Assembly: GCA_041662625.1 (NCBI GenBank)
Contig: JBAZSB010000001.1
Span: 535,189-599,188, forward strand
Source: Patescibacteria group bacterium
Lineage (GTDB): Bacteria > Patescibacteriota > Patescibacteriia > Buchananbacterales > UBA6539
Direction of reading: 5' to 3'
Length of the DNA: 64,000 nucleotides
Shown here: positions 1 to 64,000 of the stretch, piece by piece
Layout: each line of letters opens with the position of its first letter
Numbering within the stretch: position 1 is the first letter of the stretch
Translations under genes and position numbers: made by a program
Notes under the pieces: model-generated
Told to the model about the DNA's origin: nothing
Database searches by the model: none
What the model saw: the letters and a program-made list of their open reading frames with translations, nothing else

Positions 1-546
1 AGCTCGTAAAGTATGTAAAGGTAAATTACCAGAAGATAAAGTTTCCGATCGTGCAATCTCTGCTCCGTTAAGTCGACCGGCAATGATTACTTTAACGCCT
101 TTGGCTTCGGTTTTTTCAACCCGACCAATCACTTGCTTCATTACTCGCCGATAAGGGACTCGCTTCTCTAAATCAGCAATTATTGATTGGGCCACTAATT
201 CAGCCGATAAATTGGGATTAGAAACTTCTTTAATATTAAGATTTAAACTAGTCTTCGGATCAAGAAATTGCTTAAGTATTTTCTTTTTTAATTCTTCAAC
301 CCCTTGGCCACCGCGACCAATAATGACACCAGGTTTAGCGGAATGAATAATTATCGTGGTAGTTGCCGGCGATCTTTCAATATCGATTTGAGCAACCGCT
401 GCATCTTTAAGGGCATGTTTTAAAAATTTCTTAATTAAAATATCTTGCCGCAAAAGTTTGGCATAATCCCGGCGGGAAAACCATTTGGAATTCCAGCTGT
501 AAAGTTCGCCGATGCGAAATATTTTTGGATGTACTTTTTGTCCCAT
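1..546 (-). CDS. rpsC: 30S ribosomal protein S3 (C-terminus runs off window start)
   Basis: Reverse-strand translation from the ATG at 546 gives MGQKVHPKIFRIGELYSWNSKWF...KGVKVIIAGRLNGAEIARSE, a canonical S3 N-terminal KH domain. It sits immediately downstream of rplV, as expected in the S10 operon. The ORF track omits it because no stop lies inside the window. Confidence 0.85.
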   Translation of the reverse strand, partial: MGQKVHPKIFRIGELYSWNSKWFSRRDYAKLLRQDILIKKFLKHALKDAAVAQIDIERSPATTTIIIHSAKPGVIIGRGGQGVEELKKKILKQFLDPKTSLNLNIKEVSNPNLSAELVAQSIIADLEKRVPYRRVMKQVIGRVEKTEAKGVKVIIAGRLNGAEIARSETLSSGNLPLHTLRA

Positions 547-563
547 AATTTTAGCTTCTTAAA

Positions 564-1196
564 TTAACCAGTCTTGCGCTGAAAAATTCCTCGGAAAAAA
601 CCTTTGTCAGTCTTTCCTTTTTCTTGCGGACCTTTACTAAGCGTCTTGGGTCTTTCTTTTTTCACTTCTTCTGGTTTTACAATCTTTACTTCTTCTGATT
701 TTTCTGGCTTTTTAGCTTCTTTCTGATTAACCGCTTTAAGTTTAGCCCCGGCCTTAACACCTAAAATTAACTCAATATGACTAGTTCTTTTTCGAATCGG
801 AGCAGAACGGCCATGGGCTCGCGGCCGCCAGCGTTTCAAAACCGGCCCACCATTAACGGTTATTGTCTTGATATACAAATCTTTTTTGTCTAATTGAAAA
901 TTGTTTTCCGCATTGGCCACAGCCGAATTGATTAATTTAGTCACTGGTCTAACCGCAGCCTTATTAACAAACTTTAAATAATCCAAAGCTTTGACTGCTT
1001 CCAGACCTTTTAGTTCATCAATGACTAATCTGACCTTTCTGGGTGCCACGTGAATAAATCGGGCTGAAGCCTTAACTTCCGTTACCACTTTTTTGTCCTT
1101 TTTATTCTTTGGCAGTTGCAGCTTGCTGTCTTTTTTCTCTTCGGGTTTAACCTTAGCCATTTTATTATCTAATTGTTTGTCTTTGGTTTCTTCCAT
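564..1196 (-). CDS. rplV: 50S ribosomal protein L22 with Lys-rich N/C extensions
   Basis: Core ARFIHVAPRKVRLVIDELKGL...RAHGRSAPIRKRTSHIELIL is L22. The position in the operon matches. The extensions are lysine-rich, as in CPR. Confidence 0.9.
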   Translation of the reverse strand: MEETKDKQLDNKMAKVKPEEKKDSKLQLPKNKKDKKVVTEVKASARFIHVAPRKVRLVIDELKGLEAVKALDYLKFVNKAAVRPVTKLINSAVANAENNFQLDKKDLYIKTITVNGGPVLKRWRPRAHGRSAPIRKRTSHIELILGVKAGAKLKAVNQKEAKKPEKSEEVKIVKPEEVKKERPKTLSKGPQEKGKTDKGFFRGIFQRKTG

Positions 1197-1210
1197 ATTT
1201 AACTTTTAAA

Positions 1211-1549
1211 TTATTTCTTTTCGGCTGAATCAGTTGCTTTCTTGCGCTCATCAGCAGCTTTAGTCGCTGCCGCCCGTTCTTGCTCTTTAGCCATTTTACC
1301 ACCATGAACAACAAATTTTCTCGTTGGCGAAAATTCACCTAAGCGATGGCCAACCATGTTTTCAACAATATTAACCACAATATGCTCTCGACCATTGTGG
1401 ACGCCAATAGTATAGCCAACCATTTCCGGCGTAATCATACAAGCCCGATCCCAGGTTTTAACTACTGTTTTATCACCTGGTTTGATATTTTTTAATTTCG
1501 CCAGTAATCTTTCATTAATGTACGGACCTTTTTTTAAACTTCTTGACAT
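1211..1549 (-). CDS. rpsS: 30S ribosomal protein S19
   Basis: MSRSLKKGPYINERLL...TIGVHNGREHIVVNIVENMVGHRLGEFSPTRKF is the S19 signature. Confidence 0.95.
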   Translation of the reverse strand: MSRSLKKGPYINERLLAKLKNIKPGDKTVVKTWDRACMITPEMVGYTIGVHNGREHIVVNIVENMVGHRLGEFSPTRKFVVHGGKMAKEQERAAATKAADERKKATDSAEKK

Positions 1550-1565
1550 AATATTTAAGTTTTAA

Positions 1566-2411
1566 TTATTTCTTTCTTTTACTACGCCGACGGTTAACAA
1601 TAAATTTATTAGAATATTTATTTTTCTTACGGGTTTTTACTCCTAAAGCTTTTTTACCCCAGGGAGTTTTTGGCGCTTTCATCCCAATCGGATTATGACC
1701 TTCACCACCGCCGTGAGGATGATCAACTGGATTCATAACTTTACCGCGAACCGTTGGCCTAATTCCCATGTGTCTTTTCCGACCAGCCTTACCAATCCTT
1801 AAATGCATGGCATCAGGGTTAGAAACTTGACCCAAAGTCGCTAAAGATTTTTTAGAAATCAATCGGATCTCCGAAGAAGGCATTTTAATTGTCGCATATT
1901 CACCTTCAACTGCCATTAGCTTAGCCACTGAACCAGCAGTCCGAACTAACTGGGCTCCCCGGCCAGGACTAATTTCAATATTGTAAATTAATGAACCTAA
2001 AGGCAAATGTTCTAAAGGCATTCGATTGCCTGGTTTAATCTCAGTGCGTTTAGTTGAAGAAATAACCTGATCCCCAACTTTTAAATCAACCGGGGCAATA
2101 ATATAACACTTATGGCCATCTTGATATTTTAATAAAGCGATTCTAGCTCTGCGGTTTGGGTCATATTCAATCGCTTCTACAGTGGAAGGCATATCATACT
2201 TATTCTGCTTATAATCAATTAAACGGTAAAATCTCTTAGCTCCCCCGCCCCGATGGCGGACAGTAATTTTGCCACTGGCATTCCGGCCACCAGTCTTACG
2301 TTTAATCATAACTAATTTCTTCTCGGGTCTTTTAAGAGTGATATCAGAAAAAGTATCAACCGATGTCTGTCGGCGACCAGGAGTAGTTGGTTTGTAAATT
2401 CTTATTGGCAT
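1566..2411 (-). CDS. rplB: 50S ribosomal protein L2
   Basis: 281 aa with [14 protein letters not shown]...[23 protein letters not shown], classic L2 motifs. Confidence 0.95.
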
Positions 2412-2444
2412 GTTAACTGTTAAATGTTAATGGCTAACTATTAT

Positions 2445-2927
2445 TTAGACTCCTTCATAAACTTCAATCTTATCGCCGGCTTTGAGGGTAACTATTGCTT
2501 TCTTCCAACTCTTTGTTTTACCTTGAATTCGGCCATAACGGACATTTTTTCCGGAAAGATTAGAAATATTAACTTTAATTGGTTCAACGTTATAAATCGT
2601 CCGAATTGCTTTTTTAACTTCAACTTTATTCATTTTTGGGTTGATGGCAAAAATATATTTATTTAAGGGTCCTAAATCACTGGCTTTTTCCGTAATCAAA
2701 GGTTTAACCAAAACTCGATAGGCCAAAGTTGTTTTGCCTTTGAGCTCACCGGTCTTAGGTTCTAGTTTTTTAGTTTCTTTCAATGCCGACACTTCTGCTT
2801 TAGCTTTTGGTTCAACAACTTTTTTCTCTTCTTTCTTAATCTTTTCGTCCTTAACGACCGCTCCACTTGAACTCGGTTTTTTGGTCTCTTCTTTATTTAC
2901 TTTTTTAAATTTATCAAAAATTCCCAT
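2445..2927 (-). CDS. rplW: 50S ribosomal protein L23 (Lys-rich N-terminal extension)
   Basis: C-terminal LAYRVLVKPLITEKAS...KAIVTLKAGDKIEVYEG is L23. Operon position matches. Confidence 0.85.
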   Translation of the reverse strand: MGIFDKFKKVNKEETKKPSSSGAVVKDEKIKKEEKKVVEPKAKAEVSALKETKKLEPKTGELKGKTTLAYRVLVKPLITEKASDLGPLNKYIFAINPKMNKVEVKKAIRTIYNVEPIKVNISNLSGKNVRYGRIQGKTKSWKKAIVTLKAGDKIEVYEGV

Positions 2928-2933
2928 ATTATT

Positions 2934-3686
2934 TTATCCTTTGGCGCCCAAGCGAGCCTGGCTAGCAGCGGAAACAAAAGTTTTTTCAATCTCGGCTAAG
3001 GAATCAAGGGGCATTAATAAATATTGCTGTTGCAAAACGGCTAAAACATTTAAACTATTTGCCTGGATGGTAACAAGCCGAGGAATATTGCGAGCTGCTC
3101 TTTGGACTTTTTCATCTTTTTTTGGCAAGACTAACAAAATACCTTTTTCTCTGGATTTCTTGGTCTTCTCTGATTTTTCTATCTTCTTGCTGGTAACCTT
3201 TTCTTCTTTTTTAACGGTTTTTTTGGCTTTAGCTTCTCTCAATTTCAAATTTTGTAAAATCTTAAAAAACTTCTTGGTTTTAGCTTCTTCTAATTCCAAT
3301 TTATCTAACAAAATTATTTTTTGATTATTAGCTTTATCGGATAAACTCATCAAAATCGCTTTACGCTTGGCCTTTTTATTAATTTTTAAGGAATAATTCT
3401 GATCCTTGGTTGGACCAAAGGTAATTCCCCCACCCCGCCATAAAGGTGAACGGATTGAACCATGACGAGCCCGCCCGGTTCCTTTCTGACGCCAAGGTTT
3501 GCGACCACCACCGCGGATTTCACCCCGGCCTTTGGTGTGAGCTAAGTTCTGTCTTTGATTGGCTTGCTGGCTAACAACGGCCTGCTGGATTAATTCTGGC
3601 TTAATTTCTAAACCAAAAACTTTTGGATTCAAATCCACTTCTTTGACTTTTTCTCCTGTTTGATTGTAAACCGTTGCTTTAGCCAT
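2934..3686 (-). CDS. rplD: 50S ribosomal protein L4 (C-terminal Lys-rich extension)
   Basis: MAKATVYNQTGEKVKEVDLNPKVFGLEIKPELIQQAVV...GTGRARHGSIRSPLWRGGGITFGP is the L4 signature. Confidence 0.9.
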   Translation of the reverse strand: MAKATVYNQTGEKVKEVDLNPKVFGLEIKPELIQQAVVSQQANQRQNLAHTKGRGEIRGGGRKPWRQKGTGRARHGSIRSPLWRGGGITFGPTKDQNYSLKINKKAKRKAILMSLSDKANNQKIILLDKLELEEAKTKKFFKILQNLKLREAKAKKTVKKEEKVTSKKIEKSEKTKKSREKGILLVLPKKDEKVQRAARNIPRLVTIQANSLNVLAVLQQQYLLMPLDSLAEIEKTFVSAASQARLGAKG

Positions 3687-3688
3687 AA

Positions 3689-4429
3689 TTATTTCGTATT
3701 TTTGTCAGTAGCTTCTTGGGCAACTTCATTTTTAATTTCTGCTTTTACTTCTTTTTCCTCGGTCTTTTCTCCATCCGTCTCTGATTTTTTTTCTTCGACC
3801 TCAAGAATCAAATCACCAGTTCCGGAAATTAAAAGTAAATTACTTATTGGACCAGGTACGGCGCCACGGATAAAAATTTCATTCTTTTCCGGGTCAACTT
3901 CAACAATTTCCAAATTTGTTACCGTGACTTGGCCGCCACCCATCCGGCCGCCCATTCGCATCCCTTTAAAAACGTGCTGCACACCGCCGGCGCCAATTGA
4001 ACCAGAGTGCCGTAACTGATCTTTATGACCATGAGTCGCCGGACTGCCATGAAAACCGTGTCGCTTTACTACCCCCTGGAAACCGCGACCCTTACTGGTT
4101 CCTGTCACTTTGACTAAATCGCCAGCTTGGAAAATTTTTGCGGTAATTTTATCACCCAGGGTTAATTTTTTTACTTCTGGGTCAGCAATTCTAAACTCTT
4201 TTAAAAAACGAAAGTTCCCTAAATTTTTCAAATGGCCGGAAATTGGCTTGTTTAAATTCCTTTTTGAGCCAAAACCAATCTGAACTGCTGTGTAGCCGTC
4301 TTTCTTGTCGGTTTTTACCTGGGTCACAACACAAGGTCCAGCCACTACTTTGGTAACTGGAATTACTGTTCCATCTTCAGTGAACTTCTGGGTCATTTCT
4401 TTTTTTTCTGCAAGTATGAATTTGGCCAT
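3689..4429 (-). CDS. rplC: 50S ribosomal protein L3
   Basis: TGTSKGRGFQGVVKRHGFHGSPATHGHKDQLRHSGSIGAGGVQHVFKGMRMGGRMG is the L3 signature. Confidence 0.95.
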   Translation of the reverse strand: MAKFILAEKKEMTQKFTEDGTVIPVTKVVAGPCVVTQVKTDKKDGYTAVQIGFGSKRNLNKPISGHLKNLGNFRFLKEFRIADPEVKKLTLGDKITAKIFQAGDLVKVTGTSKGRGFQGVVKRHGFHGSPATHGHKDQLRHSGSIGAGGVQHVFKGMRMGGRMGGGQVTVTNLEIVEVDPEKNEIFIRGAVPGPISNLLLISGTGDLILEVEEKKSETDGEKTEEKEVKAEIKNEVAQEATDKNTK

Positions 4430-4712
4430 ATTGATTAATTAATATCATTCTAAATTTGGGGGTAAATAAAAATCTGCCTCAAAAAGCCAGATTAAATCTG
4501 CTGGCAAGTTGTTTGGCTTTTATTTTTTAGAATTGTTAATCTCCTTAAATAATGCCTTGAAATTATAGAGGTTTTTCCCAAGTCTTGATTAAAGGGAAAC
4601 TTTCTCTATATTTTCAAAGATTAATTGCTAACTTATAGCTTACAGCTTTTAGCTGCTAGTTTATAGCTTCTCCAAAAGTTCTACAAGCTACAAGCTATCA
4701 GCTAAAAGCTAA
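4430..4712. repeat. Unusually long rpsJ-rplC spacer, rich in AGCT-containing short repeats (AGCTNNAGCT...)
   Basis: 283 bp of non-coding sequence inside the S10 operon. Contains agctacaagctatcagctaaaagct and tagcttacagcttttagctgctagtttatagctt, plus a hairpin GCCAGCAGATTTAATCTGGC followed by a U-run on the minus strand. Confidence 0.4.
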
Positions 4713-5081
4713 TTACACCATTTTTATTTCGACATCAACTCCGGCGGGTAAATTAAGATTCTGCAATGAATCAACCGTCTTAGGAGAGGGATCTAAAATA
4801 TCTAATAACCGCTTGTGGATCCGCATCTCATACTGTTCCCGGGAATCTTTATGGACAAAAGAAGATCGTAAAACCGTATATTTTTTCTTCTCCGTTGGTA
4901 AAGGAACCGGGCCCAAAATTCTAGCACCCGTTCTTTCAACCGTGTCCATAATCGTTTTAGTCGACTGATCAATAATTTTATGATCGTAGGCTCTGATTTT
5001 AATTCTGATTTTTTGTTTACTCTCCTCAGCTTCTTCATCTTGTTGGCGAGAAGAAACCGGAATTTTCTTGATTGCTACCAT
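4713..5081 (-). CDS. rpsJ: 30S ribosomal protein S10 (true start may be internal)
   Basis: [71 protein letters not shown] is S10. Confidence 0.9.
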
Positions 5082-5142
5082 GTTATTAGAAAGAACTTAT
5101 TTAATGGTGGTGACGGGCTCTGCCCGTCACCACCGCTTTTTA

Positions 5143-6333
5143 TTATTTAATAATCTTAGTTACTGAACCAGCACCAATAGTTCGACCACCTTCACGAATA
5201 GCAAACCGTTGTTTTTCTTCCAAGGCAACCGGTTTGATTAATTTAATCTTGATATCGACAGTATCACCAGGCATAACCATTTCTGCGCCTTCAGGGAGCT
5301 CAACTTCACCGGTGACATCAGCCGTACCAATATAAAACTGCGGCTTATAGCCTTTAAAGAATGGGCTATGGCGGCCACCTTCTTCTTTGGTTAAGATGTA
5401 GGTTTTGCCGGCAAATTCAGTGTGAGGAGTAATCGTCCCGGGTTTAGCCAATACTTGGCCTCGTTCAACTTCATCCTTTTTGGTTCCCCGCAGTAATATC
5501 CCGGCATTATCCCCGGCTCGGCCTTCATCCAAAGACTTATTGAACATTTCAATACCGGTCACAACGGTCTTTTGCGTGGGGCGCAAACCGACGAGCTCAA
5601 TTTCTTCATTCAATTTAACGATTCCTCGTTCAATTCTGCCAGTGACTACCGTACCTCGGCCTTCAATGGAAAAGATATCTTCAATTTCCATCAAGAATGG
5701 CTTATCAATATCGCGAACTGGTTCGGGAATATAGGCATCAACGGCTTTAATTAATTCTTCTATACATTTAGTGGCTTCCGGATCAGTTGGATTTTCCAAA
5801 GCTTTTAAAGCTGAACCACGAATGACCGGAATCTCATCACCAGGAAATTCATATTTCTTAAGTAAGTCTCTAACTTCTTCTTCAACCAAATCAATTAATT
5901 CTGGATCTTTAACTTGATCAACTTTATTAAGAAAAACCACCATGGCGGGTACACCGACCTGGCGGGCTAATAGAATATGTTCACGAGTTTGCGGCATTGG
6001 GCCATCGGTTGCAGCAACAACCAAAATAGCACCATCCATCTGAGCTGCCCCGGTAACCATATTTTTGACGTAATCGGCATGACCGGGACAATCGATATGG
6101 GCATAGTGTCTTTTTTCACTTTCATACTCAACATGAGCCGTGGCAATAGTAATACCACGTTCTTTTTCTTCAGGGGCATTATCAATCTGGTCAACCGTCT
6201 TTTGTTGAGATTTGAAACCCTTGTGGTGTAAATACTGTAAAATCGCTGCGGTTAATGTAGTTTTACCATGGTCAACATGACCAATTGTTCCTACATTAAG
6301 ATGCGGCTTAGTTCGTTCAAATTTTTCAGCCAT
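5143..6333 (-). CDS. tuf: Elongation factor Tu
   Basis: 396 aa with [40 protein letters not shown] and NKVDQV, canonical EF-Tu. Promoter-like TTGACA-16nt-TATATA lies upstream on the minus strand (~6440-6480). Confidence 0.97.
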
Positions 6334-6481
6334 AATTGTCCTTCTTTTGCGATCTTTTGTGAGCCAGCCCTTGTTGAAGGATAGTCAAGGCGGATCGCGA
6401 TTAATGTTTTATTTATTAATTAAAAATATTAAATTACAAAGCACTTCTGAGTATATAACAAATTCTCGACATTTGTCAACA

Positions 6482-6865
6482 TTAGTCAATGGGTTCAAAA
6501 TAGTAATTCTGCTCTTCTTCACCCTCTTCCGGCTGATTTTTAGCTCGATTGAGCAAATTTTTATCAAAGTTTAAAGGTGAATTACTGCTAGGATTTTTGT
6601 CTTCTTTAACTTTACTTTTAATCGTCGGCCAATTATCCAAATTTTCTGCCTCCTGATTAATTTTCCAAATCGCAATATCACGATTAATTTTTTCTAGCAG
6701 CTCATCCTCACTTAAACCGACCAATTCTGACTTACCCAAAACCAAATTTTGATAATTTTTAAAAGTGACAATAACATGAGAGGGCTCTCCACTTTCATCC
6801 AAAACAATACAGTTATCTCCTGTCCGATTTATCAAATCGATAATTTTTTTGAAATTTTGAGGCAT
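6482..6865 (-). CDS. Hypothetical protein (127 aa, acidic C-terminus) inserted between fusA and tuf
   Basis: Clean ORF. No recognisable motif. Confidence 0.5.
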   Translation of the reverse strand: MPQNFKKIIDLINRTGDNCIVLDESGEPSHVIVTFKNYQNLVLGKSELVGLSEDELLEKINRDIAIWKINQEAENLDNWPTIKSKVKEDKNPSSNSPLNFDKNLLNRAKNQPEEGEEEQNYYFEPID

Positions 6866-6886
6866 AAGTTTTACCTTGCAACTTTA

Positions 6887-6980
6887 CCCCGACACCAAAA
6901 CTTATTTGTTTATTTTAAAATTTGGTTCAGTGCTACCAGGAGTCAGGGAAAAACTCTACTACCATTTTTTGGTGTTGGGG
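6887..6980. repeat. MITE-like long hairpin element E1 (14-bp clamp CCCCGACACCAAAA / TTTTGGTGTTGGGG)
   Basis: Perfect or near-perfect 14-bp inverted termini enclose ~66 nt. The loop shares gtttattttaa..cagtg with element E2 at 11709-11819. Confidence 0.5.
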
Positions 6981-7009
6981 TGAACCCTCCTGATATTTCA
7001 TGATTTCAC

Positions 7010-9154
7010 CTAGCGTCTTGATCGGCCTTCGCGTCCGCTTTTTATTTCTTCGGTGACATTAGTTGGTACCTCAGCATAATGATCAAATTCCATATTATAA
7101 GAAGCCCGACCCTGAGTCATTGATCGTAGCTCAGTCGCATAGCCAAACATTTCTGCCAAGGGGGCGGTTGCATCAAGTACTTTCGATTGACCCCGATCAC
7201 GCATTTCTTCAATTTGTCCCCGTTTAGAATTTATATTACCAATTACATCACCCATAAATTTTTCCGGCGTAATAATTTCAATTTTCATGATTGGCTCCAA
7301 AAGAATCGGATTAGCTCTTCTGACCGCCTCTTGCAAAGCAATTGAACCGGCAATCTTAAAAGCCGCTTCCGAAGAGTCAACTTCATGAAACGAACCATCA
7401 TAAACTGTGACTTGTAAATCAATCAAGGGATAACCGGCAATCACCCCTTTATCCGTTGCTTCCTTGACCCCCTTTTGAATTGCCGGAATATATTCCCGAG
7501 GAATTAGACCGCCTTTAATTTCATCAATAAATTCAAAGCCTTCACCTCTGCCTTTTGGTTCAATCCGCAGCCAACAATGACCATACTGACCACGACCACC
7601 GGATTGGCGAATATATTTACCTTCAGCTTCGGCTGACGCCTTAATGGTTTCTTTATAGGCAACTTGGGGTTTACCGATATTGGCTTCAACTTTAAATTCA
7701 CGTTTCATCCTGTCAACAATAACGTCCAAATGAAGCTCGCCCATTCCAGAAATAATTGTCTGCATTGTTTCTTCATCACCCCGAATCCGAAAAGTTGGAT
7801 CTTCTTCTGCTAGTTTTGATAAAGCAATACCCATTTTTTCTTGATCAGCTTTAGTCTTTGGTTCAATGGCAACAGAAATTACCGGTTCGGGGAAAGTAAT
7901 CGATTCTAAAACAATCGGCTTGGATTCATCACACAAAGTATGACCAGTAAAAGTATCCTTTAAGCCAACAGCAGCAGCAATATCACCGGCATAAACCTCT
8001 TTGATTTCTTCACGATGATTAGCATGCATCTGCACAATCCGACCAATTCTTTCCTTTTTGCCCGTTGAAGAATTTAAAACATAAGAACCAGCCTGAAGGG
8101 TACCCGAATAAACTCGGAAAAAACAAAGTTTACCAACAAAGGGATCAGCGGCAATCTTAAAGGCGAGCGCCGTAAACGGTTCACTGTCATCGGCTTTTCT
8201 GATTTCTTCGACGTCAGGTTTTTTCGGATTAAAACCTTTAACTGGCGGAATATCCAAAGGATTTGGTAAATAATCGCAAACCGCATCCAAAAGTAACTGA
8301 ACACCTTTATTCTTTAAAGCTGAGCCCACCAAAATCGGCATAATCTCATTATTGATTACCAGATGCCGCAAGACGCGCTTAAAGGCGTCAATATCAATCG
8401 GTTTACCATCTAAATATTTATTCATTAATTCTTCATCATGTTGAGCAATTGCCTCAATTAATTCATTCCGATGAAACTCAACTTTTTCTTTCATATCCGC
8501 AGGAATTTCCGTTTTTTCAACTTCCTTTCCTAAATCATCTCTATAAAAAAAAGCTTCTTGAGTTAATAAGTCAATAACGCCTTTAAAATTATCTTCAGCA
8601 CCAATGGGTAACTGGATGGGATAAGCATGTTTGGCTAAACGCTCTCTGATGCTTTCTAAATCAGCATAAAAATTTGCACCGGTCCGATCCATTTTATTAA
8701 CAAAACCCATCAAAGGCACCTTAAACTTTTCCGCCTGATGATAAACAGTTTCCGATTGCGGTTCCACGCCAGCGACGCCATCAAATACGACGACGCCACC
8801 ATCCAAAACCCGCAATGACCGCTGGACTTCAGCCGTAAAATCGATGTGGCCTGGAGTATCAATAATATTAATTCGACACTGTTTTTTTTCTTCGCCGCGC
8901 GGTGCCCAAAAACAAGTTGTGGCAGCGGAAGTAATCGTAATCCCCCGCTCCTGCTCCTGCTCCATCCAATCCATTTCAGCTTCACCCTCATGGACTTCGC
9001 CAATCTTATGTTTTTTCCCGGTGTAAAACAAAATACGCTCGGTTACTGTAGTTTTGCCGGCGTCGATATGGGCAATAATGCCAATATTTCTAGTTTTTTC
9101 TAAAGTATAGGCTCTGGGCATAATATAAAATTCGAATTTTGAATTTTGATTCAA
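7010..9154 (-). CDS. fusA: Elongation factor G
   Basis: 714 aa with [15 protein letters not shown] and [21 protein letters not shown]. Confidence 0.97.
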
Positions 9155-9200
9155 TATTCTAATATTAGAATATTTAAAATTGATTCAAAATTAAAAATTA
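9121..9200. repeat. AT-rich intergenic repeat (copy 1), related to 47590-47700
   Basis: Both copies share aattttgaatttt, aatattctaatatt and aaaattaaaaattaaaaatt. Confidence 0.5.
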
Positions 9201-9211
9201 AAAATTCAACT

Positions 9212-9676
9212 TTATCGGGCGAAATGAGCAAAAGCTCGGTTGGCTTCAGCCATTCTATAAGTATCTTGGCGTTTTTTAATAGCTGCACCTTCTTTATTAT
9301 AAGCCGCCATTAATTCATCGGCTAACTTCTGACTCATTGGCGCTCCTTTGCGCGCTGAAGCTGCATTAATTATCCAACGAAAAGCCAAAGCTAATCTTCT
9401 TTCTCCGATTACGGCAACAGGAATTTGGTAATTACCACCACCGATTCGCTTAGATTTAACCTCAACTTCCGGACCAACATTCTTTATCGCACCATCAAAA
9501 ATCTCAAGTGGATCCTTTTTAGTTTTTTCTTTAATAATGGCAAAACAATCATAGACTACTTTTTGAGCAGTTGCTTTTTTGCCCCGGCGCATAATGTGAT
9601 TAATGAATCGAGAAATAGTAACACTTTTATATCTTGCGTCTGGTCTAATTATTCGTTTTGGAGTTGTTCCACGCAT
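9212..9676 (-). CDS. rpsG: 30S ribosomal protein S7
   Basis: MRGTTPKRIIRPDARYKS...GGGNYQIPVAVIGERRLALAFRWI is S7. Confidence 0.95.
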   Translation of the reverse strand: MRGTTPKRIIRPDARYKSVTISRFINHIMRRGKKATAQKVVYDCFAIIKEKTKKDPLEIFDGAIKNVGPEVEVKSKRIGGGNYQIPVAVIGERRLALAFRWIINAASARKGAPMSQKLADELMAAYNKEGAAIKKRQDTYRMAEANRAFAHFAR

Positions 9677-9694
9677 AAATTATAAATTTTTAAC

Positions 9695-10111
9695 TTAGGT
9701 ACTTCTTTTTGCCCCATATAAACTTCGACCTTGCCGGCGAGCTTCAACACCAGTTGTATCATAGACACCGCGAACAATATGATATCTTACCCCTGGCAAA
9801 TCCTTAACTCGACCGCCGCGAATCAAAACTATAGAGTGTTCTTGTAAATTATGACCTTCACCGGGAATGTAAGCAGTTACTTCCATACCATTAGAAAGCC
9901 GGACCCGGGCAATTTTTCTTAAAGCGGAATTTGGTTTTTTTGGAGTAGTTGTAGTAACTTTTACGCAGACGCCGCGCTTGAAACCAGCCCCTTTTGGATT
10001 TTCTTTCTTTTTCCGCCTTAAAGTGTTAGCGACTAGACGCAAAGCCGGCGTCTTAGCCTTTTTAGGTTTTGACTGCCGTTTTCTTTTAACTAATTGATTA
10101 ATTGTTGGCAT
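9695..10111 (-). CDS. rpsL: 30S ribosomal protein S12
   Basis: [13 protein letters not shown]...[59 protein letters not shown] is S12. Confidence 0.95.
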
Positions 10112-10217
10112 AATACTTATTTTCCTCTGATTTCTTGAAAATAAACCTGCCTTAAAGGCAGTGATTTAATACAAAACTATACTAACTAATAATTCCTGAT
10201 AAGTCAAGGCTTTAATT

Positions 10218-10868
10218 CTATAAACCAAAAAGTCGTACAAATAAGCCAAAAATAAAGTTGAGAATATCACTGATAAAGGGCATGAATAAAAACAAAAGTA
10301 AAATGGAAATAACTAGACCATACTGAGCTAAAAATACAGGGTTGAGTAAAGGAGTTTTGGTTAAAAAACTGGCAATGGGCCGGAAAGTGGTCAAAAAATT
10401 GAATCCATCAAAGCCCGGCAAAGGTAAAAAATTAAAAACGGCTAAAACTATATTAATTTGTAAAACAGCGGAAAAAAACACTACCCCCAAATTATTAAAA
10501 GTAAAGCCCAAATATTGGGTGGTTACTTTCAAAACTATTGCTGCGAGTACCGCTAAAATAAGGTTAGTTAAAATCCCAGCCATAGCAACCCAACGGTAAG
10601 AAACCGCACCTCCCCTCAGGCGAAAAGGGTTAATTGGCACGGGTTTGGCCCAGCCAAAAAGAAAGCCGGATTGCGAAAATAACAAAAGCAAAGGCACAAC
10701 GATTGAACCAATCGGATCAATGTGAACCAAAGGATTCAAAGACAGCCGGCCCGACATCCGGGCTGTATCATCACCAAAATGATTGGCGACAAATCCATGA
10801 GCCACCTCATGAAAAATTACCGCCAGTAAGAAAGCAACGACGTAAATGATAAAAGATAAAGTTTCCAT
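10218..10868 (-). CDS. Peptidase M50 / site-2-protease-family membrane zinc metalloprotease
   Basis: Multi-TM protein with HEVAHGFVANHFGDD (HExxH). This is an assignment by motif only. Confidence 0.65.
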   Translation of the reverse strand: METLSFIIYVVAFLLAVIFHEVAHGFVANHFGDDTARMSGRLSLNPLVHIDPIGSIVVPLLLLFSQSGFLFGWAKPVPINPFRLRGGAVSYRWVAMAGILTNLILAVLAAIVLKVTTQYLGFTFNNLGVVFFSAVLQINIVLAVFNFLPLPGFDGFNFLTTFRPIASFLTKTPLLNPVFLAQYGLVISILLLFLFMPFISDILNFIFGLFVRLFGL

Positions 10869-10952
10869 AATATCTCCATTGTAGCATAAAGCCTTGATTT
10901 TTTAAACCCAATCTGCTATAGTTATTTTAAATCTTAATTTTAATTTTTTCTT

Positions 10953-11129
10953 ATGCCAACTTGTGACATCTGCAGCCGCGAACCACTGAAGGCCAACTGG
11001 AAGAGTCATTCCAACATCAAAACGATTCGCCGGCAGAAACTGAATCTACAAACCAAAAAAATTGGCGGCAAAAGAATGACGATTTGCACCAGCTGCCTGA
11101 GAACTTTAAGTAAACAAAAAACTAAGTAG
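10953..11129 (+). CDS. rpmB: 50S ribosomal protein L28 (58 aa, below ORF-track threshold)
   Basis: Translation MPTCDICSREPLKANWKSHSNIKTIRRQKLNLQTKKIGGKRMTICTSCLRTLSKQKTK. The CxxC...SHSN.KT.RR...NLQ pattern is the L28 signature. Confidence 0.75.
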   Translation: MPTCDICSREPLKANWKSHSNIKTIRRQKLNLQTKKIGGKRMTICTSCLRTLSKQKTK

Positions 11130-11176
11130 TCTAAGCTAATAACTTAGTGGTTTTAACTACTTAGTTTTTTTGTTAC

Positions 11177-11680
11177 CTAAATATTTTTAAATACTATTTG
11201 ATTACCACAAAAATCCAGGAATTTTTTTAGGTCTTCGGTTTTAATAACTAAAGTAGCCGTATTGTCATTGGGATGAAAACCGATTTCTTCAGATCCAAAA
11301 AAATCCTGATCAACAATGACCGTGATGTTTTTTTCTTCATTATTAATCAAGCCAAAAACTGAAACTGATCCAGGGGTTAAACCTAAATACTTTTTTAAAT
11401 CTTCAGGTGAGGCAAAGCTTAATTTATCTTCGCCTAATTCTTTTGTCAACTGATTGAGATTAACTCTTTTGTCTGCCAAGACCGTAACGAGATAATAGGC
11501 AGTTTTTTTCTTGTTTCTCAAAAATAAATTTTTAGAGTGAGCACCGGGAATATCCAAATGTAAACTTTCTGATTCTTCAACCGTAAAAACTGCTGGGTGG
11601 TTGTATTTATGATACTTAATATTCAGCTGATCTAAAATTAGATAGATATCTTTCATAAAGATGTTTTGGCAGGCACGCAT
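11177..11680 (-). CDS. YbaK/ProX-family aminoacyl-tRNA deacylase
   Basis: DIPGAHSKNLFL...LGLTPGSVSVFGL matches the YbaK/ProX editing-domain family. The true start is probably an internal Met (MKDIYLIL). Confidence 0.7.
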   Translation of the reverse strand: MRACQNIFMKDIYLILDQLNIKYHKYNHPAVFTVEESESLHLDIPGAHSKNLFLRNKKKTAYYLVTVLADKRVNLNQLTKELGEDKLSFASPEDLKKYLGLTPGSVSVFGLINNEEKNITVIVDQDFFGSEEIGFHPNDNTATLVIKTEDLKKFLDFCGNQIVFKNI

Positions 11681-11708
11681 CTAGAAAATTTGGTCGGGCC
11701 GGCGGGAC

Positions 11709-11819
11709 CCCGCACCAAACTTGCGAATTAGTTTATTTTAATCAGTGACTTATTGGCGCAGACACCGCCTTCGGCTGGACAATTTAAAATTAAAAAAAAA
11801 TATCAGTTTGGTGCGGGGC
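11709..11819. repeat. MITE-like long hairpin element E2 (14-bp clamp CCCCGCACCAAACT / AGTTTGGTGCGGGG)
   Basis: Perfect 14-bp inverted termini. An internal GCCUUCGGC hairpin. Shares loop words with E1. Confidence 0.45.
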
Positions 11820-11848
11820 AAGCTTGAACCCTATTTATAGTGTGTTGA

Positions 11849-11924
11849 GTCGGGCTGGGGAGACTCGAACTCCCGGCCTCATGCACCCCATGCATGCGCG
11901 CTACCAACTACGCCACAGCCCGAC
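11849..11924 (-). tRNA. tRNA-Pro (anticodon GGG)
   Basis: Minus-strand read GTCGGGC TG..GTAGTTGGTAGCGC..CATGC ATGGGGT GCATG AGGCC GGGAG TTCGAGT CTCCC CAGCCCGAC. It has a 7-bp acceptor, a T-arm with GTTCGAG, and a 7-nt anticodon loop with U33 and G37. CCA is not encoded. Flanking sequence extends the acceptor pairing. Confidence 0.85.
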
Positions 11925-11953
11925 TCAACACACTAGCTTATTATGCACCTTTA

Positions 11954-12062
11954 CCCCGCCTCAAGCCTCAAGTAAAAATTTATCTTTGACAGAAGTGAGC
12001 CGAAGGCGATTCCGAGGGCGAAGGTTCAATTTTTAAAAATATTCATTCGGGCTTGAGGCGGG
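11954..12062. repeat. Long hairpin element E3 (14-bp clamp CCCCGCCTCAAGCC / GGCTTGAGGCGGGG)
   Basis: Perfect 14-bp inverted termini. An internal GCCGAAGGC hairpin, the reverse complement of the E2 internal motif. Confidence 0.4.
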
Positions 12063-12121
12063 GCCATGCATGCGCTCAAGCCAACTTCGCTACGGCCCGA
12101 TGTTATTCATCATATACACAA

Positions 12122-12155
12122 AAAAACAAACCTGCAAGCTAGGGTTTGTTTTCCA
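12122..12155. terminator. Bidirectional intrinsic terminator-like hairpin (AAACAAACC-loop-GGTTTGTTT)
   Basis: 9-bp stem, T-rich on the plus side and a 7-T run on the minus side. Confidence 0.45.
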
Positions 12156-12417
12156 ACTTCAGAACTTCACTTCTAATTGGCCAAAGATTTTGGCTGAATG
12201 AAAGCCGGCCGTGTCAGACAATCAAACTTTTAAAGCATGGTTAGACACCTTAACGTGAGATTGTCTGCATTTGACCTTGGGGCTCGCAGGCTCCCGACCG
12301 TAGTCAGTACCGATTTAGAATCCCTACTCTCAAAGGTTGTCCCAAAACTTATGCCAACTGAGGGAAGTGAAGTTCACCTTTATTTTAGCACCCCCAAAAA
12401 GCGCTGTCAAAATTTTG

Positions 12418-12456
12418 TAAAAAAAGAGGGCCGAACAAGTCAGAAACTTGTGGCCC
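12418..12456 (-). terminator. Intrinsic terminator after DAHP synthase (GGGCCACAAG..CUUGUUCGGCCC + U-run)
   Basis: GC-rich hairpin followed by UCUUUUUUU on the minus strand, 30 nt past the stop. Confidence 0.55.
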
Positions 12457-12484
12457 CAAAAGAAACCCTCCCGCTTTGCAGAAC

Positions 12485-13519
12485 TTAGATGGTCCGGCCA
12501 ATAGCGATAGCCACGGCACGGACCTTGATCATTAGTTCAGCAAACTGCTGCGGATATAGCGACTGAGCGCCATCGCAAAGAGCTGAATCTGGATCAGGAT
12601 GAACTTCAATTAGTAATCCATCTGCGCCGACTGCTACTGCTCCCAAAGCGATGTCGGGTACAAGCTCGCGCTTGCCAGAAGGATGTGATGGGTCAAAGAT
12701 AACGGGGTGATGAGTCAACTTTTTGACGACCGGAATCGCGTCGAGATCGGCGTTGAAACGGGTGTAACCGTTATCAATGCCCCGGACACCACGAGCACAT
12801 AGGATTACTCGCGGGTTGCCAGAAGCAACGATGTACTCAGCGGCTAGTAGCCACTCATTAATGGTTGCAGCCATTCCCCGCTTCAGGATCACTGGCTTAT
12901 TGGTTCGACCAACAGCTTCCAACAAGGGGTAGTTTCCCATGTTGGCTGTACCAATCTGCAAGACATCAGCATATTGGGCGACCAACTCCACTAGCTCCGG
13001 CGAAATCACCTCCGTAACCGTGGCTAACCCCACTTGCCGTTTAGCCTGCTGTAATAGCCGCAGGCCTTCTTCGCCTAGACCTTGAAAGGCGAAAATTGAC
13101 TTACGTGGTTTGTAAGCACCTCCACGCAGCAGTCGAGCGCCGGCGGCCTTAACCGCTTCAGCACAACTAATCAGCTGCTGTTCGGATTCAACAGCACACG
13201 GTCCGGCTATCACCACCAGTGGCTCTGCACTGCCGATAGACACTCCGTTGAGGCGAACAGCGAAATCCTCTGGATGGGCCTGGCGAGCAGTCAAACGAAA
13301 CTGGGTAGTGGCAATCACCACATCAATGACGAAAGGCAGGCCACGGAAGAATTCCTGGAGCGCCAACTTGCGCTCATAATCCACCGCTCCGATGCAGTTA
13401 ATAACGATGATCTCTTTACCGCACGAGACCAACGTCTGCTCGAAACCGGCTTGTCTCGCCTCACTTTGGATTTTCCCGATCTGTTCTTTCGAACAGTCAC
13501 CTTTGATCTGAACAAACAT
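12485..13519 (-). CDS. 3-deoxy-7-phosphoheptulonate (DAHP) synthase, type Ibeta with N-terminal ACT/ferredoxin-like regulatory domain
   Basis: VVIAGPCAVESEQQ and LLRGGAYKPRKS are the KDO8PS-like DAHPS core. The start is taken as ATG 13519 (MFVQIKGD), which is preceded by GGAGG. GC-rich cassette. Confidence 0.8.
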   Translation of the reverse strand: MFVQIKGDCSKEQIGKIQSEARQAGFEQTLVSCGKEIIVINCIGAVDYERKLALQEFFRGLPFVIDVVIATTQFRLTARQAHPEDFAVRLNGVSIGSAEPLVVIAGPCAVESEQQLISCAEAVKAAGARLLRGGAYKPRKSIFAFQGLGEEGLRLLQQAKRQVGLATVTEVISPELVELVAQYADVLQIGTANMGNYPLLEAVGRTNKPVILKRGMAATINEWLLAAEYIVASGNPRVILCARGVRGIDNGYTRFNADLDAIPVVKKLTHHPVIFDPSHPSGKRELVPDIALGAVAVGADGLLIEVHPDPDSALCDGAQSLYPQQFAELMIKVRAVAIAIGRTI

Positions 13520-14360
13520 GATTGACCTCCTCTGCTTTAGGGTAAGAACCAACCACTACGACATCACTCACGAACCGTTCTTTGAGCTGCATAACCGCAG
13601 CGGCAAAGACCGGGTCACTCTCATGGCCATCAACATCAATCCAAAAGTAGCATTCTCCTAACGCCCGCTTGGTTGTATAGGAAGTAATGCGACTCAAGTT
13701 GAGGCCCTGATAGTAGAACACACCAAGAGCATGATACAGCGCCCCCGGTTCGTTCCTCGTAGAGAAGAAGAGAGTGGTCTTACTTTTACCATTGGCTGTT
13801 GTCCTGGGTCCTCCCAAGACAATAAAACGTGTCACGTTGTGTTGTGAATCGCCGATGTCAGCAGCCAGCACCTTAAGGCCAAATTGCTCAGCAGCCTGCT
13901 CGGAACTAATCGCCGCAACCATAGCCGATTCAGCCTGCGAGACCAACTCAGCAGCAAGCGCAGTGCTAGCCACTGGTGACTGTTTCCAACCACGGCCTCG
14001 CAAAAACTCCGAGCACTGAGCTAACCCCTGCGGATGCGACAAGACTTCGGTTACTGCCGACAATTCCGTTTGGGGTTTTGCTAAAAGCATCTGGCGAATT
14101 GGAATCAGTACTTCTTGGGTAATCCGCAGACCAGGCGTTGTCCAAACCCTGGCCATGAGAAAGTCGATGGTATCACGAACAACATCGCCCAAGACATTTT
14201 CCAACGGAACAATCGCCCGATCAATGCGGCCTTGAGTAAAGGCTTCGAGCAAATCAGGAATTGAATCAAACCCAACCAGCTCAAATTGGCCACGACCCCA
14301 GACGATTGCCGCTTGAGCGGAAAACGTTCCTAGCGGTCCTAGGTATCCTAACTTCAACAT
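13497..14360 (-). CDS. pheA: Prephenate dehydratase (PDT + ACT domains)
   Basis: LKLGYLGPLGTFS...TRF...TTKRALGECYFWIDVDGH is the PDT catalytic region plus a C-terminal ACT domain. The start is taken at the Met preceded by GGAAAGGAGA. Confidence 0.85.
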   Translation of the reverse strand: MLKLGYLGPLGTFSAQAAIVWGRGQFELVGFDSIPDLLEAFTQGRIDRAIVPLENVLGDVVRDTIDFLMARVWTTPGLRITQEVLIPIRQMLLAKPQTELSAVTEVLSHPQGLAQCSEFLRGRGWKQSPVASTALAAELVSQAESAMVAAISSEQAAEQFGLKVLAADIGDSQHNVTRFIVLGGPRTTANGKSKTTLFFSTRNEPGALYHALGVFYYQGLNLSRITSYTTKRALGECYFWIDVDGHESDPVFAAAVMQLKERFVSDVVVVGSYPKAEEVNHVCSDQR

Positions 14361-14388
14361 ACCCTGATGTCTCCTTTCCTCACTAGGG

Positions 14389-14847
14389 TTAATTGCCAAG
14401 ACCAGCTACCCGACCCAATACAAGCTCCAACAATCCCCGCCAACGACTGGGTTGTGACTCAATCTGGCGATCTGGTCTTCCATCTGGGAAAGTTGCTGCT
14501 GACGACGTCTGGCTTAAGCTAACGTTTGTCGCCTGAGGGCGGCTCTTCATGTCCGCAGCCAATCTCTCATAGATGTCACCGTAGACATCTTTCCACTTTG
14601 CATCAGCCGGTACCAGACCGCGCTCTTCGGCCAAAACCAGGATGGTTGGTTTGCTCAGATCACCCAGACAAATCAAGCCATTGGCCGCATCGTTGCCATC
14701 GCAACTATGGCACTGGTAGTACCGTGAAAGCTGAGCGATCAGATCATCCCGCGACCCGAAATCCAAACCGCAAGATCCGGCTTCAGCCTGCAGTGCCGCC
14801 GAGCTGAGCTGATTAAATCTCACTTGAACGCTCCATATACTCATATC
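14389..14847 (-). CDS. Hypothetical protein (152 aa), first gene of the Phe-attenuated operon
   Basis: GC-rich ORF with a strong SD (AAGGAAGGAGAG) before ATG 14847. No recognisable motif, and it is not an AroQ or AroH chorismate mutase. Confidence 0.5.
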   Translation of the reverse strand, partial: DMSIWSVQVRFNQLSSAALQAEAGSCGLDFGSRDDLIAQLSRYYQCHSCDGNDAANGLICLGDLSKPTILVLAEERGLVPADAKWKDVYGDIYERLAADMKSRPQATNVSLSQTSSAATFPDGRPDRQIESQPSRWRGLLELVLGRVAGLGN

Positions 14848-14976
14848 TTCTCTCCTTCCTTTCACTGAAGATTTCAAGTCCAATTTTCAAAGGGCGATTC
14901 TGGTTGCCCTCTCCAAACCAATCAGGCCTACTGCCTAATTGCTAACCCCTAGCTACCAAGAGTTAAAAATCAGGCA

Positions 14977-15013
14977 ATAAACAAAAAAACTGACCATTCA
15001 GTAGTAGATCAGT
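14977..15013 (-). terminator. Attenuator terminator of the Phe leader (ACUGAUC-loop-GGUCAGU + U7)
   Basis: Minus-strand hairpin followed by UUUUUUUGUUUAUUG. The leader segment ACUGACC at 15075-15081 can pair with the terminator 3' arm as an antiterminator. Confidence 0.55.
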
Positions 15014-15069
15014 TAGCTTTCCGTTTTTATTGATTTTGGCCTATTTTAAGCAAAATACAAGCTACCTGA

Positions 15070-15129
15070 CTACCGGTCAGTATAAAAGAAAAAGCTGAAA
15101 AACCATTTTACGGCTTGTGTCTTTTGCAT
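15070..15129 (-). CDS. Phe-rich leader peptide MQKTQAVKWFFSFFFYTDR (19 aa)
   Basis: The ATG lies ~5-9 nt after the predicted TSS, so the transcript is near-leaderless. There are 5 Phe, 1 Trp and 1 Tyr in a 9-codon run. It sits directly upstream of the terminator and the pheA-DAHPS operon. Confidence 0.6.
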   Translation of the reverse strand: MQKTQAVKWFFSFFFYTDR

Positions 15130-15140
15130 AGGATATTTGT

Positions 15141-15169
15141 AGCTTATCTTACTGTTTGAATATTGTCAA
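15141..15169 (-). promoter_or_regulatory. Sigma70-like promoter for the Phe leader (TTGACA-17-TAAGCT)
   Basis: -35 TTGACA, a 17-nt spacer and -10 TAAGCT on the minus strand. Confidence 0.45.
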
Positions 15170-15343
15170 GAAAACTGTGGGAATATTCCGCTAACAAGCA
15201 TCATGGCTTATTTATCCTAATTTGACTAAATCAATCTTCATCTCGCCCGCCGTAGCAGACTTAATTTTCAATATTCATATATCTTTAAAAACTTTCACTC
15301 ACCCTTCCTTGATGCCGACTATGGGACCTGTCGCGAAGGCGGG

Positions 15344-15967
15344 TCAAGAAAATTTCCGGGAGAGCCGAATATGCCGCCAAATGTATAAAGCAATTGCTAA
15401 AATAACCAAAATTAAAATTGCCAGATCAAAATTATGGAGTTTTTGCCGAATTAACTCCCAATTATCCCCCATTTTCACTCCTAACCAGGCAAAAAGAACG
15501 CACCAGGGGAAAGCCCCGATGAACGTGTAAAAAGAAAACTTTTTTAAATCCATTTTAGCAATCCCAGCGGGAAAAGAAATATAAGTCCGAACAACCGGCA
15601 GGAGCCGGCCAAAAAAAACCGTCAATTGACCATAATGGGAAAACCAATAGTCAGCCAAATCCAAATCGTGTTTGGAAATTAACAGGTACTTGCCATACTT
15701 TTCAATCAGCGGCCGACCGCCTTTAAAACCAATGAGGTAAGCTAAAAGTGACCCAACTAAATTACCAATTGTCCCAACTAAAACTACTGCCCAAAAATTT
15801 AATTTACCCGCCGCAACTAAAAATCCGGAAAACGGCATAATCACTTCGGAAGGCATCGGAATGCCACAACTTTCAACCAGCATTAAAAAAAAGATGCCGG
15901 GGTAGCCGATCAAATTAATTGTGGCCGTAACGATGCTAGCTAAAATGTCGATAATGGTTGTAACCAT
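15344..15967 (-). CDS. DedA/TVP38 family membrane protein
   Basis: VAAGKLNFWAVVLVGTIGNLVGSLLAYLIGFKGGRPLIEKYGK matches the DedA family. AT-rich composition like the host. Confidence 0.75.
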   Translation of the reverse strand: MVTTIIDILASIVTATINLIGYPGIFFLMLVESCGIPMPSEVIMPFSGFLVAAGKLNFWAVVLVGTIGNLVGSLLAYLIGFKGGRPLIEKYGKYLLISKHDLDLADYWFSHYGQLTVFFGRLLPVVRTYISFPAGIAKMDLKKFSFYTFIGAFPWCVLFAWLGVKMGDNWELIRQKLHNFDLAILILVILAIALYIWRHIRLSRKFS

Positions 15968-15968
15968 A

Positions 15969-16742
15969 TTACACTTCTATTTTAGAAAAAAGATAACTGC
16001 CAAGAGCTAATAGCCCTAGGGTAATTAAACTCAAAACAATAAAATCAGTCAGTAAACCCAGATGGGCCCCTTGAATTAAAGCCCCACGTAAACCGTCCAC
16101 GCCATAAACCAAAGGATTAATTTTGGTGGCAGTCACAATTGGTGCAGGAAAACTTTCCAAAGGAAATAAAGCCCCGGAAAGAAAAAAGATTGGCATGATT
16201 AAAAAATTCATAATGATGGGAAAAGCTTGCATATCCTGCAGCATTGTCGCAATGGCTGTACCAAAAGCCGTAAAGACTAAAGCGATTAAAATCATAAAAA
16301 CTAAAGCCAGTGGCAAAAGCAGCCAATCAGTCGGCCGAAAACCCACCACTAAAGTCATCAAAAAAACAATAATGCCCTGAAGGGTGGCAACGGTTGCCCC
16401 ACCCATTGTTCGGCCAATCATAATTTGAAAACGCGAAGCTGGTGCCACCAAAGTTTCTTTTAAAAAGCCAAACTGCCGGTCCCAAATGATTTCAATTCCG
16501 GTAAAAATCGCCGTAAAAATGATGGCCATGGCAATTACACCAGGACCAAGAAATTGCAAATAGCTGCCTTCCCCGGCCTTTTGGTAAATCGGCCCAAAAC
16601 CAAAACCCAAAGCCAATAAAAACAAAAGTGGCTGGCCAAGCGAACCAATCATTCTGGCTTTTGATCTTAAATATCTTTTAATTTGTCTCAACCACAAAAT
16701 ATAAATAACTTTCATATTTTTATTTGCTTTTACCGGCCCCAA
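15969..16742 (-). CDS. ABC-2 type transporter permease
   Basis: Six-TM permease adjacent to the ABC ATPase. Their ORFs overlap. Confidence 0.7.
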   Translation of the reverse strand: MGPVKANKNMKVIYILWLRQIKRYLRSKARMIGSLGQPLLFLLALGFGFGPIYQKAGEGSYLQFLGPGVIAMAIIFTAIFTGIEIIWDRQFGFLKETLVAPASRFQIMIGRTMGGATVATLQGIIVFLMTLVVGFRPTDWLLLPLALVFMILIALVFTAFGTAIATMLQDMQAFPIIMNFLIMPIFFLSGALFPLESFPAPIVTATKINPLVYGVDGLRGALIQGAHLGLLTDFIVLSLITLGLLALGSYLFSKIEV

Positions 16743-17515
16743 GCCTTACGATAACTACGTAACTGATCAAGACCGGAAGCACTCTCGTCTCGAATAATCC
16801 GACCCGTTAAAACTAAAAAAGCGTCTTCCAAAGATTCTTTATTAGTTCTTTGTTTTAATTCATTTGGACTGCCTAAAGCAATAATTTTTCCGTGATCGAT
16901 AATTGCCACTTTTTTTGCGGCCCGGTCGGCTTCTTCCATGTAGTGAGTGGTAAAAAATACCGTCATCCCCTCTTTTTGGTTCAAATCTTTAATATAATTC
17001 CAAATATGATTTCGCGTCTGCGGATCCAAACCCAAAGTTGGCTCGTCTAAAAATAAAATTTGCGGATGATGAATCAAGCCCCGGGCAATTTCCAGCCGCC
17101 GCTTCATCCCACCGGAAAATTTCTTGACCAGTTCATCTTTGCGGTCCCAAAGCTCGACAAATTTCAGCATTTCTTCAATCCGCTGCCGGCGAATCTTTTT
17201 AGCCACGCCGTATAAGACCCCGTGAAATTCCATATTCTCCCAAGTGGTTAACTCATCATCTAAACTGGGATCCTGAAAAACAATACCAAAAGAATGGCGC
17301 ACTGCATCCTGGTCAGTTGAAGGATTATGGCCGTTAACCAAAATTTTTCCGCTGGTTGGCAAAAGCAAAGTGGTCAGCATTTTAATTGTTGTGGTTTTGC
17401 CCGCACCGTTAGGTCCCAAAAAAGCAAAAATATCTCCTTTAGCGACACTAAATGAGATATTATCAACTGCCGTAAAATCACCAAATTTTTTAGTTAAACT
17501 ATCTACCTTAATCAT
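16730..17515 (-). CDS. ABC transporter ATP-binding protein
   Basis: Walker A GPNGAGKTTT, signature LSGGMKRRLEIA and Walker B LFLDEPTLGLD. Confidence 0.9.
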   Translation of the reverse strand: MIKVDSLTKKFGDFTAVDNISFSVAKGDIFAFLGPNGAGKTTTIKMLTTLLLPTSGKILVNGHNPSTDQDAVRHSFGIVFQDPSLDDELTTWENMEFHGVLYGVAKKIRRQRIEEMLKFVELWDRKDELVKKFSGGMKRRLEIARGLIHHPQILFLDEPTLGLDPQTRNHIWNYIKDLNQKEGMTVFFTTHYMEEADRAAKKVAIIDHGKIIALGSPNELKQRTNKESLEDAFLVLTGRIIRDESASGLDQLRSYRKAWGR

Positions 17516-17627
17516 AAAAAATTAAATCACTCATACATTATAAACTCTTTTAGCCCCAAAGAAAAGGCCCCAAGTCAACGCGGACCTGGGGCAAAAAAGG
17601 ACAAACTAGCGTAAGCTAGAAATTTTC

Positions 17628-17781
17628 TGGTCGGGGTGGCAGGATTTGAACCTGCGTCATCGCTTATGCGACTGCTCTTCCTCCTTACGGAGCCTTATCC
17701 TCTATTCCCCAAGCTTATTTGATGATCGGGACCATCTTAGCCAGAGTGGGTACTAATTGGCATCGGCTGAGCTACACCCCG
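17628..17781 (-). ncRNA. tRNA-like RNA element (154 nt): canonical acceptor stem, T-arm and encoded CCA, but no D or anticodon arms
   Basis: The 5' end CGGGGUGUAGCUCAGCC pairs perfectly with the 3' end GCAGGUUCAAAUCCUGC CACCCCG A CCA. The middle is ~95 nt of structured insert (CUCC-GUAA-GGAG and GUCGC-AUAA-GCGAU tetraloop hairpins). Terminator hairpins plus U-runs follow on the minus strand. Confidence 0.45.
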
Positions 17782-17984
17782 TAAATAACATTTAACCAAC
17801 AACAGTTAACAATTAACTGATAAAATAAAAGAGCCCAGGAAGTTGGGCTGTTAAATGTTAACTGTCAATTGTTTTTAGCTAATGATAAACCCAACTTCCC
17901 TAAGGCAAGGTTGGGGGGACGGGCTGAGTTGAACTGAAACGTTTAATCATAGAATTATCTTACTACTACTTAAAAATTTTGTCA

Positions 17985-18020
17985 AAGAAAAAGGACCGGG
18001 TCGCACAAACACGGTCCTAC
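17985..18020 (-). terminator. Intrinsic terminator after the 167-aa gene (AGGACCG..CGGTCCT + U-run)
   Basis: 7-bp GC stem followed by UUUUUCUUUG on the minus strand. Confidence 0.5.
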
Positions 18021-18057
18021 AAGACAATCGACTGGGTGATTAAGATGTTACGACATC

Positions 18058-18561
18058 CTAGATGGTAACATTAAGCAGGTTTGTCTTACTTCTCCCACTC
18101 ATATCGATTACGCCGGTGGGTGGAATTACTCCTTTCACCAGCGATAGCTGGGAATCCCCGTGGCGGGGAGATACCACAACCGACAACAGAATGGGTTGTC
18201 CACCTACAATGAACGATACTTCGGGAATTACGAAGCATTGATCTGCGGTGACCAAATCTCTGAGTTGCCGGCTGCCGGCTTCACTGGCTGCTTGCGCCTG
18301 CTGGGCGGAAATCACCCTAAAGTAAATCAATGCTGCGCCAACCCGCGGGTTGACCCAAACGCAATGCTCGCCAGCATTGCCGTTGCAGTCGGCCAAGGCT
18401 CGGCAAATCCAGGCCATAGCAGCATCCACATCGGTCCGGTTAATGATTTCCGGACTGCAGGCAGTACTGATCTTAGCCTGATCATAACCTTGACCTGTCA
18501 GATGCCGGTCAAAAAACCAAACATCTCGTCCGTTTCCTTCGACTTTCAGTTGTACTGGCAT
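18058..18561 (-). CDS. Hypothetical protein (167 aa), under the Leu-rich leader
   Basis: GC-rich ORF with a very strong SD (GGAAGGAGG) 7 nt before ATG 18561. No recognisable motif. Confidence 0.55.
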   Translation of the reverse strand: MPVQLKVEGNGRDVWFFDRHLTGQGYDQAKISTACSPEIINRTDVDAAMAWICRALADCNGNAGEHCVWVNPRVGAALIYFRVISAQQAQAASEAGSRQLRDLVTADQCFVIPEVSFIVGGQPILLSVVVSPRHGDSQLSLVKGVIPPTGVIDMSGRSKTNLLNVTI

Positions 18562-18576
18562 TTCCAGGCCTCCTTC

Positions 18577-18753
18577 CTATTTCACCCGACCTAATTCCTT
18601 GCAGACCGGACACACTTTTGCCCCCTTGGGCATCCAGTGGTAATACTGGCAGGCTTCTGGGGCGTTAACCAACTCAATGTACAGCCAACGTCCGCCTACA
18701 ATGTAAGTGGCAACTATTGCCCCTACAATCCAGTGCCAAAGTGGTGGAAACAT
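18577..18753 (-). CDS. Small membrane protein (58 aa) MFPPLWHWIVGAIVATYIVGG...CPVCKEL, below ORF-track threshold
   Basis: One TM helix plus a C-terminal CxxC. An RBS-like GAAAGGGA precedes it. It lies between the Leu attenuator and the 167-aa gene. Confidence 0.4.
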   Translation of the reverse strand: MFPPLWHWIVGAIVATYIVGGRWLYIELVNAPEACQYYHWMPKGAKVCPVCKELGRVK

Positions 18754-18880
18754 ATTGCTATCCCTTTCTTGGTTGTCAATACTATTCTTCAGCTATAATG
18801 AGCAAACCTCCGCTCACCCCCACACCTATTTCACTAAAAAATTTTAGTAAACAGATAATGGCTTTAAAATAGGTGTAGGG

Positions 18881-18975
18881 GTAAACAAAACAACCTTCCG
18901 GGTGGAAGGCTGACTGGTATTTATCTAGCTACGATTTTTAGCTAAACACTAGTAAATCTTCCACCCAAAGGCTGG
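18881..18975 (-). terminator. Attenuator terminator of the Leu leader (conserved GGGUGGAAG / CUUCCACCC arms + UUGUUUUGUUU)
   Basis: Arms are ccttccgggtggaagg at 18893-18908 and cttccacccaaaggctgg at 18958-18975. Both arms are near-identical to those of the Ile attenuator at 22046-22141. Confidence 0.6.
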
Positions 18976-19028
18976 CTTAACAACAAGGCTAACAACAGTA
19001 AGCTAGATTGTTTGGCGAAAGATTTCAT
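18942..19028 (-). CDS. Leu-rich leader peptide MKSFAKQSSLLLLALLLSQPLGGRFTSV (28 aa)
   Basis: 7 Leu in a 9-codon run. The ORF starts ~5 nt after the predicted TSS. The stop codon lies inside the terminator loop. Confidence 0.6.
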   Translation of the reverse strand: MKSFAKQSSLLLLALLLSQPLGGRFTSV

Positions 19029-19039
19029 AGGATATTATT

Positions 19040-19068
19040 AGGTTAGCGCAAGTCCAAAAAAATGTCAA
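19040..19068 (-). promoter_or_regulatory. Sigma70-like promoter for the Leu leader (TTGACA-17-TAACCT)
   Basis: The -35 overlaps the U-tract of the upstream terminator. Confidence 0.45.
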
Positions 19069-19084
19069 GAAATAAAAAAAGGCC

Positions 19085-19125
19085 CGTAGTGACAGAGCCA
19101 AGCCATGTCACTACGGGACGAAGAA
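19085..19125 (-). terminator. Strong intrinsic terminator (12-bp stem CCCGTAGTGACA / TGTCACTACGGG + U7) after the 109-aa gene
   Basis: Perfect 12-bp inverted repeat followed by CUUUUUUUAUUUCUUG on the minus strand. Confidence 0.6.
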
Positions 19126-19163
19126 AACGATGGGTCGATAAAACCCTGAAGCAGTGCTTAGAT

Positions 19164-19493
19164 CTAGACCTGTGCGCCAAGCTCCCGCAGTTGAGCCAAA
19201 AGCTCCGGAGCGACAGCAACGCCATGCCGCTGACTCAGGAATTCAACAGTTGACGGAACGCAGACATAGCATAATTGAGCCTTTCTGTCTCTCCAGTGCC
19301 CTGGCTTACCGTTGCTGGGTTCAGGTCCTGGCAAATTCAGCTTAGTGTTGAGCACCTTAAGCTCCTGAAGATTCCCCCTTAGTCTCCGAAGGAGATCAGA
19401 AGGATCATCCAGCCTTTCACACTTGGTCCGCCGCGGGACCCTATCTACACCAACACCATCAACATCCTGTTCAATTCCAGCACAGTCTACCAT
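19164..19493 (-). CDS. Hypothetical protein (109 aa)
   Basis: GC-rich ORF with SD AAGGAG 9 nt before the ATG. No recognisable motif. Confidence 0.5.
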   Translation of the reverse strand: MVDCAGIEQDVDGVGVDRVPRRTKCERLDDPSDLLRRLRGNLQELKVLNTKLNLPGPEPSNGKPGHWRDRKAQLCYVCVPSTVEFLSQRHGVAVAPELLAQLRELGAQV

Positions 19494-19527
19494 GGTTCCT
19501 TCTCCTTCATGTTATCGATTCATTCAA

Positions 19528-19812
19528 TCAACACAAGCCACAAGTAGCATATACCGCTTCTTTGGTGATCATCCCAGAACCAGTTGCGTTGCCGCGAAAG
19601 ACTTTCACCCTACCATTAGTCCGGACGGCAAAACAATGATAAGCGCAGGCAACACCGGAGTAATGAAACTCCACTATTCGCGGATCACACTGACCACCGA
19701 TCACTAGTTGACCAGCCTCGTTGACAGAAATTCTGACCCTTCTGTCGTAGGTGACACTTTGACCGGGTTTGAGATCAAAAGTCGCATCCGGCATCAAATC
19801 ATCATCTTCCAT
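19528..19812 (-). CDS. Hypothetical Cys-containing protein (94 aa), under the Val-rich leader
   Basis: SD AGAGGAG before the ATG. C-terminal Cys pairs (ACAYHC...ATCGLC). No family recognised. Confidence 0.5.
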   Translation of the reverse strand: MEDDDLMPDATFDLKPGQSVTYDRRVRISVNEAGQLVIGGQCDPRIVEFHYSGVACAYHCFAVRTNGRVKVFRGNATGSGMITKEAVYATCGLC

Positions 19813-19929
19813 AGCCCTAACTCCTCTAAGTCTTATCGACTTGTTTGCAAAGAACAGATACGAATCTGCCCTCCTCTCCCTAAACTCGGTTTATTTCCTA
19901 CCCTCTGATCAGCAACATAAACAAAGGGT

Positions 19930-19962
19930 AATAAACAAAAAACTAGTCCTTTGACAGACTAG
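19930..19962 (-). terminator. Attenuator terminator of the Val leader (CUAGUC-loop-GACUAG + UUUUUUGUUUAUU)
   Basis: The 3' tail UUUUUUGUUUAUU(A/G)CC is shared with the Phe attenuator terminator. The leader codons GUA CUA GUC can compete for GACUAG. Confidence 0.5.
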
Positions 19963-19993
19963 GTGGTTCCAGTTCTAATTTTGGAAATCCAAA

Positions 19994-20059
19994 CTACCCA
20001 GTCTGCGAGACTAGTACGACGACGGTCAAAACGACAGTTGTCCGGGCAATAGATTTCAT
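19994..20059 (-). CDS. Val-rich leader peptide MKSIARTTVVLTVVVLVSQTG (21 aa)
   Basis: 6 Val in a 9-codon run. The MKS.A+ N-terminus and SQ.G C-terminus parallel the Leu and Ile leaders. Near-leaderless. Confidence 0.55.
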   Translation of the reverse strand: MKSIARTTVVLTVVVLVSQTG

Positions 20060-20065
20060 ACGATT

Positions 20066-20095
20066 AGTTTAGCAAATCAAAAATAATCTTGTCAA
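20066..20095 (-). promoter_or_regulatory. Sigma70-like promoter for the Val leader (TTGACA-18-TAAACT)
   Basis: Spacing and hexamers parallel the other three attenuator promoters. Confidence 0.4.
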
Positions 20096-20109
20096 ATTTT
20101 AAAAAAAGA

Positions 20110-20150
20110 CCGACCACCCCGTGACAGAGTAATCGGTCGCATAATACCTG
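20110..20150 (-). terminator. Intrinsic terminator after the LeuA/CimA-like gene (GACCGA..UCGGUC + U7)
   Basis: Hairpin followed by UUUUUUU on the minus strand. Confidence 0.5.
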
Positions 20151-20178
20151 GAGTTTTGCGCTTAGGCGATAGCTTTGA

Positions 20179-21945
20179 CTAACGGCGATGACAGTGCAGA
20201 AAGTACTGATAGCCGGCCGCTAATGCTCGGGCCGAAGCTTCGGTTACTGACTCGGAGACAGCAACTGTTCCCCAAATTTCATCACCATTATTCTTGATGC
20301 GCCAGAACAGTATTACCCGAACCCGGGCAGCTGTTCCGTCATGGTTAATCAACGCTTTCACGTTGTAGTTAACCAATTCAAGGCCTACCAGCTCGGGGAA
20401 AACCGGTTCACGCGACCGGCCACCGCGTTCCTGCAGTGCCTGACGCAGAGCTTTGTCCAAGGCGTTGACCAAGCCATCACCTTTGGCCGTCTTCAGACCG
20501 ATAGTCCGGCCATCAGCCAACTCGACTTGAACCGTTGCCTTGGGACTGCCCAGCATCAAATTCTGAAGCTGCCGATCAAGAGTTTCACCGGGCAAGCCGG
20601 TGTAGGGCGGAATCCTCTCAGTCAACTCGCACATCGTCACAGTGAAAAACGGCTGCAATCGGTCTAGCTGGCGCAAGGCCAAAAGTCGAAAACTACCCTC
20701 AGCCGTTTCAAACAGCCAACCATCCCTTTCCAAGCCGTGAACCTTATCAAGCAGCTCGCCAATTCGCGGATCGCTTGGTGCCAAGTTTCTGATAAACTCA
20801 GCTAATCGAACGCGCATCAAGGTTCGGCCGGCTTGATTGGATAGGCCAAGGCTGGTCTGGTTGCCAACCATTGCCGCCCGGATGTGCTCAACTGAATCAG
20901 GATCTTTCAGCCAAGCGTGACTGTGGGTTCCACCTTCGTGATGGAAGGCATTGGGTCCGGCCACCGGCAGGTTGAACGGAATTTCAATTCCCGCCAGATT
21001 GTAGACGTAGCGGGTCAGAGCCGTCCAAAGGGTAAGTTGCTTGGCGGTTACTACGGCAATGCCCATCTTAAGGACCAGACTGGGGATGATCGTGGTCAGG
21101 TTAGCATTGCCAGTCCGCTCACCGATACCACCAATCGTTCCTTGGACATGATCGCAACCGAGTTCAACTGCCAAAAGCGAATTGGCATCGCCCATGCCGG
21201 AATCATTATGGGTATGAACACCCCATTCGACTCCCTGATCCTTTAACCAAGGCACGACGTCGAGCAGAAAAGCAAGCCATTCTGCCGGCAAGGTCCCGCC
21301 GCGGGTGTCACATAGAACTATCCGGCGAGCCCCACCATTGATTGCAGCTGACAAAGTCTTGAAGAAGTATCTTCGGTCGTCTCGCCAGCCGTCAACCGCA
21401 TGCTCGGCATCATAAATGACGGTTTTGCCAACCGATACCAGCGCCGCTACCGTTTCTTCGATTATCCGCAGATTTTCTGCCAGCCGGATTTCCAAAACCC
21501 TTTGGACGTGAAGCTTCCAGCTCTTGCCGAAAACCACCACGTGACTTACGCCAGTATCCAAGACCGACTTGATCATCGGATTGGTGATAAGAATTCGCTC
21601 ACCAGGTTTGTTCGGCTTGACCGTTCCCATAAAAGCGTAAAAAGTCACGCCAAGCTGATGGTACCGCTTTCTTTGAGCGAGAAGCTGACGAAAGACCTCC
21701 GGGTTGACTTTGTCACTCGGCACTGGCCAGCCAACCTCAATATGGCGCAAGCCGGCTCTAACCGCCTGGCTAATCACACTCATCTTGTCCTCGGCCGTCC
21801 AAGTCAGACTCCGAGTCTGACCACCGTCACGACAAGTAGTGCAGAGCAGATCGACTTTCTTTGGTCGACCAAGCAATTTCAGCAACTTAGGCTCAGTCGC
21901 CAATCTCGCTATTACGTCAGCTAGTGACTTCTGAACTAACTGCAT
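20179..21945 (-). CDS. 2-isopropylmalate synthase / (R)-citramalate synthase family enzyme (HMGL-like TIM barrel + C-terminal LeuA-dimer regulatory domain)
   Basis: Contains RDGGQ, HTHNDSGMGDANSLLAVELGCDHVQGTIGGIGERTGNANL, and a long C-terminal regulatory region. The start is taken at the Met preceded by AAGGAGG (MQLVQKSL). The Ile-rich leader suggests citramalate synthase (isoleucine pathway), but this is inference. Confidence 0.8.
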   Translation of the reverse strand: MQLVQKSLADVIARLATEPKLLKLLGRPKKVDLLCTTCRDGGQTRSLTWTAEDKMSVISQAVRAGLRHIEVGWPVPSDKVNPEVFRQLLAQRKRYHQLGVTFYAFMGTVKPNKPGERILITNPMIKSVLDTGVSHVVVFGKSWKLHVQRVLEIRLAENLRIIEETVAALVSVGKTVIYDAEHAVDGWRDDRRYFFKTLSAAINGGARRIVLCDTRGGTLPAEWLAFLLDVVPWLKDQGVEWGVHTHNDSGMGDANSLLAVELGCDHVQGTIGGIGERTGNANLTTIIPSLVLKMGIAVVTAKQLTLWTALTRYVYNLAGIEIPFNLPVAGPNAFHHEGGTHSHAWLKDPDSVEHIRAAMVGNQTSLGLSNQAGRTLMRVRLAEFIRNLAPSDPRIGELLDKVHGLERDGWLFETAEGSFRLLALRQLDRLQPFFTVTMCELTERIPPYTGLPGETLDRQLQNLMLGSPKATVQVELADGRTIGLKTAKGDGLVNALDKALRQALQERGGRSREPVFPELVGLELVNYNVKALINHDGTAARVRVILFWRIKNNGDEIWGTVAVSESVTEASARALAAGYQYFLHCHRR

Positions 21946-22045
21946 ATCAGTATCCTCCTTCCGTTTGTCACGAATTATAACTCCAGTTGATGTCAAGGTT
22001 CCAACTCCCTCCATGACTTACAAAGACAATCTAAGTAAGACAATC

Positions 22046-22141
22046 AAAAAAACCTTCCGGGTGGAAAGTCTCTCTGATCGTTTTACTTATTTCTGATTTC
22101 TTATTTCTGATTTCTCATCTTAAGACTTCCACCCAAAGGCT
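22046..22141 (-). terminator. Attenuator terminator of the Ile leader (GGGUGGAAGUCUCU...AGAGACUUUCCACCC + U7)
   Basis: Long hairpin with a perfect U7. The 5' arm and preceding 22 nt (UUAGCCAGCCUUUGGGUGGAAG) are identical to the Leu attenuator. Confidence 0.65.
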
Positions 22142-22190
22142 GGCTAATGATGATAATACCGATAATAATGTTTTGCCGCGTAGAAGTCAT
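22101..22190 (-). CDS. Ile-rich leader peptide MTSTRQNIIIGIIIISQPLGGSLKMRNQK (29 aa)
   Basis: 7 Ile in an 8-codon run. The ORF starts ~9 nt after the predicted TSS. The SQPLGG segment is encoded by the conserved scaffold. Confidence 0.6.
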   Translation of the reverse strand: MTSTRQNIIIGIIIISQPLGGSLKMRNQK

Positions 22191-22205
22191 AATTTTTATA
22201 TCGTT

Positions 22206-22234
22206 ATCTTAAGCTAAACCAAAAGAATAGTCAA
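22206..22234 (-). promoter_or_regulatory. Sigma70-like promoter for the Ile leader (TTGACT-17-TAAGAT)
   Basis: Hexamers and 17-nt spacing read directly from the sequence. Confidence 0.45.
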
Positions 22235-22262
22235 GTTTTTAAAATAATCTAGCTAATTTCAG

Positions 22263-22487
22263 CTATTTTGGTAAGTTGCCATCATTATTTAAATTTATTG
22301 GCTGATTTAATGACCGACTGGGTATTACCGCGGCTGAAGCTTGAAAAGCGTAGGCCACCCAGCCCAAAATGAACAAGACTAAAATTATGGACAATATCGA
22401 CAAACCTAAAAATTGACCTGCCTCCCGCAAACTTTGCAGCCTGGATTTTCTGGGATAACGATAGTTTTTACTTAAGTATGGCGACAT
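22263..22487 (-). CDS. Hypothetical small membrane protein (74 aa)
   Basis: Single TM segment. No motif. Confidence 0.3.
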   Translation of the reverse strand: MSPYLSKNYRYPRKSRLQSLREAGQFLGLSILSIILVLFILGWVAYAFQASAAVIPSRSLNQPINLNNDGNLPK

Positions 22488-22510
22488 AAATTTAAAAAGA
22501 CCTAATCAGT

Positions 22511-22687
22511 TCACTGCATATGATCATTGATGAACTTAATTAGGTCTTTTTCAAAAACCCGGTAAGTTTTATGGCCTATTTTAGCGGCCCTTAATTTGCG
22601 GGCAGCAACCCAGCGGTAAACCGTTTTTTGGCTTACCTTCATGATCTTAGCGACTTCTTCGAGGGTGAGAATTCCGTAGTTAGACAC
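22511..22687 (-). CDS. Excisionase/AlpA-family helix-turn-helix DNA-binding protein (58 aa, GTG start, not in ORF track)
   Basis: Translation VSNYGILTLEEVAKIMKVSQKTVYRWVAARKLRAAKIGHKTYRVFEKDLIKFINDHMQ. LTLEEVAKIL.VS..TVYRW...G.L.A.KIG is the excisionase-family HTH pattern. Confidence 0.45.
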   Translation of the reverse strand: MSNYGILTLEEVAKIMKVSQKTVYRWVAARKLRAAKIGHKTYRVFEKDLIKFINDHMQ

Positions 22688-22699
22688 GCAAATTAGGGT

Positions 22700-22790
22700 T
22701 AGCGACTAATAGTCGACTTCACCTCTAATTCTACAATTTAATGTCCTCTATTGTCAATCATAAGTAAAACATTGTCCTTTATTGTCCAAT
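22700..22790. promoter_or_regulatory. Palindrome CGACTAaTAGTCG plus two direct repeats ATTGTCCT(C/T)TATTGTC(C)AAT upstream of the HTH gene
   Basis: Direct repeats at 22743-22759 and 22773-22790. These are candidate regulator or recombinase binding sites. Confidence 0.3.
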
Positions 22791-22864
22791 ACCAATTTAG
22801 TTGAAAAATACAAAAAAATGGCTTTTTAAAGCCATTTTTTTTATATTCTACCTAATAAATACTA

Positions 22865-23461
22865 CTACTCAAACATTACGTCCTCATCAGATCTTTTGTA
22901 GTTATCCACAATGTCCCCTTTCTTAAACCAAAGTTGTTCTTCATATTTGGCTTCCTCGGTATTTCCCGAAGCATGCATGATATTACGGACTGCTCGCTTT
23001 TTAACATTAGCCAGGGCTGGAGAATCAATTGAAAAATCACCGCGGATAGTGCCAGGGGTGGCAAAAACCGGTAAGGTATTGCCGGCCAAGGCCCGGACAT
23101 TATCAATGGCATGAACCCCTTCCAGTAAAATTGCAACCACAGGACCGGAAGTAATAAATTCGATATTCCATTTGTTCACCAACTTACCAATCGCGGCTGG
23201 GTCAAGATCAGCAAATTCTTCATGAGGGTCTCGGCCATATTTTTCGTAAGTTTGTAAAGTCTTTTCACCAATTGCCTTCATCAGTTCAGTCCGATTCTCG
23301 GGGTAATGTTTTTTTGCTAAATCAGCATCAACCCAAACCATTTTCATGGCCTTAATTTTTAAACCCATTTTTTCAAAGCGAGATAGCACTTCACCAACCA
23401 ATCCCCGCTTTACGCCATCGGGTTTGACTAAAACTACAGTTTTTTCTTTTTGTAAGTCCAT
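22865..23461 (-). CDS. ndk: Nucleoside diphosphate kinase
   Basis: VLVKPDGVKRGLVGEVLSRFEKMGLKI...RGDFS...NIMHASGNTEEA is the NDK fold, with an insertion. Confidence 0.9.
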   Translation of the reverse strand: MDLQKEKTVVLVKPDGVKRGLVGEVLSRFEKMGLKIKAMKMVWVDADLAKKHYPENRTELMKAIGEKTLQTYEKYGRDPHEEFADLDPAAIGKLVNKWNIEFITSGPVVAILLEGVHAIDNVRALAGNTLPVFATPGTIRGDFSIDSPALANVKKRAVRNIMHASGNTEEAKYEEQLWFKKGDIVDNYKRSDEDVMFE

Positions 23462-23466
23462 ATTTT

Positions 23467-23508
23467 AGGAATTAGGAATTAGGAATTAGGAATTAGGAAT
23501 TAGGAACT
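23467..23508. repeat. Heptanucleotide tandem repeat (AGGAATT)x5 plus one imperfect copy, immediately upstream of the ndk start codon
   Basis: Direct reading: aggaatt aggaatt aggaatt aggaatt aggaatt aggaact. Confidence 0.75.
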
Positions 23509-23529
23509 TATTATCCTACTGCCTACTTC

Positions 23530-23931
23530 CTACCCCCTTACTAAATACGCCTTAACTTTTTCCACTACCTGCGTCGGCGTCATCGAAGCTTTGACAATAT
23601 AATCAGCTGCTCCCAACTTTTTGCCTTTACTGACATCATCTTGCTGACCTAAATTCGAAAGCATTAAAACCGGAATATTCTTAGTTTGCGGATCATTTTG
23701 CAATTCAGTCAAAACAGCGAACCCGTCCATTTTTGGCATCATCACATCCAACAGGATAACGACCGGTAATTCTTTTTTCGCTAATTCTAAAGCAGCTAAA
23801 CCGTCTTGGGCAGTGATAACCGTCAATTCCGATTCCTTAAACTTAATGTTATACATCTCTAAGAGTGTATCATCATCCTCAACGATTAAAATTTTAGCAT
23901 CATTATTCACCATATACAGCCAGCATAACAA
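23530..23931 (-). CDS. Single-domain response regulator (CheY-like receiver)
   Basis: ILIVEDDDTLLEMY...LLDVMMPKMDGFAVL...ADYIVKA are the receiver-domain motifs (phospho-accepting Asp, conserved Lys). Confidence 0.8.
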   Translation of the reverse strand: MLCWLYMVNNDAKILIVEDDDTLLEMYNIKFKESELTVITAQDGLAALELAKKELPVVILLDVMMPKMDGFAVLTELQNDPQTKNIPVLMLSNLGQQDDVSKGKKLGAADYIVKASMTPTQVVEKVKAYLVRG

Positions 23932-23954
23932 AATATTGGCATTTTTTCAAGGGT

Positions 23955-24812
23955 TCATTTAAGCCAAAATTTTTGGCCATCAGAATATACAATAATGTCT
24001 CCTTTGTCTAAAGTGGTAAAGTAAGGGATATTTTGTTCATCTAGTCTGACTAAAACTTCGGGACTGGGATGACCAAATTTGTTCTGCCCCACGGAGATAA
24101 CAGCTAGTTTTGGTTTTACCCCAGCTAAAAAATCATTGCCTGATGAAGCGCTGCTACCATGATGAGCAATTTTTAAAACGTCAGCATCAATGTTTGCCTT
24201 GGCTTTCATTAGTTTGTTTTCAATACCTTCTGGCGCATCGCCAGTCAATAAAACTGAAAAATTGGCATAATTTAATTTGGCTACAACTGAATAATCATTT
24301 GTTTCCTTCAATGTTTTATCGGCGATTGATTCAAAGGGATAAAGAATTTGTAAATCTAAATTCGGTTCGATGCCAATATCCTTTACTCGTCCGGCAATAA
24401 CAATCCTTGGATTTTTATCCTCAATAATTTTTAAAAATTCTTGATAGGGCGGTGAATTATTCATAGTACCAGTCAGCAATATCGCTTTAACCTGATAACG
24501 CCGCAAAACTTCGACTAAGCCAACCAAATGATCAGCATCCGGGTGAGTTAAAATCATCAAATCAATTTGGCGATCATAAAATGGCAAATATTGGCCTAAT
24601 TTATAGACTACAAAATTATCTGGCCCACCATCGATTAAAATATTGTAGCCACTCGGCGTACGAATGAAAATCGCGTCCCCTTGGCCAATATTTAAAACAT
24701 AAAATTTCAGATCCTGCGGCAATAACTCAATATATAAAAAAACTGAAAGTAATATTAAACCAATGGCTAAAGCACCATAAAATTTAAAAATTGTCTTTTC
24801 TATTCTAGTCAT
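23955..24812 (-). CDS. ComEC-type metallo-beta-lactamase domain protein (split ComEC C-terminal part)
   Basis: N-terminal TM helix. LILTHPDADHLVGL is the MBL motif. Adjacent to the ComEC channel gene. Confidence 0.75.
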   Translation of the reverse strand: MTRIEKTIFKFYGALAIGLILLSVFLYIELLPQDLKFYVLNIGQGDAIFIRTPSGYNILIDGGPDNFVVYKLGQYLPFYDRQIDLMILTHPDADHLVGLVEVLRRYQVKAILLTGTMNNSPPYQEFLKIIEDKNPRIVIAGRVKDIGIEPNLDLQILYPFESIADKTLKETNDYSVVAKLNYANFSVLLTGDAPEGIENKLMKAKANIDADVLKIAHHGSSASSGNDFLAGVKPKLAVISVGQNKFGHPSPEVLVRLDEQNIPYFTTLDKGDIIVYSDGQKFWLK

Positions 24813-24821
24813 AAAAAATAT

Positions 24822-26207
24822 TTACAAAGTTATGGCAGCCAAAGGAATAGCAGCAAAAATTTCCACGACTTTGATTAAATAAGTCAAAAGCAACCAAGGC
24901 AGCAAGAACAAATGAAAAGCTAAACCGGGCAAAAAAAGAACCAAAATTAAAACCACACTACCAACTATGGTCAAAATCGAAGCCACCGGCACAACTAATA
25001 AATTAACAAATAGACCCACTAAAGATAAACGGCCGAAATTATAAATAATTAAAGGAGAGGTAATAACTTGGGCGGCTAACGTTGTGGCTAAAGCCGATTT
25101 CAATCCGAAAACTTCGGGTAAATTTTTAAATTTTTCTTCAAAAAACGGCACAAAATAAATCAGGCCCAAAACTGCCAAAAACGACAACTGAAACCCAACA
25201 TCATCCCGCAAAATTCTGGGATTAATCAAAATCATTAAACTCCCAGCAAACAACAAAGCATTGCTGGATTGATTAAGCCGGCCCAAATAGATTGCCAAAA
25301 TTGCCAGCCAGCCCATGATCGCCGCCCGCACTGCTGAAGCCGGCGCTCCGATCAAAACGATGTAAAAAATTAAACAAATTGTGATCAGCCAAAATGCTTT
25401 TTTGCGCGGAATCATCAAAGCTAAAAATAATTCCATTAAAACTGCAGTAATGATTGTGATATTCAGACCAGAAATCGCAATCAGATGTGTCGTTGCTGTG
25501 ATATTAAATTTATCAGTTAAATCTTGGGGTAATCCCCTTCTGGCGCCTAAAATGATGGCGGAAAACAAACTGGCTTGCGGCTCGGGCAAAGTGGAATTAA
25601 TAATTTGCTGCCACCTATTTTTCAATCGATAAATTTTTGTCAAAAGCCAATCGCCTTGGTTATGAGCCAGTAGCTTCACTTTGGGATAGTAACAAAGTGA
25701 ATAAATATTACTGCGGGCCAAATAGCGGTCGTAGGCAAAATCATCAAATGGTTCTGGACTTTTTAATTTACAATTTATCTCAAGTAAATCTCCGTATTGA
25801 TATTCAGGATATAAATTAACACTGACTAAAACTTTTCCAGTAAGCGGCTGATTACTAACCACGGTTAACTTTGTATGATTAACCCTCTTATCAGGTTCGG
25901 CAATGACTGCACCCTGAAAAGTAATTTGCTTCCCGTTATAAAACCAGATTTTTGTTTCATCAGTTATGGGTAAAGAAAGTTGATAACGTAAAATTCCTAA
26001 AGCAATAATTAACCCGCCCAAAAATATCCAGCGCCAAAGTTTATTCTGCCAAAATATAATCGCGGCAATAGTAGAAATCAAGGCTAATAAATAAAGGAAA
26101 AAATAATCAACAAAAATAAATGATGCCAATGCCACACCAATAACAAAATTTAGCAGCAGATAACGAAAAACTTGAGATTTGGTGTATAACTTACTTGACA
26201 AAATCAT
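24822..26207 (-). CDS. comEC: ComEC/Rec2 competence membrane channel domain protein
   Basis: Polytopic protein with the Competence-domain pattern THLIAISGLNITIITAVL. Confidence 0.8.
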   Translation of the reverse strand: MILSSKLYTKSQVFRYLLLNFVIGVALASFIFVDYFFLYLLALISTIAAIIFWQNKLWRWIFLGGLIIALGILRYQLSLPITDETKIWFYNGKQITFQGAVIAEPDKRVNHTKLTVVSNQPLTGKVLVSVNLYPEYQYGDLLEINCKLKSPEPFDDFAYDRYLARSNIYSLCYYPKVKLLAHNQGDWLLTKIYRLKNRWQQIINSTLPEPQASLFSAIILGARRGLPQDLTDKFNITATTHLIAISGLNITIITAVLMELFLALMIPRKKAFWLITICLIFYIVLIGAPASAVRAAIMGWLAILAIYLGRLNQSSNALLFAGSLMILINPRILRDDVGFQLSFLAVLGLIYFVPFFEEKFKNLPEVFGLKSALATTLAAQVITSPLIIYNFGRLSLVGLFVNLLVVPVASILTIVGSVVLILVLFLPGLAFHLFLLPWLLLTYLIKVVEIFAAIPLAAITL

Positions 26208-26286
26208 AAAAAAAGAGTATAGTTAAAATAAGAAATCGAAGATTGAAATAGTTGTCAGGTATGTATCTTTGTCGAAAGGAGCTGAA

Positions 26287-26668
26287 TATGCGTAGCTTGA
26301 CGCTGTTGATCCGAAATGCAGCCCAAGCGGCAGAGATGCAAACACCTTTGAATATCGAAGGTGCCAGAAAAGAATTTGGGGTTCCGGAAGGCCAAGAGGT
26401 ACCGGAGCCTCTGCTTCTCTTGCATTATGCCCAAGGCTGTCATCGCGCCGTCGAAATGAGCGAAGTTCACAGTGAACTGAATCTGTATGGTACCGGCCAA
26501 GAAATTGGCTGCGACCCGACAGGTTTGTCACCAATTGAAATGGAGGAGGCCCTCTGGCGACATTATCAAGAGTACCATCCTGAGGTACCATTTGATCGTT
26601 CGCTGCTGCCAAGGATGGCAGCAATTGTGGAGGAAGCCTTACAGGTCAAGTCCGAGGACTCGCTGTGA
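26287..26668 (+). CDS. Hypothetical protein (126 aa) in a small GC-rich island, opposite orientation to neighbours
   Basis: SD AAAGGAG 8 nt before ATG 26287. GC-rich (~50%+ by eye) versus the AT-rich flanks. A terminator hairpin follows. Competing minus-strand ORFs exist, so the strand is uncertain. Confidence 0.4.
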
Positions 26669-26696
26669 TACGAGCCCTCGTTTTCTTCAAACAAAA

Positions 26697-26725
26697 AAGC
26701 GCCGTTTAGGGCGCTATTTGATTTC
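26697..26725. terminator. Bidirectional intrinsic terminator (AGCGCC-GTTTAG-GGCGCT)
   Basis: T-runs on both sides. Serves ahcY on the minus strand and the GC-rich ORF on the plus strand. Confidence 0.5.
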
Positions 26726-26745
26726 TCTTTATATTATCTTGCTAG

Positions 26746-28014
<1,269 letters not shown>

Positions 28015-28019
28015 TTATA

Positions 28020-29120
28020 CTACTGATTTATTTTTTTGACAACCCCTGCGGTGGCATTAACCTCAACTAAATCAGCATCTTTTAAAATCTGAGTTGCATT
28101 CTTGGTGTCGACAATGCAAGGAATACTTAATTCCCTAGCCATGATAGCGGCATGAGTTAAAATTCCGCCCCGATTCGTGACTATCGCTGCTGCTTGACGC
28201 ATAAAAGGCAAGTAACGCACATCCGTGTTGTCGCAAACTAAAATTGAGCCTTGAGGGAAATCAACCACGTTAAGATTATCAGAATTGACTATCACTACTT
28301 TACCCTTGGCAGTACCTGATCTGGCACCAATGCCCTGAATGATTCCCTTTTTCTGGCCAACAGCTAAGGGCGGCGGGGTAGAAATGTGCAGCGCTAAAAT
28401 CCGATTATAATCAACAAACCGAACCTTGCTATCCGGCCAAACCGTAGTTTCAAAATAGCCAGCTAAATAGTCATGGGAAAATTCGGCTTTAAGTATTTCT
28501 TTTAATCTTTTTTGTTTACTTAAATCAGATACTTTAATCATCGCTAGCATTTTTTGGACCTGCTCTTTAGCCTGCACATCATCAGCTGACCACTGCCAAT
28601 TTTTAAAATCATAACGAAACTGGTAAAGCTGGCTTTCTGTCTCCCCATGAGTCAGCTGAGAATGCAGCCCCCGGATAATCTCGCCAAAGATTGCCTGATC
28701 ATTAACCACGAAAGTTGCTGACCAAAGCAGGGTTTCGGAATGCGGGCAAAGATAAGCAATATAATCATCTGGATCAATTTCTTGTTTTAAAAACCAGGTT
28801 TGGTAACATTCCTTGATTGATAATCCCCGATTGCGCAGTTTTGGCAAGTCTTCACGTTTTGGCACCAAACGAATGGCACAAAGTTCATCACCGCGCTCGG
28901 CTAATATTTTGGCAAATTCTGGCGTTTTATCAATAAGGTCGCGGGCAGAAAATTTCTCCGGCCGCTCATAAGCTAAACTAATTTCTTGAAAAAGTATTTC
29001 CAGCCGGTCGGCCTTTTGATTATCTTCGATCCGAAAAGCATTTGATTGCCCAACCTCACCAATGGCGGCAAACCATTCAGTAATAGAAATTTGGTCTTTG
29101 GTAATTACGGCTTTACTCAT
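28020..29120 (-). CDS. PEP-utilizing enzyme mobile-domain protein (pyruvate-phosphate-dikinase / PEP-synthase-like)
   Basis: C-terminal TNRGGILTHAAIMARELSIPCIV is the phosphohistidine-domain motif. Confidence 0.6.
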   Translation of the reverse strand: MSKAVITKDQISITEWFAAIGEVGQSNAFRIEDNQKADRLEILFQEISLAYERPEKFSARDLIDKTPEFAKILAERGDELCAIRLVPKREDLPKLRNRGLSIKECYQTWFLKQEIDPDDYIAYLCPHSETLLWSATFVVNDQAIFGEIIRGLHSQLTHGETESQLYQFRYDFKNWQWSADDVQAKEQVQKMLAMIKVSDLSKQKRLKEILKAEFSHDYLAGYFETTVWPDSKVRFVDYNRILALHISTPPPLAVGQKKGIIQGIGARSGTAKGKVVIVNSDNLNVVDFPQGSILVCDNTDVRYLPFMRQAAAIVTNRGGILTHAAIMARELSIPCIVDTKNATQILKDADLVEVNATAGVVKKINQ

Positions 29121-30043
29121 AACTTTCGTATTATTCCTTTGTTAGCATCAACTTCCACCAAATCGCCGTCCTTAAAAACTTGGGTGGCAATTTGCGTGCC
29201 GGTAACGCAGGGAATCTTAAATTCTCGGCAGATAATCGCCGCATGTGATAATTTACCGCCCTCATCAGTCACTACCGCCTTGGAATTTTTTATCTGCATT
29301 ATTAATTTTGGGCTGGTTAATTTCGCCACCAAGATAAAATTCTTTCTTATCTTCTTTAGGACTTTATCAGGATTTTTGATTAAAAAAACTCTACCACGTG
29401 TTTTACCGCCGTAGCCTATCTCCCCCTTAAGCGAATGGCTAACTTTATAAAATTTAAAATTATTATTTTTGATTTTGGAAGACTTTTTGTCTTTAGGCCG
29501 ATATTTTTTAATCAATTCTCCGGCTAATCTTACAACCGCTTTATCACCTCTATCCTTTGCCTTTTGATAAATACCTTCAACCCAAATAAATCGCCGGGCC
29601 AAAATCTGCTCACTAAATATCTTTTGCCATTTTGGCATTTCAGATTTATTGAAAACCAAATTACCTAACGGAGTCAACATCCGAATTTTCTGATTATCAA
29701 TCGCGTAAAGAATGCTATAATTTGTGATTAATTTTTTGAAAAACTTTGGTTTTTTAATAATCAGATGAAAATCCCAACCAGTCTTTTTAATAAAACTATT
29801 AAAATCTTTGCCATATTGCGTTTGAGGCGGCACTGGTGTTTCATTATGAAAGCTCTTTCCTTCAAGTGACCAGGGAATCTTCCCGGCATTAATTATAATG
29901 TGAAGATGCTCCTGACGATTATATTTTATCTCATAGCCCTGTAAAATATCAGCATAATGCAAAATTAAAGACCAATCATCAATGGATAGGCCCCACTTAA
30001 TCATTAGTTTTTTCAGTTCTAATAAAGTCTTTTTGAGGGTCAT
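29117..30043 (-). CDS. PEP-utilizing enzyme mobile-domain protein (paralog)
   Basis: C-terminal TDEGGKLSHAAIICREFKIPCV. Overlaps the preceding gene by 4 nt. Confidence 0.6.
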   Translation of the reverse strand: MTLKKTLLELKKLMIKWGLSIDDWSLILHYADILQGYEIKYNRQEHLHIIINAGKIPWSLEGKSFHNETPVPPQTQYGKDFNSFIKKTGWDFHLIIKKPKFFKKLITNYSILYAIDNQKIRMLTPLGNLVFNKSEMPKWQKIFSEQILARRFIWVEGIYQKAKDRGDKAVVRLAGELIKKYRPKDKKSSKIKNNNFKFYKVSHSLKGEIGYGGKTRGRVFLIKNPDKVLKKIRKNFILVAKLTSPKLIMQIKNSKAVVTDEGGKLSHAAIICREFKIPCVTGTQIATQVFKDGDLVEVDANKGIIRKL

Positions 30044-30085
30044 AATGACTATTCGAAGTTTTGTCGGTAGCTTTTTTCTAACTAA

Positions 30086-30607
30086 TTAATTTTCTGGTAA
30101 TAATCCTTTTTGCTTCGCCAGATTAAGCACTTTTCTAACCGCCGATGATTGAAAGTCTGGTAAGTTTTTTAGATCAGCCCAATTAGCTTCACGAATTTCA
30201 CTTGAATCAATCTTAAATTCAAAACTATTTATTCGAGCGAAAAAACAATGAACTGTATCTTGTTTGTATTCTTTAATATTAAAATATTGTCCAATATCAA
30301 CAACATCATGCAAATTTATCCCCACTTCTTCGTTAATTTCCCTTTTAACGGCCAATTTAGGCAATTCTTTCCTCTTGATCTTCCCACCCGGTAAAGTCCA
30401 ATGACCTATTCCATAGCTGTTTCTAATCATTAAAACTTTCTCCTGATGCAGTATCAAACATTTAACTCCTGTGGTCTTGGGGCGAAAAATAAACCAATAT
30501 AATCTTCTTATTGGCGAAACAAGTTGATAAAAATATTTTTTTACTTTCATAATTCTTACAACTTTTCTCGAAAATTCTGCCAATACCTTTTTTCCAATTT
30601 TTTCCAA
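30086..30607 (-). CDS. NUDIX hydrolase
   Basis: Nudix box GGKIKRKELPKLAVKREINEEVGI. Confidence 0.7.
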   Translation of the reverse strand: MEKIGKKVLAEFSRKVVRIMKVKKYFYQLVSPIRRLYWFIFRPKTTGVKCLILHQEKVLMIRNSYGIGHWTLPGGKIKRKELPKLAVKREINEEVGINLHDVVDIGQYFNIKEYKQDTVHCFFARINSFEFKIDSSEIREANWADLKNLPDFQSSAVRKVLNLAKQKGLLPEN

Positions 30608-31542
30608 GTAAACTTATGCGTCTGGGTACCATACTTTTCCACCGTATAAACCGAAACTAACCCAGCCAGTCGGCCGATTTTGGGCAAAGGCCAGTTTTGC
30701 AGCAAGCCATAAATTAAGCCCGCCCGATAAGCATCGCCAGCGCCAGTTGGGTCTAAAGTGTTCCGTGGTTTAGCTGGCGGTATTTTGTAAGTCTTATCCC
30801 CTTGCCTAATAATTGAACCTTTAGCACCCAGAGTAGTAACTAAGATTTCAGTCTTGCCAAGTATTTGCTTGGTTGACCAACCAGTTTTTTTTGAAATTAA
30901 ACTAATTTCGTAGTCATTGCCAATTAAAACCCGGCTGCCAGAAATAGCCGCTTTAAGCTTTGACCCGGTCAAAGACGTGACCTGTTGGCTTGGATCGAAA
31001 ATATAAGAAATTTCTTTCCGTTTAAAAATTTCAGGCAGTTTAACCATATCAACTAAATTCTGGGCACAAATAATTGCCATCTTTACCCCTTTTGTACTAA
31101 AAGACTTTTTAGTAATCGGAGCGCTTAAGGCACCCGGGTAAAAACCGGTAATCTGGTTATCCGCCTGATCAGTAATAATATAAGCGGAAGAAGTATGTTG
31201 ATTGGGCAAAATCTTAATTTGATGTAGATCAATTCTATTTTTTTTAAACCAGTTTTGGTAAAGGAGAAAGTCTTTAGCACCGACATTACCCACGATCGAA
31301 GGCTGAACTCCAAGCAAGTTTAAGTTATAAGCAACATTACCGGCCGTACCGCCAAAACTTTCTTTCAGTTCTTTGACCAGGAAAGACACGTTCAAAATAT
31401 GAATTTTTTCCGGCAAAATTTGGTCTTTAAAGTAACCGGGGAAATCCATAATCCGGTCATAAGCAACCGTACCGGTAACTAAAATCTTCTGTTTTCCGCC
31501 AGAGGCGGACCCGCCTTTGGCGGGCATAATGTTTTTGGTCAT
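30556..31542 (-). CDS. PfkB-family carbohydrate/nucleoside kinase
   Basis: DPTGAGDAYRAGLIYGL is PfkB signature 2. Confidence 0.75.
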   Translation of the reverse strand: MTKNIMPAKGGSASGGKQKILVTGTVAYDRIMDFPGYFKDQILPEKIHILNVSFLVKELKESFGGTAGNVAYNLNLLGVQPSIVGNVGAKDFLLYQNWFKKNRIDLHQIKILPNQHTSSAYIITDQADNQITGFYPGALSAPITKKSFSTKGVKMAIICAQNLVDMVKLPEIFKRKEISYIFDPSQQVTSLTGSKLKAAISGSRVLIGNDYEISLISKKTGWSTKQILGKTEILVTTLGAKGSIIRQGDKTYKIPPAKPRNTLDPTGAGDAYRAGLIYGLLQNWPLPKIGRLAGLVSVYTVEKYGTQTHKFTWKKLEKRYWQNFREKL

Positions 31543-33227
31543 AAGCTAAATTTATAAACTTTATACATTGGAATATTTAATTTACTATAAATTATCTCCG
31601 GCTCGATACCTTGTTTTACCAGCTTTTCTTCAAAATCGGAGGCTTCGGTTTTAATTTTATAAGTCCGGCGCCACAAGGCATTCTCTGTACCAGTAACATA
31701 ATAGATATTATAATTTTTAAAAACATCAGTACCTTTCTCGTCTAGCAACTTTACAAAATTGTCAACATAAGCAGTTGGGATTGAGTCATAAATGAATCTT
31801 CGGTCAAAAAGCCAAAGCGTAGAGACTTCATAAAGCAACGGATTATAGACTAAGAGTACATAAGCCGAAGATTTTTTTGCCGACACGGCTTTAGCACGAT
31901 TTTTGATAAACTCATCCAAATTACTATTACCACTTTGCGGGATGACAGCTGACCTAATATCTTTCAATTCCTTATTAAAATAATTATCTAACCGATTAAC
32001 ACCAAAGTCTGCTGAGTAAGGTCGAAGCAAGGAAAAAGTCAAATTAGGCCAGCCAAAAGAAAGAACGGTTAGATTCGTATTAATCGAAAAAAATCCTTCA
32101 TATACAAAAAATATAATTATGGCCGAAGTCAAAATAATTTTTTTATTTTTTGAAGCCGCCTGATAACCTACCATCACCAATTGGGCAATCAAGATAACAA
32201 CAAAGGGATAAATAATTGTAACAAACCGAGACAAAGGGTTAATTAATATAAAAAGTAACAAATAAAAAAATAAAAACAAAATTAACAAAAAACTTGCCCT
32301 CTCTTTTTTCTTCAGCCAGGAAAAAACCGAAAAGATTACCGCCAAAATTAATAAGGTAATCGTTACTGGCGAGAAATCATCGAGTAAAGCCGGACCAATG
32401 GCTAAGAATTTATCAAAAAAGCTGCCCGAAACTTTAGCGGCCATCGTCTGCCAAGCTTCAACATTTTGGCCGAACAAAGCCGCAAACTGCAAATCGAAAT
32501 GCCCAGTATTTTTAAACATCAACAAATTATAAACAATTACCGGACTAAAAATCACAAAAACCAAAAGCAAGCCAAGATAAAACCGGTAATTTTTGAAAAC
32601 TTCCCTTTTATAAATCAACAAATAAATCAAAAATACCATCAGAATCGGAAAGGCAGTATATTTTGCCAAAAAGCTTAAGCCGACTGCCGCTCCCCACCAA
32701 TACCAATATTTTTCCTCCTCTAGCGCCTTTAGAAATAAATACCAAGCTAAAAGAATTAAAGTAATAACAATTGATTCCATTAAGGCAACTCGGGAAATAT
32801 AAACTGAAACAGCCATAATGGCCGATAACGCTGAAGCCACTAGAGCAGTTTTTTCGTCAAAAATCTTTTTAGTAATTAAATAAATCAGATAGACGGAAAT
32901 TACACCGGCTAAAGCCGAGGGTAAACGAGAAATAAAAATTGATATACCAAATAAAAGAAAAAATAGATGCTGAATAATAAAAACTAACGGCGGATGATCA
33001 TGAAAGGAAAGATGAGTCCAGCCGGGCAAAGGCACAAACCAGTCAAGCGGCGTTGATTGCTTATCCATACCAGCATAATCCAAAAATCCAATTGAGCGGA
33101 GGCTATAATAGACTTCATCCGTAAGCATATCATCATTGCTTAAGGCCCAAAGCCGTAAAATCACTGCCACTAAAATAATTGCAATAACAATTGTCCGCGT
33201 TTTTATTTTCATGGCCTTATTATTCAA
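31539..33227 (-). CDS. GT-C (PMT/ArnT-like, GT39/83) membrane glycosyltransferase
   Basis: Polytopic membrane protein with an N-terminal DE..YY loop motif (LTDEVYYSL). Confidence 0.65.
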   Translation of the reverse strand: MNNKAMKIKTRTIVIAIILVAVILRLWALSNDDMLTDEVYYSLRSIGFLDYAGMDKQSTPLDWFVPLPGWTHLSFHDHPPLVFIIQHLFFLLFGISIFISRLPSALAGVISVYLIYLITKKIFDEKTALVASALSAIMAVSVYISRVALMESIVITLILLAWYLFLKALEEEKYWYWWGAAVGLSFLAKYTAFPILMVFLIYLLIYKREVFKNYRFYLGLLLVFVIFSPVIVYNLLMFKNTGHFDLQFAALFGQNVEAWQTMAAKVSGSFFDKFLAIGPALLDDFSPVTITLLILAVIFSVFSWLKKKERASFLLILFLFFYLLLFILINPLSRFVTIIYPFVVILIAQLVMVGYQAASKNKKIILTSAIIIFFVYEGFFSINTNLTVLSFGWPNLTFSLLRPYSADFGVNRLDNYFNKELKDIRSAVIPQSGNSNLDEFIKNRAKAVSAKKSSAYVLLVYNPLLYEVSTLWLFDRRFIYDSIPTAYVDNFVKLLDEKGTDVFKNYNIYYVTGTENALWRRTYKIKTEASDFEEKLVKQGIEPEIIYSKLNIPMYKVYKFSL

Positions 33228-33230
33228 AGA

Positions 33231-34022
33231 TTAAATTTTAACTTCCGTCGTTACTCCCCGACATTCACAATCCAAAAAATCAATTTTAGGAATAACTGAC
33301 ATTAATAATTTTTTCACATTATCTGCATTCTGTTTCATCCGTTCGACAATCATTTCCCAAGTCACATCCGCCTCCCCTTGTTTCCAACAATCATAATCAG
33401 TTGACATGGCAATCGCTTGATAGCAAATCCCGACTTCGCGGGCCAAAATCACTTCCGGCACAGTCGACATATTGACCGCATCGGCACCCCAAGCCCGAAA
33501 CATGTGCGATTCTGCCCGGGTGGAAAACCGCGGGCCTTCAATCGTCACGATTGTTCCGTGGTTATGAAAAGGAATCTTTAGTTCTTTAGCTGACTGGCTA
33601 AGAATTTCTCGCAGTTTTTCACAAAACGGATCAGCCATCGGCGTGTGAATCACTTTATCTTCAAAAAAAGTCAGGTTCCGATGCTTGGTGTTGTCAATAA
33701 ACTGGTCTAAAAAAACTAAATCACCCGGTTTTATTTCTTCACGTAGTGAGCCGCAGGCAGTTGTCGCCAAAATATGAGTACAGCCGGCTTGTTTAAGTGC
33801 CCAAATATTAGCGCGATATGGCACTTTAGTCGGCATAATTGAATGATCCTTACCGTGGCGAGCAATAATCACGACCTGCTGACCAGCCAGTTCACCACTA
33901 GTTAATTTAGATGATGGTCCACCAAAGGGCGTCTCGACCTCCGATTCCTGAAAATTTTTTAATAGCTTTGGATCATCAAGGCCAGTGCCACCGATGATAC
34001 CTATTTTTGCTTGGTGTGACAT
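33231..34022 (-). CDS. mtnP: 5'-methylthioadenosine / purine nucleoside phosphorylase (PNP family 2)
   Basis: KIGIIGGTGLDD...HGKDH...YRANIWALKQAGCTHILATTACGSL. Confidence 0.85.
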   Translation of the reverse strand: MSHQAKIGIIGGTGLDDPKLLKNFQESEVETPFGGPSSKLTSGELAGQQVVIIARHGKDHSIMPTKVPYRANIWALKQAGCTHILATTACGSLREEIKPGDLVFLDQFIDNTKHRNLTFFEDKVIHTPMADPFCEKLREILSQSAKELKIPFHNHGTIVTIEGPRFSTRAESHMFRAWGADAVNMSTVPEVILAREVGICYQAIAMSTDYDCWKQGEADVTWEMIVERMKQNADNVKKLLMSVIPKIDFLDCECRGVTTEVKI

Positions 34023-34029
34023 AAGTGAA

Positions 34030-34100
34030 GTAAATAAAAGTGAGTAAGAGTGAGTAAAAGTAAATCAAGCTAGCTTTTTCTTGCTTCTTATTTACTTTTA
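34030..34100. repeat. Intergenic hairpin repeat (GAGTAAAAGTAAAT ... ATTTACTTTTACTC) of the ACTCGCT-containing family
   Basis: 14-bp inverted repeat. Related words occur at 38850-38935 and 37830-37910. Confidence 0.45.
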
Positions 34101-34110
34101 CTCGCTTTTA

Positions 34111-34656
34111 TCAGCTTATCTTTTCACTATCATACTCAATCAAATAACTCACTGGGTAGCCCTGCTCTTGCAACTTTTTCAACCCCGGCAGAAACGACAG
34201 ATAAATCACAAAATCAATACCCATAATTTCTCCGCCCATTTGTTTAACCAAATCAATCGTCGCTAACATTGTTCCGCCCGTGGCCAGCAAATCATCGGCA
34301 ATCAATACTTTTTCCCCCGGCTTAATCGTATCCTCATGCATTTCAATCGTATCCGGCCCGTATTCTTTTTCGTAACTGGCTTGCTTGCATTTATACGGTA
34401 ATTTTCCTTTTTTCCGAACAATGGAAACGCCGGCACCAAGTTTATAAGCCATAGTTGAAGCCAGCAAAAATCCGCGAGCATCAATACCGACCACCTTATC
34501 AATTTTTTGGCCAACATATTTTTGACTAATTTCATCAATCATTTTTTTAAAACAGTCGGCGTCCTCAAAAAGTGTAGTCACATCATAAAATAAAATCCCC
34601 TCTTTGGGAAAATTGGGAATTTTGCGGATTTTGGCGTCTAAGTAATTTTTATCCAT
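34111..34656 (-). CDS. apt: Adenine phosphoribosyltransferase
   Basis: PRPP-binding VLIADDLLATGGTM with an APRT-like N-terminus. Confidence 0.9.
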   Translation of the reverse strand: MDKNYLDAKIRKIPNFPKEGILFYDVTTLFEDADCFKKMIDEISQKYVGQKIDKVVGIDARGFLLASTMAYKLGAGVSIVRKKGKLPYKCKQASYEKEYGPDTIEMHEDTIKPGEKVLIADDLLATGGTMLATIDLVKQMGGEIMGIDFVIYLSFLPGLKKLQEQGYPVSYLIEYDSEKIS

Positions 34657-34752
34657 AGCTTAAACTCGGCTTAAATAACACCATTATTATATGCTTAAAA
34701 ATTAAAAAAAACAAGACGGAGCATTCCTGCCCCGCCTTTATTTCATCCTTTC

Positions 34753-36078
34753 CTATAGGTCCAAATATCTTTTCAATTCTTTCGGCGTTACTTCGGTTTT
34801 CTGCTCATCTATTTCTATGTGCTTGGCATCAATGAATCTATCCAAAGTATGCTGCGTGATAGCACTCTTAATCACTTCATCTTGATTCAATTCATCAATC
34901 GCTTCTGGGAGTGAACCCGGCAGACTGGATATTTTTAACTCTTGTTTTCTGTTGCTATCTAAATGATAAATATCTTCTTCAACTGCCTTAGACAATGGCA
35001 TGTCTTTTTCAATTCCATCTAAACCGGCTGCTAATATTGCCGCAAAGGCTAAATAAGGATTGCATGACGGATCAGGTGATCGAAGTTCAACCCTGGTTGA
35101 TTGCTCACGGCCGGGTGTATACCGTGGAATTCGGATAAGCGCCGAACGGTTCATCTGGGCCCAGCAGATATTGACTGGCGCTTCATAACCCGGAATCAAT
35201 CTTTTAAAAGAGTTGGTAGTTGGATTGGTTAAGGCCGTAAAACTTCGACTGTGTTTTAGCAATCCGGCAATAAACTGGTAAGCGATTTTTGACAGCTTAT
35301 AACCATTATTATCTTCGTAAAATAAATTATTACCTTTCAAATCAAACAAACTCAAGTGAACATGCATGCCCGACCCATTGATACCAGCAAACGGCTTTGG
35401 CATAAATGTCGCGTTGACGCCATAACTTTGGGCAATGGCTTTGATGGTAGTTTTTAAGGTAATAATGTTATCGGCTGTATTTAAGGCATCGGCATAACGA
35501 AAATCTATTTCATGCTGGCCAACGGCAACTTCGTGATGTCCGGCTTCAATTTTTATGTTTAGTTCAGATGAAGCTTTGATAACGTCTTCCCTGATTTTTG
35601 AGGCAATATCAAAAGGAGAAAAATCAAAATAACCGCCATAATCGTGAGGCACGGGAGCTAAATTACTGTCTTTTTGCAAAAGAAAAAATTCCAGTTCAGC
35701 ACCGACATTCAAAACATATCCCTTTTCTTCTGCCCTTTTCATTGCTTGCCGCAAAATGTAGCGAGGATCACCGCTAAATGGTTTTAAATCAGGCCCGTAG
35801 ACATCACAGATTATCCTGGCCGCTTTATTATCTTTTGTGCTCCAAGGTAAAGTACAGTAAGTTTTTGCGTCAGGCATTAAAAGCTGATCACTTTCGGCAA
35901 TTCTGGCAAACCCTTCAATTGATGAGCCGTCAAACCAAACGCCTTTTTCTAAGGCACCGGGCAATTGTTCAGTCGGAATAACTACGTCTTTAGGCACGCC
36001 CAATATATCCGTAAACTGCAAATGAATGTATTTAACGTTGTCTTTATTGACTTTTTCTAAAAGTGTTTCCTTATCCAT
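34753..36078 (-). CDS. glnA: Glutamine synthetase type I
   Basis: 441 aa with KPFAGINGSGMHVHLSLF and the ATP-binding region. Confidence 0.95.
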   Translation of the reverse strand: MDKETLLEKVNKDNVKYIHLQFTDILGVPKDVVIPTEQLPGALEKGVWFDGSSIEGFARIAESDQLLMPDAKTYCTLPWSTKDNKAARIICDVYGPDLKPFSGDPRYILRQAMKRAEEKGYVLNVGAELEFFLLQKDSNLAPVPHDYGGYFDFSPFDIASKIREDVIKASSELNIKIEAGHHEVAVGQHEIDFRYADALNTADNIITLKTTIKAIAQSYGVNATFMPKPFAGINGSGMHVHLSLFDLKGNNLFYEDNNGYKLSKIAYQFIAGLLKHSRSFTALTNPTTNSFKRLIPGYEAPVNICWAQMNRSALIRIPRYTPGREQSTRVELRSPDPSCNPYLAFAAILAAGLDGIEKDMPLSKAVEEDIYHLDSNRKQELKISSLPGSLPEAIDELNQDEVIKSAITQHTLDRFIDAKHIEIDEQKTEVTPKELKRYLDL

Positions 36079-36142
36079 AGTTAATTGTTAATTGTTAAAC
36101 TAAAAAAGCGCCTAAATCATTAGACGTCTTTGTCGGAATTGT

Positions 36143-36158
36143 GACACGCCTTTGTGTC
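36143..36158 (-). promoter_or_regulatory. Candidate ANTAR-target hairpin in the glnA leader (GACAC-AAAGGC-GUGUC)
   Basis: 5-bp stem with a hexaloop that has A1 and G4. A weaker second hexaloop hairpin (GAC-AAAGAC-GUC) follows. The regulator is encoded immediately upstream. Confidence 0.3.
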
Positions 36159-36210
36159 ATTAATATCTTAGCACAAATAAAAAATTTGGCAAGTGCTGTT
36201 TTGTGGATAA

Positions 36211-36912
36211 CTAATTTATAACGTCTTGAGCTAAAATAATGGCTTCCGCCACTTCCTTCAGTGACCGGCGTTTATCCATGCTTTTTTTAACCAAAAGTCG
36301 ATGAGCCTCTTCTTCAGTTAAACCGCCAGTTTTCATTAAAATCGCTTTGGCTTTATTAATTACCTTTTGGGTTTCTAAAGCTTCCTTTAGAACATTGGTT
36401 TCAGAAATTAATCGCGATACTTCTAAAATTCCGCCGATTTGTTTGGCAATGGTTTCCAAAAAATTAATTTCTTTTTTTGGATATTTTTTGGATTTTTTAT
36501 GCTGAACATTAATTACGCCAATCACGCTGTTTTTAAAAATTATCGGCACGGATAAAAATCCTTCAAACTTATCTTCCGGCAAAGTGGAGAACAATTTAAA
36601 ACGCTTATCATCATAAGCCTTGCTGGCAATGGCTACCGTCTTTTTGGTTTCCGCCACCCAGCCAGTAATACCTTCGCCGACTTTCATTTTAATTTTGGCT
36701 AGGTTAGAATGGTGCGGATTCTGCGACGCTTTTAAAATCACTTCGTCGCCGGAAATTAGATAAATAAAACAAGAATCAGCCTTAGTCACTTTGCCAATAA
36801 TTTTAGCGATGTTATTCAAAATTTCCTTAAGATCAAAACCATTGCCAATGGTATCAATGATTTCCTGCAAAATCGCTAAATTGTTTTTGACGTCAGAACT
36901 TTGATTAGGCAT
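36211..36912 (-). CDS. GAF-ANTAR RNA-binding antitermination regulator
   Basis: N-terminal GAF domain. C-terminal ANTAR LKEALETQKVINKAKAILMKTGGLTEEEAHRLLVKKSMDKRRSLKEVAEAII. Confidence 0.8.
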   Translation of the reverse strand: MPNQSSDVKNNLAILQEIIDTIGNGFDLKEILNNIAKIIGKVTKADSCFIYLISGDEVILKASQNPHHSNLAKIKMKVGEGITGWVAETKKTVAIASKAYDDKRFKLFSTLPEDKFEGFLSVPIIFKNSVIGVINVQHKKSKKYPKKEINFLETIAKQIGGILEVSRLISETNVLKEALETQKVINKAKAILMKTGGLTEEEAHRLLVKKSMDKRRSLKEVAEAIILAQDVIN

Positions 36913-36920
36913 AAATTTAT

Positions 36921-37826
36921 TTATTTTAGACTTTCAAACCACTCCGCTGTTTTTTTCAACCCTGTTTCTAAATTAATCTGGGGATTCCAGTCTAATAAAT
37001 TTCTGGCCTTTAAATTATCCGCCAAGGTATCATGCGGCTCAATTCTTGGCGCGATATGTTCAACTTCCCCACCCAGCCGCTTGGCAATTTCATTGACTGA
37101 ATAATTCTGACCAGCGCCAATGTTTATCACTTCACCCTTGCCGACTTTAGGACTAAGACTGGCTAAAATGTTGGCATTAACGACATCACCGACATAAGTA
37201 AAGTCCCGAGTTTGAGTACCGTCGCCAGTAATAGTCATTTTCTGGCCCTCTTTTTTCTGACGTAGAAAAATAGCCATAACAGTAACATAAGCGCCTTCAA
37301 AAGCCATTCTTGGTCCATAAACATTAAAATAGCGCAAGCTGACCGTCTCTAAGCCATAAAGTAAAGAAAAAAGTCGGGCATAATGTTCACCAACATATTT
37401 ATGCAAGCCGTATGGACTCATTGGTGCCGGAAGCAAATCTTCTTTCAGCGGTAAAATCTGAGTATCACCATAAGCCGAAGAAGAAGCGGAATAAACTAAG
37501 CGCTTAACTTTAGCATCCCGGGCAGCCAAAAAAACATTTAGTGTACCATTGATATTGGCATTGTGGGTTTCAATTGGATTTTCAATTGACCATTGCACCC
37601 GCGGCAAAGCGGCCAAATGAAAAACATAATCAATGCCGGCAAAATGAGGCTTAATTTGTTCCAGATTAGTAATATCCGCTTCGACAAACTTGGCCTGCGG
37701 ATTTAAGTTTTCTTTTTTACCCGTTGACAGATTATCTAGAATCACTACTTCATGACCCTGCTTAATTAGTTCATCAACGAGATTGGAGCCGATAAACCCA
37801 GCACCACCTGTAACTAATGCTTTCAT
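36921..37826 (-). CDS. NAD-dependent nucleotide-sugar epimerase/dehydratase (GalE/UGE-like)
   Basis: [17 protein letters not shown] with a YxxxK-type SDR fold. Confidence 0.85.
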   Translation of the reverse strand: MKALVTGGAGFIGSNLVDELIKQGHEVVILDNLSTGKKENLNPQAKFVEADITNLEQIKPHFAGIDYVFHLAALPRVQWSIENPIETHNANINGTLNVFLAARDAKVKRLVYSASSSAYGDTQILPLKEDLLPAPMSPYGLHKYVGEHYARLFSLLYGLETVSLRYFNVYGPRMAFEGAYVTVMAIFLRQKKEGQKMTITGDGTQTRDFTYVGDVVNANILASLSPKVGKGEVINIGAGQNYSVNEIAKRLGGEVEHIAPRIEPHDTLADNLKARNLLDWNPQINLETGLKKTAEWFESLK

Positions 37827-37910
37827 AAATTTAGTAAATTCAGCGAGTTAAGCAAGTTCAGTAAAGTCAGCTGAACTCGCTGAATTCACTGTACTCGCTG
37901 AACTTGCTAT

Positions 37911-38840
37911 TCATAAAACCTGCTTAAAATATTCAATCGTCTTGATTAATCCTTCTTCTAACTCCACGGTCGGCTGCCAATTCAATTTTTCTTTAGCTAA
38001 ACTGACATCCGGCTTGCGCTGTTTAGGATCGTCTTGCGGCAGAGGTTTATAAATAATCTTACTTTTACTCTCGGTCAACCTAATTATCAATTCCGCTAAT
38101 TCTTTAATGGTAAATTCGCCCGGATTACCTAAGTTGACTGGGCCAGCCCAACCGTCTGACTCCATCATCTTATAAAGTCCACTGATCATGTCAGAAACAA
38201 AACAAAATGATCGCGTCTGACTGCCGTCGCCGTAAATTGTAATATCTTGACCCTTTAAGGCTTGAACAATAAAATTAGAAATTACCCTCCCATCATCCCA
38301 AGACATTTGTGGGCCGTAGGTATTAAAAATCCGCACGACTTTAATCGGAATTTTAGCTTGGCGGTGATAGTCAAAAAATAAAGTTTCGGCGCATCTTTTG
38401 CCTTCATCGTAGCAAGCCCGCGGCCCAATCGGATTAACATTGCCGTTATAACTTTCAGGTTGCGGATGAATCTGCGGATCGCCATAGACTTCAGAAGTTG
38501 AAGCTTGCAAAACCTTAATGCCGCCTAACTTTTTAGATAGTTCTAGGCAATTAATGGCACCCAAAACATTAGTCCGCACGGTTTCAATTGGCGTTTTTTG
38601 ATAATGAACCGGTGAAGCCGGACAGGCTAAGTTATAAATTTGGTCAACTTCAACATCCAACGGATTAGTGATATCGTGCTCCAAAAGCTTAAAATTAGCA
38701 TTTTCCAAAAGTGGCGCAATGTTGCGTTTTTGACCAGTAAAAAAATTATCCAGACAAACAACCTGGTTCCCTTTTTCTAATAAAAATTGGCAGAGGTGAG
38801 AGCCGATAAAGCCCGCCCCACCAGTAACTAGAATTTTCAT
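37911..38840 (-). CDS. UDP-glucuronate decarboxylase (UDP-xylose synthase)-like SDR
   Basis: [41 protein letters not shown] is the UXS-type N-terminus. Confidence 0.8.
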
Positions 38841-38904
38841 AAACAGCTTATAAAAAGCAAGTAAAAGTAAATAAAGCCCGCTTTTACTCGCTTTTATTAA
38901 CTTC

Positions 38905-40015
38905 TTACTCGCTTTTACCTGCTTTATTAATAAATCTTAAATAACTTTCCACAAACTTGTCAATCTCGCCTCCTAAAACCGCGTTAGCATCGGCCGTCTC
39001 AAATTCTGTTCGATGATCCTTAACCATTTTGTAAGGCTGCAAGACATAAGACCGGATTTGATTGCCCCATTCAGCCGCTAAAACTTCCCCCCTAATTTCG
39101 GCTAGCTCTTTACCTTTGGCCGCTTCCTGGAGTTTGGCCAATTTCGCCTGTAATAGTTTTAAAGCAATTTTTTTGTTTTGCAATTGTGATCTTTCACTTT
39201 GACACTTCACCACGATTCCAGTCGGCAGATGAGTAATGCGAACTGCCGAATCAGTGGTATTAACACTTTGGCCGCCATGGCCGCCGGAACGGAATACGTC
39301 AATCTTCAAATCTTCGGTTTTGATTTTGACTTCTTCATCGTCTTCTAGAATTGGCATGACCTCAATTAAAGCAAAGGAAGTATGGCGCATTTTTTCCGCA
39401 TCAAACGGCGAAATCCGCACCAAGCGGTGAACACCAGCTTCGGATTTTAAATTACCGTAAGCATAAGGCCCTAAAATTTCAAAGGTAACACTTTTAATAC
39501 CAGCTTCCTGACCGCGACTTTCATCAATTATTTTGGTAGTAAAATTTTTCTTTTCACAGTAGCGCAGATACATCCGCAGCAACATCTGCGCCCAGTCCTG
39601 AGCTTCCACGCCGCCGGTCCCGGCATGAATTGCTAAAATGGCATTATTCCTATCATACTTACCCGAAAATAAAACCAGAAGCTCCAGCTTCCCAAAACGC
39701 TTATTTAAATGATTTAAATCTTTGGTTAATTCAGACTGAATTGAACTATCATTTTCAATTTCTGCTTCTTGGGCTAATTCTAAACTGCTATTAACCTCAG
39801 CGGTAATACTTTCCCAATCCTTAACAACTGATTTTAAACTTTCCAGCCGCCGGGAAATTAATTTAGCCTGATCTTGATCATGCCAAAAATCAGGCCGATT
39901 TACTTTAGTTTCTAATTTTTTAATTTCAAGCTTAAGACCACCAAGGTCAAAGTAACCTCCGGGTGGCTGAAATCTTTTGTTTCAACTCTTTCAATTTTTG
40001 AATTATTTCTCTCAT
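38905..40015 (-). CDS. prfB: Peptide chain release factor 2 with programmed +1 ribosomal frameshift
   Basis: ORF0 [22 protein letters not shown] ends at CUU UGA C (UGA at 39939-39937) with GGAGG 3 nt upstream. The +1 frame continues [13 protein letters not shown]... into the listed ORF, which carries SPF and GGQ motifs. Confidence 0.9.
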
Positions 40016-40105
40016 ATTTAAACTTCGAGCTAAGAACTATGAACCCCAAACCTTGAACAATAAATGAATGTTTGCAGTTCTAGGCTCTAGGTTCTAAGTT
40101 CCATG

Positions 40106-40504
40106 CTATTTATTAATGCAGCCTTGAATTTTATCAAAAGTTTTCCCGGCCCCAGTCTCCTGGCAAAGGCAAAAATTCCCCAGTTTATTACGATACCAAA
40201 AGCCACCGGTATCCTGGCAGAGCTTTTTTTCCTGCTCAGTTGCCACTAAAACATTAAGGGGAATTTTTTGACAACGCTTAAATTCTAAATCCTGACACTG
40301 AGGACAAGTCGGCCCATAAATTCCTTCACACTCATCTTTGGCAAAACAGGTTTTCTCGTCTGAAAGATTGCCGCAAATACCGAGTTTATCAACATATTGC
40401 TTCAGCAACCAATCAGTCTGACTATGATAAAGATAAGTAAAAACACTAGCAACCATCGCCACGGCAATAAATATTGAAAAGATTATAATCGTTCGGCTAG
40501 ACAT
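40106..40504 (-). CDS. Hypothetical membrane-anchored Cys-rich protein (132 aa)
   Basis: N-terminal TM helix and 12 Cys. Confidence 0.5.
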   Translation of the reverse strand: MSSRTIIIFSIFIAVAMVASVFTYLYHSQTDWLLKQYVDKLGICGNLSDEKTCFAKDECEGIYGPTCPQCQDLEFKRCQKIPLNVLVATEQEKKLCQDTGGFWYRNKLGNFCLCQETGAGKTFDKIQGCINK

Positions 40505-40532
40505 ATTTTTAAATTAATCTTGAATTAATTAT

Positions 40533-40877
40533 TTAAAATCGATAGATAAACTTCTCAAAACAATTGACTCGATCTTTGGTCAATTTGATTCCTTCATTTT
40601 TCAAAAGCCATAATTTTTTCTTTGGGCCCAAGCAATACCCGCCGGTTCGACCATCAGAGCGGATAACTCGATGACAAGGGGTTGTAATCAAATCAGGGTT
40701 TTTCTTTAAGGCACTAGCAACAGCCCGAATGGCTCTGGGCCGACCAAGCGCTTTGGCTAACAATTTATAAGTTGTAACTTTACCCAAAGGAATTTTTTTG
40801 ACGGCTGAAAAAACTGCTTTGGTAAAATCTGTTGAATTTTCAAATTTATCTTGACTCGTTTCCATTCTTTTCAGCAT
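40533..40877 (-). CDS. ogt: Methylated-DNA-protein-cysteine methyltransferase (Ogt DNA-binding/active-site domain only)
   Basis: PCHRVI active-site motif within a 114-aa protein. Confidence 0.8.
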   Translation of the reverse strand: MLKRMETSQDKFENSTDFTKAVFSAVKKIPLGKVTTYKLLAKALGRPRAIRAVASALKKNPDLITTPCHRVIRSDGRTGGYCLGPKKKLWLLKNEGIKLTKDRVNCFEKFIYRF

Positions 40878-41313
40878 TAGTCAATGATTGGATTTGCTGA
40901 AGTAAATTTTGATTAGCCGGACCACTACCAATATTTAAAAGTTCCCCATAAGGAGCAAAGGCTTCACGAATTAATGCCGGCCCATAAATTATACCAATCG
41001 CTAAAGGAACAAGAATAATTAAAATCTTAAACACTCCCCAAACTCGCTGCCAGGCAACCCAGTGTTTGATCTTTTTGGTCATTTCATAAAGCTCCTGAGA
41101 AACTTTTAAGTTTTCCTGCAAAAGCTTTTGGAGTTCCTGCTGGGATTTTAATTCGGCTGAGCCCTCAATTTTCTCTTGCCGTAAAACTTTAGTATAGCGT
41201 AAATTCTCTTCAACCAAACTCCTCACCTCATCAATTCGCTCCTGGAATGATTTAGTTTGGTCCGAAAGGTTTAAATTTACCTTTTGTCTTTTAGAATTAC
41301 TTACGCCATTCAT
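40846..41313 (-). CDS. Hypothetical protein with coiled-coil and C-terminal TM segment
   Basis: ORF only. Confidence 0.45.
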   Translation of the reverse strand: MNGVSNSKRQKVNLNLSDQTKSFQERIDEVRSLVEENLRYTKVLRQEKIEGSAELKSQQELQKLLQENLKVSQELYEMTKKIKHWVAWQRVWGVFKILIILVPLAIGIIYGPALIREAFAPYGELLNIGSGPANQNLLQQIQSLTNAEKNGNESR

Positions 41314-41398
41314 ACCATAATTATACTATATTTAGCTAAATTAAAAAAGATCCCACCAAAGCAGGATCTTTTTTAATATTTATGAGTTTTACTTATCT

Positions 41399-43003
41399 TT
41401 AGAGTCCTTTATCAGTATTAATGTCTGGTGAAGCATTTTGAATTGCAGTTTTATCAAAATCAGCTGCCGCCGCAATTTCAGTACCAATTTTGTAATTAAT
41501 GAAGAAAGAGTCAGGTACATCTTCAACTAATGTTGGCCAACTGGCCCCATATAAAGCTTCGGCAATAGCAGCAGTTTTAACCCACATTAAAGTTCCATTT
41601 TGGGCCACTGCATAAACCTTAGGATCGGTTTGAATTTTAACCAATTTAACGCCTGGCCGATAAGTCACATTGCCACCAATGGCATAACTAGCTAATTCAG
41701 TTGCACTGACGGTTTTGACCGTTGAAAAGTCAGCATACCAAGTTTTATATGTCTTTTCATGAGGGAAAACATAACGCTTACCATTGCTGCCAAGATAATA
41801 AACTGCTTTACAGGGATCATTTACTCCGGCACCAGCCGCACAGGCTAGTTTCACTAATTCGCCGCCTTCTGCTTTTTGGGTACCGATCAAAGCAAATAAG
41901 GTGAAGTGAGCAGTTTCCACGGTAATTTTATTATTGGCTGCATCAAGTGTCCCACCTAAATTTAACCATTTCTGACCGGTTGTATCCCAGTAGTAAACTG
42001 CTAGGGTTGACTCACTAATATTTTTTATCTCTTCATCAGTATAAGCAAAAGTTAAAGCCACTTTTTTGCTGAAGGTAGTAACGCTTGTACCACCAACCGT
42101 TAGGGCTAGGTCATAAACTTTGCTACCCACCACCTGATTATCACCTGTTGGGGCGGTATAGCTAGTGGTCGGGTCAATTGTCACGCTGCCACTACCCGAA
42201 ACTGCGCCACTTGGCACAACAACGGATAATTTACCATCACTTAGAGTGGTTGTCCCACCTGCTTCAGCCGTGACATTGCCTGTTGTCGTTTCTGCTGGCG
42301 CGACTAATTCAATCGAGTCACTGACCGCAGTTGAATCACCGCCGCTTGAACTCCGGAATTTAACGTAAACAGTTTTAGTCCCAACACCGGAAGTCAATGT
42401 CCAGCTTTTGCTAGTGGCATAAGTCACCCAACTGCCTGCATCAGTAAAATCTGATTTATTGGCAATCAGCATCGTTGCCGCATTAGTGGCAGCTAAAGTT
42501 AAGGTAACAGCTGTATTCTCAGTTTGAGCATCATTATTATTGATCTTAACCGAAGTTGCACTAGGAATAACTGTTGCTGCCCCGCCGCCGCCACCACCAC
42601 CACCGGTACTGCCGCCACCACCAAGAATAGTTGAACATAGGGTGTCACTTACGGTTAAAGTTACACTTTGGGTGCTAGCCGAGGTTAAAGTAATGTGAGA
42701 AGCAGAAACCGAATCACAAGCGTAAGAACCCACGTCATTAACAGAAACTGAGAATAGATAACCTTGGCTTGACTGAAAAGTAATATTTGAATCAGAGGCT
42801 AAACCAACAGTTAAAGTCGAGTCATTATTAATAGTCAATGATTCAACCAGGGAACCGTTAGTAATAGTCAAAGTTTTAGTATTAGGCAAAGAAACTGTGA
42901 CCGCTGCATCATAAGTTACTGCTGCTGCCAAGGCACTAAGGGGCAAAAGCAAAGCCAGAGAAAATATTACTAACCCAAAGCTTCTCAAAAATATCTTGCG
43001 CAT
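41399..43003 (-). CDS. Secreted surface protein with poly-Gly linker (GGGGSTGGGGGGGG)
   Basis: Signal peptide and Thr/Ser-rich beta-rich sequence. Confidence 0.55.
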   Translation of the reverse strand: MRKIFLRSFGLVIFSLALLLPLSALAAAVTYDAAVTVSLPNTKTLTITNGSLVESLTINNDSTLTVGLASDSNITFQSSQGYLFSVSVNDVGSYACDSVSASHITLTSASTQSVTLTVSDTLCSTILGGGGSTGGGGGGGGAATVIPSATSVKINNNDAQTENTAVTLTLAATNAATMLIANKSDFTDAGSWVTYATSKSWTLTSGVGTKTVYVKFRSSSGGDSTAVSDSIELVAPAETTTGNVTAEAGGTTTLSDGKLSVVVPSGAVSGSGSVTIDPTTSYTAPTGDNQVVGSKVYDLALTVGGTSVTTFSKKVALTFAYTDEEIKNISESTLAVYYWDTTGQKWLNLGGTLDAANNKITVETAHFTLFALIGTQKAEGGELVKLACAAGAGVNDPCKAVYYLGSNGKRYVFPHEKTYKTWYADFSTVKTVSATELASYAIGGNVTYRPGVKLVKIQTDPKVYAVAQNGTLMWVKTAAIAEALYGASWPTLVEDVPDSFFINYKIGTEIAAAADFDKTAIQNASPDINTDKGL

Positions 43004-43035
43004 AAAATTATTTAGGTTAATTAATAATTCTCTGT

Positions 43036-43674
43036 TTAATTACAACGCCCTGCCTGACAAGTCAACGCGGGTGTACCTGAAGCAGTAAGACCATTAATGA
43101 AGCAGTTGTAATAAGCGCCATCAAAACCCGCTAACTCTAAACAACCAACTTGTTTTTTCACTTCCCCAGTCGTGATATCACCAACACTAACAGTTGAAGT
43201 TCCAGTTGTCTCATCACGCGAAAATATTCCGGGCGTGGTTGTCGCTGTCGCTGAAGCTAAATCAAAATTGCTACCGCTAACCACTAAATCACCGTCAATT
43301 TCAACATCATCCTGAACATATAAATCACCACCAGCCACATTTAAGCTATTGGCAACTCCCGTACCAACCCATAAAGCTGCCGTTGTTGTAACTGTCCCCC
43401 CAACTAACACATCATCAGAAACTGCTAAATCGGCATCATAATCAAAACCATTAGGAACAGTAAAGCCATCCCCTACCATTAAGTAATTAGTAGTTGTAGC
43501 CGAAGTGGTTGTGGCACGACCAGTGACGGTTAAAAGACCAGCAGTAGTGATGTCACTGCCAATTGTTGTCGCTGCATAAACAACTGACATAACAAAAAGC
43601 GAGGCAATTAATACTACTACCGCGCTCTGGAAAAACGGAGAAAATTTTGCTAATTTACTTTTTATTTCTCTCAT
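43036..43674 (-). CDS. Hypothetical secreted/anchored Thr-rich protein
   Basis: N-terminal hydrophobic segment. Low-complexity, Thr-rich. Confidence 0.45.
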   Translation of the reverse strand: MREIKSKLAKFSPFFQSAVVVLIASLFVMSVVYAATTIGSDITTAGLLTVTGRATTTSATTTNYLMVGDGFTVPNGFDYDADLAVSDDVLVGGTVTTTAALWVGTGVANSLNVAGGDLYVQDDVEIDGDLVVSGSNFDLASATATTTPGIFSRDETTGTSTVSVGDITTGEVKKQVGCLELAGFDGAYYNCFINGLTASGTPALTCQAGRCN

Positions 43675-43910
43675 AAGACCTTGAATTTAGTTTATTAGTT
43701 TTTAACTTATATTTTAATTTGTGTTTTTTCCAAAAAAAATATTATTCCAAAAATAATAATATTAATAATTAATTAAATTAAAATACCTCCTTTCCTTAAG
43801 TTCAATTATACCACAAAATCAGAAAAAACGACATTTAGAAAAACTGTGGATAACTTTTCATTTATTACTTACCGTAGCTTACCTTACCCGCCTTAAATTG
43901 TTGGCTAAAT

Positions 43911-44450
43911 TTAGTTATTTATTGCAGCCAAAACCTTCAATTTACTTGATTTCGCCCAAATCATTGCTCCTTCATAAACACCAAATAAAACCGAAGTATA
44001 AAAGAGATCACCAAGCATTGAATTACGGAAGAAAGGTAAGGCGAGGGTATAACAATGAATCAAGCCGGCAAAACTTTTAGTATACCAGGGGGAAAATTGC
44101 CAAACCGCATAATTAGTCACTAAATAAAATAAAACTGAAGCAACCAGACTGGTGGCCACTACAGTTTCTAAACTTTTATATCTTTTAATTAGGCTACCTA
44201 ATAAACCAATTATGATAAAACTGCTATAAACTGCTAACATCACTTTAAAATCGTAGAAACCAATAAATAAATCGCCAATTAGCATCGTGATGACGGGTAA
44301 AACAACAGCGTAACGCCGGCCTAAGTAAACACCAGCGAATAAGGCAATTGCTGCTACCGGCGCAAAATTCCACATATGCGGCAGAAGCCGGCAACTGACT
44401 CCCAAAATAATGAGGATAGCTGAGATAATAAGTTTAGTTTTTTTGTCCAT
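43911..44450 (-). CDS. ECF-transporter S-component-like small membrane protein (candidate cobalamin-specific, CbrT-like)
   Basis: 179 aa, 5-6 TM. Last gene of the B12-riboswitch operon. This is assigned by context and topology, not by motif. Confidence 0.45.
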   Translation of the reverse strand: MDKKTKLIISAILIILGVSCRLLPHMWNFAPVAAIALFAGVYLGRRYAVVLPVITMLIGDLFIGFYDFKVMLAVYSSFIIIGLLGSLIKRYKSLETVVATSLVASVLFYLVTNYAVWQFSPWYTKSFAGLIHCYTLALPFFRNSMLGDLFYTSVLFGVYEGAMIWAKSSKLKVLAAINN

Positions 44451-44488
44451 ATACTTTTTTAATTTCTTAATTTTTTAATTTCTTATTA

Positions 44489-44944
44489 TTATTGAATTTG
44501 CCCCCGAATATATTTCCATTCGACAAAATCACCATCATTCAGCTTATAGGCGCTGGCCCCAATCTCAGCATATTTATTATTGACCCAGTACTGCCAATAT
44601 TTATCACCAGCAATACTGTTTTTTATGTCCCCGACTCCTTCCACAAAAACTCCGAGTTCACCGTAATCTTTGGAGCTTAATTTCAAATTATTTTCTGAGG
44701 TGACTTTTTCCAATAAAGTAAAAACTGCGGCATCTTTGGCTAAACTAACATCGTTAAATGTCCGGACTTGGCCATTGCCGAAATCAAGCATCAGACTAAC
44801 AACGATTGTTTCTTTTTGGTTTTGCTCCAAAGGTTGATTAATTGCTTTATTGCCATCAGAGGGCGATAAAGCTTGCTGACCCCCAATATAGAAACCAGCA
44901 ACGAAGATAGCGACGGCAATGATAATTTTAGCCAGTAGTTTCAT
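44489..44944 (-). CDS. DUF4430 (transcobalamin beta-domain-like) secreted protein
   Basis: The C-terminus YWQYWVNNKYAEIGASAYKLNDGDFVEWKY matches the DUF4430 pattern. Signal anchor. In the B12 operon. Confidence 0.6.
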   Translation of the reverse strand: MKLLAKIIIAVAIFVAGFYIGGQQALSPSDGNKAINQPLEQNQKETIVVSLMLDFGNGQVRTFNDVSLAKDAAVFTLLEKVTSENNLKLSSKDYGELGVFVEGVGDIKNSIAGDKYWQYWVNNKYAEIGASAYKLNDGDFVEWKYIRGQIQ

Positions 44945-44949
44945 AGTTA

Positions 44950-44985
44950 TTAGATTAGGAATTAGTTATTAGGTATTAGGAATTA
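44950..44985. repeat. Degenerate heptamer repeat ATTAGGN x5 (same motif family as 23467-23508)
   Basis: Reads attagga attagtt attaggt attagga attagg. Confidence 0.5.
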
Positions 44986-45525
44986 GGCTCTAGTGCGCCT
45001 AATTACTAACCACCTCTTATACAGCAATTTTACCCCAAAAACTAATCCTAAACAAGCAGCCACTAAGACAATTAAGCCGACTATTAACCACCAGGTTGGC
45101 CAGCCCAAGCTATTAATAGTAATTGGCAATTTCACCCCAGATGCTGCAGAAAAGCTTGAAGCCTCTAAGGGCCGAGCCACAATGGAAATATTAGTACTAA
45201 ATAAACCCGGCGTCTTAACTCTGATTTGGACTTTCACTAGTTGGTTTGCTCCGGCATCAAGCAAAAAATCAGTTGGTGCAATTTCAATTGCCTTTTCTAA
45301 AGCATCGGGATAAATCTGATATAAGGCTGGCTGATCAGCGACATTCATCACCAAAAATTCAGTAACAGTCACTTTACCAGTTTTAACTTGTAAATCAATT
45401 CGTTTCGGCTTAACCCCTACCCCCACTGCCTGAACCGACTGTCCAATCATAAAACTTACTAAAATCAAGATCAATAACCCACCAAAATTCCTGCGATTGG
45501 CGATTGGCGATTGGCGATTGGCCAT
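44983..45525 (-). CDS. Surface protein with signal peptide and C-terminal TM anchor (180 aa)
   Basis: The N-terminus is encoded by a heptanucleotide repeat. The stop of the upstream gene is 3 nt from its ATG. Confidence 0.55.
   Translation of the reverse strand: MANRQSPIANRRNFGGLLILILVSFMIGQSVQAVGVGVKPKRIDLQVKTGKVTVTEFLVMNVADQPALYQIYPDALEKAIEIAPTDFLLDAGANQLVKVQIRVKTPGLFSTNISIVARPLEASSFSAASGVKLPITINSLGWPTWWLIVGLIVLVAACLGLVFGVKLLYKRWLVIRRTRA
45494..45521. repeat. Heptanucleotide tandem repeat (CGATTGG)x4 inside the first codons of the surface-protein gene
   Basis: Encodes M-ANRQSPIANR on the minus strand. The unit length is not a multiple of 3. Confidence 0.75.
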
Positions 45526-45528
45526 AAG

Positions 45529-47316
45529 CTATTGACTGGTAGCCCAAAAAATCAATTCGCCAGACTTAACACCGGAAGCCAAATAATTTCCCGGAACAGT
45601 TAAAGAAATCCCGGCAGTTTTACTTTCATTGGGCAGAAGGGTTTCGGTATAATCAGTACAAAGCTGGTCATTGATTTTAATCCCTGAAACAAAAACAACA
45701 TCACCGCTAACCGCAGCACCGACGTTTAAGCCGACTGTCCCGCCATTAGTTAAATTAACAACCCGGCTGTTAGTTTGGCCCGGCGCCAAAGTGCCGAAGT
45801 TAAGCTGGGACTGATCAACTACCAAAGCAATGGCTTCACCGCCAATATTACCGCCACCACTTTGGTTAATCTCAACTTGTAAACCCACTTTTTGACTGAC
45901 TGTATCACCAACAGTAATTTTTGATTTTTCACTACGAATAAATCCTGGCGTATCAATGTAAACTTGATAAAAACCATTCTGATTGATCGTTAAGGTCAGA
46001 TGCCCCGAAGCATCAGCAGTCCGAACTTCTTCGTTGACTTTAATCACTGCATTAGGTAAAGGCAACCAATCAGTGCCATTGAAATATTGGGCGGCAACAT
46101 TGACCACTTCACCCGGATCTATCTCAAGTGGACTGGCATTAAGTTGCGTTGGATTCCAGCCCCATTCACCATAATAGAAAAGGACTTCATCGCCGGCTGC
46201 CAAAGTATAGCTATCAGCGCCGATTGGCGGCGAAATATTATCCACGAAATAAAGCCAGCCTGACGTTCCTTGCGCTTGCTCATCATTGATTGCCCGTAGA
46301 TACGGGCCGTAACTTTCTTGAGTGATTGTATAAGTATAACCGCAGATGGCTGCAGCGTTTTTCACTAAATCTAAAGCGTTAGTACCAGCCACTTGGGTAT
46401 CACAAATAGTGCTGGTGCTACCCTCAAGTCGAAGATGATAAGTACCCAGGTTTGAACCGTTTTGATAATAGCCAACCGGATAAGTTTTATTACTTAAAGC
46501 AATAACCGCAAAAGCCGTCATCGCCTTATTATTCCACTCCGAAGTGCCTTCCGTAACCCACCAAAAACCGCCATCTCCATCCTGCAAAGATTGTAAATGA
46601 GTAACTGGATTTTTTCCATTCTGATTCCAACTGTTGGGATTAACCCCCGCTTTAATCAGGGCGGAAATCACCCAGGAATCTGACCCAGCATCAGAATCAC
46701 TTCCCACCTCATACCCAATTCCCCCGTCAGCATTTTGGGCGGATTGAATATAGGCTAAAGCCCCAGTAATTACCACATCACTGTTGCTAACTCCAGCTTC
46801 AACTAAAGCCATGATCGCCGCGGCCGTGTCATTGGTATCGCTGCCAGCACCAACCGAATAGCTCCAGCCGCCATCAACATTTTGATGAGCTAACAAAAAA
46901 TTCTTCGCCGCACTGGCTTCTGGTGAGTTAACTTCACCCACTGAAGCTAGGGCTAGAATCGACCAGGCATCATCATTCAGTAAATTTTTGTCTCCCATTT
47001 GGTTATCACTAAAATACGTTTTCAGTTTAGCTACATAATCAATGGTGCCAAAAGTTTTGGGGTTTTCCCCAACTGCGGCCAAAGCTAAGATAGTTTTGGC
47101 GTAATCCGTGGCTAAATTACCGGAAACACTATGCAAGTAGCCAACTGGAATACTGGTTTCACCGGCTGCTTTTAAAGCCAAAGTGATCCACGGATCATCA
47201 ACTTGGCTTTTCAGATAAGTTACTGCTTCTGGGACTCCAGCCGATACAAAAGCCGGCTGAAAGATGAATGCTAGCATCAGCAAACTAACCCAGAAATTTT
47301 TGATTTTTGTCCTCAT
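45529..47316 (-). CDS. Secreted alpha/alpha-toroid (prenyltransferase/squalene-oxidase repeat) protein, transcobalamin alpha-domain-like
   Basis: Signal peptide plus repeated QxxDGG(W/F) motifs (AHQNVDGGWSY, SAQNADGGIGY, SLQDGDGGFWW). First gene after the cobalamin riboswitch. Confidence 0.65.
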   Translation of the reverse strand: MRTKIKNFWVSLLMLAFIFQPAFVSAGVPEAVTYLKSQVDDPWITLALKAAGETSIPVGYLHSVSGNLATDYAKTILALAAVGENPKTFGTIDYVAKLKTYFSDNQMGDKNLLNDDAWSILALASVGEVNSPEASAAKNFLLAHQNVDGGWSYSVGAGSDTNDTAAAIMALVEAGVSNSDVVITGALAYIQSAQNADGGIGYEVGSDSDAGSDSWVISALIKAGVNPNSWNQNGKNPVTHLQSLQDGDGGFWWVTEGTSEWNNKAMTAFAVIALSNKTYPVGYYQNGSNLGTYHLRLEGSTSTICDTQVAGTNALDLVKNAAAICGYTYTITQESYGPYLRAINDEQAQGTSGWLYFVDNISPPIGADSYTLAAGDEVLFYYGEWGWNPTQLNASPLEIDPGEVVNVAAQYFNGTDWLPLPNAVIKVNEEVRTADASGHLTLTINQNGFYQVYIDTPGFIRSEKSKITVGDTVSQKVGLQVEINQSGGGNIGGEAIALVVDQSQLNFGTLAPGQTNSRVVNLTNGGTVGLNVGAAVSGDVVFVSGIKINDQLCTDYTETLLPNESKTAGISLTVPGNYLASGVKSGELIFWATSQ

Positions 47317-47322
47317 AAACAA

Positions 47323-47525
47323 AAAATCTCCCGCCTCGAGGGGGAGTGGTTACTTCATTCGTTCTCTTAGAAAACGAAAGGTCACCGACTCTTGATCTCG
47401 AAGAGTTTAGTGATTTAATAGAGCCATAATTTTCTCGACCTGGCTTACCCCGATTTTATATTGGGGATTACAGTTGCGGATCAGCGGAGGATTCACACCT
47501 CGCTTCGGAAAATTAAAGCTGTTTG
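47323..47525 (-). promoter_or_regulatory. Cobalamin (B12) riboswitch with intrinsic-terminator expression platform
   Basis: Minus-strand RNA contains GGUGUGAAUCC-UCC-GCUGAU-CCGCAACUGUAAUCCCC ... GGGGUAAGCCAGG. This matches the GGUG.AA.UCC...CCGC.ACUGUAA core and the AGYCAGG B12 box. The terminator CUCCCCCUCGAGGCGGGAG plus U6 ends ~10 nt before the start codon. Confidence 0.7.
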
Positions 47526-47589
47526 TCAAAGTATTATCATTGTAGATTGTCTAATTTTCAGTGTCAAGTAAATTTTGTGGATAACTTAA

Positions 47590-47700
47590 TTTTTGGTCTA
47601 ATTTTTAATTTTGAATTTTAAATTTTGAATGAATTTTTAATAATTTAATATTCTAATATTCAAAATTGAATTGAAATTCGAAATTAAAAATTAAAAATTT
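47590..47700. repeat. AT-rich intergenic repeat (copy 2), related to 9121-9200
   Basis: Shares aattttgaatttt, aatattctaatatt and gaaattaaaaattaaaaatt with copy 1. Confidence 0.5.
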
Positions 47701-47703
47701 TTG

Positions 47704-48261
47704 CTAATCTTCAATTCCTTTCCTCGCTTTTAACCCTTGTCTATACGGGTGCTTAATCTCTCTCATTTCCGTCACATAGTCAGCCAGCTTAATTACTTCT
47801 TTTGGCGCTCGGCGGCCAGTCAATACTAACTCAACATTTTTTGGCTTATTTCTAATTAGCTTAATAATATCAGCTATGTAAATCAGCTTAAAAAAGCTCG
47901 CTAAAAAAATCTCGTCCAAAATGACTAGATCAAACTTTTGGCCGGCTATTACCTTTTTGCTCCAACCAAGCGCCTTTTTGGCTAAAATTTTGTCTTTAGC
48001 CGTGCCTTTTTGGTAGATGTAGCTTTCCTGGCCAAAGCGCTTAACTGTGACTTGTGGCAGCCTCTTTAAGCTGTTTAACTCACTATACTGCTGGGCTTTC
48101 AGGAATTGGACAATATAAACCTTATGGCCGGCGCCACTGGCTCGCAAAGCCAAACCAAAGGCCGCCGTGGTTTTGCCCTTACCATCGCCAGTATAAATAT
48201 GGATTTTACCTAAATTATTTTTCATAACCATATTATAGACCAATCCACCTATAAAAAACAA
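47704..48261 (-). CDS. Cob(I)alamin adenosyltransferase (CobA/CobO/BtuR family)
   Basis: P-loop IHIYTGDGKGKTTAAFGLALRASGAGHKVYIVQFLK, DLVILDE and LTGRRAP. Confidence 0.8.
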   Translation of the reverse strand: MFFIGGLVYNMVMKNNLGKIHIYTGDGKGKTTAAFGLALRASGAGHKVYIVQFLKAQQYSELNSLKRLPQVTVKRFGQESYIYQKGTAKDKILAKKALGWSKKVIAGQKFDLVILDEIFLASFFKLIYIADIIKLIRNKPKNVELVLTGRRAPKEVIKLADYVTEMREIKHPYRQGLKARKGIED

Positions 48262-48308
48262 ACCCCCGCCTAGGAGGGATCTGTTTTAAATTATTTAAAC
48301 TGATTTTA

Positions 48309-50669
48309 TTAACCGCAATGGGAATAGCCGCAAGACCGACATTTTAAGCAACCCTCAGAAATTTCCAAAAGACTGCCGCACTCCGGACATTCCGGCGCCG
48401 TGCCATAGTCAGCAATTTCGCGCTTGAGGTCCAGGCCATTGCCATTATGGCTTGGAGTAGCCGGAACGACAGCAGACCGCGCCATGGCTTCTTTGGTCAC
48501 CTGGCTGCCGTTATGAAATTCTAAGCCCAATTTTGGCTGTTCCCGGGTGACATGGCGCTCTAAAGTTTGGGCAATGGCATCAGGCAAAGATAGAATCATG
48601 CCATTTTCTCCCCAAGACGGCATTGGCCCCCGGATGCCTTTTATTTGTTTGATTACTTCTTCAGGCGGAATCCCGGCCCGGAAGGCTAAAGACAGCAGCC
48701 GGCAGACCGCTTCTGATTTCGCCGAGAAGAAGCCGCCAGCCTTACCAATAGTTGCAAAAACTTCAAAGGGATGGCCTTCTTCGTCATCATTAATCGTCAC
48801 ATATAAATCGCCATAAGAAGTTTTTTGTTTATAAGTCGTGCCTTTCATGGCTGCTGGCCTTTCTCGTTTATAAAAAGGTACGGCTGGCACTTCCACGGCT
48901 GCTTCTTTGGGCTTACTGGATGATTTCCCGGTTGTTAAAACTTGAACTTCCCGGCTGCCATCCCGATAAATTGTAACTCCCTTACAGCCGGTTTCGTAAG
49001 CTAAAAGATAAGCTTTGGCCACGTCATCCTTAGTAGCACTATTTGGGAAATTAATAGTTTTTGATACAGCATTATCAACGTATTTTTGAAAAGCCGCTTG
49101 CATCCGAATATGCCATTCCGGCGGGATGTCATGAGCGGTGACAAAAATTTTCTTGATTTCATTGGGTATTTCTTCAAAATCTTTGACTGACCCGGCTTCA
49201 GAAACTTTTTCGATCAATTCCTTGGAATAAAAATCTTTCTCCTTGGCAATTTTTTCAAAATCAGGATTCACTTCCACCAATTCAACCCAATCATCACCTT
49301 TTTTGCCGATATGAGACCGCCGAACATAGGCCAAGGCGTAAAGCGGTTCAATGCCGGAAGAACAAGAAGCAATGACACTTAAGGTGCCGGTGGGCGCAAT
49401 AGTTGTCCTGGTGGCATTACGAATCCCTTCGCTATCCGGTGCATCATAAATACTACCTTCAAAATTAGGAAAAACGCCCTTTTCTTTAGCTAAAGCAATT
49501 GAAGCCTCATCAGAACGATCTTTAATAAATTTCATCACTTTATCGGCTAAATCAATGGCTTCTTGGGAATTATAGGCAATTCCCAGCCGAACAAGCATGT
49601 CCGCAAATCCCATTATGCCCAAGCCAATCTTCCGATTACTCAAGGTCATTTTGGCGATTTCTTTTAGGGGATAATGGTTCATATCAATGACATCGTCCAA
49701 AAAGCGGGTTGCAACTTTGACGACTTCACCGAGGCGTTCAAAATCGATTTTGCCCTCTTGAACAAATTGCGCTAAATTGATTGAACCCAAATTACAAGAT
49801 TCATGGGGTAGGAGTGGCTGCTCACCACAAGGATTGGTACTTTCAATCTGACCGATATGCGGGGTGGGATTAAATTTATTAATCCGATCAATAAAAATCA
49901 CACCCGGATCGCCATTTTGCCAAGCATGTTGGACAATTTTATCCCAGACTTCCTTGGCCTTCAATTTTTTTGTTACTTTATTATCATGCGGGTTAACTAA
50001 TTCATATTCCTCATCTTTTTCTAAAGCGGCCATGAAACTATCGGTAACGGCCACCGAAATATTAAAATTATTCAACTTATTGCTATCTTCTTTGGCCGTA
50101 ATAAACTCTAAAATATCCGGATGATCAATGCGTAAAATTCCCATGTTGGCACCACGCCGCGTGCCCCCTTGTTTAATCGTTTCGGTTGCGGCATCAAAAA
50201 CCGTCATGAAAGAAATCGGTCCGGAAGCCAAACCACTAGTTGAATAAACCGGATCTTTGGCTGGCCGCAGGCGCGAAAAGGAAAAACCCGTGCCACCGCC
50301 TGACTTATGAATTAAGGCAGTATTTTTTACCGCTTCAAAAATTTGTTCCATTGAGTCCCCAACTGGTAAAACAAAACAAGCAGAAAGCTGACCTAGCTTT
50401 GTCCCGGCTCCGGAAAAAGTCGGGCTGTTAGGCAAAAATTCCAAATTAACCATGATTTCTAAAAATGCCCGTTCCAGTTCCTCTTTTTTTTCTTTATCGA
50501 GATTATATTTGTCTTCGGCTTTAACAATAAAACTCGCTACCCGCTTAAACATCTCCATTGGTTTTTCGATTACCTTGCCTTTATCATCTTTACGCAAATA
50601 ACGGCTCTCTAAAACCTGAAGAGCATTTTTAGTTAACTTCAATTTTGGTTCGCCGACGCCAAAAATCAT
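48309..50669 (-). CDS. nrdJ: Adenosylcobalamin-dependent (class II) ribonucleotide reductase with C-terminal zinc ribbon
   Basis: 786 aa with NPCGEQPLLPHESCNLGSINL, the SGGGTGFSFSRLRP loop and C-terminal CPECG...CLKCRSCG. Confidence 0.9.
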   Translation of the reverse strand: MIFGVGEPKLKLTKNALQVLESRYLRKDDKGKVIEKPMEMFKRVASFIVKAEDKYNLDKEKKEELERAFLEIMVNLEFLPNSPTFSGAGTKLGQLSACFVLPVGDSMEQIFEAVKNTALIHKSGGGTGFSFSRLRPAKDPVYSTSGLASGPISFMTVFDAATETIKQGGTRRGANMGILRIDHPDILEFITAKEDSNKLNNFNISVAVTDSFMAALEKDEEYELVNPHDNKVTKKLKAKEVWDKIVQHAWQNGDPGVIFIDRINKFNPTPHIGQIESTNPCGEQPLLPHESCNLGSINLAQFVQEGKIDFERLGEVVKVATRFLDDVIDMNHYPLKEIAKMTLSNRKIGLGIMGFADMLVRLGIAYNSQEAIDLADKVMKFIKDRSDEASIALAKEKGVFPNFEGSIYDAPDSEGIRNATRTTIAPTGTLSVIASCSSGIEPLYALAYVRRSHIGKKGDDWVELVEVNPDFEKIAKEKDFYSKELIEKVSEAGSVKDFEEIPNEIKKIFVTAHDIPPEWHIRMQAAFQKYVDNAVSKTINFPNSATKDDVAKAYLLAYETGCKGVTIYRDGSREVQVLTTGKSSSKPKEAAVEVPAVPFYKRERPAAMKGTTYKQKTSYGDLYVTINDDEEGHPFEVFATIGKAGGFFSAKSEAVCRLLSLAFRAGIPPEEVIKQIKGIRGPMPSWGENGMILSLPDAIAQTLERHVTREQPKLGLEFHNGSQVTKEAMARSAVVPATPSHNGNGLDLKREIADYGTAPECPECGSLLEISEGCLKCRSCGYSHCG

Positions 50670-50843
50670 AAATATTTGATTCTAATAAAAGTGACCAAAA
50701 AAATAAGACAATTTTTGCCTTATTAAAATTTTTAAACCACCTCACTTTTATTTTTCTTTTGATTTTTTCTTTTGAGTATTTCTATTTTACTCCCTAACGA
50801 CAACTTTGTCTACTAATTATCGACAAAACTAACAAAATAGGCA

Positions 50844-52019
50844 TTATTTCATCTTCTTTCTGATGAAGGCGGGAATTTCCAGTTCTTCCTCTTCGGCTGA
50901 TTTTTCTGATTCTCTATTAAAAATTTTTTTCGCGGTAACTCGTTTGGGCACTCGCTTCAAATCTCTGGCCTGTTCAGATTGATTTTCACCAGTGACAAAA
51001 TCAGTTGGCGTATAAGCTGTTTCCACTTGGCCAAAAACCCTACTGGCTGAAGCATTTTTGTTTTCCCGTTCACTAAAACCAGTAGCAATCACTGTTACCT
51101 TTACTTCATCTTTAAGGTCTTGATCAATGACAGCGCCAAAAATAATTTTAGCACCGGGATCAGCTGATTGGGTGATAATTTTAGCGGCTTCGTTAACCTC
51201 ATGCATACCTAAATCCGGACCACCAACCACGGTGAAAAGAATTCCTTTAGCACCTTCAATCGAAAGTTCGAGTAAGGGACTGGCAATTGCGGCCCGGGCG
51301 GCTTCAATCGCCCGACTGTCACCGCTACCCTGACCAATTCCCATCAAAGCCGAGCCAGTATCTCTCATAATCGTCCGGACATCGGCAAAATCAACATTAA
51401 TTAAACCCGGCACGGTAATTAATTCAGCAATGCCCTGAACACCTTGTTTTAAAACATCGTCACAAATTCTAAAAGCTTCCAAAAGTGAAGTCTTTTTATC
51501 AATGATTTGCAAAAGACGATCGTTAGGAATAGTAACGATCGCATCAACTTTATCTTTTAAATTATTAAAACCCCGATCGGCAATCTCCCGTCTTTGAGCA
51601 CCTTCAAAAGAAAAAGGTTTAGTCACTACAGCCACAGTTAAAGCACCCGCCTCTTTGGCCATATTAGCAATAATCGGTGCGGCCCCGCTTCCTGTCCCAC
51701 CCCCTAAGCCACAAGTTACAAATACCATATCAGCATCTTTAATTAAATCCCGAATTTCATTTTGACTTTCTTCAGCCGCCTTCTGACCCAATTCCGGATC
51801 CATTCCCGCTCCTAAACCTCGGGTGGTCATTTTGCCAATATGCAATTTAGAATTAGCCTGGGAATGATGCAGGGCTTGAACATCAGTATTAACGGCTAAA
51901 AAATCGACCCCTTTAATCCGAGCATTAACCATACGGTTAACAGCTGAACCGCCGGAACCGCCAACACCAATGACTTTAATTTTAGCAAAAGTCTCGATTT
52001 CTGGTTTAATTTCTGCCAT
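50844..52019 (-). CDS. ftsZ: Cell division GTPase FtsZ
   Basis: [13 protein letters not shown] tubulin signature. Confidence 0.95.
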
Positions 52020-52101
52020 AGTATTTAAACTGGGAACTTTGAGCTAGAAACTTTGAACTTTCTTAACAGTTCATTGTCCCAAGTTCATAGCTCTAAGTTA
52101 T

Positions 52102-53355
52102 TTACGGAATTACTTTCTTAAACCACTTTCTCGCTTGATTAGTTAAACCTTTAAAATTAGGTAAATAATTCAATAAGTGACCAAAGCCACTTCCACCCCG
52201 CTGATTTTCGATTTGGCTCCCCCAAATTACTAAACCAATTGCTGTGGAAAAAGCCGGATCATTAACTTTGTCGATCGCACTGGTAATGTTTAAGGGTCGA
52301 CCCAAAGTGGCGGGTAGGCGCAACTGCTTTTTGGCTGCCTCAACTAGGCCAGCCAATTTAGCACCACCGCCAGTTAAAATTACTCCTGCCGGTAGTTTAC
52401 CACTTCTATCAACCTTTTTCAACTCAGCATCAATCTTATCCAGAATTTCTTCCACCCTAGCCTCGGTAATTTCGGCGATATACTTTTTAGAAATAAAATT
52501 GCTCTCTTTACCTTCTAATTCGCCAATATCAATTTCATCGCGTTTATTAATTCCATTAGCCAAAGCAGAACCATATTCCAATTTAATCTTTTCCGCTGCG
52601 TCAATTGAAATCCGCAGACCAATGGCAATATCTGAAGTAATATGATCAGAGCCAACTGGCATTACCGCCGTATGCAAAATATCACCTTCTTCAAAAACCG
52701 CCAGGCTGGTGGTTGAACCACCAATATTAATCACAGCGACCCCCAATTCTTTTTGCCGACTGGTTAAAACCGCCTCCGAAGTCGCTAAAATCGACAAAAC
52801 TAGATCTTCAATATTGATTCCGGGCCGATAAACTGCCTTGGTTAAATTTTTTATTTGCGAACTCAATCCTTGGATAATTTGGGTCTCAACTTCTAAACGG
52901 ACGCCAGTCATGCCTAAAGGGTCCTTAATCCCGACTTGGCCATCAACCGTGAACCCTTTGGGGATAACATGCAAAATTTCATAATTTAAGGGAGTCGCGA
53001 CTGTCCGGGCGGCTTCAATTGAGCGCTCAACATCATCTTCGGAGATTTCACCATCCGACCGCGCCACCGCTACTACTCCTTGGCTCTCTTGAGAAATGAT
53101 ATGCCCACCCGAAATTCCCACCCAAGCCCTTTCGATTGGTACACCAACCATCCGTTCAGCCTTCTCTAGACAAGCGGAAATTGAAGAAACAGCATCTTCA
53201 ATACTACTAATTATACCTTTACTAATTCCTTCGGCCGGCACTTCAGCTGCCCCGATAATATGAATTTTTCCCTCTTCACCAACACTTTGACCAACAGCCA
53301 ATCGAATAGCAGTTGAACCGATATCAAGTCCGGCAATTATTTCTTTTTCCGCCAT
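52102..53355 (-). CDS. ftsA: Cell division protein FtsA
   Basis: Actin-like ATPase fold (DIGSTAIRLAVG, GGGAKLAGL) directly upstream of ftsZ. Confidence 0.9.
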   Translation of the reverse strand: MAEKEIIAGLDIGSTAIRLAVGQSVGEEGKIHIIGAAEVPAEGISKGIISSIEDAVSSISACLEKAERMVGVPIERAWVGISGGHIISQESQGVVAVARSDGEISEDDVERSIEAARTVATPLNYEILHVIPKGFTVDGQVGIKDPLGMTGVRLEVETQIIQGLSSQIKNLTKAVYRPGINIEDLVLSILATSEAVLTSRQKELGVAVINIGGSTTSLAVFEEGDILHTAVMPVGSDHITSDIAIGLRISIDAAEKIKLEYGSALANGINKRDEIDIGELEGKESNFISKKYIAEITEARVEEILDKIDAELKKVDRSGKLPAGVILTGGGAKLAGLVEAAKKQLRLPATLGRPLNITSAIDKVNDPAFSTAIGLVIWGSQIENQRGGSGFGHLLNYLPNFKGLTNQARKWFKKVIP

Positions 53356-53427
53356 AAAATTAATTTAGTAATTTAATCGGATATATATAATATTTTAGCA
53401 TAAAAACCAGTCTTTAGACAAACCTGC

Positions 53428-53871
53428 TTACCTGAGTGATAACCCCAAAATCTTCCGTTCTAAACGTTGCATTTTAGCCCTATCCCGAGCTTTTTGATGA
53501 TCATAGCCTAAAAGATGCAAAAAACCATGAATTAGAAGCATTTCTAGCTCCTGATTAACCGAATGACCAAACTTTTTGGCCTGTCTTTTGGCCTGGGGAT
53601 AACAAATGATAATTTCCCCCAAATAACGACTACTGGACACACCAAATTTGGTTCGGCTATCCTTTTCGCTAAAGCTTAGAACATCGGTTACTCTATTTTC
53701 CCCGCGATAAATTCGATTCAGCTTTTTCATTGCCCCCTCACCAACCAAAGCCAGGGAAATTTCCCAATGATCGCTTGATTTTAATGTTTGCTTAATCTTT
53801 TTTAACCTTAAGCGCCAAAACCGCAAAGGAATCTTTTTGCCTGATTGTTGGTTGACCGCGAAACTGATCAT
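53428..53871 (-). CDS. ybeY: rRNA maturation endoribonuclease YbeY
   Basis: HGFLHLLGYDH metal-binding motif. Confidence 0.85.
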   Translation of the reverse strand: MISFAVNQQSGKKIPLRFWRLRLKKIKQTLKSSDHWEISLALVGEGAMKKLNRIYRGENRVTDVLSFSEKDSRTKFGVSSSRYLGEIIICYPQAKRQAKKFGHSVNQELEMLLIHGFLHLLGYDHQKARDRAKMQRLERKILGLSLR

Positions 53872-53882
53872 AGTCTAATAGT

Positions 53883-54929
53883 CTAAGGAACTAAGTTGAA
53901 ACTTTTAACCATCACTTGAAAAGTGAGGATGAAATTAGTCATTGTATAATTACCAACATTATAATGCAGTAAAAATATTTTACTTGGGTTGGCTGCCGAC
54001 ATTAAATAGTAACTTTGATTATCGAGCGTACGGTAACCAGCAATACCATTAATTTTAACTGCTGTCAGTTGGCCAAGACTAGATTGTGAAAATTGCTCCC
54101 GGTACCAATCAGCCAAAGATAAATTTTGGTCCTTATCCAGCACCAACACTTCAACAAATTCACCGGTAGTAGAAACAAATAAGACTTCGGTTTTCCCGCT
54201 GTTACTTTCCTGAACCCGCCAATTCTTTGGATAGATAATTGAATAAAAAGAATTATTATAAGTAGAAAATAAACCTGAATCAACTAACGAAACTGCCGGT
54301 CGGGTCGGATCATAACCATTAAGTAACTCGGCACCATCGGTATAAGTATCCGAATCACTATCGCTTATTTCTGGATTAGTACCATAGAGACTTTCCTCGG
54401 CCAAAGTTAAATTATCACGGTCAGTATCAGCAGCTATTGGCAAGGGTTGTGAAGCATTCGTATTAGTATTTGTATTAGTATTAACATTAAGATTAGTGTT
54501 GACGTTAACGTTAGTATTAAGGTTTACATTGGTATTGGTATTAGTATTTGTATTGACGTTAACGTTAGTATTAAGGTTTACATTGGTATTGGTATTAGTA
54601 TTTGTATTTACATTTTGGTTCAAATTAGTATTAGTGTTAACTGGCTGATTGGTATTAATTACAGGTGCTGGCGCTTGGTTCTGGCTTAAATTCTGATTAA
54701 GATAAATCGCAACACCAATTAAACCACCAATCAATAAAATACCAACAATGATAATAATAATTAAGCCAGAATGTTTCTTTTTTGGCTGAATATAAAAACG
54801 TTGTGGCATAACATGGATTTGTTGATCTAATCTAGAATTAACCTCCGGGGGTAAATTGGCTACCTCCTTAGATTTTTTTTCTGATTTTTGTTTTCGAATT
54901 CCAAACATAAATAAATATAATGCTAACAA
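53883..54929 (-). CDS. N-rich low-complexity membrane protein with thrombospondin-type-3-like Ca-binding motifs
   Basis: N-terminal TM helix, NTNTNVNLNTNVNVN repeats and DTDRDNLTLAEESLYGTNPEISDSD. The DNA carries a 54-bp tandem duplication (~54489-54596). Confidence 0.55.
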   Translation of the reverse strand: MLALYLFMFGIRKQKSEKKSKEVANLPPEVNSRLDQQIHVMPQRFYIQPKKKHSGLIIIIIVGILLIGGLIGVAIYLNQNLSQNQAPAPVINTNQPVNTNTNLNQNVNTNTNTNTNVNLNTNVNVNTNTNTNTNVNLNTNVNVNTNLNVNTNTNTNTNASQPLPIAADTDRDNLTLAEESLYGTNPEISDSDSDTYTDGAELLNGYDPTRPAVSLVDSGLFSTYNNSFYSIIYPKNWRVQESNSGKTEVLFVSTTGEFVEVLVLDKDQNLSLADWYREQFSQSSLGQLTAVKINGIAGYRTLDNQSYYLMSAANPSKIFLLHYNVGNYTMTNFILTFQVMVKSFNLVP

Positions 54930-55002
54930 ATGCGAATTTATACGAATGTTGCGAATAGCATTAGTATCATTCGCATGCCATTAGCATTTATTGATATCGG
55001 GT

Positions 55003-55692
55003 TTATTCAATCTTTAATAAACGGCCAGGACCTTTAGGATCATAACCTGATCTGACTTCGGCACCATCAGTATAAGTGTCGCCATCAGTATCAGCATTAT
55101 TCGGATCAGTTTTAAAAACTTTAACTTCATCACGATCGGTTAAACCATCTTTGTCGGTATCAACTTCGTTAGGATCAGTGCCATACATACTTTCTTCATT
55201 GTCAGTTAAACCGTCACGATCGGAATCAACAGGTTGTTGGGGCGTTTGATTAGTATTAATGTTCTGATTGACAACCCCTTGATTAACCGCATTGTTCTGA
55301 TTGGTATTAACTTGGCCCGTTTGATTGGTATTTAAAACTTTTTGGCCATTTGGTCGAACCACAAAAACCTGATAAGCATACCAGCCCGCCACAGCTAAAA
55401 CAGCAATCAAAATAATTACCACAATCACGCCAATAAAAGCCTTTTGGTGCTGTTTAAAAAATGGCTCCTTAGTGATCGGTTTAGGCGGGGGGGTGAGGGC
55501 AGGGGGCACTGAAGCTTTAACCACTGGTCGGGCCGGGCCTTTAACAACGGCTTCAGATCGGTCTAATCCTTCCAAAATATCCTCTGGTTCTTTGGGTAAA
55601 TTTTGGGGTGGCTGAGCTTGGGGTGTTTGTCCCCCACTTAACGGCTGACCGTAAGCATCGGAATTGTTATTAGTTGATTTTTTTTCAAACAT
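55003..55692 (-). CDS. Paralogous N/Q-rich membrane protein with DxDxDG Ca-binding repeats
   Basis: DSDRDGLTDNEESMYGTDPNEVDTDKDGLTDRDEV. Confidence 0.55.
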   Translation of the reverse strand: MFEKKSTNNNSDAYGQPLSGGQTPQAQPPQNLPKEPEDILEGLDRSEAVVKGPARPVVKASVPPALTPPPKPITKEPFFKQHQKAFIGVIVVIILIAVLAVAGWYAYQVFVVRPNGQKVLNTNQTGQVNTNQNNAVNQGVVNQNINTNQTPQQPVDSDRDGLTDNEESMYGTDPNEVDTDKDGLTDRDEVKVFKTDPNNADTDGDTYTDGAEVRSGYDPKGPGRLLKIE

Positions 55693-55723
55693 AGGTTTTT
55701 AATTTATATTTAATTATATCTAA

Positions 55724-58700
55724 TTAACGATTGTATTCAAAGCGACAATAAATATGACTGCTTTCATAAGAAGGTCCGGGACTGACAAAACGAGAATGGG
55801 CACCCCAAATTGACCAAGGCATTCGCGTTCCCGCTGGCGTAGTCTGAGAATATTTACTGACATAAATCCGGGTATCAATTAAAGTTGAGGAGTTAGCGTT
55901 GATACTTTGGCAGAGCGGAAAAGTATCTTGGTAGCAAGAGCTATTGGCATAAGTCCAGCTGGAATAATCATAACTAATCTTTTTCCAGTCGTCACCTTGC
56001 GCGTCAGCAGGCGGATAATTAGGATTAGAGGTTTCAACGCAAGTCCCACCCGGGCAATCAGAGGCCCCATTGGGACAAAGGTTACCTTCATTACTGCCAC
56101 CCACACAGCGCTCACCGGTATCTTTAACATAACATTTTAAAGGCATATATGATTGATAGGCTGGGGAAGCTGGATCAGTGGCACTTAGACGATAGGTTCT
56201 TAAAACCGGGTTAACTCCGCCCATCAGAGTACATAAGCCAGTATCATTGTAATTGGCAATTGCTCCTCTTAAAGCGCGATTGCGAATAACTGTCGGGGTG
56301 GTTTGTTCTTCATCATAAGCTTCCAGAGCGATCACATTCATTCCACTAACTAAATAATTACTAACATTAAAGTAAGCCCCCGTGACACTTGGATTAACAC
56401 TATTAGTCGGCGTCAGAGGCACTGCCCGCGGATTAGCAGCAAAATCTACGCAAGTACCGCCCAAACAATCAGAATCAATATCACATTCCTTGCCATCTTT
56501 ACCGCCACCATTGCAAATCTTGTATTTTGGTAAAAACAAATTACCTGTCATCATTTTACCATTGATATAAATATTCATATAATCTTCTGCACCAAAAACT
56601 AACAGACAGCTATTGGCACTGGTACAATTATTACCAGCACCAGATGCGCCACCCTGGCAGGTATCATAAGTGACGCTGCTATTATACCGGCAAATCCAAC
56701 CATTAGTCTTAGTACCGGTCCGACTGACACCACTGTTACAACCAACCGCACAAAGACCATCACCGTCAGCACCTTTAGCCGGATCATCATTATCCGGATC
56801 ATAAGGGCAAACATCATTCTCATCACAGACCCCGTCTAAATCCGCGTCATCACAAGTAGCACAAATTGGCGGATTTGGGGTTGAGCCCTGGCAACTATAG
56901 CCAACCTCACAGCACTGATTACTACCATTACAATCAATATTATTATAAATATATTGGCAATCCAAAGTGGCCGGATTACATTCGCTGCAGACAGCCGAGC
57001 AGCGATCATTGGCCGGTGAAACTGGCACCCCGCATTGATAAACAACGGGATTAGACCCACTCCCCTTGCAGACGCCACATTCCGTGCTAGTTAAACAAGA
57101 ATCAGGGGTTTTGGTTTGGCAATCATAATTATTGCCACTCGGCGTGCATTGGCCGCAAGCGCCACACCAATTAGCCAGATAGGCGGGATTGGTTGAACCA
57201 TCTAGGCAAGTCGGACTGGTGCGATCACAATAACGGCAGGTATAAGTATCACCCACATCGCAATCCCGATAAAGGCAATCACCGCCATAAGCAGTACAAT
57301 GACCGGCATTTAAACAACAAGTAAAACCACCCGGACCTGACTTGCCAGTACAGTCAGAATCAGCACAATCAGTGGAAGTATCGCAATCATTATTATCACT
57401 ATCATTACAAGTCAGTTCGGTACCGACTTCATAAACATTACCATGAGCTGTTGCCCAGCTCGTATAAGTGGTAGTGGTACAACCTTGCCAAGCCCCGCGG
57501 CCGCCGCCAATATCCGCACAAGTCTCGCGGGCGCCACTGCAAACTCCTTGGGTTAAGGAACAAGGCCTCGTATCAACGCCAGCCACACATTGACCACAGT
57601 CAAGCGAACAATTAGTTGGCGTTTCGCTTGGAGTTTCACAAACACCATTACCACAAACCGGCGAGCAATCATTGTCGGTTAAGGCATTACAACTAACCGG
57701 ACAGCAGCTATCACTATTAGTACAAGTAGTTATTGTTGTATAAGAACAGACAGCATTACATTGAGAAGGGTTGCTACAACTGTCAATGGTACAACTATTG
57801 CTGTCATTACAATCGCCAGTTGCATCACAAGCGGGCGGCTGGCAGACGCCGCTGCAACAAAGTTCAGTACCACAGCCGCAGTCAGCCGGACAACTGGCAG
57901 TATCACAAGTTTCCCCGCCTTCACAAGCACCGTCACCGCAATTAGATTCGTCGTTATCAGTTAAATTGGTGCAGCCGGAGTCAGCTAGATCTCTTTGACT
58001 ATCACCATCATTATCCGTACCATCATCACACTGAACCGCTGGGTTAAGTTCGCTAGTATCGCTACCACTGCTGCAACCCGGGTCAGCCGGAAAATCAGTT
58101 TGGCCATCAGAATCATCATCAAGGCCATTATTACAGGCTGTGGCCGCCCCGCAATCCGAAGCACAACTCAATGGCGTTTCCCCGCCTTCACAAGCACCGT
58201 CACCGCAATTCGATTCATCCGTGTCAATTGAATCGGCGCAGCCGGAATCAGCTAAATCTCTTTGGCCATCGCCATCATTATCAAGACCATCATCACATTC
58301 AATTGCTGAGTTAAGCTCGCTATTATCATTAGAATTACTACACCCTGGGTCAGCCGGATAGTCAATTTGACCATCCGAATCATCATCAAGGCCATTATTA
58401 CAAGCGGTAACCGCACCACAATCAGTCGCACAAGAAGCTGAAGTCTCACTACCTTCACAAACCCCGTCGCCGCAATTAGATTCATCAATATCGGTTAAGC
58501 TAGTACAACCAATATCAGCTAGATCAACTCGGCTATCACTATCATTATCAATATTATCATCACATTCAATTGCCAAGTTAAGCTCGCTACTATCACTGGC
58601 GCTACTACAACCTGGGTCGGACGGAAAATCAACTCGGCCATCGCCATCATCATCGCTACTATTATTACATTGGTTAATTGGTGTCACTGTCACACAACTG

Positions 58701-59734
58701 CCGCTTTGACAGATATCAGGCGCTAGACATTGAAACGGACCAAGATCATCAGCCACCGATTCATGAGCATTAACGCACACACCACCGGCCCCATCCGCGC
58801 AGGCCTGGCAAGCCTGGCTGCATTCAGCTTCCAGCCCAAAATCAGTATCGCCCGCCCCAGCGGGGTTGGGGGTCCGATTAATACAGCTGCCACCAAAACA
58901 ATAAGTACACTCCCCTTCACAATGATTACCTTCCTGACTATTAGGCTGGGCACCACACTGTTTAGTTGGCTGACAACGCTGGCAAGGATTACAGTAATTA
59001 TCATTGCCATGGCCAGGGGTAGGACCTTCCCAGCAACAAGTTATCCCGCCTGGTCCCAATTTCCCGGCACAAGTGAAATCCGCACAATCAGCAAAGCCGT
59101 TGCCATCTTCATCACCACTGATATTACAAATTTCCTGGACACAGTTAGAAGCACCCAAGCAATCTGTTGTATCATTGCAATCAACTAAACCATCGCAGTC
59201 ATTATCAAAACCGTCATCACAAGTTAATTCCTTGGGATTATTACTGACTGAATCAAATTCAAAATATGCACTATGGTTAGTGTAAACCTCATTGTTACAA
59301 GCTGGATAAGTACCGTCAGCTAAACGGTTAACTCGAGAGCCAATGCAAACCCCGCTCTGCAAAGGACAGGGGTGGCTGGCACTAGGAACACACTGACAGT
59401 CAGGGTCAAAGCCATCAGTTAAACCATCACAATCATTATCCTTGCCGTCGCTGGAACTAAATTCAATAAATTCAAAAAAAGGTCGGCTATAATAAGTAGC
59501 CATGCTGCAATCAACGAATTGGCCACTGGATGGGCACTGCTCTTGCAACCCAGTACACTCCCCTTCATTGCGAAGGCAGGACATCGGCGTACCGGGGGTA
59601 CAAGAAGCAGCATAAATATTAAAAACGGCAACAACTAAACCAAAAAATATTATTACTAGGCTAAAAATTAAATAGTTTTTCCGAAAAAACTTCATAAATT
59701 TAAATAATATTTTCGCTCTATCTATGGTGAACAA
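55724..59734 (-). CDS. Giant secreted Cys-rich repeat protein (1336 aa)
   Basis: Signal anchor. ~75-aa modules (CNNGLDDDSDGQxDxPADPGC...ECDDGxDNDGDxQRDLADSGC...NCGDGxCEGGET..SC..DCG) repeat three times in tandem, along with many other Cys-rich segments. Confidence 0.7.
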   Translation of the reverse strand: MFTIDRAKILFKFMKFFRKNYLIFSLVIIFFGLVVAVFNIYAASCTPGTPMSCLRNEGECTGLQEQCPSSGQFVDCSMATYYSRPFFEFIEFSSSDGKDNDCDGLTDGFDPDCQCVPSASHPCPLQSGVCIGSRVNRLADGTYPACNNEVYTNHSAYFEFDSVSNNPKELTCDDGFDNDCDGLVDCNDTTDCLGASNCVQEICNISGDEDGNGFADCADFTCAGKLGPGGITCCWEGPTPGHGNDNYCNPCQRCQPTKQCGAQPNSQEGNHCEGECTYCFGGSCINRTPNPAGAGDTDFGLEAECSQACQACADGAGGVCVNAHESVADDLGPFQCLAPDICQSGSCVTVTPINQCNNSSDDDGDGRVDFPSDPGCSSASDSSELNLAIECDDNIDNDSDSRVDLADIGCTSLTDIDESNCGDGVCEGSETSASCATDCGAVTACNNGLDDDSDGQIDYPADPGCSNSNDNSELNSAIECDDGLDNDGDGQRDLADSGCADSIDTDESNCGDGACEGGETPLSCASDCGAATACNNGLDDDSDGQTDFPADPGCSSGSDTSELNPAVQCDDGTDNDGDSQRDLADSGCTNLTDNDESNCGDGACEGGETCDTASCPADCGCGTELCCSGVCQPPACDATGDCNDSNSCTIDSCSNPSQCNAVCSYTTITTCTNSDSCCPVSCNALTDNDCSPVCGNGVCETPSETPTNCSLDCGQCVAGVDTRPCSLTQGVCSGARETCADIGGGRGAWQGCTTTTYTSWATAHGNVYEVGTELTCNDSDNNDCDTSTDCADSDCTGKSGPGGFTCCLNAGHCTAYGGDCLYRDCDVGDTYTCRYCDRTSPTCLDGSTNPAYLANWCGACGQCTPSGNNYDCQTKTPDSCLTSTECGVCKGSGSNPVVYQCGVPVSPANDRCSAVCSECNPATLDCQYIYNNIDCNGSNQCCEVGYSCQGSTPNPPICATCDDADLDGVCDENDVCPYDPDNDDPAKGADGDGLCAVGCNSGVSRTGTKTNGWICRYNSSVTYDTCQGGASGAGNNCTSANSCLLVFGAEDYMNIYINGKMMTGNLFLPKYKICNGGGKDGKECDIDSDCLGGTCVDFAANPRAVPLTPTNSVNPSVTGAYFNVSNYLVSGMNVIALEAYDEEQTTPTVIRNRALRGAIANYNDTGLCTLMGGVNPVLRTYRLSATDPASPAYQSYMPLKCYVKDTGERCVGGSNEGNLCPNGASDCPGGTCVETSNPNYPPADAQGDDWKKISYDYSSWTYANSSCYQDTFPLCQSINANSSTLIDTRIYVSKYSQTTPAGTRMPWSIWGAHSRFVSPGPSYESSHIYCRFEYNR

Positions 59735-62700
59735 TTAAAATCACAATCACAACTGTTAGCACAGCTGCCACAACTGGTACCAAGCGATGGGCAAGTTTCG
59801 GTACAAGGAGTAAAAGCTTGGTTACATCTAACACACCGCCGGGTCAAATAATAAGCGCTAGACTGCATTCCCACACCATCTTGATTTAAAACATAAAAAA
59901 CTTCCCAGCGGCCATTAGTGATTCTGTCTGTAGCACTTTCCGGCCAAGGATCAGGCGTCACCCGCCGCACCCTCTGATTGCTGGCATCCCACTTAACTTG
60001 AAAATACTGTCCGGAATGAGCAACGGATTTAATGGCCACCAATGAACCAGGCTGGATACCAGCTTTAGCAGTGGAAGCATCTTGTAAAACTTCAAACTGT
60101 AAAGTTTGTTCTGATCCACCAAGGCGGAACCGATGATATGAATCCTCAGCATCCGTATTAAAGCCCCAGCCAGAGAACTTAAAATTCGAGCTTGAAGGTA
60201 ATATACTACCCGTACCACCAGCGGTACCAGTTATTGTAAATTGGATTGCATTAGTAAGAGAAGTTACACCTTTAGCATAGGTTATACCGCCCTCAACATC
60301 TCCACCAATGTATTGATTCCCGCCTTCGGGTATATCACAGCTAAGAGTATGACTAGCCGTAACCAAAGTCACCACGTCGCCGTCTTTAATTGGACAGGCA
60401 TATTCCGGTGTATTAATAGTCTCTGTACCCAAACAGCAGCCGTCATTAGAAGAATTCTGGCAGCCAGAATAGGTTTTTGTCGTATTCGGGCAGCCGGTTT
60501 TGGTACAAGTCACAGCGATATCACCATCAGTGCAGTTACTGCTGCAAGGCGGCTGAGAAGGGCAAGTCCAAGTGCCGTCATTAATATTGTCACAATTCAC
60601 CTCTAATCTACAAACATCTGCTCCAGCCTGACTTTTGCAGGTAAAACCGGTGCCGGCATTGGCACAGTCGACAGAAACACCTGACGGTGGCGTAGCCGTT
60701 TGATGAATTTCCGTCTGAGGACTACCAAGACACTGCCATTCCCGCAAATCAGTAGCAGAGGCACAAGTATCAACACAACTATAAAGTTTGTAACCACTAA
60801 CCGTATCTTGATCGCGTAAGCTGCAATCAGCATCAGTGATGGTGGCGCCACCAGGCGGCCGCACCAAGACTTCACCGCCGGCCTTCAAATCATCAGCTGA
60901 TTCATCAAACATCTGATCAGAATCATAACAATAATATACAGTCGAATTGCAGCAGCTGAAACAATCTCTATCCAGGCAGTCTATGTAATTGTCACCGTCA
61001 TTATCAGTACGATCGTCACAGTTACCCATAGGAGGAGGATTACAACTCTCAGCAGAACAGTCTGCCGAACAAGTGCTTGTATTTTCGCCCGGATCACAAG
61101 TACCATTACCGCAAAAACAATCACTATGACAATTGGCAGTTGTTTCGCCCGGATCACAAGTACCATCGCCGTCACAGACCGAGGAACAATCAGTTGAGCA
61201 GCTGGCTGCAGTTTCACCGGTATCACAAGTATCATTGCCGCAAAAACAATCATGAGAGCAATTGGACGTGCTTTCTCCGGAATCGCAAGTATTATTGTTA
61301 TTACAAGTTGTTGGACTGACTGAACAATCAGGATAATTTTCTGGACCGACTAAAGGATTAGTGTCATCACAGTCCGGCCCATTGCAGAAAGAATTCAAAT
61401 AACCATCACTATCGGCATCACATGACGGGCAGTAAGCCAAAAGAACATTACTAATCTGTAAATTATCGACATAAGCTGACAAACTATTGACTTTCCAAAC
61501 CCGGGCAGCCGGATCAACACAAAGGTTGTCAGGCAAAGTTAGACTCTGACCAGCAAAAATTGCTTCTCCGCTATCATCATATAATTGGTTGAAATCGCTT
61601 TCAGCGCCAGTGCCAACCTGGGCCTTAAAGCTACCAGTGATTCGACTGATAATACTTTCGCTGATATCAGTGTATAAAGTGCCAATATTAGTGTTAGAAA
61701 AACAATAACCATTAGCCGTACCGCAAGCAATAGTACCATTATTGGACGACCAACTGTTCATGTCGTTGATATTAATATCATAACCAAAAGCAGCAGTATA
61801 TATCTTGATCCCATAAATCTCCTTAGCGTTACTGGCCGCCCCACTGACGTCACCAGATGTCGGATTTCCGTCACTCATCAAAATCATAATTTTTTCATCA
61901 GCGCCAGAACTGTTAAGTAAATCAGTGGCCGTATTAATTCCTTCGGCAGTATAAGTACCACCAATCGTCAGGTAGCCATCAATTATTGGCTTGAGGACTG
62001 AATCAAACTGATCAACATAGCAAAAAGAAGAGCTACTCTCACAACTGCCACTAACATTATCTTCGGCATCGTTACTAAAAGTAACTAAACCAATTTTAAT
62101 TTTATCTTCAGCTTCAGCAATCTTAAAACTATCAATCACTGTTTTTAAGGCCGGCTTAAGTTCTGGAATCGGCTCCACATTATTACATTTAGTATAATCA
62201 TCACAATCTTCCACTATGCAAAGCGCCGGCGGTTCACCAGTCCAACAGCCTGGAAGAAGACCCCAACAATGGTTACAATCTATACCGGGATCATTCATAC
62301 TGGTTGATAAATCAGTCACCAAAACCACAGCTACAGAATTAAGCGGCTCCCCACCGGTAATCCGAGCATCAAAAGATATCCCTTGACTGGCACTGCACTC
62401 CGGCACACCTAAACTAACTTGACCAACATCAGAGAAAGTGGCGGTTTTCTGATCCGCAGAGATATCAATATCACCGGCCGGATTAGGACTACTAAAATTG
62501 GCTTGCGCCGTCTGCCAGCCGCCGTTTTCACATGGACCACTAATATTACATTCACAGACGCTAAGAGCATTTTTGGTACAACCTAAGGCACAACTGCAGT
62601 CATCATTACATCTTGGCCCATCGCAGGCTTCACCCTCCTCCCACTGAACTATATTATCACCGCATTCACCAGCTCCTTTGGTTCTTTGGGTTCGGCAGTT

Positions 62701-63993
62701 GTCACACCATTTACATTCTTCCTCGGAACTATAATCGGGAACACAAGCCACGTTATTATTAGTTGTACATTCCCAGCTTTGCCCAGCAGGTGTGAAAGGT
62801 AGGGTTTGCCGGCCGTCACTGCAATCGCAAACTTCACCGCGGAACGAATCAATAATGCCGTCCCCGCAATCCGGGTCATTATATAAATCACCTTTACTGT
62901 CACAAATCGAACCTAAGGAATCTAAGTCAAAATCAACTTGAGAATTTAAATGCTGAGCACCAGTCACATCCAGCCAAGAACTGACTACCGGATTGGCACA
63001 ATTAATTTCCACGCCGAATTGATCATGACAAGTTGGCCCGTATGGCCCGCCCGGACAATTATCTAAATCACTAAACTTATTATTAGCTGGATCGGCCGTA
63101 GTGAAATTATAGAATTGATTACTGGGTGACTGGCAGGCTTGGAAGTGTCGCTCATAGGTTGAGAAGCTGGCCTGGTTCACGCTTTGCGGATCGAAATCAT
63201 GAGTATAAAAGGTGTAATCACCTAAACCATCACGGTCAAAATCAAGGCAGGTGTCACAAATATAGCCGTACTGATCATTGTCAAAATTTTCCTGCAACGG
63301 ATTATAACAAGGTTGAGTCCCTTCAACGTCAACAGAAATTAAATCTTGCAGTCGATCGTAAGAAGCATTAATGTCACGACCACCGTAACAATAAGTACAG
63401 TTAGTGTAATCATCACAATTATCGCAAGTAGCATTATTACTTGACCAACTGTCCATTGCATCCCTTAATGCAGCCAAGTCTGTGTAAGCGATTGAATAAA
63501 CCTTAATCTGATCATTATCTTTAGCAGTTGTAAAATTAGCTATTGGATCTATTGGGCTACCCACACTTGGCACACCATCGCTCATGATAATAACAATTTT
63601 ATTTTGCCCAACTACGGAATTAAGTAAATTGCGGGCCAAAGCTATTGCCGCATTAGTATTAGTACCGGTAGGAGATGAAGTATAATTTTCAATAATATTA
63701 GTTTTCATTTCATTACTTTTGTCCGAGCGACAGAAACCACTACTGCATAAGCTAAGGGTATCATTCACTGCAGTGCCAGAATAGCCGATTAAGGCAATAG
63801 AAACAGACAACGAAGGCGAAGCTGCTTCTAAACCAAATAAACGATCAACTGTATCTTTTAAAGCCGGCTTCATTTGATTTAATCTGCTTTCGGCCGGTAA
63901 AGAGCAGGTGGCAGGCTGAATAGTACAAGGTCCAGAGTCACAACTATCATCCGTACACCAATCCATACTAATAGAAAGATCAGTTAAAAACAC
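59722..63993 (-). CDS. Giant secreted protein with two vWA (MIDAS) domains and Cys-rich modules (N-terminus probably beyond window end)
   Basis: DLSISMDW...IVIIMSDGVP and VVLVTDLSTSMND...KIMILMSDGNP are vWA motifs. Repeated CGN(D/G)TCD(T/P)GE(T/N).(A/S).C..DC modules. Overlaps the downstream gene by 13 nt. Confidence 0.7.
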   Translation of the reverse strand: MFLTDLSISMDWCTDDSCDSGPCTIQPATCSLPAESRLNQMKPALKDTVDRLFGLEAASPSLSVSIALIGYSGTAVNDTLSLCSSGFCRSDKSNEMKTNIIENYTSSPTGTNTNAAIALARNLLNSVVGQNKIVIIMSDGVPSVGSPIDPIANFTTAKDNDQIKVYSIAYTDLAALRDAMDSWSSNNATCDNCDDYTNCTYCYGGRDINASYDRLQDLISVDVEGTQPCYNPLQENFDNDQYGYICDTCLDFDRDGLGDYTFYTHDFDPQSVNQASFSTYERHFQACQSPSNQFYNFTTADPANNKFSDLDNCPGGPYGPTCHDQFGVEINCANPVVSSWLDVTGAQHLNSQVDFDLDSLGSICDSKGDLYNDPDCGDGIIDSFRGEVCDCSDGRQTLPFTPAGQSWECTTNNNVACVPDYSSEEECKWCDNCRTQRTKGAGECGDNIVQWEEGEACDGPRCNDDCSCALGCTKNALSVCECNISGPCENGGWQTAQANFSSPNPAGDIDISADQKTATFSDVGQVSLGVPECSASQGISFDARITGGEPLNSVAVVLVTDLSTSMNDPGIDCNHCWGLLPGCWTGEPPALCIVEDCDDYTKCNNVEPIPELKPALKTVIDSFKIAEAEDKIKIGLVTFSNDAEDNVSGSCESSSSFCYVDQFDSVLKPIIDGYLTIGGTYTAEGINTATDLLNSSGADEKIMILMSDGNPTSGDVSGAASNAKEIYGIKIYTAAFGYDININDMNSWSSNNGTIACGTANGYCFSNTNIGTLYTDISESIISRITGSFKAQVGTGAESDFNQLYDDSGEAIFAGQSLTLPDNLCVDPAARVWKVNSLSAYVDNLQISNVLLAYCPSCDADSDGYLNSFCNGPDCDDTNPLVGPENYPDCSVSPTTCNNNNTCDSGESTSNCSHDCFCGNDTCDTGETAASCSTDCSSVCDGDGTCDPGETTANCHSDCFCGNGTCDPGENTSTCSADCSAESCNPPPMGNCDDRTDNDGDNYIDCLDRDCFSCCNSTVYYCYDSDQMFDESADDLKAGGEVLVRPPGGATITDADCSLRDQDTVSGYKLYSCVDTCASATDLREWQCLGSPQTEIHQTATPPSGVSVDCANAGTGFTCKSQAGADVCRLEVNCDNINDGTWTCPSQPPCSSNCTDGDIAVTCTKTGCPNTTKTYSGCQNSSNDGCCLGTETINTPEYACPIKDGDVVTLVTASHTLSCDIPEGGNQYIGGDVEGGITYAKGVTSLTNAIQFTITGTAGGTGSILPSSSNFKFSGWGFNTDAEDSYHRFRLGGSEQTLQFEVLQDASTAKAGIQPGSLVAIKSVAHSGQYFQVKWDASNQRVRRVTPDPWPESATDRITNGRWEVFYVLNQDGVGMQSSAYYLTRRCVRCNQAFTPCTETCPSLGTSCGSCANSCDCDFNCSP

Positions 63994-64000
63994 AATATAA

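Follow-up and report, generated by a model that had tools for sequence, protein, structure and literature searches.

Classical ribosome-mediated attenuation is the control of transcription through a leader peptide. The window, by which we mean the whole 64,000-nt stretch of DNA that was analysed, very probably contains five such leader-peptide attenuators (Phe, Pro, Leu, Val and Ile), grouped in a conserved cluster on the chromosome, with predicted regulation in Patescibacteria (CPR). The five tandem units, each predicted to be independently transcribed, in all likelihood follow the classical scheme. Shortage of the cognate charged tRNA would stall the ribosome in the codon run, an antiterminator would form and RNA polymerase would continue into the downstream cargo; with ample charged tRNA, the ribosome would reach the stop codon and cover the antiterminator segment, and the terminator would form.

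All units lie on the minus strand and share one layout, in which the terminator of the preceding unit is followed by a promoter, a mini-ORF, a switch segment, an intrinsic terminator and the cargo. The promoters are of sigma-70 type (TTGACA-N17/18-TAxxxT). The mini-ORFs lack a Shine-Dalgarno (SD) sequence, are nearly leaderless and have as their core a run of one amino acid, namely WFFSFFFY (Phe), PVPP (Pro), LLLLALLL (Leu), VVLTVVVLV (Val) and IIIGIIII (Ile). The switch segment either pairs with the 5' arm of the terminator, giving the antiterminator, or lies under the ribosome. The units and their cargo are:

14980-15169, minus strand: Phe/aromatic attenuator (from sequence, constrained folds and conservation)
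14389-14844, minus strand: orphan of 151 aa, first gene of the Phe-attenuated operon
13497-14360, minus strand: prephenate dehydratase with ACT domain (PF00800, 2e-51)
12485-13519, minus strand: type I-beta DAHP synthase carrying an FXD-like domain at its N-terminus, encoded third in the Phe-attenuated operon (PF00793, 2e-73)
17822-17985, minus strand: Pro-type attenuator (promoter 17985-17957; leader ORF 17900-17950, MIKRFSSTQPVPPTLP; terminator 17832-17849)
17628-17781, minus strand: tRNA-like RNA (from its fold and a weak tmRNA-TLD-type match)
18883-19068, minus strand: Leu attenuator (leader ORF 18942-19028, MKSFAKQSSLLLLALLLSQPLGGRFTSV; terminator 18891-18912)
18577-18753, minus strand: first Leu cargo, a 58-aa membrane/Cys-rich protein
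18058-18561, minus strand: second Leu cargo, a 167-aa orphan
19933-20095, minus strand: Val (ilv-type) attenuator (promoter 20095-20066; leader ORF 19994-20059, MKSIARTTVVLTVVVLVSQTG; terminator 19943-19962)
19528-19812, minus strand: first Val cargo, a 94-aa orphan
19164-19493, minus strand: second Val cargo, a 109-aa orphan
22042-22234, minus strand: Ile attenuator (promoter 22234-22206; leader ORF 22101-22190, MTSTRQNIIIGIIIISQPLGGSLKMRNQK; terminator about 22046-22070)
20179-21945, minus strand: divergent citramalate-synthase-like (CimA-like) enzyme of 588 aa with HMGL-like and LeuA_dimer regulatory domains (Pfam)

In each of the five leader ORFs, 5-7 of 9 consecutive residues are identical; these ORFs are intergenic, lie on the coding strand and fall within the 10-kb locus, and no comparable intergenic leader was found in the remaining 54 kb of the window. 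A consensus scanner called the attenuator terminators and, among the promoters, those belonging to the sRNA, Val, Pro and Ile units, the Leu and Phe promoters scoring under its threshold. The Phe promoter, TTGACA-N17-TAAGCT at 15169-15141, precedes a leader ORF at 15070-15129 (MQKTQAVKWFFSFFFYTDR), alternative hairpins and a terminator with a T-run to about 14983.

Constrained folding of all five leaders in the window gave the antiterminator upon stalling and the terminator with the ribosome at the stop codon. Over a wider set, stalling fully disrupted the terminator in 22 of 30 leaders, versus 14 of 540 controls in which the intervening segment had been shuffled. The switch was clean, defined as a terminator at most 34% formed when stalled and at least 80% formed at the stop, in just 17 of the 30; some Val, Phe and Pro leaders were mixed, partly because the script chose the terminator automatically. 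Terminators of two types, CCTTCCACCCGGAAGG and GTCCGCCCCGGCGGAC, each pair with a common GGGTGGAAG segment, and the partner of the terminator arm is exactly the segment that encodes the SQPLGG tail of the peptide. It is most improbable that the mini-ORFs are simply hydrophobic small peptides, for example type-I toxins or micro-proteins of the membrane, followed by ordinary terminators. The Ile, Leu and Val peptides are indeed hydrophobic and 17-29 aa long, and Rfam gives a weak match to an antitoxin sRNA-type hairpin around 12123-12177; however, the Phe and Pro leaders are not transmembrane-like, in several genomes the run amino acid fits the pathway to which the downstream enzyme belongs, and both the strongly non-random alternative pairing and the coincidence of the SQPLGG codons with the pairing segment argue against this reading.

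Leader families and their structures are conserved among nine genomes (Ile in 8, Leu in 7, Val and Phe in 6 each, Pro in 3), while the cargo downstream turns over. An Ile leader precedes each CimA-type gene examined (L002, L005, L007, L012, L018 and L020); its Ile codons vary synonymously among ATT, ATC and ATA and the residues remain Ile. The genes behind it include the 588-aa CimA-like enzyme, a CimA of 518-539 aa and a 110-aa ORF, and in L018 and L020 the citramalate-synthase-type genes are non-orthologous, at 28-32% identity. The Phe leader recurs in L005, L007, L018, L019 and L020, with prephenate dehydratase plus DAHP synthase, a non-orthologous DAHP synthase (27% identical) or ORFs of 154, 239 and 196 aa as cargo. 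The Leu leader drives LeuA in L005, L018 and L020, and elsewhere the 58- plus 167-aa pair or a 119-aa protein; the Val leader is conserved in L005, L007, L018 and L020.

The enzyme names proposed in the earlier note hold up. DAHP synthase and prephenate dehydratase exceed their NCBIfam cutoffs (417 bits to NF006421, cutoff 335; 239 bits to NF008865, cutoff 219), and the LeuA/CimA-family synthase has TIGR00977 as its best match, at 398 bits and under the cutoff of 450. The remaining proteins are orphans in the sense that none of the 151-aa, 58-aa, 167-aa, 94-aa and 109-aa products matched a family in Pfam or PHROG. The 151-aa family comprises only 3 clusters at E<1e-10 among 1.84 billion proteins, and its member here is 42% identical to a 154-aa protein of L007. 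The Leu cargo proteins have L007 homologues at 50% (58 aa) and 34% (167 aa) identity, and their AF2 model was unusable; the 94-aa Val cargo is 60% identical to a 92-aa protein of L007 and 37% to a protein of L020.

The Pro unit differs in that its cargo is an RNA. Its leader has 4 Pro codons only, and a sensor of the EF-P or arrest type is therefore an alternative reading; the antiterminator pairs GGGAAGTTGGG with CCCAACTTCC, and the leader is conserved as MIKRNNQILPVPPSLP in L007 and MIKRFNSTLPVPPTYLRKLG in L018. The tRNA-like RNA behind it is derived from tRNA-Pro and is without a usable anticodon arm: it has a tRNA-Pro-type acceptor (C1-G72, A73, encoded CCA) and T-arm, an insert of about 80 nt in the D-stem, and an anticodon arm of only a 5-bp stem and a 4-nt loop, with a terminator after the RNA at 17567-17592. 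Homologues stand behind the Pro leader in L006/L007 and in L018, that of L006/L007 scoring 49.5 bits with the Rfam tRNA model and being called 'tRNA-???' by ARAGORN. In three distinct genomes the RNA lies directly behind the PVPP leader terminator, at 3-40 nt from terminator to 5' end, and this gap leaves no room for a promoter of its own. The CCA-ended element noted earlier at this position is real, but it is attenuator cargo and not an attachment site, and the stretch at 17.6-18.0 kb, earlier counted in a GC-rich gene block, is a leader plus this RNA.

Further RNA features adjoin the Phe unit:

11691-12099, minus strand: ancestral split tRNA-Pro(GGG), acceptor CGGGCCG/CGGCCCG-ACCA (match to the tRNA-Pro(GGG) of L018)
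11849-11922, minus strand: intact tRNA-Pro(GGG) nested within the split gene (ARAGORN; Rfam tRNA 62.9 bits)
11954-12063, no strand assigned: hairpin (MITE-like) insert in the anticodon loop of the split tRNA, termini CCCCGCC.../...GGCGGGG
12120-12380, minus strand: conserved structured RNA (promoter 12410-12382; terminator about 12124-12152)

The tRNA-Pro(GGG) reported beside the first block is indeed present as the intact gene, bracketed by a 23-nt inverted repeat (I7, 11838-11860 / 11913-11935). Segments of the split gene match the acceptor, D-arm and 3' end of the L018 tRNA, its three insertions being in the anticodon loop, variable region and T-loop; the 414-nt region folds at -175.5 kcal/mol (z = -7.3) with inverted-repeat arms I7, I8 and I22. 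The MITE-like insert has a sister at 11708-11818 and a related hairpin at 18816-18882 (inverted repeats I8, I22 and I18), and a similar element, CCCCGCACC...GGTGCGGGG, lies in a promoter region of L005. The structured RNA has a promoter with an 11/12 consensus match, is 71-84% conserved in L005, L007, L018 and L020, and has a consensus fold of 76 pairs, 18 of them with compensatory double changes; Rfam returned nothing meaningful for it at E<=10. The 12.1-12.4 kb segment, which the earlier note placed in the GC-rich block, is the gene of this RNA and does not code for protein.

That note had described GC-rich, SD-using gene cassettes in an AT-richer host; the leader-peptide attenuators went unnoticed in this first reading. 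The compositional observation stands for the genes at 12.5-14.9, 18.0-22.0 and 26.3-26.7 kb. In 1-kb windows GC spans 0.49-0.53 from 12.0 to 15.0 kb and 0.47-0.54 from 17.5 to 22.0 kb, against a mean of 0.403 (sd 0.035) beyond both blocks. In 200-bp windows the increase is confined to coding sequences, GC falling back to 0.38-0.40 in the intergenic leaders at 18.7-19.0 and 19.8-20.0 kb. Per gene, cargo and host differ in GC (0.48-0.53 vs 0.32-0.46), GC3 (0.44-0.56 vs 0.25-0.45), the TTA fraction of Leu codons (0.07 vs 0.41) and the AAA fraction of Lys codons (0.43 vs 0.73). The composition-normalised tetranucleotide signatures of cargo and host correlate at 0.66, compared with 0.89 +/- 0.04 (minimum 0.72) in 200 draws of size-matched host subsets. 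An AAGGAGG-type SD match of 4-7 nt precedes 9/9 cargo genes, versus 7/41 host ATG-start ORFs, the other 34 having none. By each measure that the note proposed, GC, codon usage and tetranucleotides, the cargo looks foreign, as suspected, and it stands apart in SD use too. The small GC-rich segment reported at 26.2-26.7 kb is also real, and its ORF is on the plus strand:

26288-26668, plus strand: isolated, SD-bearing, GC-rich (0.51) orphan ORF of 126 aa (from sequence), with no leader detected

The abrupt compositional steps coincide with gene boundaries, as they might if contigs of a GC-rich organism had been joined to an AT-rich CPR genome during assembly. We consider such a chimera a negligible possibility. 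An independent ENA MEGAHIT contig covers window positions 23010-10180 at 99.98% identity over 12.8 kb (2 mismatches, 1 gap) and spans all four junctions, the exact proteins are also on a 922,082-bp NCBI Patescibacteria contig, at least 8 further assemblies (JGI, ENA, NCBI, Logan) show the same interleaving, and AT-rich leaders and GC-rich cargo form single functional units.

The AT-rich backbone between and beside the units consists of:

15344-15967, minus strand: DedA/UptA-like protein (Pfam, NCBIfam)
15969-16742, minus strand: ABC-2 permease (Pfam, NCBIfam)
16730-17515, minus strand: ABC ATPase (Pfam, NCBIfam)
22263-22487, minus strand: 74-aa membrane protein
22511-22687, minus strand: HTH_17 protein with an excisionase-family fold (E 2.3e-15)

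The order ComEC-NDK-HTH_17, ABC exporter, tRNA-Pro and rpsL operon recurs in related CPR genomes. The ABC pair is kept inside the cluster in L007, L019 and L020 (66-93% identity), and tRNA-Pro(GGG) has the equivalent position in L007, L018 and L019. The strong promoter of the HTH_17 gene (22757-22728) is overlapped by GGACAAT-type repeats. The HTH gene proposed as an excisionase is a true HTH_17 member, but it belongs to the AT-rich backbone, next to NDK in L019 as well.

Recent acquisition of one or two islands, integrated beside tRNA-Pro and the tRNA-like element with HTH_17 as excisionase, is highly unlikely. It would suit the differences in GC, GC3, codon usage, tetranucleotides and SD use, and the tRNA genes and excisionase-family gene at the edges. 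However, no integrase was found nearby and the GC-rich blocks lack flanking direct repeats of tRNA-end origin; the HTH gene, ABC exporter and tRNA-Pro keep their positions in L019, L007 and L018; and the tRNA-like element is cargo. Related CPR genomes, with backbone proteins at just 45-89% identity, show the GC/SD contrast and the leaders again, and between the window and L019 the cargo (66-78%) falls inside that backbone range, the cargo enzymes diverging in step with the backbone. Nor is an affiliation of the cassette enzymes with another phylum, as had been considered, supported: the CimA-like enzyme belongs to a CPR-only clade at 54-82% identity, followed by 38% for other phyla, DAHP synthase has CPR relatives at 60-81%, and the closest cargo-enzyme relatives are Moraniibacteriota, Buchananbacteria and 'Patescibacteria group'. 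What survives of the cassettes is that they are foreign-looking, exchangeable modules, with different genes behind one leader, and not a recent island or chimera.

The cargo signature does not reflect recent insertion, and attenuation itself does not account for its lasting distinctness in GC, SD use and tetranucleotides. As this distinctness persists without such an explanation, foreign cargo origin is a genuine possibility. Most likely, the cargo was either acquired long ago and has stayed distinct through selection on its expression, or it is exchanged time and again from a common pool. A specific version, to which we give somewhat less than even weight, is that a shared pool of GC-rich, SD-using cassettes, acquired anciently or exchanged recurrently, sits behind native, AT-rich attenuator 'landing pads', the foreign cargo being repeatedly replaced by recombination, possibly aided by GC-biased gene conversion. 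This proposal addresses where the cargo came from and can hold alongside the attenuator mechanism. The variation of cargo behind the Ile, Leu and Phe leaders, the GC and SD signature common to all cargo, the nearest non-CPR DAHP synthases (Chloroflexi/Anaerolineae and others, 50-54%) and mildly incongruent identity ranks of prephenate dehydratase and DAHP synthase (L018 vs L019) speak for it. On the other side, no donor of high identity was found, nor recombination sites or a recombinase at cargo boundaries; the homologues of orphan cargo are confined to the CPR clade, so that the orphans' signature cannot be mere donor legacy; and the GC of the cargo follows that of the host (about 0.52 where the host has 0.40; 0.54-0.60 in L020, host 0.50), an offset that looks like an equilibrium rather than a relic.

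Returning to the attenuators, we infer regulation in vivo from their sequences, and any physiological role of the isolated committed-step enzymes, like any function of the orphan proteins and the tRNA-like RNA, is presumptive. Among described leaders, the best Rfam score was that of Phe_leader, which reached 27 bits where its gathering score is 55 and landed on the Leu leader; no leader here reaches any Rfam leader family. The attenuators are the organising principle of this locus, and they are new.

The GC-rich blocks that the earlier note had picked out by eye are real. Against a background GC content of 0.40 (sd 0.035), sliding windows reach 0.49-0.54 at 12.0-15.0 kb and at 17.5-22.0 kb, with a minor peak at 26.3-26.7 kb; at 200-bp resolution the elevation is limited to coding sequences, and the intervening spacers return to 0.38-0.40. 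The flagged genes, here called cargo, have a GC content of 0.48-0.53 and GC3 of 0.44-0.56, compared with 0.32-0.46 and 0.25-0.45 for the AT-rich host ORFs around them. Codon usage separates the two sets as well: TTA makes up 0.07 of Leu codons in cargo and 0.41 in host genes, TTT 0.59 and 0.86 of Phe codons, and AAA 0.43 and 0.73 of Lys codons. The mononucleotide-normalised tetranucleotide signatures of cargo and host correlate at 0.66, as against 0.89 +/- 0.04 for size-matched host subsets. The strong SDs ascribed to the cargo are also present in the window, where all nine cargo genes carry an AAGGAGG-type match of 4-7 nt, whereas no such match precedes 34 of the 41 host ORFs that start with ATG.

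These blocks had been explained as recent tRNA-linked insertions or as a chimeric assembly. We consider it very probable, on sequence and comparative grounds, that the region is a conserved cluster of leader-peptide attenuators, a reading that largely replaces both explanations. Every GC-rich unit lies on the minus strand and is preceded, in order, by the terminator of the previous unit, a promoter (TTGACA-N17/18-TAxxxT), a mini-ORF that starts 6-15 nt further on and has no SD, and an intrinsic terminator. The mini-ORFs are leaders rich in one amino acid each:

Predicted leader ORFs and the cargo behind them (window positions of the ATG)
15129, minus strand: Phe leader, peptide MQKTQAVKWFFSFFFYTDR; cargo, a 151-aa orphan, prephenate dehydratase (PDT) and DAHP synthase (DAHPS)
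17950, minus strand: Pro leader, peptide MIKRFSSTQPVPPTLP; cargo, a tRNA-like RNA
19028, minus strand: Leu leader, peptide MKSFAKQSSLLLLALLLSQPLGGRFTSV; cargo, 58-aa and 167-aa orphans
20059, minus strand: Val leader, peptide MKSIARTTVVLTVVVLVSQTG; cargo, 94-aa and 109-aa orphans
22190, minus strand: Ile leader, peptide MTSTRQNIIIGIIIISQPLGGSLKMRNQK; cargo, a CimA-like enzyme

The five leader ORFs, whose translation is predicted, have 16-29 codons with 4-7 cognate codons each, and a window-wide scan found intergenic leaders of this type at this locus alone. A consensus scanner independently called the terminators of the Leu, Pro and Val leaders (18912-18891, 17849-17832 and 19962-19943, respectively) together with four of the promoters; the remaining attenuator terminators were read from the sequence and its folds.

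When the ribosome footprint was masked in computational folding, all five window leaders gave classical switch logic. A ribosome stalled in the codon run would free a segment that pairs with the 5' arm of the terminator, forming an antiterminator; a ribosome that reaches the stop codon would cover this segment and let the terminator form. In constrained folding the terminator was wholly lost on stalling in 22 of 30 leaders, compared with 14 of 540 shuffled trials in which the segment between codon run and terminator was randomised. An invariant GGGTGGAAG segment pairs with both sequence types of terminator, and the same segment encodes a conserved 'QPLGG' tail. Column-wise covariation of the attenuator terminators was abandoned because indels break the register, and was replaced by this per-sequence constrained folding. 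Among Rfam leader families (Phe, Leu, Thr, His and Trp) the sole match in the window was Phe_leader (RF01859), located on the Leu leader at 27.1 bits against a gathering threshold of 55; four relatives gave nothing at E<=0.01.

The leaders are found again in relatives. These were drawn from the clades of the CimA-like enzyme (54-82% identity) and of the DAHP synthase (60-81%), and eight further genomic contexts from JGI, ENA, NCBI and Logan, among them MAGs of Candidatus Moraniibacteriota and Candidatus Buchananbacteria, brought the comparison to nine genomes. Scans of a genome and a metagenome collection with a CimA-like profile gave only 3 loci each, mostly duplicates, and the comparative set was therefore assembled by exact-protein look-ups. 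Eight genomes have Ile leaders (such as MTFTKDIIISIIIISQPMGGSLSTM and MKLKNIFIIIISIIITRLELSSEFSF) and seven have Leu leaders; Val leaders and Phe or aromatic leaders (such as MQSTQANKWFFNFYFFADR) each occur in 6, and PVPP leaders in 3. The Ile codons of the leaders change synonymously while the Ile residues are kept.

The leaders also match what lies behind them. Citramalate-synthase-type genes follow Ile leaders, LeuA follows Leu leaders in three related loci (L005, L018 and L020), and PDT and DAHPS follow Phe leaders. Behind the same leader the gene itself may be exchanged: L018 and L020 carry a different citramalate-synthase paralogue (28-32% identical), and L005 a non-orthologous DAHPS (27% identical). 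Such non-orthologous replacement is strong evidence that leader and cargo are functionally coupled. Two further observations were made in these loci. The Moraniibacteriota locus L002 (6114-7260) has an extra aromatic leader (…SSSYYFFWFTR…), complete with promoter and terminator, about 3 kb from the Ile-leader/CimA-like unit; small orphan ORFs of 68, 142 and 53 aa lie downstream of it. In L020 (8500-8900), more than 50 perfect copies of the heptamer CTATCAG stand in tandem between a GC-rich structured segment and the promoter of the Phe/Tyr leader.

A chimeric assembly is contradicted by an ENA MEGAHIT contig that encodes the identical CimA-like protein; its alignment to window 23010-10180 has 2 mismatches and 1 gap, and it thus spans all junctions. 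This protein recurs, together with DAHP synthase and the 94-aa ORF, on a 922,082-bp NCBI contig labelled 'Patescibacteria group bacterium'. Several of the landmarks proposed for an inserted island do exist: tRNA-Pro(GGG) at 11849-11922, the tRNA-like element at 17628-17781 and an HTH_17 ORF at 22511-22687. However, the locus sits at the same backbone position in the related locus L019, and attenuator units occur in all relatives examined, the cargo alone varying. The L019 backbone is that of the window: ComEC, MBL, response regulator, NDK and HTH_17 come first, then small ORFs under leader control, the ABC exporter, PDT and DAHPS in the Phe unit, and tRNA-Pro(GGG), followed by rpsL, rpsG, fusA and tuf. 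Its backbone proteins are 45-89% identical to those of the window, and PDT (78%) and DAHPS (66%) fall within this range. The ABC exporter, taken at first as host DNA separating two insertions, lies inside the cluster in L007, L019 and L020 too. Nor did a different phylum emerge as the source of the cassette proteins, the nearest homologues of the cargo enzymes all being from Patescibacteria. A direct-repeat search over 10.8-23.2 kb for att sites derived from tRNA 3' ends returned paralogous leader segments only, direct- and inverted-repeat searches found no att or recombination sites, and no recombinase or integrase is present among the annotated genes at 10.2-28 kb, the only island-type protein there being the 58-aa HTH_17 protein. 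The gene for this protein, proposed as an island excisionase, has host composition and a strong promoter of its own with GGACAAT-type repeats. Four such repeats (GGACAAT/TGACAAT/GGACATT; 22690-22790, minus strand) overlie the promoter and are probably operator sites for autoregulation.

The enzymes named in the earlier note were confirmed. DAHP synthase (417 bits, cutoff 335, NF006421) and prephenate dehydratase (239 bits, cutoff 219, NF008865) score above their family cutoffs. For the HMGL-like/LeuA_dimer enzyme, assigned to the LeuA/CimA family, citramalate synthase (TIGR00977) is by far the best family, but its 398 bits fall below the cutoff of 450. We infer citramalate synthase activity for this divergent 588-aa protein (20179..21945, minus strand) because it stands behind an Ile leader and is replaced by a canonical CimA in L018 and L020. 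Outside the clade, identity falls to 38% for the CimA-like enzyme and to 50-54% for DAHPS (Chloroflexi and others). The orphan cargo proteins have no match in Pfam or PHROGs; a word-indexed homology search with the 94-aa protein retrieved only itself, and a single-sequence AlphaFold model of the 167-aa orphan had a pLDDT of 42.

The compositional signature of the cargo extends to the relatives. Cargo and host GC are 0.50-0.54 and 0.35-0.43 in L005, 0.46-0.54 and 0.35-0.43 in L018, and 0.54-0.60 and 0.47-0.51 in L020, and in a wider count SDs of 5 nt or longer precede 30 of 36 cargo genes, compared with 4 of 64 host genes. This signature (GC-rich at all three codon positions, SD-dependent, with distinct oligonucleotides) has persisted over long divergence. 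A donor legacy alone does not account for it, since orphan cargo carries it but has no homologues outside these CPR genomes; indeed, in an exhaustive HMMER search the 151-aa orphan family comprised 3 clusters among 1.84 billion proteins. The signature may reflect repeated exchange of cargo drawn from a common pool, with GC-biased conversion as a possible contributor, and the cargo behind a given leader does turn over from genome to genome. It may also reflect selection for a separate, SD-driven mode of expression. The scarcity of SDs in host genes, together with leader ORFs that start 6-15 nt past the -10 box, suggests that default initiation is leaderless or SD-independent. In the overall count (whole window; L002 to L020), 49 of the 64 called host genes have no SD motif, and SDs are nearly absent from host genes of the clade.

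Two further ideas about the cargo were tried. Depletion of the cognate amino acid does not explain the GC-richness: the cargo shows a general shift driven by GC (K/N/Y/I/F down, R/H/Q/V/A up), and even PDT, which is under Phe control, is richer in Phe than the host average. The hypothesis that leaders use starvation-sensitive codons and cargo the other isoacceptors found partial support only: the Leu codons of the Leu leader are TTA and TTG, and the cargo avoids TTA yet retains TTG.

One unit carries no protein at all. In the tRNA-like RNA at 17628-17781, CCA is encoded and the acceptor stem, with C1-G72 and A73, spans 7 bp; the T-arm (GCAGG/CCTGC) has a TTCAAAT loop, the D-stem (GCTC/GAGC) encloses an insert of about 80 nt, and a 5-bp stem with a 4-nt loop takes the place of the anticodon arm. 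Its homologues in L006/L007 and L018 lie directly behind the terminator of the PVPP attenuator, 3-40 nt away, which leaves no room for a separate promoter; the RNA is thus predicted to be transcribed only through read-through of the Pro-codon attenuator. The copies differ in their D-loop inserts (0, ~54 or ~80 nt). The L007 copy has a normal D-arm and scores 49.5 bits with the Rfam tRNA model (RF00005, cutoff 29), its anticodon being unassignable by ARAGORN, and the window and L018 copies fall below the Rfam threshold. The ~54-nt insert of L018 opens with AGCCGA, as does that of the window. Spacing between D-stem and T-stem is 18 nt in the window and 17 nt in L018, too short for a standard anticodon arm (22-23 nt in tRNA). 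The three copies show compensatory differences in T-stem, D-stem and acceptor. A tmRNA model gave a weak end-to-end match to the window copy that involves the tRNA-like ends only (E 9e-4).

The C1-G72/A73 acceptor is of the tRNA-Pro type, as in the neighbouring tRNA-Pro(GGG) genes, and this putative identity fits the Pro-codon leader. The RNA may act via this end, either being aminoacylated or serving as a decoy for proteins. We know of no precedent for a tRNA-like RNA gated by a Pro-codon attenuator. Adjoining the tRNA-Pro cluster, at 11177-11680 on the minus strand, is a gene for a free-standing aminoacyl-tRNA editing domain protein (YbaK/ProX-like, PF04073), which could be functionally linked to the tRNA-Pro-like RNA. 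In L005 (4170-4436), a Val attenuator terminator is followed by tRNA-Ala(UGC) (Rfam 51.9 bits) and then the 94-aa gene; tRNA-type attenuator cargo is therefore not unique to the window genome. ARAGORN with relaxed settings and introns allowed reported seven extra 'tRNAs', among them one at 57344-57497 that equals the tRNA-like element in length and is unrelated to it by alignment.

Several other RNA elements lie in the window. At 11691-12099 (minus strand) we observed a tRNA inside a tRNA: an ancestral tRNA-Pro(GGG), which shares acceptor, D-arm and 3' end with the L018 tRNA-Pro, is broken in the anticodon loop, variable region and T-loop, and its middle insert holds an intact, different tRNA-Pro(GGG) between 23-nt inverted repeats. 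The whole 414 nt fold with z = -7.3. The arrangement may represent a precursor that is spliced or processed, or else a pseudogene accompanied by its replacement. Hairpins of ~65-110 nt with termini CCCC(G/T)(C/A)(C/A)CC... and ...GG(T/G)G(C/T)GGGG recur at 11708-11818, 11954-12063 and 18816-18882 and in L005 (~4040-4130); inserted in tRNA loops, a leader region and a promoter, they behave in a MITE-like manner, and the two tRNA-borne copies share an internal GCCGAAGGCG core in opposite orientations. A further structured RNA is conserved:

Conserved structured RNA of about 260 nt
12120-12380, minus strand: window copy, with its own strong promoter and terminator
L005 11972-12230, L007 10370-10650, L018 11125-11400, L020 11105-11350: copies in relatives

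Every copy is located downstream of the Phe unit, and in most cases tRNA-Pro(GGG) comes just after it. Of the 76 pairs in its consensus fold, 18 show compensatory changes. Rfam searched at E<=10 gave noise only and no family, and by eye there was no convincing resemblance to RNase P, SRP, 6S or tmRNA. Elsewhere, an AdoCbl (B12) riboswitch (47379-47534, minus strand; 52.5 bits, cutoff 50) lies immediately downstream of gene 47704-48261 and upstream of ORF 45529-47322, which it would be positioned to control, adding a further RNA-level regulator to this small genome. Gene 47704-48261 follows a 786-aa ORF (48309-50669) that, from its N-terminus, may be ribonucleotide-reductase-like.

CPR/Patescibacteria are regarded as minimal, mostly auxotrophic symbionts with little known gene regulation. 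In the literature searched we found no report, for these bacteria, of leader-peptide attenuation, of such tRNA-like RNAs or of these enzymes. Mechanistically, the predicted switches are classical attenuators of the pheL, leuL and ilvL kind. What is new is that five are clustered in one conserved locus, that nearly leaderless sensor ORFs in an SD-poor genome would gate SD-rich, GC-rich cargo, that this cargo consists of isolated committed-step enzymes and orphans, and that a candidate non-coding tRNA mimic is among it.

Five amino-acid-specific attenuators would show that these organisms respond transcriptionally to the charging of individual tRNAs. The locus suggests that some CPR lineages retain no more of the Phe, Ile and Leu pathways than their committed, feedback-regulated steps, which raises the question of what the enzymes are for. 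One answer, which we regard as a long shot, is an 'attenuon' dedicated to amino-acid starvation, whose products influence translation control or the relationship between symbiont and host and do not serve autonomous biosynthesis. Native leaderless sensor ORFs would then gate GC-rich, SD-dependent cargo short of complete pathways. This cargo would comprise pathway-entry enzymes under feedback control (DAHP synthase, prephenate dehydratase, citramalate and isopropylmalate synthases), orphans restricted to the lineage that adjoin an ABC exporter, and a tRNA-Pro mimic with no anticodon. The enzymes might, for example, make pathway-entry intermediates that bypass the feedback inhibition of the host, and the mimic, as a new kind of regulatory RNA under attenuator control, might report or buffer the status of tRNA-Pro/ProRS. 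An attenuator gating a non-coding tRNA-like RNA would widen the known range of attenuator targets, and SD-bearing cargo within an SD-poor genome offers a natural system for two initiation modes in one cell. For genome scanning, the locus suggests that sharp compositional islands beside tRNAs need not be recent insertions.

In the classical enterobacterial mechanism, the position of the ribosome on a leader peptide determines whether transcription terminates. The window leaders resemble pheL-pheA, leuL-leuABCD, ilvL-ilvGMEDA, ivbL-ilvBN, thrL, hisL and trpL in having a leader ORF with a run of the regulatory residue, mutually exclusive antiterminator and terminator hairpins (here computed), and an intrinsic terminator before genes of the same amino acid (Phe and prephenate dehydratase, Leu and LeuA, the Val and Ile leaders). 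They differ in lying outside the Rfam leader families, in their Patescibacteria host with few SDs and nearly leaderless leader ORFs, and in the presence of five attenuators within 10 kb; moreover, single committed-step enzymes, orphans and a non-coding tRNA-like RNA take the place of whole pathways, and the cargo departs from the genome in composition. The enterobacterial Phe leader pheL has been described (PMC3082878), and outside Proteobacteria classical attenuation is known from Actinobacteria (trp, ilvB, leuS/trpS), where a leader peptide and a terminator precede ilvB and the trp genes (Seliverstov et al. 2005, PMC1262725). The actinobacterial attenuators belong to another phylum and have no sequence relation to the window leaders; their leuA is governed by a pseudoknot 'LEU element', whereas LeuA of L005, L018 and L020 has a Leu-codon leader.

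Mimics derived from tRNA include the tRNA-like domain of tmRNA and non-decoding tRNAs such as B. cereus tRNA-Other and the staphylococcal cell-wall tRNA-Gly. The window RNA shares with them an acceptor stem, T-arm and 3' CCA, with anticodon function degenerate or absent. It has neither an mRNA-like domain nor a G3:U70 pair, and it differs from the mimics also in its tRNA-Pro-like acceptor, D-loop inserts and predicted attenuator-gated transcription. As in tRNA-associated genomic islands and integrative elements, genes of atypical composition adjoin tRNA genes and a small excisionase-family HTH gene; here, however, there is no integrase or att duplication, the HTH gene is of backbone composition, and position and content are conserved across divergent genomes. 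In integron-like cassette arrays, too, short units share one orientation and related genomes differ in the cargo of these units, but no intI, attC-type sites or shared boundary repeats were found here, and each unit has its own promoter, attenuator and terminator.

Follow-up and report, generated by a model that had tools for sequence, protein, structure and literature searches.

What role do short open reading frames dominated by the codons of one amino acid play in the genome of a tiny, uncultivated bacterium, when each stands between a promoter and a terminator ahead of other genes? We addressed this question in a window of 64,000 nucleotides, the whole stretch of DNA analyzed here, from a Patescibacteria/CPR MAG. 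By their sequence anatomy, five related leader-peptide units lie on the minus strand within 7 kb, with apparent specificities for Ile, Val, Leu, Pro and Phe. The original prediction had described four minus-strand units of one architecture; all four are where it placed them, and a fifth, Pro-type unit (17822-17985) had been overlooked. We read the region as, very probably, a set of five paralogous ribosome-mediated (leader-peptide) transcription attenuators, a prediction drawn from sequence comparison and folding models. While the mechanism is already textbook, the attenuator family itself is undescribed and leader-peptide attenuation has so far not been known from the CPR group; a literature search found no paper on a CPR leader-peptide attenuator family.

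All five units combine a near-consensus promoter, a short ORF without a Shine-Dalgarno sequence, a single-amino-acid codon run and an intrinsic terminator. The leader ORFs are 16-29 codons long and carry the run (Ile, Val, Leu, Pro or Phe/aromatic) at their end, and within the 64-kb window stretches in which 7 of 8 residues are identical are confined to the Ile and Leu leaders. Promoters of the proposed form, TTGAC(A/T), 17-18 nt, then TAAGCT, TAAACT, TAACCT or TAAGAT, are present at all four units first described, and the four leader peptides read exactly as given before. The ATG follows the -10 hexamer by 15 (Ile), 6 (Val), 11 (Leu) and 11 nt (Phe), so that a 5' UTR of ~0-8 nt is predicted; the ORFs are near-leaderless, as had been claimed, with this range replacing the 5-9 nt first given between transcription start and ORF. 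Terminators with U tracts and downstream cargo genes with GGAGG-type Shine-Dalgarno sequences were likewise found as anticipated.

The Ile unit begins with a promoter, TTGACT-17 nt-TAAGAT (22206-22234, minus strand like all features below; -35 at 22229-22234), both hexamers of which are conserved in orthologues. Its leader ORF, MTSTRQNIIIGIIIISQPLGGSLKMRNQK (22101-22190), has no Shine-Dalgarno sequence and holds the Ile codon run at 22146-22169; orthologues in five further lineages show synonymous ATT/ATC changes. Regions 1 and 2 (22126-22142) comprise CAGCCUUU (region 1, 22135-22142) and the predicted antiterminator GGGUGGAAG (region 2, 22126-22134), and the terminator (22041-22068) is built from region 3, CUUUCCACCC (22059-22068), region 4, GGAAGG (22053-22058), and a U tract (22041-22052). 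The gene downstream (20179-21945) encodes a citramalate-synthase-like (CimA-like) protein with Pfam HMGL-like and LeuA_dimer regulatory domains, which belongs to a Patescibacteria-specific clade and scores 398 bits against NCBIfam TIGR00977, under the 450-bit cut-off. The predicted cargo of the Ile unit is thus cognate.

In the Leu unit, the promoter TTGACA-17 nt-TAACCT (19040-19068; -35 at 19063-19068) precedes the leader ORF MKSFAKQSSLLLLALLLSQPLGGRFTSV (18942-19028), whose orthologues in the relatives L003, L006, L019 and L016 show many synonymous Leu-codon changes. Regions 1 and 2 (18958-18974) have the same sequences as in the Ile unit (region 1 at 18967-18974, region 2 at 18958-18966), followed by the terminator (18881-18908), with region 3, CUUCCACCC (18900-18908), region 4, GGAAGGUUG (18891-18899), and a U tract (18881-18890). 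Its cargo in the window genome (18058-18753) consists of a 167-aa orphan (18058-18561) and a 58-aa protein (18577-18753), the latter with a single hydrophobic segment and a C/H/C/C cluster. In L019 and L006, 2-isopropylmalate synthase (LeuA) lies behind the Leu leader. By gene annotation, the cargo of the Leu unit is cognate in these two relatives and made up of orphans in the window genome. The earlier statement that the Val and Leu versions control unknown proteins therefore describes the window, where both cargos are orphans, and fails for the Leu leader in those relatives.

The Val unit has the promoter TTGACA-18 nt-TAAACT (20066-20095; -35 at 20090-20095) and the leader ORF MKSIARTTVVLTVVVLVSQTG (19994-20059; orthologues in L003 and L006). 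Its mRNA is predicted to be leaderless because the ATG follows so closely on the -10 hexamer. Regions 1 (CUAGUCU, 20008-20014) and 2 (GCAGACUGGGU, 19996-20006), together spanning 19996-20014, additionally make a local 1:2 hairpin on folding, and the terminator (19930-19964) contains region 3, ACCUAGUCUGU (19954-19964), region 4, GGACUAG (19943-19949), and a U tract (19930-19942). Two orphan proteins follow (19164-19812), of 94 aa (19528-19812) and 109 aa (19164-19493); neither matched Pfam or NCBIfam, and a homologue search with this cargo returned only itself. The orthologue of the 94-aa protein in L004 is 60% identical, and those of L004 and L006 share 30% with each other.

The Phe unit is headed by the promoter TTGACA-17 nt-TAAGCT (15141-15169; -35 at 15164-15169) and the leader ORF MQKTQAVKWFFSFFFYTDR (15070-15129), with orthologues in L003 and L006 and an aromatic (YYFFWF) counterpart in L007. 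Regions 1 (ACUGACC, 15075-15081) and 2 (GGUAGUCAGGUAGCUU, 15059-15074) span 15059-15081, and the terminator (14973-15019) is composed of region 3, AAGCUAACUGAUCUAC (15004-15019), region 4, GGUCAGU (14989-14995), and a U tract (14973-14988). The operon begins with a 151-aa orphan (14389-14844), and domain searches identified the next genes as a prephenate dehydratase (PDT) with an ACT domain (13497-14360) and a DAHP synthase (DAHPS) with an N-terminal ferredoxin-like domain (12485-13519), a cargo that on these assignments is cognate. The first Phe-operon gene, the Val cargo and the in-window Leu cargo are fast-evolving orphans. They have no known connection to the respective amino acids. Part of the cargo thus consists of genes of unknown function under predicted amino-acid-sensing leaders.

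How might such leaders work? The transcript would start at the AUG or a few nt before it, from a strong sigma-70-type promoter. Regions 1 to 4 would then come in numerical order, the first of them overlapping the codon run or adjoining its end, and the U tract would follow region 4. Untranslated RNA would form 1:2 and 3:4, or a nested long hairpin (1:4 with 2:3) that reaches the U tract, and terminate; a ribosome reaching the stop codon would hide region 2, leaving the short 3:4 terminator, again with termination. We propose that scarcity of the cognate charged tRNA would stall the ribosome at the last codons of the run, where it would cover region 1 only, and region 2 would pair with region 3. 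Region 4 would then lack a partner, and RNA polymerase would pass the terminator site and transcribe the cargo genes. In both the Ile and the Leu unit, CAGCCUUU would be masked by the stalled ribosome and GGGUGGAAG would pair as antiterminator with CUUCCACCC, the 5' arm and loop of the short terminator CCUUCC-ACCC-GGAAGG. The segment shared by these two units, originally taken for the terminator 5' arm, is accordingly predicted to contain region 1 and the antiterminator, and ACUGACC of the Phe unit, originally called the antiterminator, is predicted to be a region 1 that has two alternative partners, region 2 and the terminator 3' arm, and that lies under the stalled ribosome.

Using an equilibrium folding model, we stepped a ribosome of assumed footprint along each leader. 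The terminator 3' arm was unpaired (P < 0.35) in 19 of 20 leaders only with the A site near the run end, on one of the final 1-3 cognate codons or on the codon that follows. This outcome was stable for footprints of 10 to 14 nt beyond the first A-site base, and at 8 nt the antitermination window shifted about one codon downstream. Among dinucleotide shuffles of the upstream part, 19 of 400 (5%) yielded any such window. For the Phe unit of the analyzed stretch, the antitermination window predicted is weak, with P falling no lower than 0.6, and an alternative 5-bp mini-hairpin adjoins its U tract. Within the model, the pattern matches classical ribosome-mediated attenuation, and amino-acid-responsive switching of the leaders is predicted from it.

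The original prediction had suggested checking whether the 22-nt scaffold recurs in other genomes. The leaders themselves are present in five other related lineages, sampled in independent metagenomes; the CimA-like proteins on leader-bearing contigs are 82, 80, 77, 68, 55 and 54% identical to that of the window, and an Ile-run leader lies ahead of the CimA-like gene in all six lineages with the upstream region on the contig. Synonymous changes within the codon runs (TTA/TTG/CTG/CTA/CTT for Leu, ATT/ATC for Ile) leave the encoded runs intact amid variable flanking residues, and reading frame, AUG and stop are retained. Terminator stems vary yet stay complementary (CCUUCC/GGAAGG, UCCGCC/GGCGGA, GCCUUCC/GGGAGGC, CCGACUCGGC/GCCGAGCCGG), and the 2:3 pairing is preserved despite change (GGGUGG:CCACCC vs GAGUGG:CCACUC), although covariation statistics for this helix comparison are thin because it covers only ~6 related lineages.

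These data bear on two other readings of the units. The ORFs could be stand-alone genes for small hydrophobic peptides (membrane, toxin or signal-like) with their own promoter and terminator, the downstream genes being independent. The Ile, Val and Leu peptides are indeed hydrophobic, there is conservation outside the run (for example SQPLGGRFTSV), and the terminators are predicted in free RNA. Against this, the peptides of the Phe and Pro units do not resemble membrane peptides, the dominant residue fits the enzymes encoded downstream (CimA for Ile, LeuA for Leu, PDT and DAHPS for Phe), and the intervals separating leader terminators from cargo genes showed no consensus promoter of their own. 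The conserved SQPLGG codons overlie regions 1 and 2, so RNA pairing accounts for their conservation, and the placement of the run relative to the alternative helices recurs in nearly all scanned leaders and in few shuffles; we hold independent peptide genes to be highly unlikely. Even less probable is a reading in which the ORFs are incidental and the units act as non-coding riboregulators or as genes for small RNAs, for instance tRNA- or metabolite-sensing leaders. Strongly structured RNAs with promoter and terminator would suit that idea, as would the fact that leader ORF translation is predicted, but no unit matched an Rfam T-box, riboswitch or sRNA family at threshold, the runs are kept by synonymous substitutions in a conserved frame, and the AUG at or near the 5' end fits leaderless initiation. 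Conservation in relatives, synonymous run variation, cognate cargo and the folding scan with its shuffle control together support the attenuator reading that headed the original prediction.

The units also share modules. The Leu and Ile units have in common the region 1-2 segment and the terminator: an identical stretch, AGCCAGCCTTTGGGTGGAAG, lies at 22126-22145 and 18958-18977, and a second identity, the 16-mer TTCCACCCGGAAGGTT, lies inside both terminators. The former had been given as 22 nt; it spans 20, because the preceding base differs (21/22 match). That two ~190-nt units would hold a common 20-mer by chance is essentially impossible. The ORF start is common to Val and Leu, the stretch right before the AUG to Leu and Phe, and the terminator tail TTTTTTGTTTATT(A/G)CC, correctly identified before, to Phe and Val. 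Such sharing indicates, at the level of sequence, that the units arose by duplication and that their codon runs were swapped afterwards. The original alternatives were a duplicated or a designed cassette family, and the regular modular layout with an identical 20-mer in two units might suggest engineering. Diverged orthologous sets, however, occur in independent environmental assemblies (ENA, JGI, Logan, NCBI), one of them in a Candidatus Moraniibacteriota MAG, with natural substitution patterns and differing cargo. These orthologues therefore point to a natural paralogous family and effectively refute engineered design.

The Pro-type unit raises a separate question of what is sensed. Its promoter, TTGACA-17 nt-TAAGAT (17957-17985 by sequence anatomy), is followed by a leaderless ORF, MIKRFSSTQPVPPTLP (17900-17950), with the ATG 6 nt after the -10 hexamer and an orthologue, MIKRNNQILPVPPSLP, in L003 and L004. 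Regions 1 (17903-17915) and 2 (GGGAAGUUGGG, 17890-17900) span 17890-17915, and the terminator (17822-17847) has region 3, CCCAACUUCC (17838-17847), region 4, UGGGCU (17832-17837), and a U tract (17822-17831). The first cargo is a tRNA-Pro-like RNA (17628-17781) with C1:G72, A73, an encoded CCA and a T arm, and with a 5-bp stem capped by the tetraloop AUAA, an ~85-nt D-loop insertion and no anticodon loop. Downstream lie a DrrA/DrrB-type ABC exporter (16730-17515 and 15969-16715) and a UptA/DedA-like protein (15344-15967); a terminator at 17567-17592, between the tRNA-like RNA and the exporter, may cut these genes off from the unit. The Pro-type unit is predicted to control the tRNA-Pro-like RNA and possibly the ABC exporter.

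Consecutive prolines slow ribosomes, and PVPP(T/S)LP in the Pro-type peptide might stall them intrinsically. This unit, possibly with others, would then be no specific amino-acid sensor and would report translation stress in general, whether EF-P status or ribosome-targeting antibiotics, and activate both the tRNA-like RNA and the DrrAB-type exporter. With Pro at 4 of 7 codons, the run is short and discontinuous, the cargo holds an exporter-type ABC system and no proline pathway, and the Bacillus subtilis exporter operon bmrCD offers a precedent for ribosome-mediated attenuation (PMC4191407). Yet the geometry is that of the four amino-acid units, with the antitermination window of the folding scan at the P12-P13-T14 codons, and the first cargo bears the tRNA-Pro identity features C1:G72 and A73, which provide a proline link. 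We regard intrinsic stalling as unlikely, though a serious possibility, and favor amino-acid sensing. The PVPP(T/S)LP motif is kept in L003, which is compatible with both.

The classical enterobacterial leader-peptide attenuators (trp, his, leu, pheA, thr, ilvGMEDA and ilvBN) resemble the CPR units in their short leader ORF with clustered regulatory codons and, as predicted here, in regions 1-4, whose antiterminator (2:3) and terminator (3:4) pairings exclude each other, with a U tract, and in reading through on a stall and terminating on zero or full translation. The cargo is also alike in including first-committed, feedback-regulated enzymes (LeuA/CimA type, PDT, DAHPS). Unlike them, the CPR leaders show no sequence or covariance-model similarity (best match Phe_leader, 27 bits against a 55-bit threshold, for the Leu unit), have ORFs without a Shine-Dalgarno sequence starting 0-8 nt from the predicted 5' end, pair Ile/Leu region 1 mainly with region 4 in the nested long hairpin and not in a local 1:2, and belong to a CPR host, with orphan proteins or an RNA making up several of the cargos.

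Leaderless leader ORFs are known in Actinobacteria, as in the mycobacterial poly-Cys short ORFs and the Corynebacterium leu, ilv and trp leaders, and leaderless or near-leaderless leader transcripts couple ribosome loading to transcription start. The CPR units likewise are predicted to place attenuator peptides on such transcripts, but they come from a different phylum, have no sequence relationship, would sense different amino acids and form a multi-member paralogous set. A possible analogue of the Pro-type unit is bmrCD, which has a leader peptide and terminator/antiterminator before an ABC exporter (PMC4191407). It differs in responding to translation-targeting antibiotics and not to an amino acid, and in the Pro-type unit a tRNA-like RNA intervenes between leader and exporter.

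The 'Leu/phe leader' is a single conserved scaffold with a Leu or Phe codon run ahead of matching pathway genes. Known from Lactococcus lactis, it has an entry (Rfam RF01743) in a table of Weinberg et al., 2010 (PMC2864571). Among known systems it comes nearest to a modular family in which the regulatory codons are exchanged, so that a common scaffold of this kind, which the earlier view held not to be normal among natural leaders, is not without precedent. RF01743 matches none of the CPR units, which differ from it in having five specificities instead of two, in belonging to a different phylum and in being clustered within 7 kb.

Five transcription units of one design lie on the minus strand of the window, from 22234 to 14973. 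They were found by searching the full 64-kb stretch, on both strands, with a regular expression for TTGAC(N), 16-19 nt, TAnnnT and, behind these, an ORF of 8-45 codons starting with ATG; the five unit sites were the only matches. The original prediction had described four of these attenuators, for Phe, Val, Leu and Ile; all four are present, but a fifth, Pro-type unit had been overlooked. The promoters, all on the minus strand, lie at 22206-22234 for the Ile unit (peptide MTSTRQNIIIGIIIISQPLGGSLKMRNQK, 15 nt from the -10 element to the ATG), 20066-20095 for the Val unit (MKSIARTTVVLTVVVLVSQTG, 6 nt), 19040-19068 for the Leu unit (MKSFAKQSSLLLLALLLSQPLGGRFTSV, 11 nt), 17957-17985 for the Pro-type unit (MIKRFSSTQPVPPTLP, 6 nt) and 15141-15169 for the Phe unit (MQKTQAVKWFFSFFFYTDR, 11 nt). 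A Shine-Dalgarno sequence is absent from all five leader ORFs, those of the Val and Pro-type units being effectively leaderless, and GGAGG-type sites are present at the downstream genes. Every leader ORF (5/5) is followed by a hairpin and U tract that separate it from the first regulated gene.

The short ORFs are distinguished by their codon runs. Within the densest eight residues, the cognate amino acid takes up seven positions in the Ile and Leu leaders and five in the Val and Phe leaders (six of eight in the latter are aromatic if Tyr is included), and Pro accounts for four of the last seven codons of the Pro-type leader. When the window was scanned independently of promoters, 41 short ORFs had at least 5/8 identical residues, and only the Ile and Leu leaders reached 7/8. 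The Ile leader also carries two tandem copies of a 14-nt sequence, GAAATCAGAAATAA, at 22088-22115 (minus strand), the first copy forming the end of the ORF and its stop codon; this ORF has 29 codons in the window versus 24-26 in its orthologues.

The units share sequence as well as layout. The Leu and Ile units have in common an identical segment, AGCCAGCCTTTGGGTGGAAG, which is 20 nt long rather than the 22 nt first claimed, and a 16-mer inside the terminator. The ORF start ATGAAATCT is common to Val and Leu; AATATCCTATG, comprising the 8 nt preceding the start codon and the ATG, is common to Leu and Phe; and the terminator tail TTTTTTGTTTATT(A/G)CC is common to Phe and Val, just as had been described. 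Leader-like ORFs in a Candidatus Moraniibacteriota relative (L007; positions 6077, 8320, 9168 and 9800) have a different common tail (GFGLSRI, FSLSRVF, GFSLSKVF), so the common scaffold appears to be lineage-specific. Neither a clear codon run nor a clear switching window is seen in the candidates at 8320 and 9168.

We used the citramalate-synthase-like (CimA-like) protein encoded behind the Ile leader to place the family among its relatives. It belongs to a small clade whose members are 82, 80, 77, 68 and about 55% identical to the window protein; outside this clade, identity falls to 38% (citramalate synthases of other phyla). The contigs of these relatives were assembled independently (ENA, JGI, Logan and NCBI), and one lineage is named Candidatus Moraniibacteriota. 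Scans of genome and metagenome collections with the clade alignment gave three loci each, mostly already in this set. The same regular expression recovered the leader family in the relatives' contigs: Ile leaders MTSIKNSIIISIIIISQPMGGSLSTR, MTFTKDIIISIIIISQPMGGSLSTM, MTFTQRSIIIGIIIIDQPMGGSLSTL, MKLKNIFIIIISIIITRLELSSEFSF and MQIRKFSTISIIISIIKKPLEWKV, Val leaders MKSIARTTVVLSVVVLV and MKSIAATIVVLNVVVLV, four further versions of the Leu leader, the Pro-type leader MIKRNNQILPVPPSLP, and the Phe or aromatic leaders MQNSIAAKFYFNFYFFADR, MQSTQANKWFFNFYFFADR and one containing YYFFWF. An Ile leader lies upstream of the CimA-like gene in 6/6 lineages whose contig covers the upstream region.

Codon runs are retained in up to five further lineages by way of synonymous changes, and adjacent residues vary. 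Synonymous change within runs beside varying flanks is, at the level of sequence, the mark of selection that acts on codons being translated. It also bears on the suggestion that the shared scaffold might be a designed set of cassettes: because natural relatives, recovered in independent assemblies, carry leaders with synonymously maintained runs, a designed construct is ruled out. The family is a clean natural example of how new attenuator specificity can arise by cassette duplication and codon-run swap.

To examine how the leaders might switch, we folded 14 of them (the five window units and nine orthologues), each as free RNA and with a ribosome in either of two positions, on a codon close to the 3' end of the run or on the stop codon. 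The elements follow the order codon run, region 1, region 2, spacer, region 3, region 4 and U tract. For the free RNA of 13 of the 14 leaders, the predicted structure is a long hairpin abutting the U tract, with regions 1:4 as its outer and 2:3 as its inner helix; the Pro-type leader of the relative L003 is predicted to form the short 3:4 terminator. A local 1:2 hairpin beside the 3:4 terminator is also predicted to be possible in the Val, Phe and Pro-type units. Whichever of these forms it takes, the free RNA would terminate transcription. A ribosome at the stop codon would cover region 2 and leave the short 3:4 terminator to form, and one held at the end of the run would cover region 1 alone, allowing the 2:3 antiterminator helix, predicted in all units, to form and leaving region 4 single-stranded.

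A partition-function scan of every A-site position in 20 leaders, calling the terminator 3' arm unpaired at P < 0.35, is consistent with this scheme. In 19 of the 20, the arm is unpaired solely in a window of one to four codons; with footprints that extend 10-14 nt beyond the first A-site base, it lies on the last one to three cognate codons or on the one that follows. Any such window appeared in only 19 of 400 controls in which all sequence upstream of the terminator had been dinucleotide-shuffled. Only the Phe unit of the window itself departs from this, with a weak switching window (minimum P 0.6); it has an extra weak mini-hairpin, ACUGA-AUGG-UCAGU, beside the U tract, which keeps the terminator arm partly paired.

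Terminator stems differ across lineages yet stay complementary (CCUUCC/GGAAGG, UCCGCC/GGCGGA, GCCUUCC/GGGAGGC, CAGCUUUCC/GGAAAGCUG and CCGACUCGGC/GCCGAGCCGG), and the 2:3 pairing GGGUGG:CCACCC becomes GAGUGG:CCACUC in the relative L016, with pairing retained. As a MAFFT alignment of the Ile/Leu scaffold places diverged terminators out of structural register, support for the structures comes from folding each sequence and from the shuffles. The excess of antitermination windows in real leaders and the maintained runs support the leader-peptide attenuator reading, and we infer from sequence and thermodynamic folding that the units probably follow the logic of classical ribosome-mediated attenuation. 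Two assignments in the original prediction have to be revised. The segment identical in Leu and Ile, taken for the 5' arm of the terminator, is more than that: region 1, covered by the stalled ribosome, makes up its 5' half, and the antiterminator, GGGUGGAAG, its 3' half. The minimal terminator proper is the local hairpin CCUUCC-ACCC-GGAAGG. Likewise, ACUGACC in the Phe unit, proposed as an antiterminator, is actually region 1.

The cargo genes behind the leaders fall partly in the metabolism of the amino acid sensed. The Ile cargo contains an HMGL-like and a LeuA_dimer domain, and the NCBIfam model that fits it best is citramalate synthase, with 398 bits against a cut-off of 450 bits. The Phe cargo consists of a 151-aa orphan, prephenate dehydratase (passing the equivalog cut-off) and DAHP synthase, in that order. 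The Val cargo comprises orphans of 94 and 109 aa, and the Leu cargo in the window a protein of 58 aa and an orphan of 167 aa. In the relatives L006 and L019, orthologous Leu leaders precede 2-isopropylmalate synthase (LeuA), of two different types; the earlier view that the Val and Leu leaders control unknown proteins thus holds for the window but not for the Leu leader in these two lineages. That the codon run matches the downstream enzymes in the Ile, Phe and (in L006 and L019) Leu units, together with the conserved placement of runs relative to the helices, led us to reject the alternative that the ORFs are stand-alone hydrophobic peptide genes.

The orphan proteins had zero Pfam or NCBIfam matches and almost no homologues in large protein sets: word-index searches with the 94-aa and 167-aa proteins matched the query alone, and an exhaustive HMMER search with the 151-aa protein found two relatives only, at about 45% identity. 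Alignment-free structure prediction of the orphans gave no usable models. Orphan orthologues in the relative L004 are 34-60% identical, versus 77% for CimA. Cargo behind conserved leaders varies by lineage (LeuA versus orphans, prephenate dehydratase and DAHP synthase versus orphans), with orphan genes in some lineages occupying the place of LeuA or aromatic-pathway enzymes in others. The Ile, Val, Leu and Phe cargo (12485-14844 and 18058-21945) has a GC content of about 0.50, versus about 0.38-0.42 in its neighbours (15344-17515 and flanks), and the same is seen in L004 and L006. This contrast and the lineage-variable cargo suggest cargo replacement or horizontal acquisition, the leader cassettes being kept while the genes behind them are replaced. 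We also tested the cargo proteins for depletion of the cognate amino acid and found no clear depletion. In L006, the Val-leader terminator and the gene for the 94-aa cargo protein are separated by a normal tRNA-Ala(UGC) gene (4306-4378).

The Pro-type unit has the geometry of the others, with a predicted switching window on P12-P13-T14. Its first cargo, directly after the leader terminator, is a tRNA-Pro-like RNA at 17628-17781 (minus strand), with a compact orthologue in L003 (9845-9918, plus strand). The RNA folds with a tRNA acceptor stem, C1:G72, A73, an encoded CCA, and D and T arms; C1:G72 and A73 are tRNA-Pro identity features. A short stem with a tetraloop (AUAA or UAAA) replaces the anticodon loop, the window copy has a D-loop insertion of about 85 nt, and the stems covary between the window and L003. 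Neither ARAGORN nor Rfam RF00005 called a canonical tRNA, a cloverleaf with a 7-nt anticodon loop, at 17628-17781, and the L003 orthologue was called 'tRNA-???' with a 2-nt anticodon. No Rfam family matched, apart from tmRNA at 17 bits. A further terminator (17567-17592) follows, and then a DrrAB-type ABC exporter and an UptA/DedA-like protein; the cargo is the tRNA-Pro-like RNA and possibly the exporter. The unit may sense general translation stress rather than proline, an alternative we think less likely.

Several other features lie in the neighbourhood. A conserved non-coding transcript of about 250 nt (12128-12385, minus strand; counterpart at about 10385-10640 in L004) has its own promoter (TTGACA, 17 nt, TAAAAT at 12382-12410), its own terminator and the closing helix GAACUUCACUUC/GAAGUGAAGUUC, and has no Rfam match; its neighbours on either side are the DAHP synthase gene and tRNA-Pro(GGG). 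The latter (11849-11922, minus strand), just downstream of the Phe operon, and a small HTH_17 (excisionase/MerR-like) protein (22511-22687, minus strand), just upstream of the Ile unit, flank the leader-cargo region and could be marks of a genomic island. An AdoCbl (B12) riboswitch at 47379-47534 (minus strand) scored 52.5 bits against the 50-bit gathering threshold.

CPR bacteria are regarded as poor in amino-acid biosynthesis (PMC7427843). Five predicted amino-acid-specific switches in 7 kb suggest monitoring of individual charged tRNA pools, at least in this lineage, and they offer a direct handle on the genes that uncultivated cells induce under a given amino-acid shortage, including the orphans and the tRNA-like RNA. 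A bolder reading, which we consider rather improbable, is that the clustered attenuators form the sensing stage of a programme against amino-acid starvation that is peculiar to these host-dependent bacteria. In it the leader cassette, one per amino acid, may be the conserved part, and the cargo, often made up of fast-evolving orphan genes, exchangeable. If such a programme exists, the orphans and the tRNA-Pro-like RNA that lacks an anticodon would be new effectors rather than biosynthetic enzymes, with roles in amino-acid scavenging, host interaction or tRNA/aminoacylation control.

Comparison with known regulators places the leaders outside any Rfam family. Across the whole window, the Rfam leader families (Leu_leader, Phe_leader RF01859, Leu/phe leader RF01743, His, Thr and Trp) gave no match at gathering score; with a permissive filter the sole leader match was Phe_leader on the Leu unit, at 27.1 bits (threshold 55, E 0.44). 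The T-box model had no match at the gathering threshold or at E <= 5 in 11700-22400, nor did Rfam sRNA families at gathering or permissive thresholds. Given the lack of Rfam and T-box matches and the synonymous changes that keep the runs, we rejected non-coding riboregulators as an explanation. We searched the literature for leader-peptide attenuation in Patescibacteria or CPR and found no account of it. The evidence supports the prediction that this CPR bacterium has five paralogous amino-acid attenuators forming an undescribed family specific to its lineage. Leader-peptide attenuation is itself a textbook mechanism; what is new is the CPR host and RNAs without an Rfam family. Leaderless leader ORFs occur in Actinobacteria. 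The predicted working principle is that of the enterobacterial leu, pheA, ilv, his and trp attenuators. The Lactococcus 'Leu/phe leader' combines one scaffold with differing (Leu or Phe) codon runs. Listed as RF01743 (PMC2864571), it is the nearest precedent for a single scaffold with swapped runs, as in the window family.

Follow-up and report, generated by a model that had tools for sequence, protein, structure and literature searches.

A tRNA-Pro-like RNA without an anticodon loop lies behind a predicted proline leader-peptide attenuator in Patescibacteria

Leader-peptide attenuators are textbook switches for enzymes. In attenuators of the trpL, hisL and pheL type, and in mgtP, a short open reading frame (ORF) with codons of the sensed amino acid is combined with an intrinsic terminator and three regions that can pair in alternative ways, and the locus described here has the same parts. 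A leader with proline codons is known from mgtP of Salmonella mgtCBR (PMC3641672). The trpL, hisL and pheL attenuators share a further trait with our locus: each controls a gene in the synthesis of the amino acid that it senses, and two sister genomes have a proB-like gene in this role. In contrast to all of these systems, the output here is a non-coding tRNA-like RNA and not an enzyme, the leader is apparently leaderless, and the host belongs to the Patescibacteria, the candidate phyla radiation. A small RNA derived from an attenuator and acting in trans has been described as rnTrpL of Sinorhizobium, which is the terminated leader, is released at amino-acid plenty and acts by base pairing (PMC6614838). 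In both cases a ribosome-dependent attenuator gives, here by prediction, a small RNA active beyond its own operon, but the present RNA would be the read-through product made under shortage and is predicted to be tRNA-shaped.

Several RNAs built on a tRNA body can also be compared. With bacterial tRNA-Pro (RF00005) the RNA shares C1-G72, A73 and CCA, the D stem GCUC/GAGC, the D-loop ends AGCC...GG(U/A)A and the T arm GCAGG-UUCAAAU-CCUGC, whereas it has no anticodon or 7-nt anticodon loop, a variable region of 3-5 nt, and a D-loop insert of up to about 85-90 nt. tmRNA (RF00023) likewise combines an acceptor and T arm ending with CCA with the lack of an anticodon and a middle of other structure, but it is about 360 nt long, while the present RNA measures 74-159 nt and has a true D stem and no G3-U70, tag frame or pseudoknot. 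tRNAOther of Bacillus cereus is a tRNA-derived, non-translational gene at a boundary of mobile DNA, is under environmental control through Fur and iron, forms part of longer transcripts, and is thought to be a regulatory RNA element (PMC3399842). Our RNA resembles it as a tRNA-derived, non-translational gene, and differs in its putative proline attenuator control, its bounding terminators and a far more canonical tRNA body. The module of YrlA mimics the D and T arms and the elbow of tRNA, with the RNA ends forming a Ro-binding stem and the acceptor-like stem closed by a loop (PMC4201824); the present RNA also mimics these arms and the elbow, but its ends are an acceptor stem with free CCA, and a Ro/Rsr context was not observed. 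The group I introns carried by tRNA genes in Patescibacteria lie at position 35/36 of the anticodon loop, and as self-splicing ribozymes they give back a normal tRNA (PMC13011429). The phylum is the same and extra sequence hides the genes from annotation tools in both cases; here, however, a short insert occupies the D-loop, some orthologues lack it, and nothing is restored by taking it out.

The RNA lies on the minus strand of the window, that is, the whole stretch of 64,000 nucleotides of Patescibacteria DNA that was analysed, and has the following parts:
17628..17781, minus strand: tRNA-Pro-like RNA of 154 nt without an anticodon loop (from sequence, fold and covariation over nine copies)
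17781-17775 / 17638-17632, minus strand: acceptor stem
17772-17769 / 17677-17674, minus strand: D stem GCUC/GAGC
17678..17768, minus strand: D-loop AGCC...GGAA with an insert that has its own hairpins, including CUCC-GUAA-GGAG (from the fold)
17659..17672, minus strand: hairpin GUCGC-AUAA-GCGAU at the position of the anticodon arm (from the fold and the comparison of nine copies)
17639..17655, minus strand: T arm GCAGG-UUCAAAU-CCUGC (from sequence and fold)
17631, minus strand: discriminator A73
17630-17628, minus strand: encoded CCA

The initial annotation had read both ends of the element as tRNA, with CGGGGUG-UA-GCUC-AGCC at the 5' end, GCAGG-UUCAAAU-CCUGC-CACCCCG-A-CCA at the 3' end, a 7/7 acceptor pairing and an encoded CCA, and this proved correct; the 7 bp are all Watson-Crick and of tRNA-Pro type (C1-G72, A73). 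It had also regarded the D and anticodon arms as replaced. The anticodon arm is indeed swapped for a 5-bp hairpin with the 4-nt loop AUAA, followed by a 3-nt variable region, but the D arm is not, as the D stem is intact; the D-loop that it closes measures 91 nt, about 82-90 nt of which is insert. GNRA-like tetraloops were found for GUAA alone, and not for AUAA and CCCG. The minimum-free-energy fold was cloverleaf-like, with -52.7 kcal/mol and z = -2.7 against shuffles, and BLAST showed annotated tRNA-Pro genes as the best likeness of the 3' half of the RNA. The element therefore has the cloverleaf parts of a tRNA, namely the 7-bp acceptor stem, the D stem and the T arm with its conserved T-loop, and it lacks those of a decoder, which are a 5-bp anticodon stem with a 7-nt loop, U33 and an anticodon. 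A repeat or MITE insertion was rejected, as the insert sequence did not occur a second time in the window. A plasmid or phage origin was also rejected: BLAST against those collections aligned no more than the final 30-47 nt, where the matches are generic 3' halves of tRNAs, tRNA-Pro in most cases. Base composition had first pointed to a cyanobacterial origin, which was rejected because the flanking proteins are identical to those of Patescibacteria MAGs; Candidatus Buchananbacteria are the nearest relatives with a name.

The element was then compared with known RNA families. ARAGORN called neither a tRNA nor a tmRNA in it, and no Rfam family, RF00005 included, was matched at gathering thresholds. 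In the E-value mode of Rfam the sole match was tmRNA (RF00023), to the ends only; its score was 17.2 bits where 47 are needed for gathering, and its E-value in a 500-nt search was 5e-5. Group I, group II and other intron families gave no match up to E = 10. For the other copies of the RNA, which are described below, ARAGORN gave no call or nonsense anticodons, and L155b alone reached the gathering score of RF00005 (52 bits). Rfam gave no Y RNA match, and the suggestion of a Y RNA had to be dropped because the ends form an acceptor stem with free ACCA and not a Ro-binding stem.

A tRNA gene interrupted in the D-loop had been another suggestion, and it described the place of the extra sequence rightly. 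As an explanation it would make the element a functional tRNA-Pro gene whose decoder is restored by splicing. Patescibacteria tRNA genes often carry group I introns that are missed by standard tools (PMC13011429), and the window copy does have an insert of about 82 nt; however, this insert lies in the D-loop, is far below the length of group I introns and, as stated, matches no group I or II model even at E = 10. Its excision leaves a 4-nt loop at the anticodon position, and the insert-free copies L007, L155a and L155b have neither a 7-nt anticodon loop nor an NGG anticodon. We give the intron of a functional tRNA an almost negligible probability.

Eight further copies were found at the equivalent slot on seven related Patescibacteria contigs. 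The set compared here thus holds nine copies behind eight leaders (the window, L002, L007, L155a, L155b, L158, L163, L164 and L166), L155 having a tandem duplicate of the tRNA-like gene. At a median pairwise identity of 56%, 141 of the 144 pairs in the acceptor, D and T stems were canonical, compared with 39-43% in a control with the partner strand shifted. Compensatory changes added 11 extra pair types across the nine copies, and in the T stem position 2 showed four canonical pair types and position 3 two. The mismatches were G3-G70 in two copies and A2-C71 in one, while C1-G72, A73 and CCA were invariant. D-loop lengths were 8, 9, 10, 34, 38, 54, 54, 91 and 94 nt, with the typical ends AGCC and GGUA/GGAA retained and an insert of 0 to about 90 nt; the variable region measured 3-5 nt throughout. 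Every one of the nine attenuator-linked copies has a hairpin at the anticodon position, with a stem of 3-9 bp (3 bp in one copy only), a loop of 3-5 nt and no conserved sequence; that of L166, for example, is GUCGC-UUGG-GCGAU. A 7-nt anticodon loop was found in none of the nine. The orthologous loci, whose comparison had been suggested at the outset, thus keep the stems in eight further copies at one genomic slot, and the compensatory changes indicate that the stems are maintained beyond chance, with the RNA structure as the apparent object of selection. A conserved loop motif, a binding partner or a target site was not found among the copies, and the insert and the replacement hairpin vary freely.

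Some smaller candidates for a function within the RNA were tried and rejected. The small ORF AUG GUC CCG AUC AUC AAA UAA and another ORF beginning inside the T-arm region are not kept in L002. A Shine-Dalgarno-like GGAGG was found in the window, L002, L007 and L113 at variable places, and was absent or degenerate in L155, L158 and L163. Recognition by EF-P through a 9-nt D-loop was rejected because D-loop length varies from 8 to 94 nt. Inspection by eye showed no UGGU or other complementary motif by which the leader could pair with the ACCA end in the manner of a T-box.

The leader region upstream was annotated on the same strand as follows:
17957..17985, minus strand: sigma-70-type promoter TTGACA-17 nt-TAAGAT for the leader and tRNA-like transcript (from scan and conservation)
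17900..17950, minus strand: leader ORF of 16 codons, MIKRFSSTQPVPPTLP*, with proline sensor codons (conserved PVPP)
17887..17900, minus strand: region 2, GGGAAGUUGGGUUU, with two alternative pairing partners: the leader ORF (region 1) and, in the antiterminator, the 5' strand of the terminator
17822..17849, minus strand: attenuator terminator, AGCCCAACUUCCUGGGCU and a U tract (from terminator scan, compensatory changes and masked folds)

The promoter is the only promoter-like site on the minus strand between 17300 and 18100. A TTGACA-type -35 with an A/T-rich -10 hexamer precedes the leader ORF in all seven loci inspected, and in six of these seven an ATG follows 6 nt past the -10 hexamer. From this promoter geometry, the leader ORF is probably leaderless and starts at or near the transcription start. 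Leader ORFs of 14-20 codons with an invariant PVPP were present in 10 of 10 loci, and the conserved block continues with a hairpin and a terminator. Four of the ten had been collected with a search pattern requiring PVPP, so that only six are independent witnesses for it; in these six loci the PVPP codons differ at third positions only.

The alternative folds were examined by duplex energies, which were computed sequence by sequence because the MAFFT alignment of the leaders was out of register at the terminator in some rows. The duplex of regions 2 and 3 had -19.6 kcal/mol in the window (one of 300 shuffles was as good) and -15 to -20 kcal/mol in the 10 loci (0-1 of 300 shuffles). When nt 1-48 were masked, as by a ribosome stalled at PVPP, the antiterminator formed in the window; masking of the ORF in this way gave the antiterminator in 9 of 10 loci, and masking of region 2 gave the terminator in all 10. 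The thermodynamic picture is not uniform, because the unconstrained minimum-free-energy fold of the window is already the antiterminator, and L161 keeps the terminator in its masked fold. In L155 the attenuator terminator reads AGCCUG/CAGGCU, a compensatory change. The block matched none of the leader families in Rfam. It combines a conserved short ORF with proline codons, mutually exclusive terminator and antiterminator, and a link to a supply gene of the same amino acid. On this computational evidence we regard the regulation as well supported, with the block 17985-17822 predicted to be a classical proline leader-peptide attenuator.

The leaders also bear on another explanation, by which the RNA rescues or binds ribosomes as a minimal tmRNA-like body, or as a tRNA body for the E, P or A site, and frees or parks ribosomes stalled at proline codons. 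Pro-stop is known to stall termination, and a Pro codon is found among the last three sense codons in 8 of 10 leaders, seven of these eight ending Pro-stop. The predicted induction by stalling at Pro codons is consistent with such a role, as are the purine-rich GGAGG-like tract in several copies and the fact that tmRNA is the only Rfam model touching the RNA, through the acceptor and T arm. That match reached 17 bits where 47 are the gathering score, however, and the GGAGG-like tract is conserved in neither position nor sequence. tmRNA itself was rejected as an identity: position 3:70 is G-C (G-G in two copies) and not G3-U70, there is no resume codon, tag ORF or pseudoknot, and a real D stem is present, which tmRNA does not have. 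A ribosome-rescue RNA is, in our judgement, very unlikely.

Behind the tRNA-like gene the transcript is bounded as follows:
17558..17619, minus strand: two tandem intrinsic terminators before the promoter of an ABC transporter operon (from terminator scan)

Terminator hairpins after the element had been noticed before, and two with U tracts were confirmed, at 17619-17606 and 17592-17567. The same order, a small hairpin with a U tract and then a strong hairpin with a U tract, was found in L002, L007, L158, L163 and L166 with differing stem sequences. In the window no promoter-like site lies between the attenuator terminator and the tRNA-like gene, and in L002, L007, L155, L158, L163 and L166 the spacer between the two is only about 7-20 nt. 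Promoter, leader ORF (MIKRFSSTQPVPPTLP), terminator/antiterminator switch, tRNA-like RNA and the two terminators are thus arranged as one putative transcription unit.

Such an arrangement could also be a cis-acting processing or insulation module, for which mascRNA-type 3'-end formation and operon-embedded tRNAs are models: an RNase P/RNase Z site with terminators would trim or end the read-through transcript, and the released RNA would have no role. The tandem terminators after the gene fit this explanation, as do a tRNA-Val-like gene and a tRNA-Thr-like gene in L164, which stand between leader-peptide attenuators and ORFs. tRNAOther of Bacillus cereus has likewise been thought of as a tRNA-like part of a larger RNA (PMC3399842). 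At eight loci, however, no downstream item needs processing and the following operon has its own promoter; insulation could be achieved by terminators alone, and a cleavage signal needs no tRNA-Pro identity (C1-G72, A73), CCA or stable replacement hairpin. We consider a mere processing module rather unlikely.

In two sister loci, L153 and L161, the Pro leader precedes a proB-like glutamate 5-kinase gene. Its best match was TIGR01027 (proB, E = 1e-52), with 179 bits against a cut-off of 186, and the two proteins are 57% identical. L161 and L158 share 86% identity in the Pro-leader block and also in the aromatic-leader block that follows, and the slot between the two leaders holds proB (about 780 nt) in L161 and the tRNA-like gene with its terminators (156 nt) in L158. 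By this alignment the proB-like gene holds exactly the slot of the tRNA-like gene, a swap that could reflect gene loss rather than functional equivalence. The GC-rich neighbours in the window are conserved and syntenic biosynthetic genes, for a citramalate/isopropylmalate synthase-like protein, prephenate dehydratase and DAHP synthase. An upstream ORF of 167 aa (18058-18561) was rejected as a partner protein, as it had no Pfam or NCBIfam match and was not conserved beside the leader in L155 and L158.

If proB was lost or replaced, the RNA might be a functionless tRNA-Pro pseudogene or attachment-site relic decaying behind an orphaned attenuator. The presence of proB in the slot of sister genomes favours this, and so do the destroyed anticodon arm and the inserts of 0 to about 90 nt. 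A genome-wide scan with GAGCA-N18-23-GGTTCRAATCC-N9-GACCA turned up four Patescibacteria candidates only; most of its matches were tRNA-Pro 3' fragments of the kind typical for att repeats. At the matching site of L006 an integrase gene stands beside 3' fragments of tRNA-like sequence. The last finding is a weak echo of the suggestion that the element is an attachment-site relic of the adjacent GC-rich island; the suggestion is otherwise opposed by the syntenic biosynthetic genes, the apparent selection on structure and the 3' end of the RNA, of which no repeat was found anywhere in the window. A pseudogene would decay in all arms, whereas here the stems keep 141 of 144 pairs canonical, with compensatory changes, at a median identity of only 56%, C1-G72, A73 and CCA do not vary, every copy has a stem-loop at the replacement-hairpin position, and L155 has a tandem duplicate. 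We hold a decaying relic to be unlikely.

The slot of proB would also suit an amino-acid carrier, charged by a synthetase blind to the anticodon and serving a transferase or biosynthetic enzyme that depends on aminoacyl-tRNA, perhaps as a substitute for the ProB step. Non-proteinogenic tRNAs occur in other bacteria, and the RNA keeps an intact acceptor end, an encoded CCA and the elements of the L-shape. But no partner enzyme is conserved alongside, the neighbours varying by locus; the known ProRS enzymes require G35 and G36, and we know of no chemistry that makes proline on a tRNA. An amino-acid carrier appears highly improbable.

The reading favoured by the evidence is that of a tRNA-like regulatory RNA or tRNA-scaffolded RNA, which had been among the first suggestions, and its decisive context is the proline attenuator directly upstream. 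When prolyl-tRNA-Pro is plentiful, the ribosome would reach the stop codon and cover region 2, the terminator would form and little tRNA-like RNA would be made. When it is scarce, the ribosome would stall at PVPP, region 2 would pair with the 5' strand of the terminator, and transcription would read through into the tRNA-like gene. We infer that the RNA is expressed in this way and then processed by an RNase P cut at C1 and trimming to the encoded CCA. The product would be stable and L-shaped; from tRNA-Pro it would keep the acceptor stem, discriminator base, D stem and T arm, with a plain hairpin for the anticodon arm and, in this genome, an extra D-loop domain.

Having no anticodon, this RNA cannot decode. 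The ProRS enzymes known so far require G35 and G36, and from what is known of ProRS, efficient charging should not be expected either. We therefore propose a role in trans as a permanently uncharged mimic of tRNA-Pro; its non-chargeability and its target are what we infer. The RNA might be a decoy or signal for a reader of the tRNA-Pro acceptor end or elbow, with ProRS, a trans-editing or turnover enzyme and an uncharged-tRNA sensor as candidate readers, and a cis-acting proline sensor would thereby turn into a diffusible starvation signal. We see about an even chance that it is such a non-decoding mimic, made in response to proline starvation and active in trans. A more specific and tentative idea is an RNA alarmone, a never-chargeable look-alike of tRNA-Pro made only while ribosomes stall at Pro codons, whose signal would be received in trans by whatever reads uncharged tRNA-Pro, be it ProRS, an editing or turnover enzyme, or a T-box-like or other sensor; we find this idea possible but doubtful. 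The RNA would be the output of the attenuator in genomes without a proB-like gene at the slot, and if true, it would mean starvation signalling independent of (p)ppGpp and of the charging state of real tRNA.

What is turned on here appears to be a structured RNA mimicking the very tRNA whose charging the attenuator monitors, and in the searched literature no report of an attenuator-driven tRNA mimic was found. Provided that it is expressed and works in trans, the RNA would represent a new output class for attenuators, and tRNA mimicry would gain a new use, either in starvation signalling or in the quality control of prolyl-tRNA. Patescibacteria, whose reduced genomes are considered poor in regulators and which appear to answer proline shortage by producing a tRNA mimic, would then have a regulatory layer of this kind. 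Neither tRNA finders nor Rfam see these genes, and annotation would gain from a covariance model based on the nine copies. In L164, the tRNA-Val-like gene lies behind a Val-rich leader and the tRNA-Thr-like gene behind a Phe-rich one, and the Val case hints that the principle may reach other amino acids.

At this locus, classical attenuators (Val, Leu, Pro, Phe) were also seen to stand in a dense array before first-step biosynthetic enzymes. Patescibacteria are commonly regarded as auxotrophic symbionts, and for such organisms this array was unexpected.

The fold, family matches and ends of the tRNA-like RNA were examined in the window.

17628-17781, minus strand: tRNA-like RNA gene, at the coordinates of the initial annotation

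Read 5' to 3', the RNA is CGGGGUG-UA-GCUC-[AGCC ... 91-nt D-loop ... GGAA]-GAGC-A-GUCGC-AUAA-GCGAU-GAC-GCAGG-UUCAAAU-CCUGC-CACCCCG-A-CCA. Its acceptor stem is fully paired (7/7), with a canonical T arm and an encoded CCA; the closest match to the 3' half was to annotated tRNA-Pro genes, and C1-G72 with A73 is the tRNA-Pro signature. Minimum-free-energy folding gave a cloverleaf (-52.7 kcal/mol, z = -2.7), with a 5-bp hairpin and 4-nt loop at the anticodon-arm position. The initial annotation had read the ends, the CCA and the absent anticodon correctly. It had also stated that both the D and anticodon arms were replaced, which holds for the anticodon arm, where the hairpin stands; the D arm is expanded, not replaced, since the D stem GCUC/GAGC closes the big insert in the fold. 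The terminator hairpins that it placed after the element were recovered as two terminator-like hairpins 3' of the gene.

ARAGORN made no call on the element, and Rfam returned no family at threshold. A permissive Rfam search gave a single alignment, to the tmRNA model over the two ends only (17 bits, where the gathering score is 47), and no intron family, in line with the earlier failure to fit tmRNA and intron models; an RNA for ribosome rescue is highly improbable in our estimate. Lacking an anticodon loop, the RNA falls outside the definition of a tRNA, and it likewise falls outside those of tmRNA, Y RNA and intron-bearing tRNA.

The ABC ATPase and prephenate dehydratase flanking the element matched proteins of a Patescibacteria MAG (922-kb contig) at 100% identity, and the closest relatives with a name are Candidatus Buchananbacteria; a cyanobacterial source, guessed initially, was rejected. 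Copies were sought in contigs encoding orthologues of the neighbour genes and by one metagenome pattern scan. The results showed eight more copies at the position shared with the window, in comparison loci L002, L007, L158, L163, L164, L166 and, two in tandem, L155. The nine copies range from 74 to 159 nt, with D-loops of 8, 9, 10, 34, 38, 54, 54, 91 and 94 nt that retain the usual D-loop ends, and their median pairwise identity is 56%. Across the acceptor, D and T stems, 141/144 pairs are canonical, compared with 39-43% when the partner strand was shifted, and compensatory changes add 11 pair types. C1-G72, G7-C66 and A73-CCA are invariant; the hairpin replacing the anticodon arm (3-9 bp, 3-5-nt loop) is not conserved in sequence. 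The element is an anticodon-less RNA gene, derived from tRNA-Pro, that is conserved and under structural constraint, and a relic without function, which is at odds with the covariation, is distinctly unlikely.

Insert-free copies also lack an anticodon, so its loss was not caused by the insert, and excising the insert cannot restore a decoder. The comparison of orthologous loci proposed in the initial annotation thus yielded further copies with their stems kept, and did not support its option of an intron-interrupted tRNA; an intron-split tRNA was ruled out, and we give scarcely any credence to a tRNA that is spliced. The group I introns lately reported from tRNA genes of Patescibacteria lie at anticodon-loop position 35/36, and their splicing leaves normal tRNAs (PMC13011429).

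Alignment of three syntenic loci revealed a conserved block upstream of the gene, which in the window comprises the following.

TTGACA-17-TAAGAT, minus strand: promoter, the sole promoter-like site on that strand within 17300-18100
17950-17900, minus strand: proline leader ORF, 16 codons, MIKRFSSTQPVPPTLP*
17849-17822, minus strand: intrinsic terminator, after the leader ORF and a hairpin

The ATG lies 6 nt past the -10 hexamer in 6 of the 7 loci compared and, as read from the sequence, in L163 and L166, and therefore the leader mRNA is probably leaderless. All ten leaders run to 14-20 codons and share an invariant PVPP; in the six loci found independently of this motif, its four codons change solely at third positions. 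The terminator U tract is separated from the tRNA-like 5' end by ~7-20 nt, or 41 nt in the window and ~30 nt in L164. Region 2 (GGGAAGUUGGG), immediately past the leader's stop codon, has two possible partners, the leader ORF or the terminator 5' strand. The duplex of region 2 with region 3, the second of these partners, had -15 to -20 kcal/mol in 10/10 loci, with 0-1 of 300 shuffles equally stable. Masking nt 1-48, which mimics a ribosome stalled at PVPP, gave the antiterminator in 9/10 loci, and masking region 2, which mimics a ribosome at the stop codon, gave the terminator in 10/10. This predicted pairing geometry fits a trp-type attenuator sensing proline, and in these folding models the switch qualifies computationally as a ribosome-mediated attenuator. 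One proline-codon leader already described is that of the Salmonella mgtCBR operon (PMC3641672).

The tRNA-like gene has no promoter of its own and sits behind the proline leader-peptide attenuator, ahead of tandem terminators; we think a processing or insulator cassette acting in cis unlikely. The RNA would be produced when prolyl-tRNA-Pro is limiting and would be matured as tRNAs are. Because known ProRS enzymes require G35 and G36, it would stay uncharged, and a carrier of an amino acid has a very slight chance of being correct. The RNA would work in trans, mimicking uncharged tRNA-Pro. Loss of the anticodon would abolish decoding and charging, while the retained acceptor, elbow and CCA may still be recognised by factors reading those parts, which makes a trans-acting mimic the most coherent reading; judged from sequence, we adopt it tentatively, as possible rather than probable. 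The whole statement, of a non-decoding tRNA-Pro mimic induced by proline starvation via the attenuator and acting in trans, we consider evenly poised between right and wrong. Conceptually nearest are a B. cereus pseudo-tRNA that has taken on a regulatory role, tRNAOther (PMC3399842), and a trans-acting sRNA derived from an attenuator, rnTrpL (PMC6614838). In the literature searched, no report tied an attenuator to a tRNA-like RNA, and none described such RNAs in Patescibacteria.

Two comparison loci, L153 and L161, have this promoter, leader and terminator as well; in both, a Shine-Dalgarno sequence and an amino-acid kinase of 250-277 aa come next. The best family of these kinases, 57% identical to each other, was proB, glutamate 5-kinase (TIGR01027, E = 1e-52), at 179 bits below the cut-off of 186. 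The leader peptides of L161 and L158 are identical, with their ORFs 1 nt apart, and BLAST showed 86% identity between these loci across the proline leader block, resuming from the next promoter (that of an aromatic-amino-acid leader) onward. Between the two blocks, L161 carries proB (~780 nt), and L158 has 156 nt made up of the tRNA-like gene plus terminators. One proline switch thus has two alternative cargoes, a proline-biosynthesis-type enzyme or the tRNA-like RNA.

A row of leader-peptide attenuators was found in the window and its relatives, ahead of first-step, feedback-type enzymes (citramalate/isopropylmalate synthase-like proteins, the proB-like kinase, prephenate dehydratase and DAHP synthase). 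Further features in the window are as follows.

19994-20059, minus strand: Val-rich leader ORF, MKSIARTTVVLTVVVLVSQTG*, with promoter and terminator (19936-19963)
15070-15129, minus strand: Phe-rich leader ORF, MQKTQAVKWFFSFFFYTDR*, with promoter and terminator (14982-15013)
11849-11922, minus strand: normal tRNA-Pro(GGG), CCA not encoded

The Val-rich leader looks like a branched-chain amino-acid attenuator; small ORFs of 94, 109, 58 and 167 aa without family match lie downstream, and the arrangement recurs in L163, L164 and L166. The Phe-rich leader, which looks like an aromatic amino-acid attenuator, precedes a 164-aa ORF, prephenate dehydratase and DAHP synthase, and is conserved in L155, L158, L161, L163 and L164; L161 7061-7183 gave a weak Rfam Phe_leader match (E = 0.035). 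Isopropylmalate synthase genes have Leu-rich leader ORFs, such as MKFSAKKALLLGLLLLLQPQGGKFTSV*, and terminators in front of them, at L004 3096-3512, L164 4047-4130 and L166 ~1230-1310. Window stretches 12485-14399 and 20179-22014 are GC-rich (~50% against ~38%) and encode DAHP synthase, prephenate dehydratase and a citramalate/isopropylmalate synthase-like protein; they hold only first-step, allosteric-type enzymes, each preceded by an attenuator, which is unusual for Patescibacteria. The tRNA-Pro(GGG) gene closes the cluster, as in L004, L155, L158, L163 and L164, so that the cluster has a tRNA-Pro-like gene at one end and a real tRNA-Pro at the other. On the minus strand at 47379-47534, Rfam identified an AdoCbl (cobalamin) riboswitch aptamer (RF01482, 52.5 bits with the gathering score at 50).

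Other odd tRNA-like genes were also observed. L164 2656-2748 (+) is a 93-nt tRNA-Val-like gene (acceptor GGGGCCG, A73, CCA, D-loop insert) without an ARAGORN call, whose UAC arm has a loop of 4 nt (7-bp stem), 6 nt or 8 nt depending on the closing pairs formed, not 7 nt. A Val-rich leader (MKTARQNLVLANVVVLVI*), followed by a terminator, lies 5' of this gene and ORFs lie 3' of it, an arrangement which hints that the pairing of attenuator and cognate tRNA-like RNA may extend past proline. L164 ~6773-6933 (+), which separates the terminator of the Phe-rich leader from the prephenate dehydratase gene, is tRNA-Thr(UGU)-like (G1-C72, C2-G71, U73, CCA) with a structured ~85-95-nt insert following CUUGU in the anticodon loop; ARAGORN made no call there either. 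In L006 (1339-3000), the slot that the tRNA-like gene fills elsewhere, upstream of the orthologous ABC transporter, contains a phage-type integrase gene, with two 3' fragments of tRNA-like sequence (GGTTCGAATCCTACCGCCGCGACA, ATCACCCCGACCA) beside it, suggesting that the tRNA-like gene serves mobile elements as an attachment site.

Many IMG/VR contigs carry tRNA-likes with acceptor, D and T arms and CCA intact and a short or odd loop at the anticodon-loop position (for example L013 ~11300-11390, L051, L029, L034, L038, L077), including a recurrent class with loop CCAGGAGGUA; some lie in phage tRNA clusters beside tRNAs with D-loop inserts. Besides these viral contigs, odd tRNA-likes occur in Patescibacteria. 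L113 2287-2360, L086 6685-6862 and L119 (Gracilibacteria, Paceibacterota) are tRNA-Pro-type (C1-G72, A73, CCA) with 15-nt anticodon arms; L113 has a consensus promoter of its own and no leader, and L086 has a neighbour tRNA with an 8-nt loop. In Candidatus Kaiserbacteria, L121 3395-3618 (-) is a ~225-nt tRNA-like gene between the 23S and 5S rRNA genes, flanked by a long complementary stem, with ends (CGGGGUGUAGCUCAG ... CCACCCCGACCA) matching those of the window element; stretches of its interior presumably correspond to the 16S rRNA 530 loop (GCAGCCGCGGTAAT) and the region near position 1170 (GAGACTGCCG...GGAGGAAGG).
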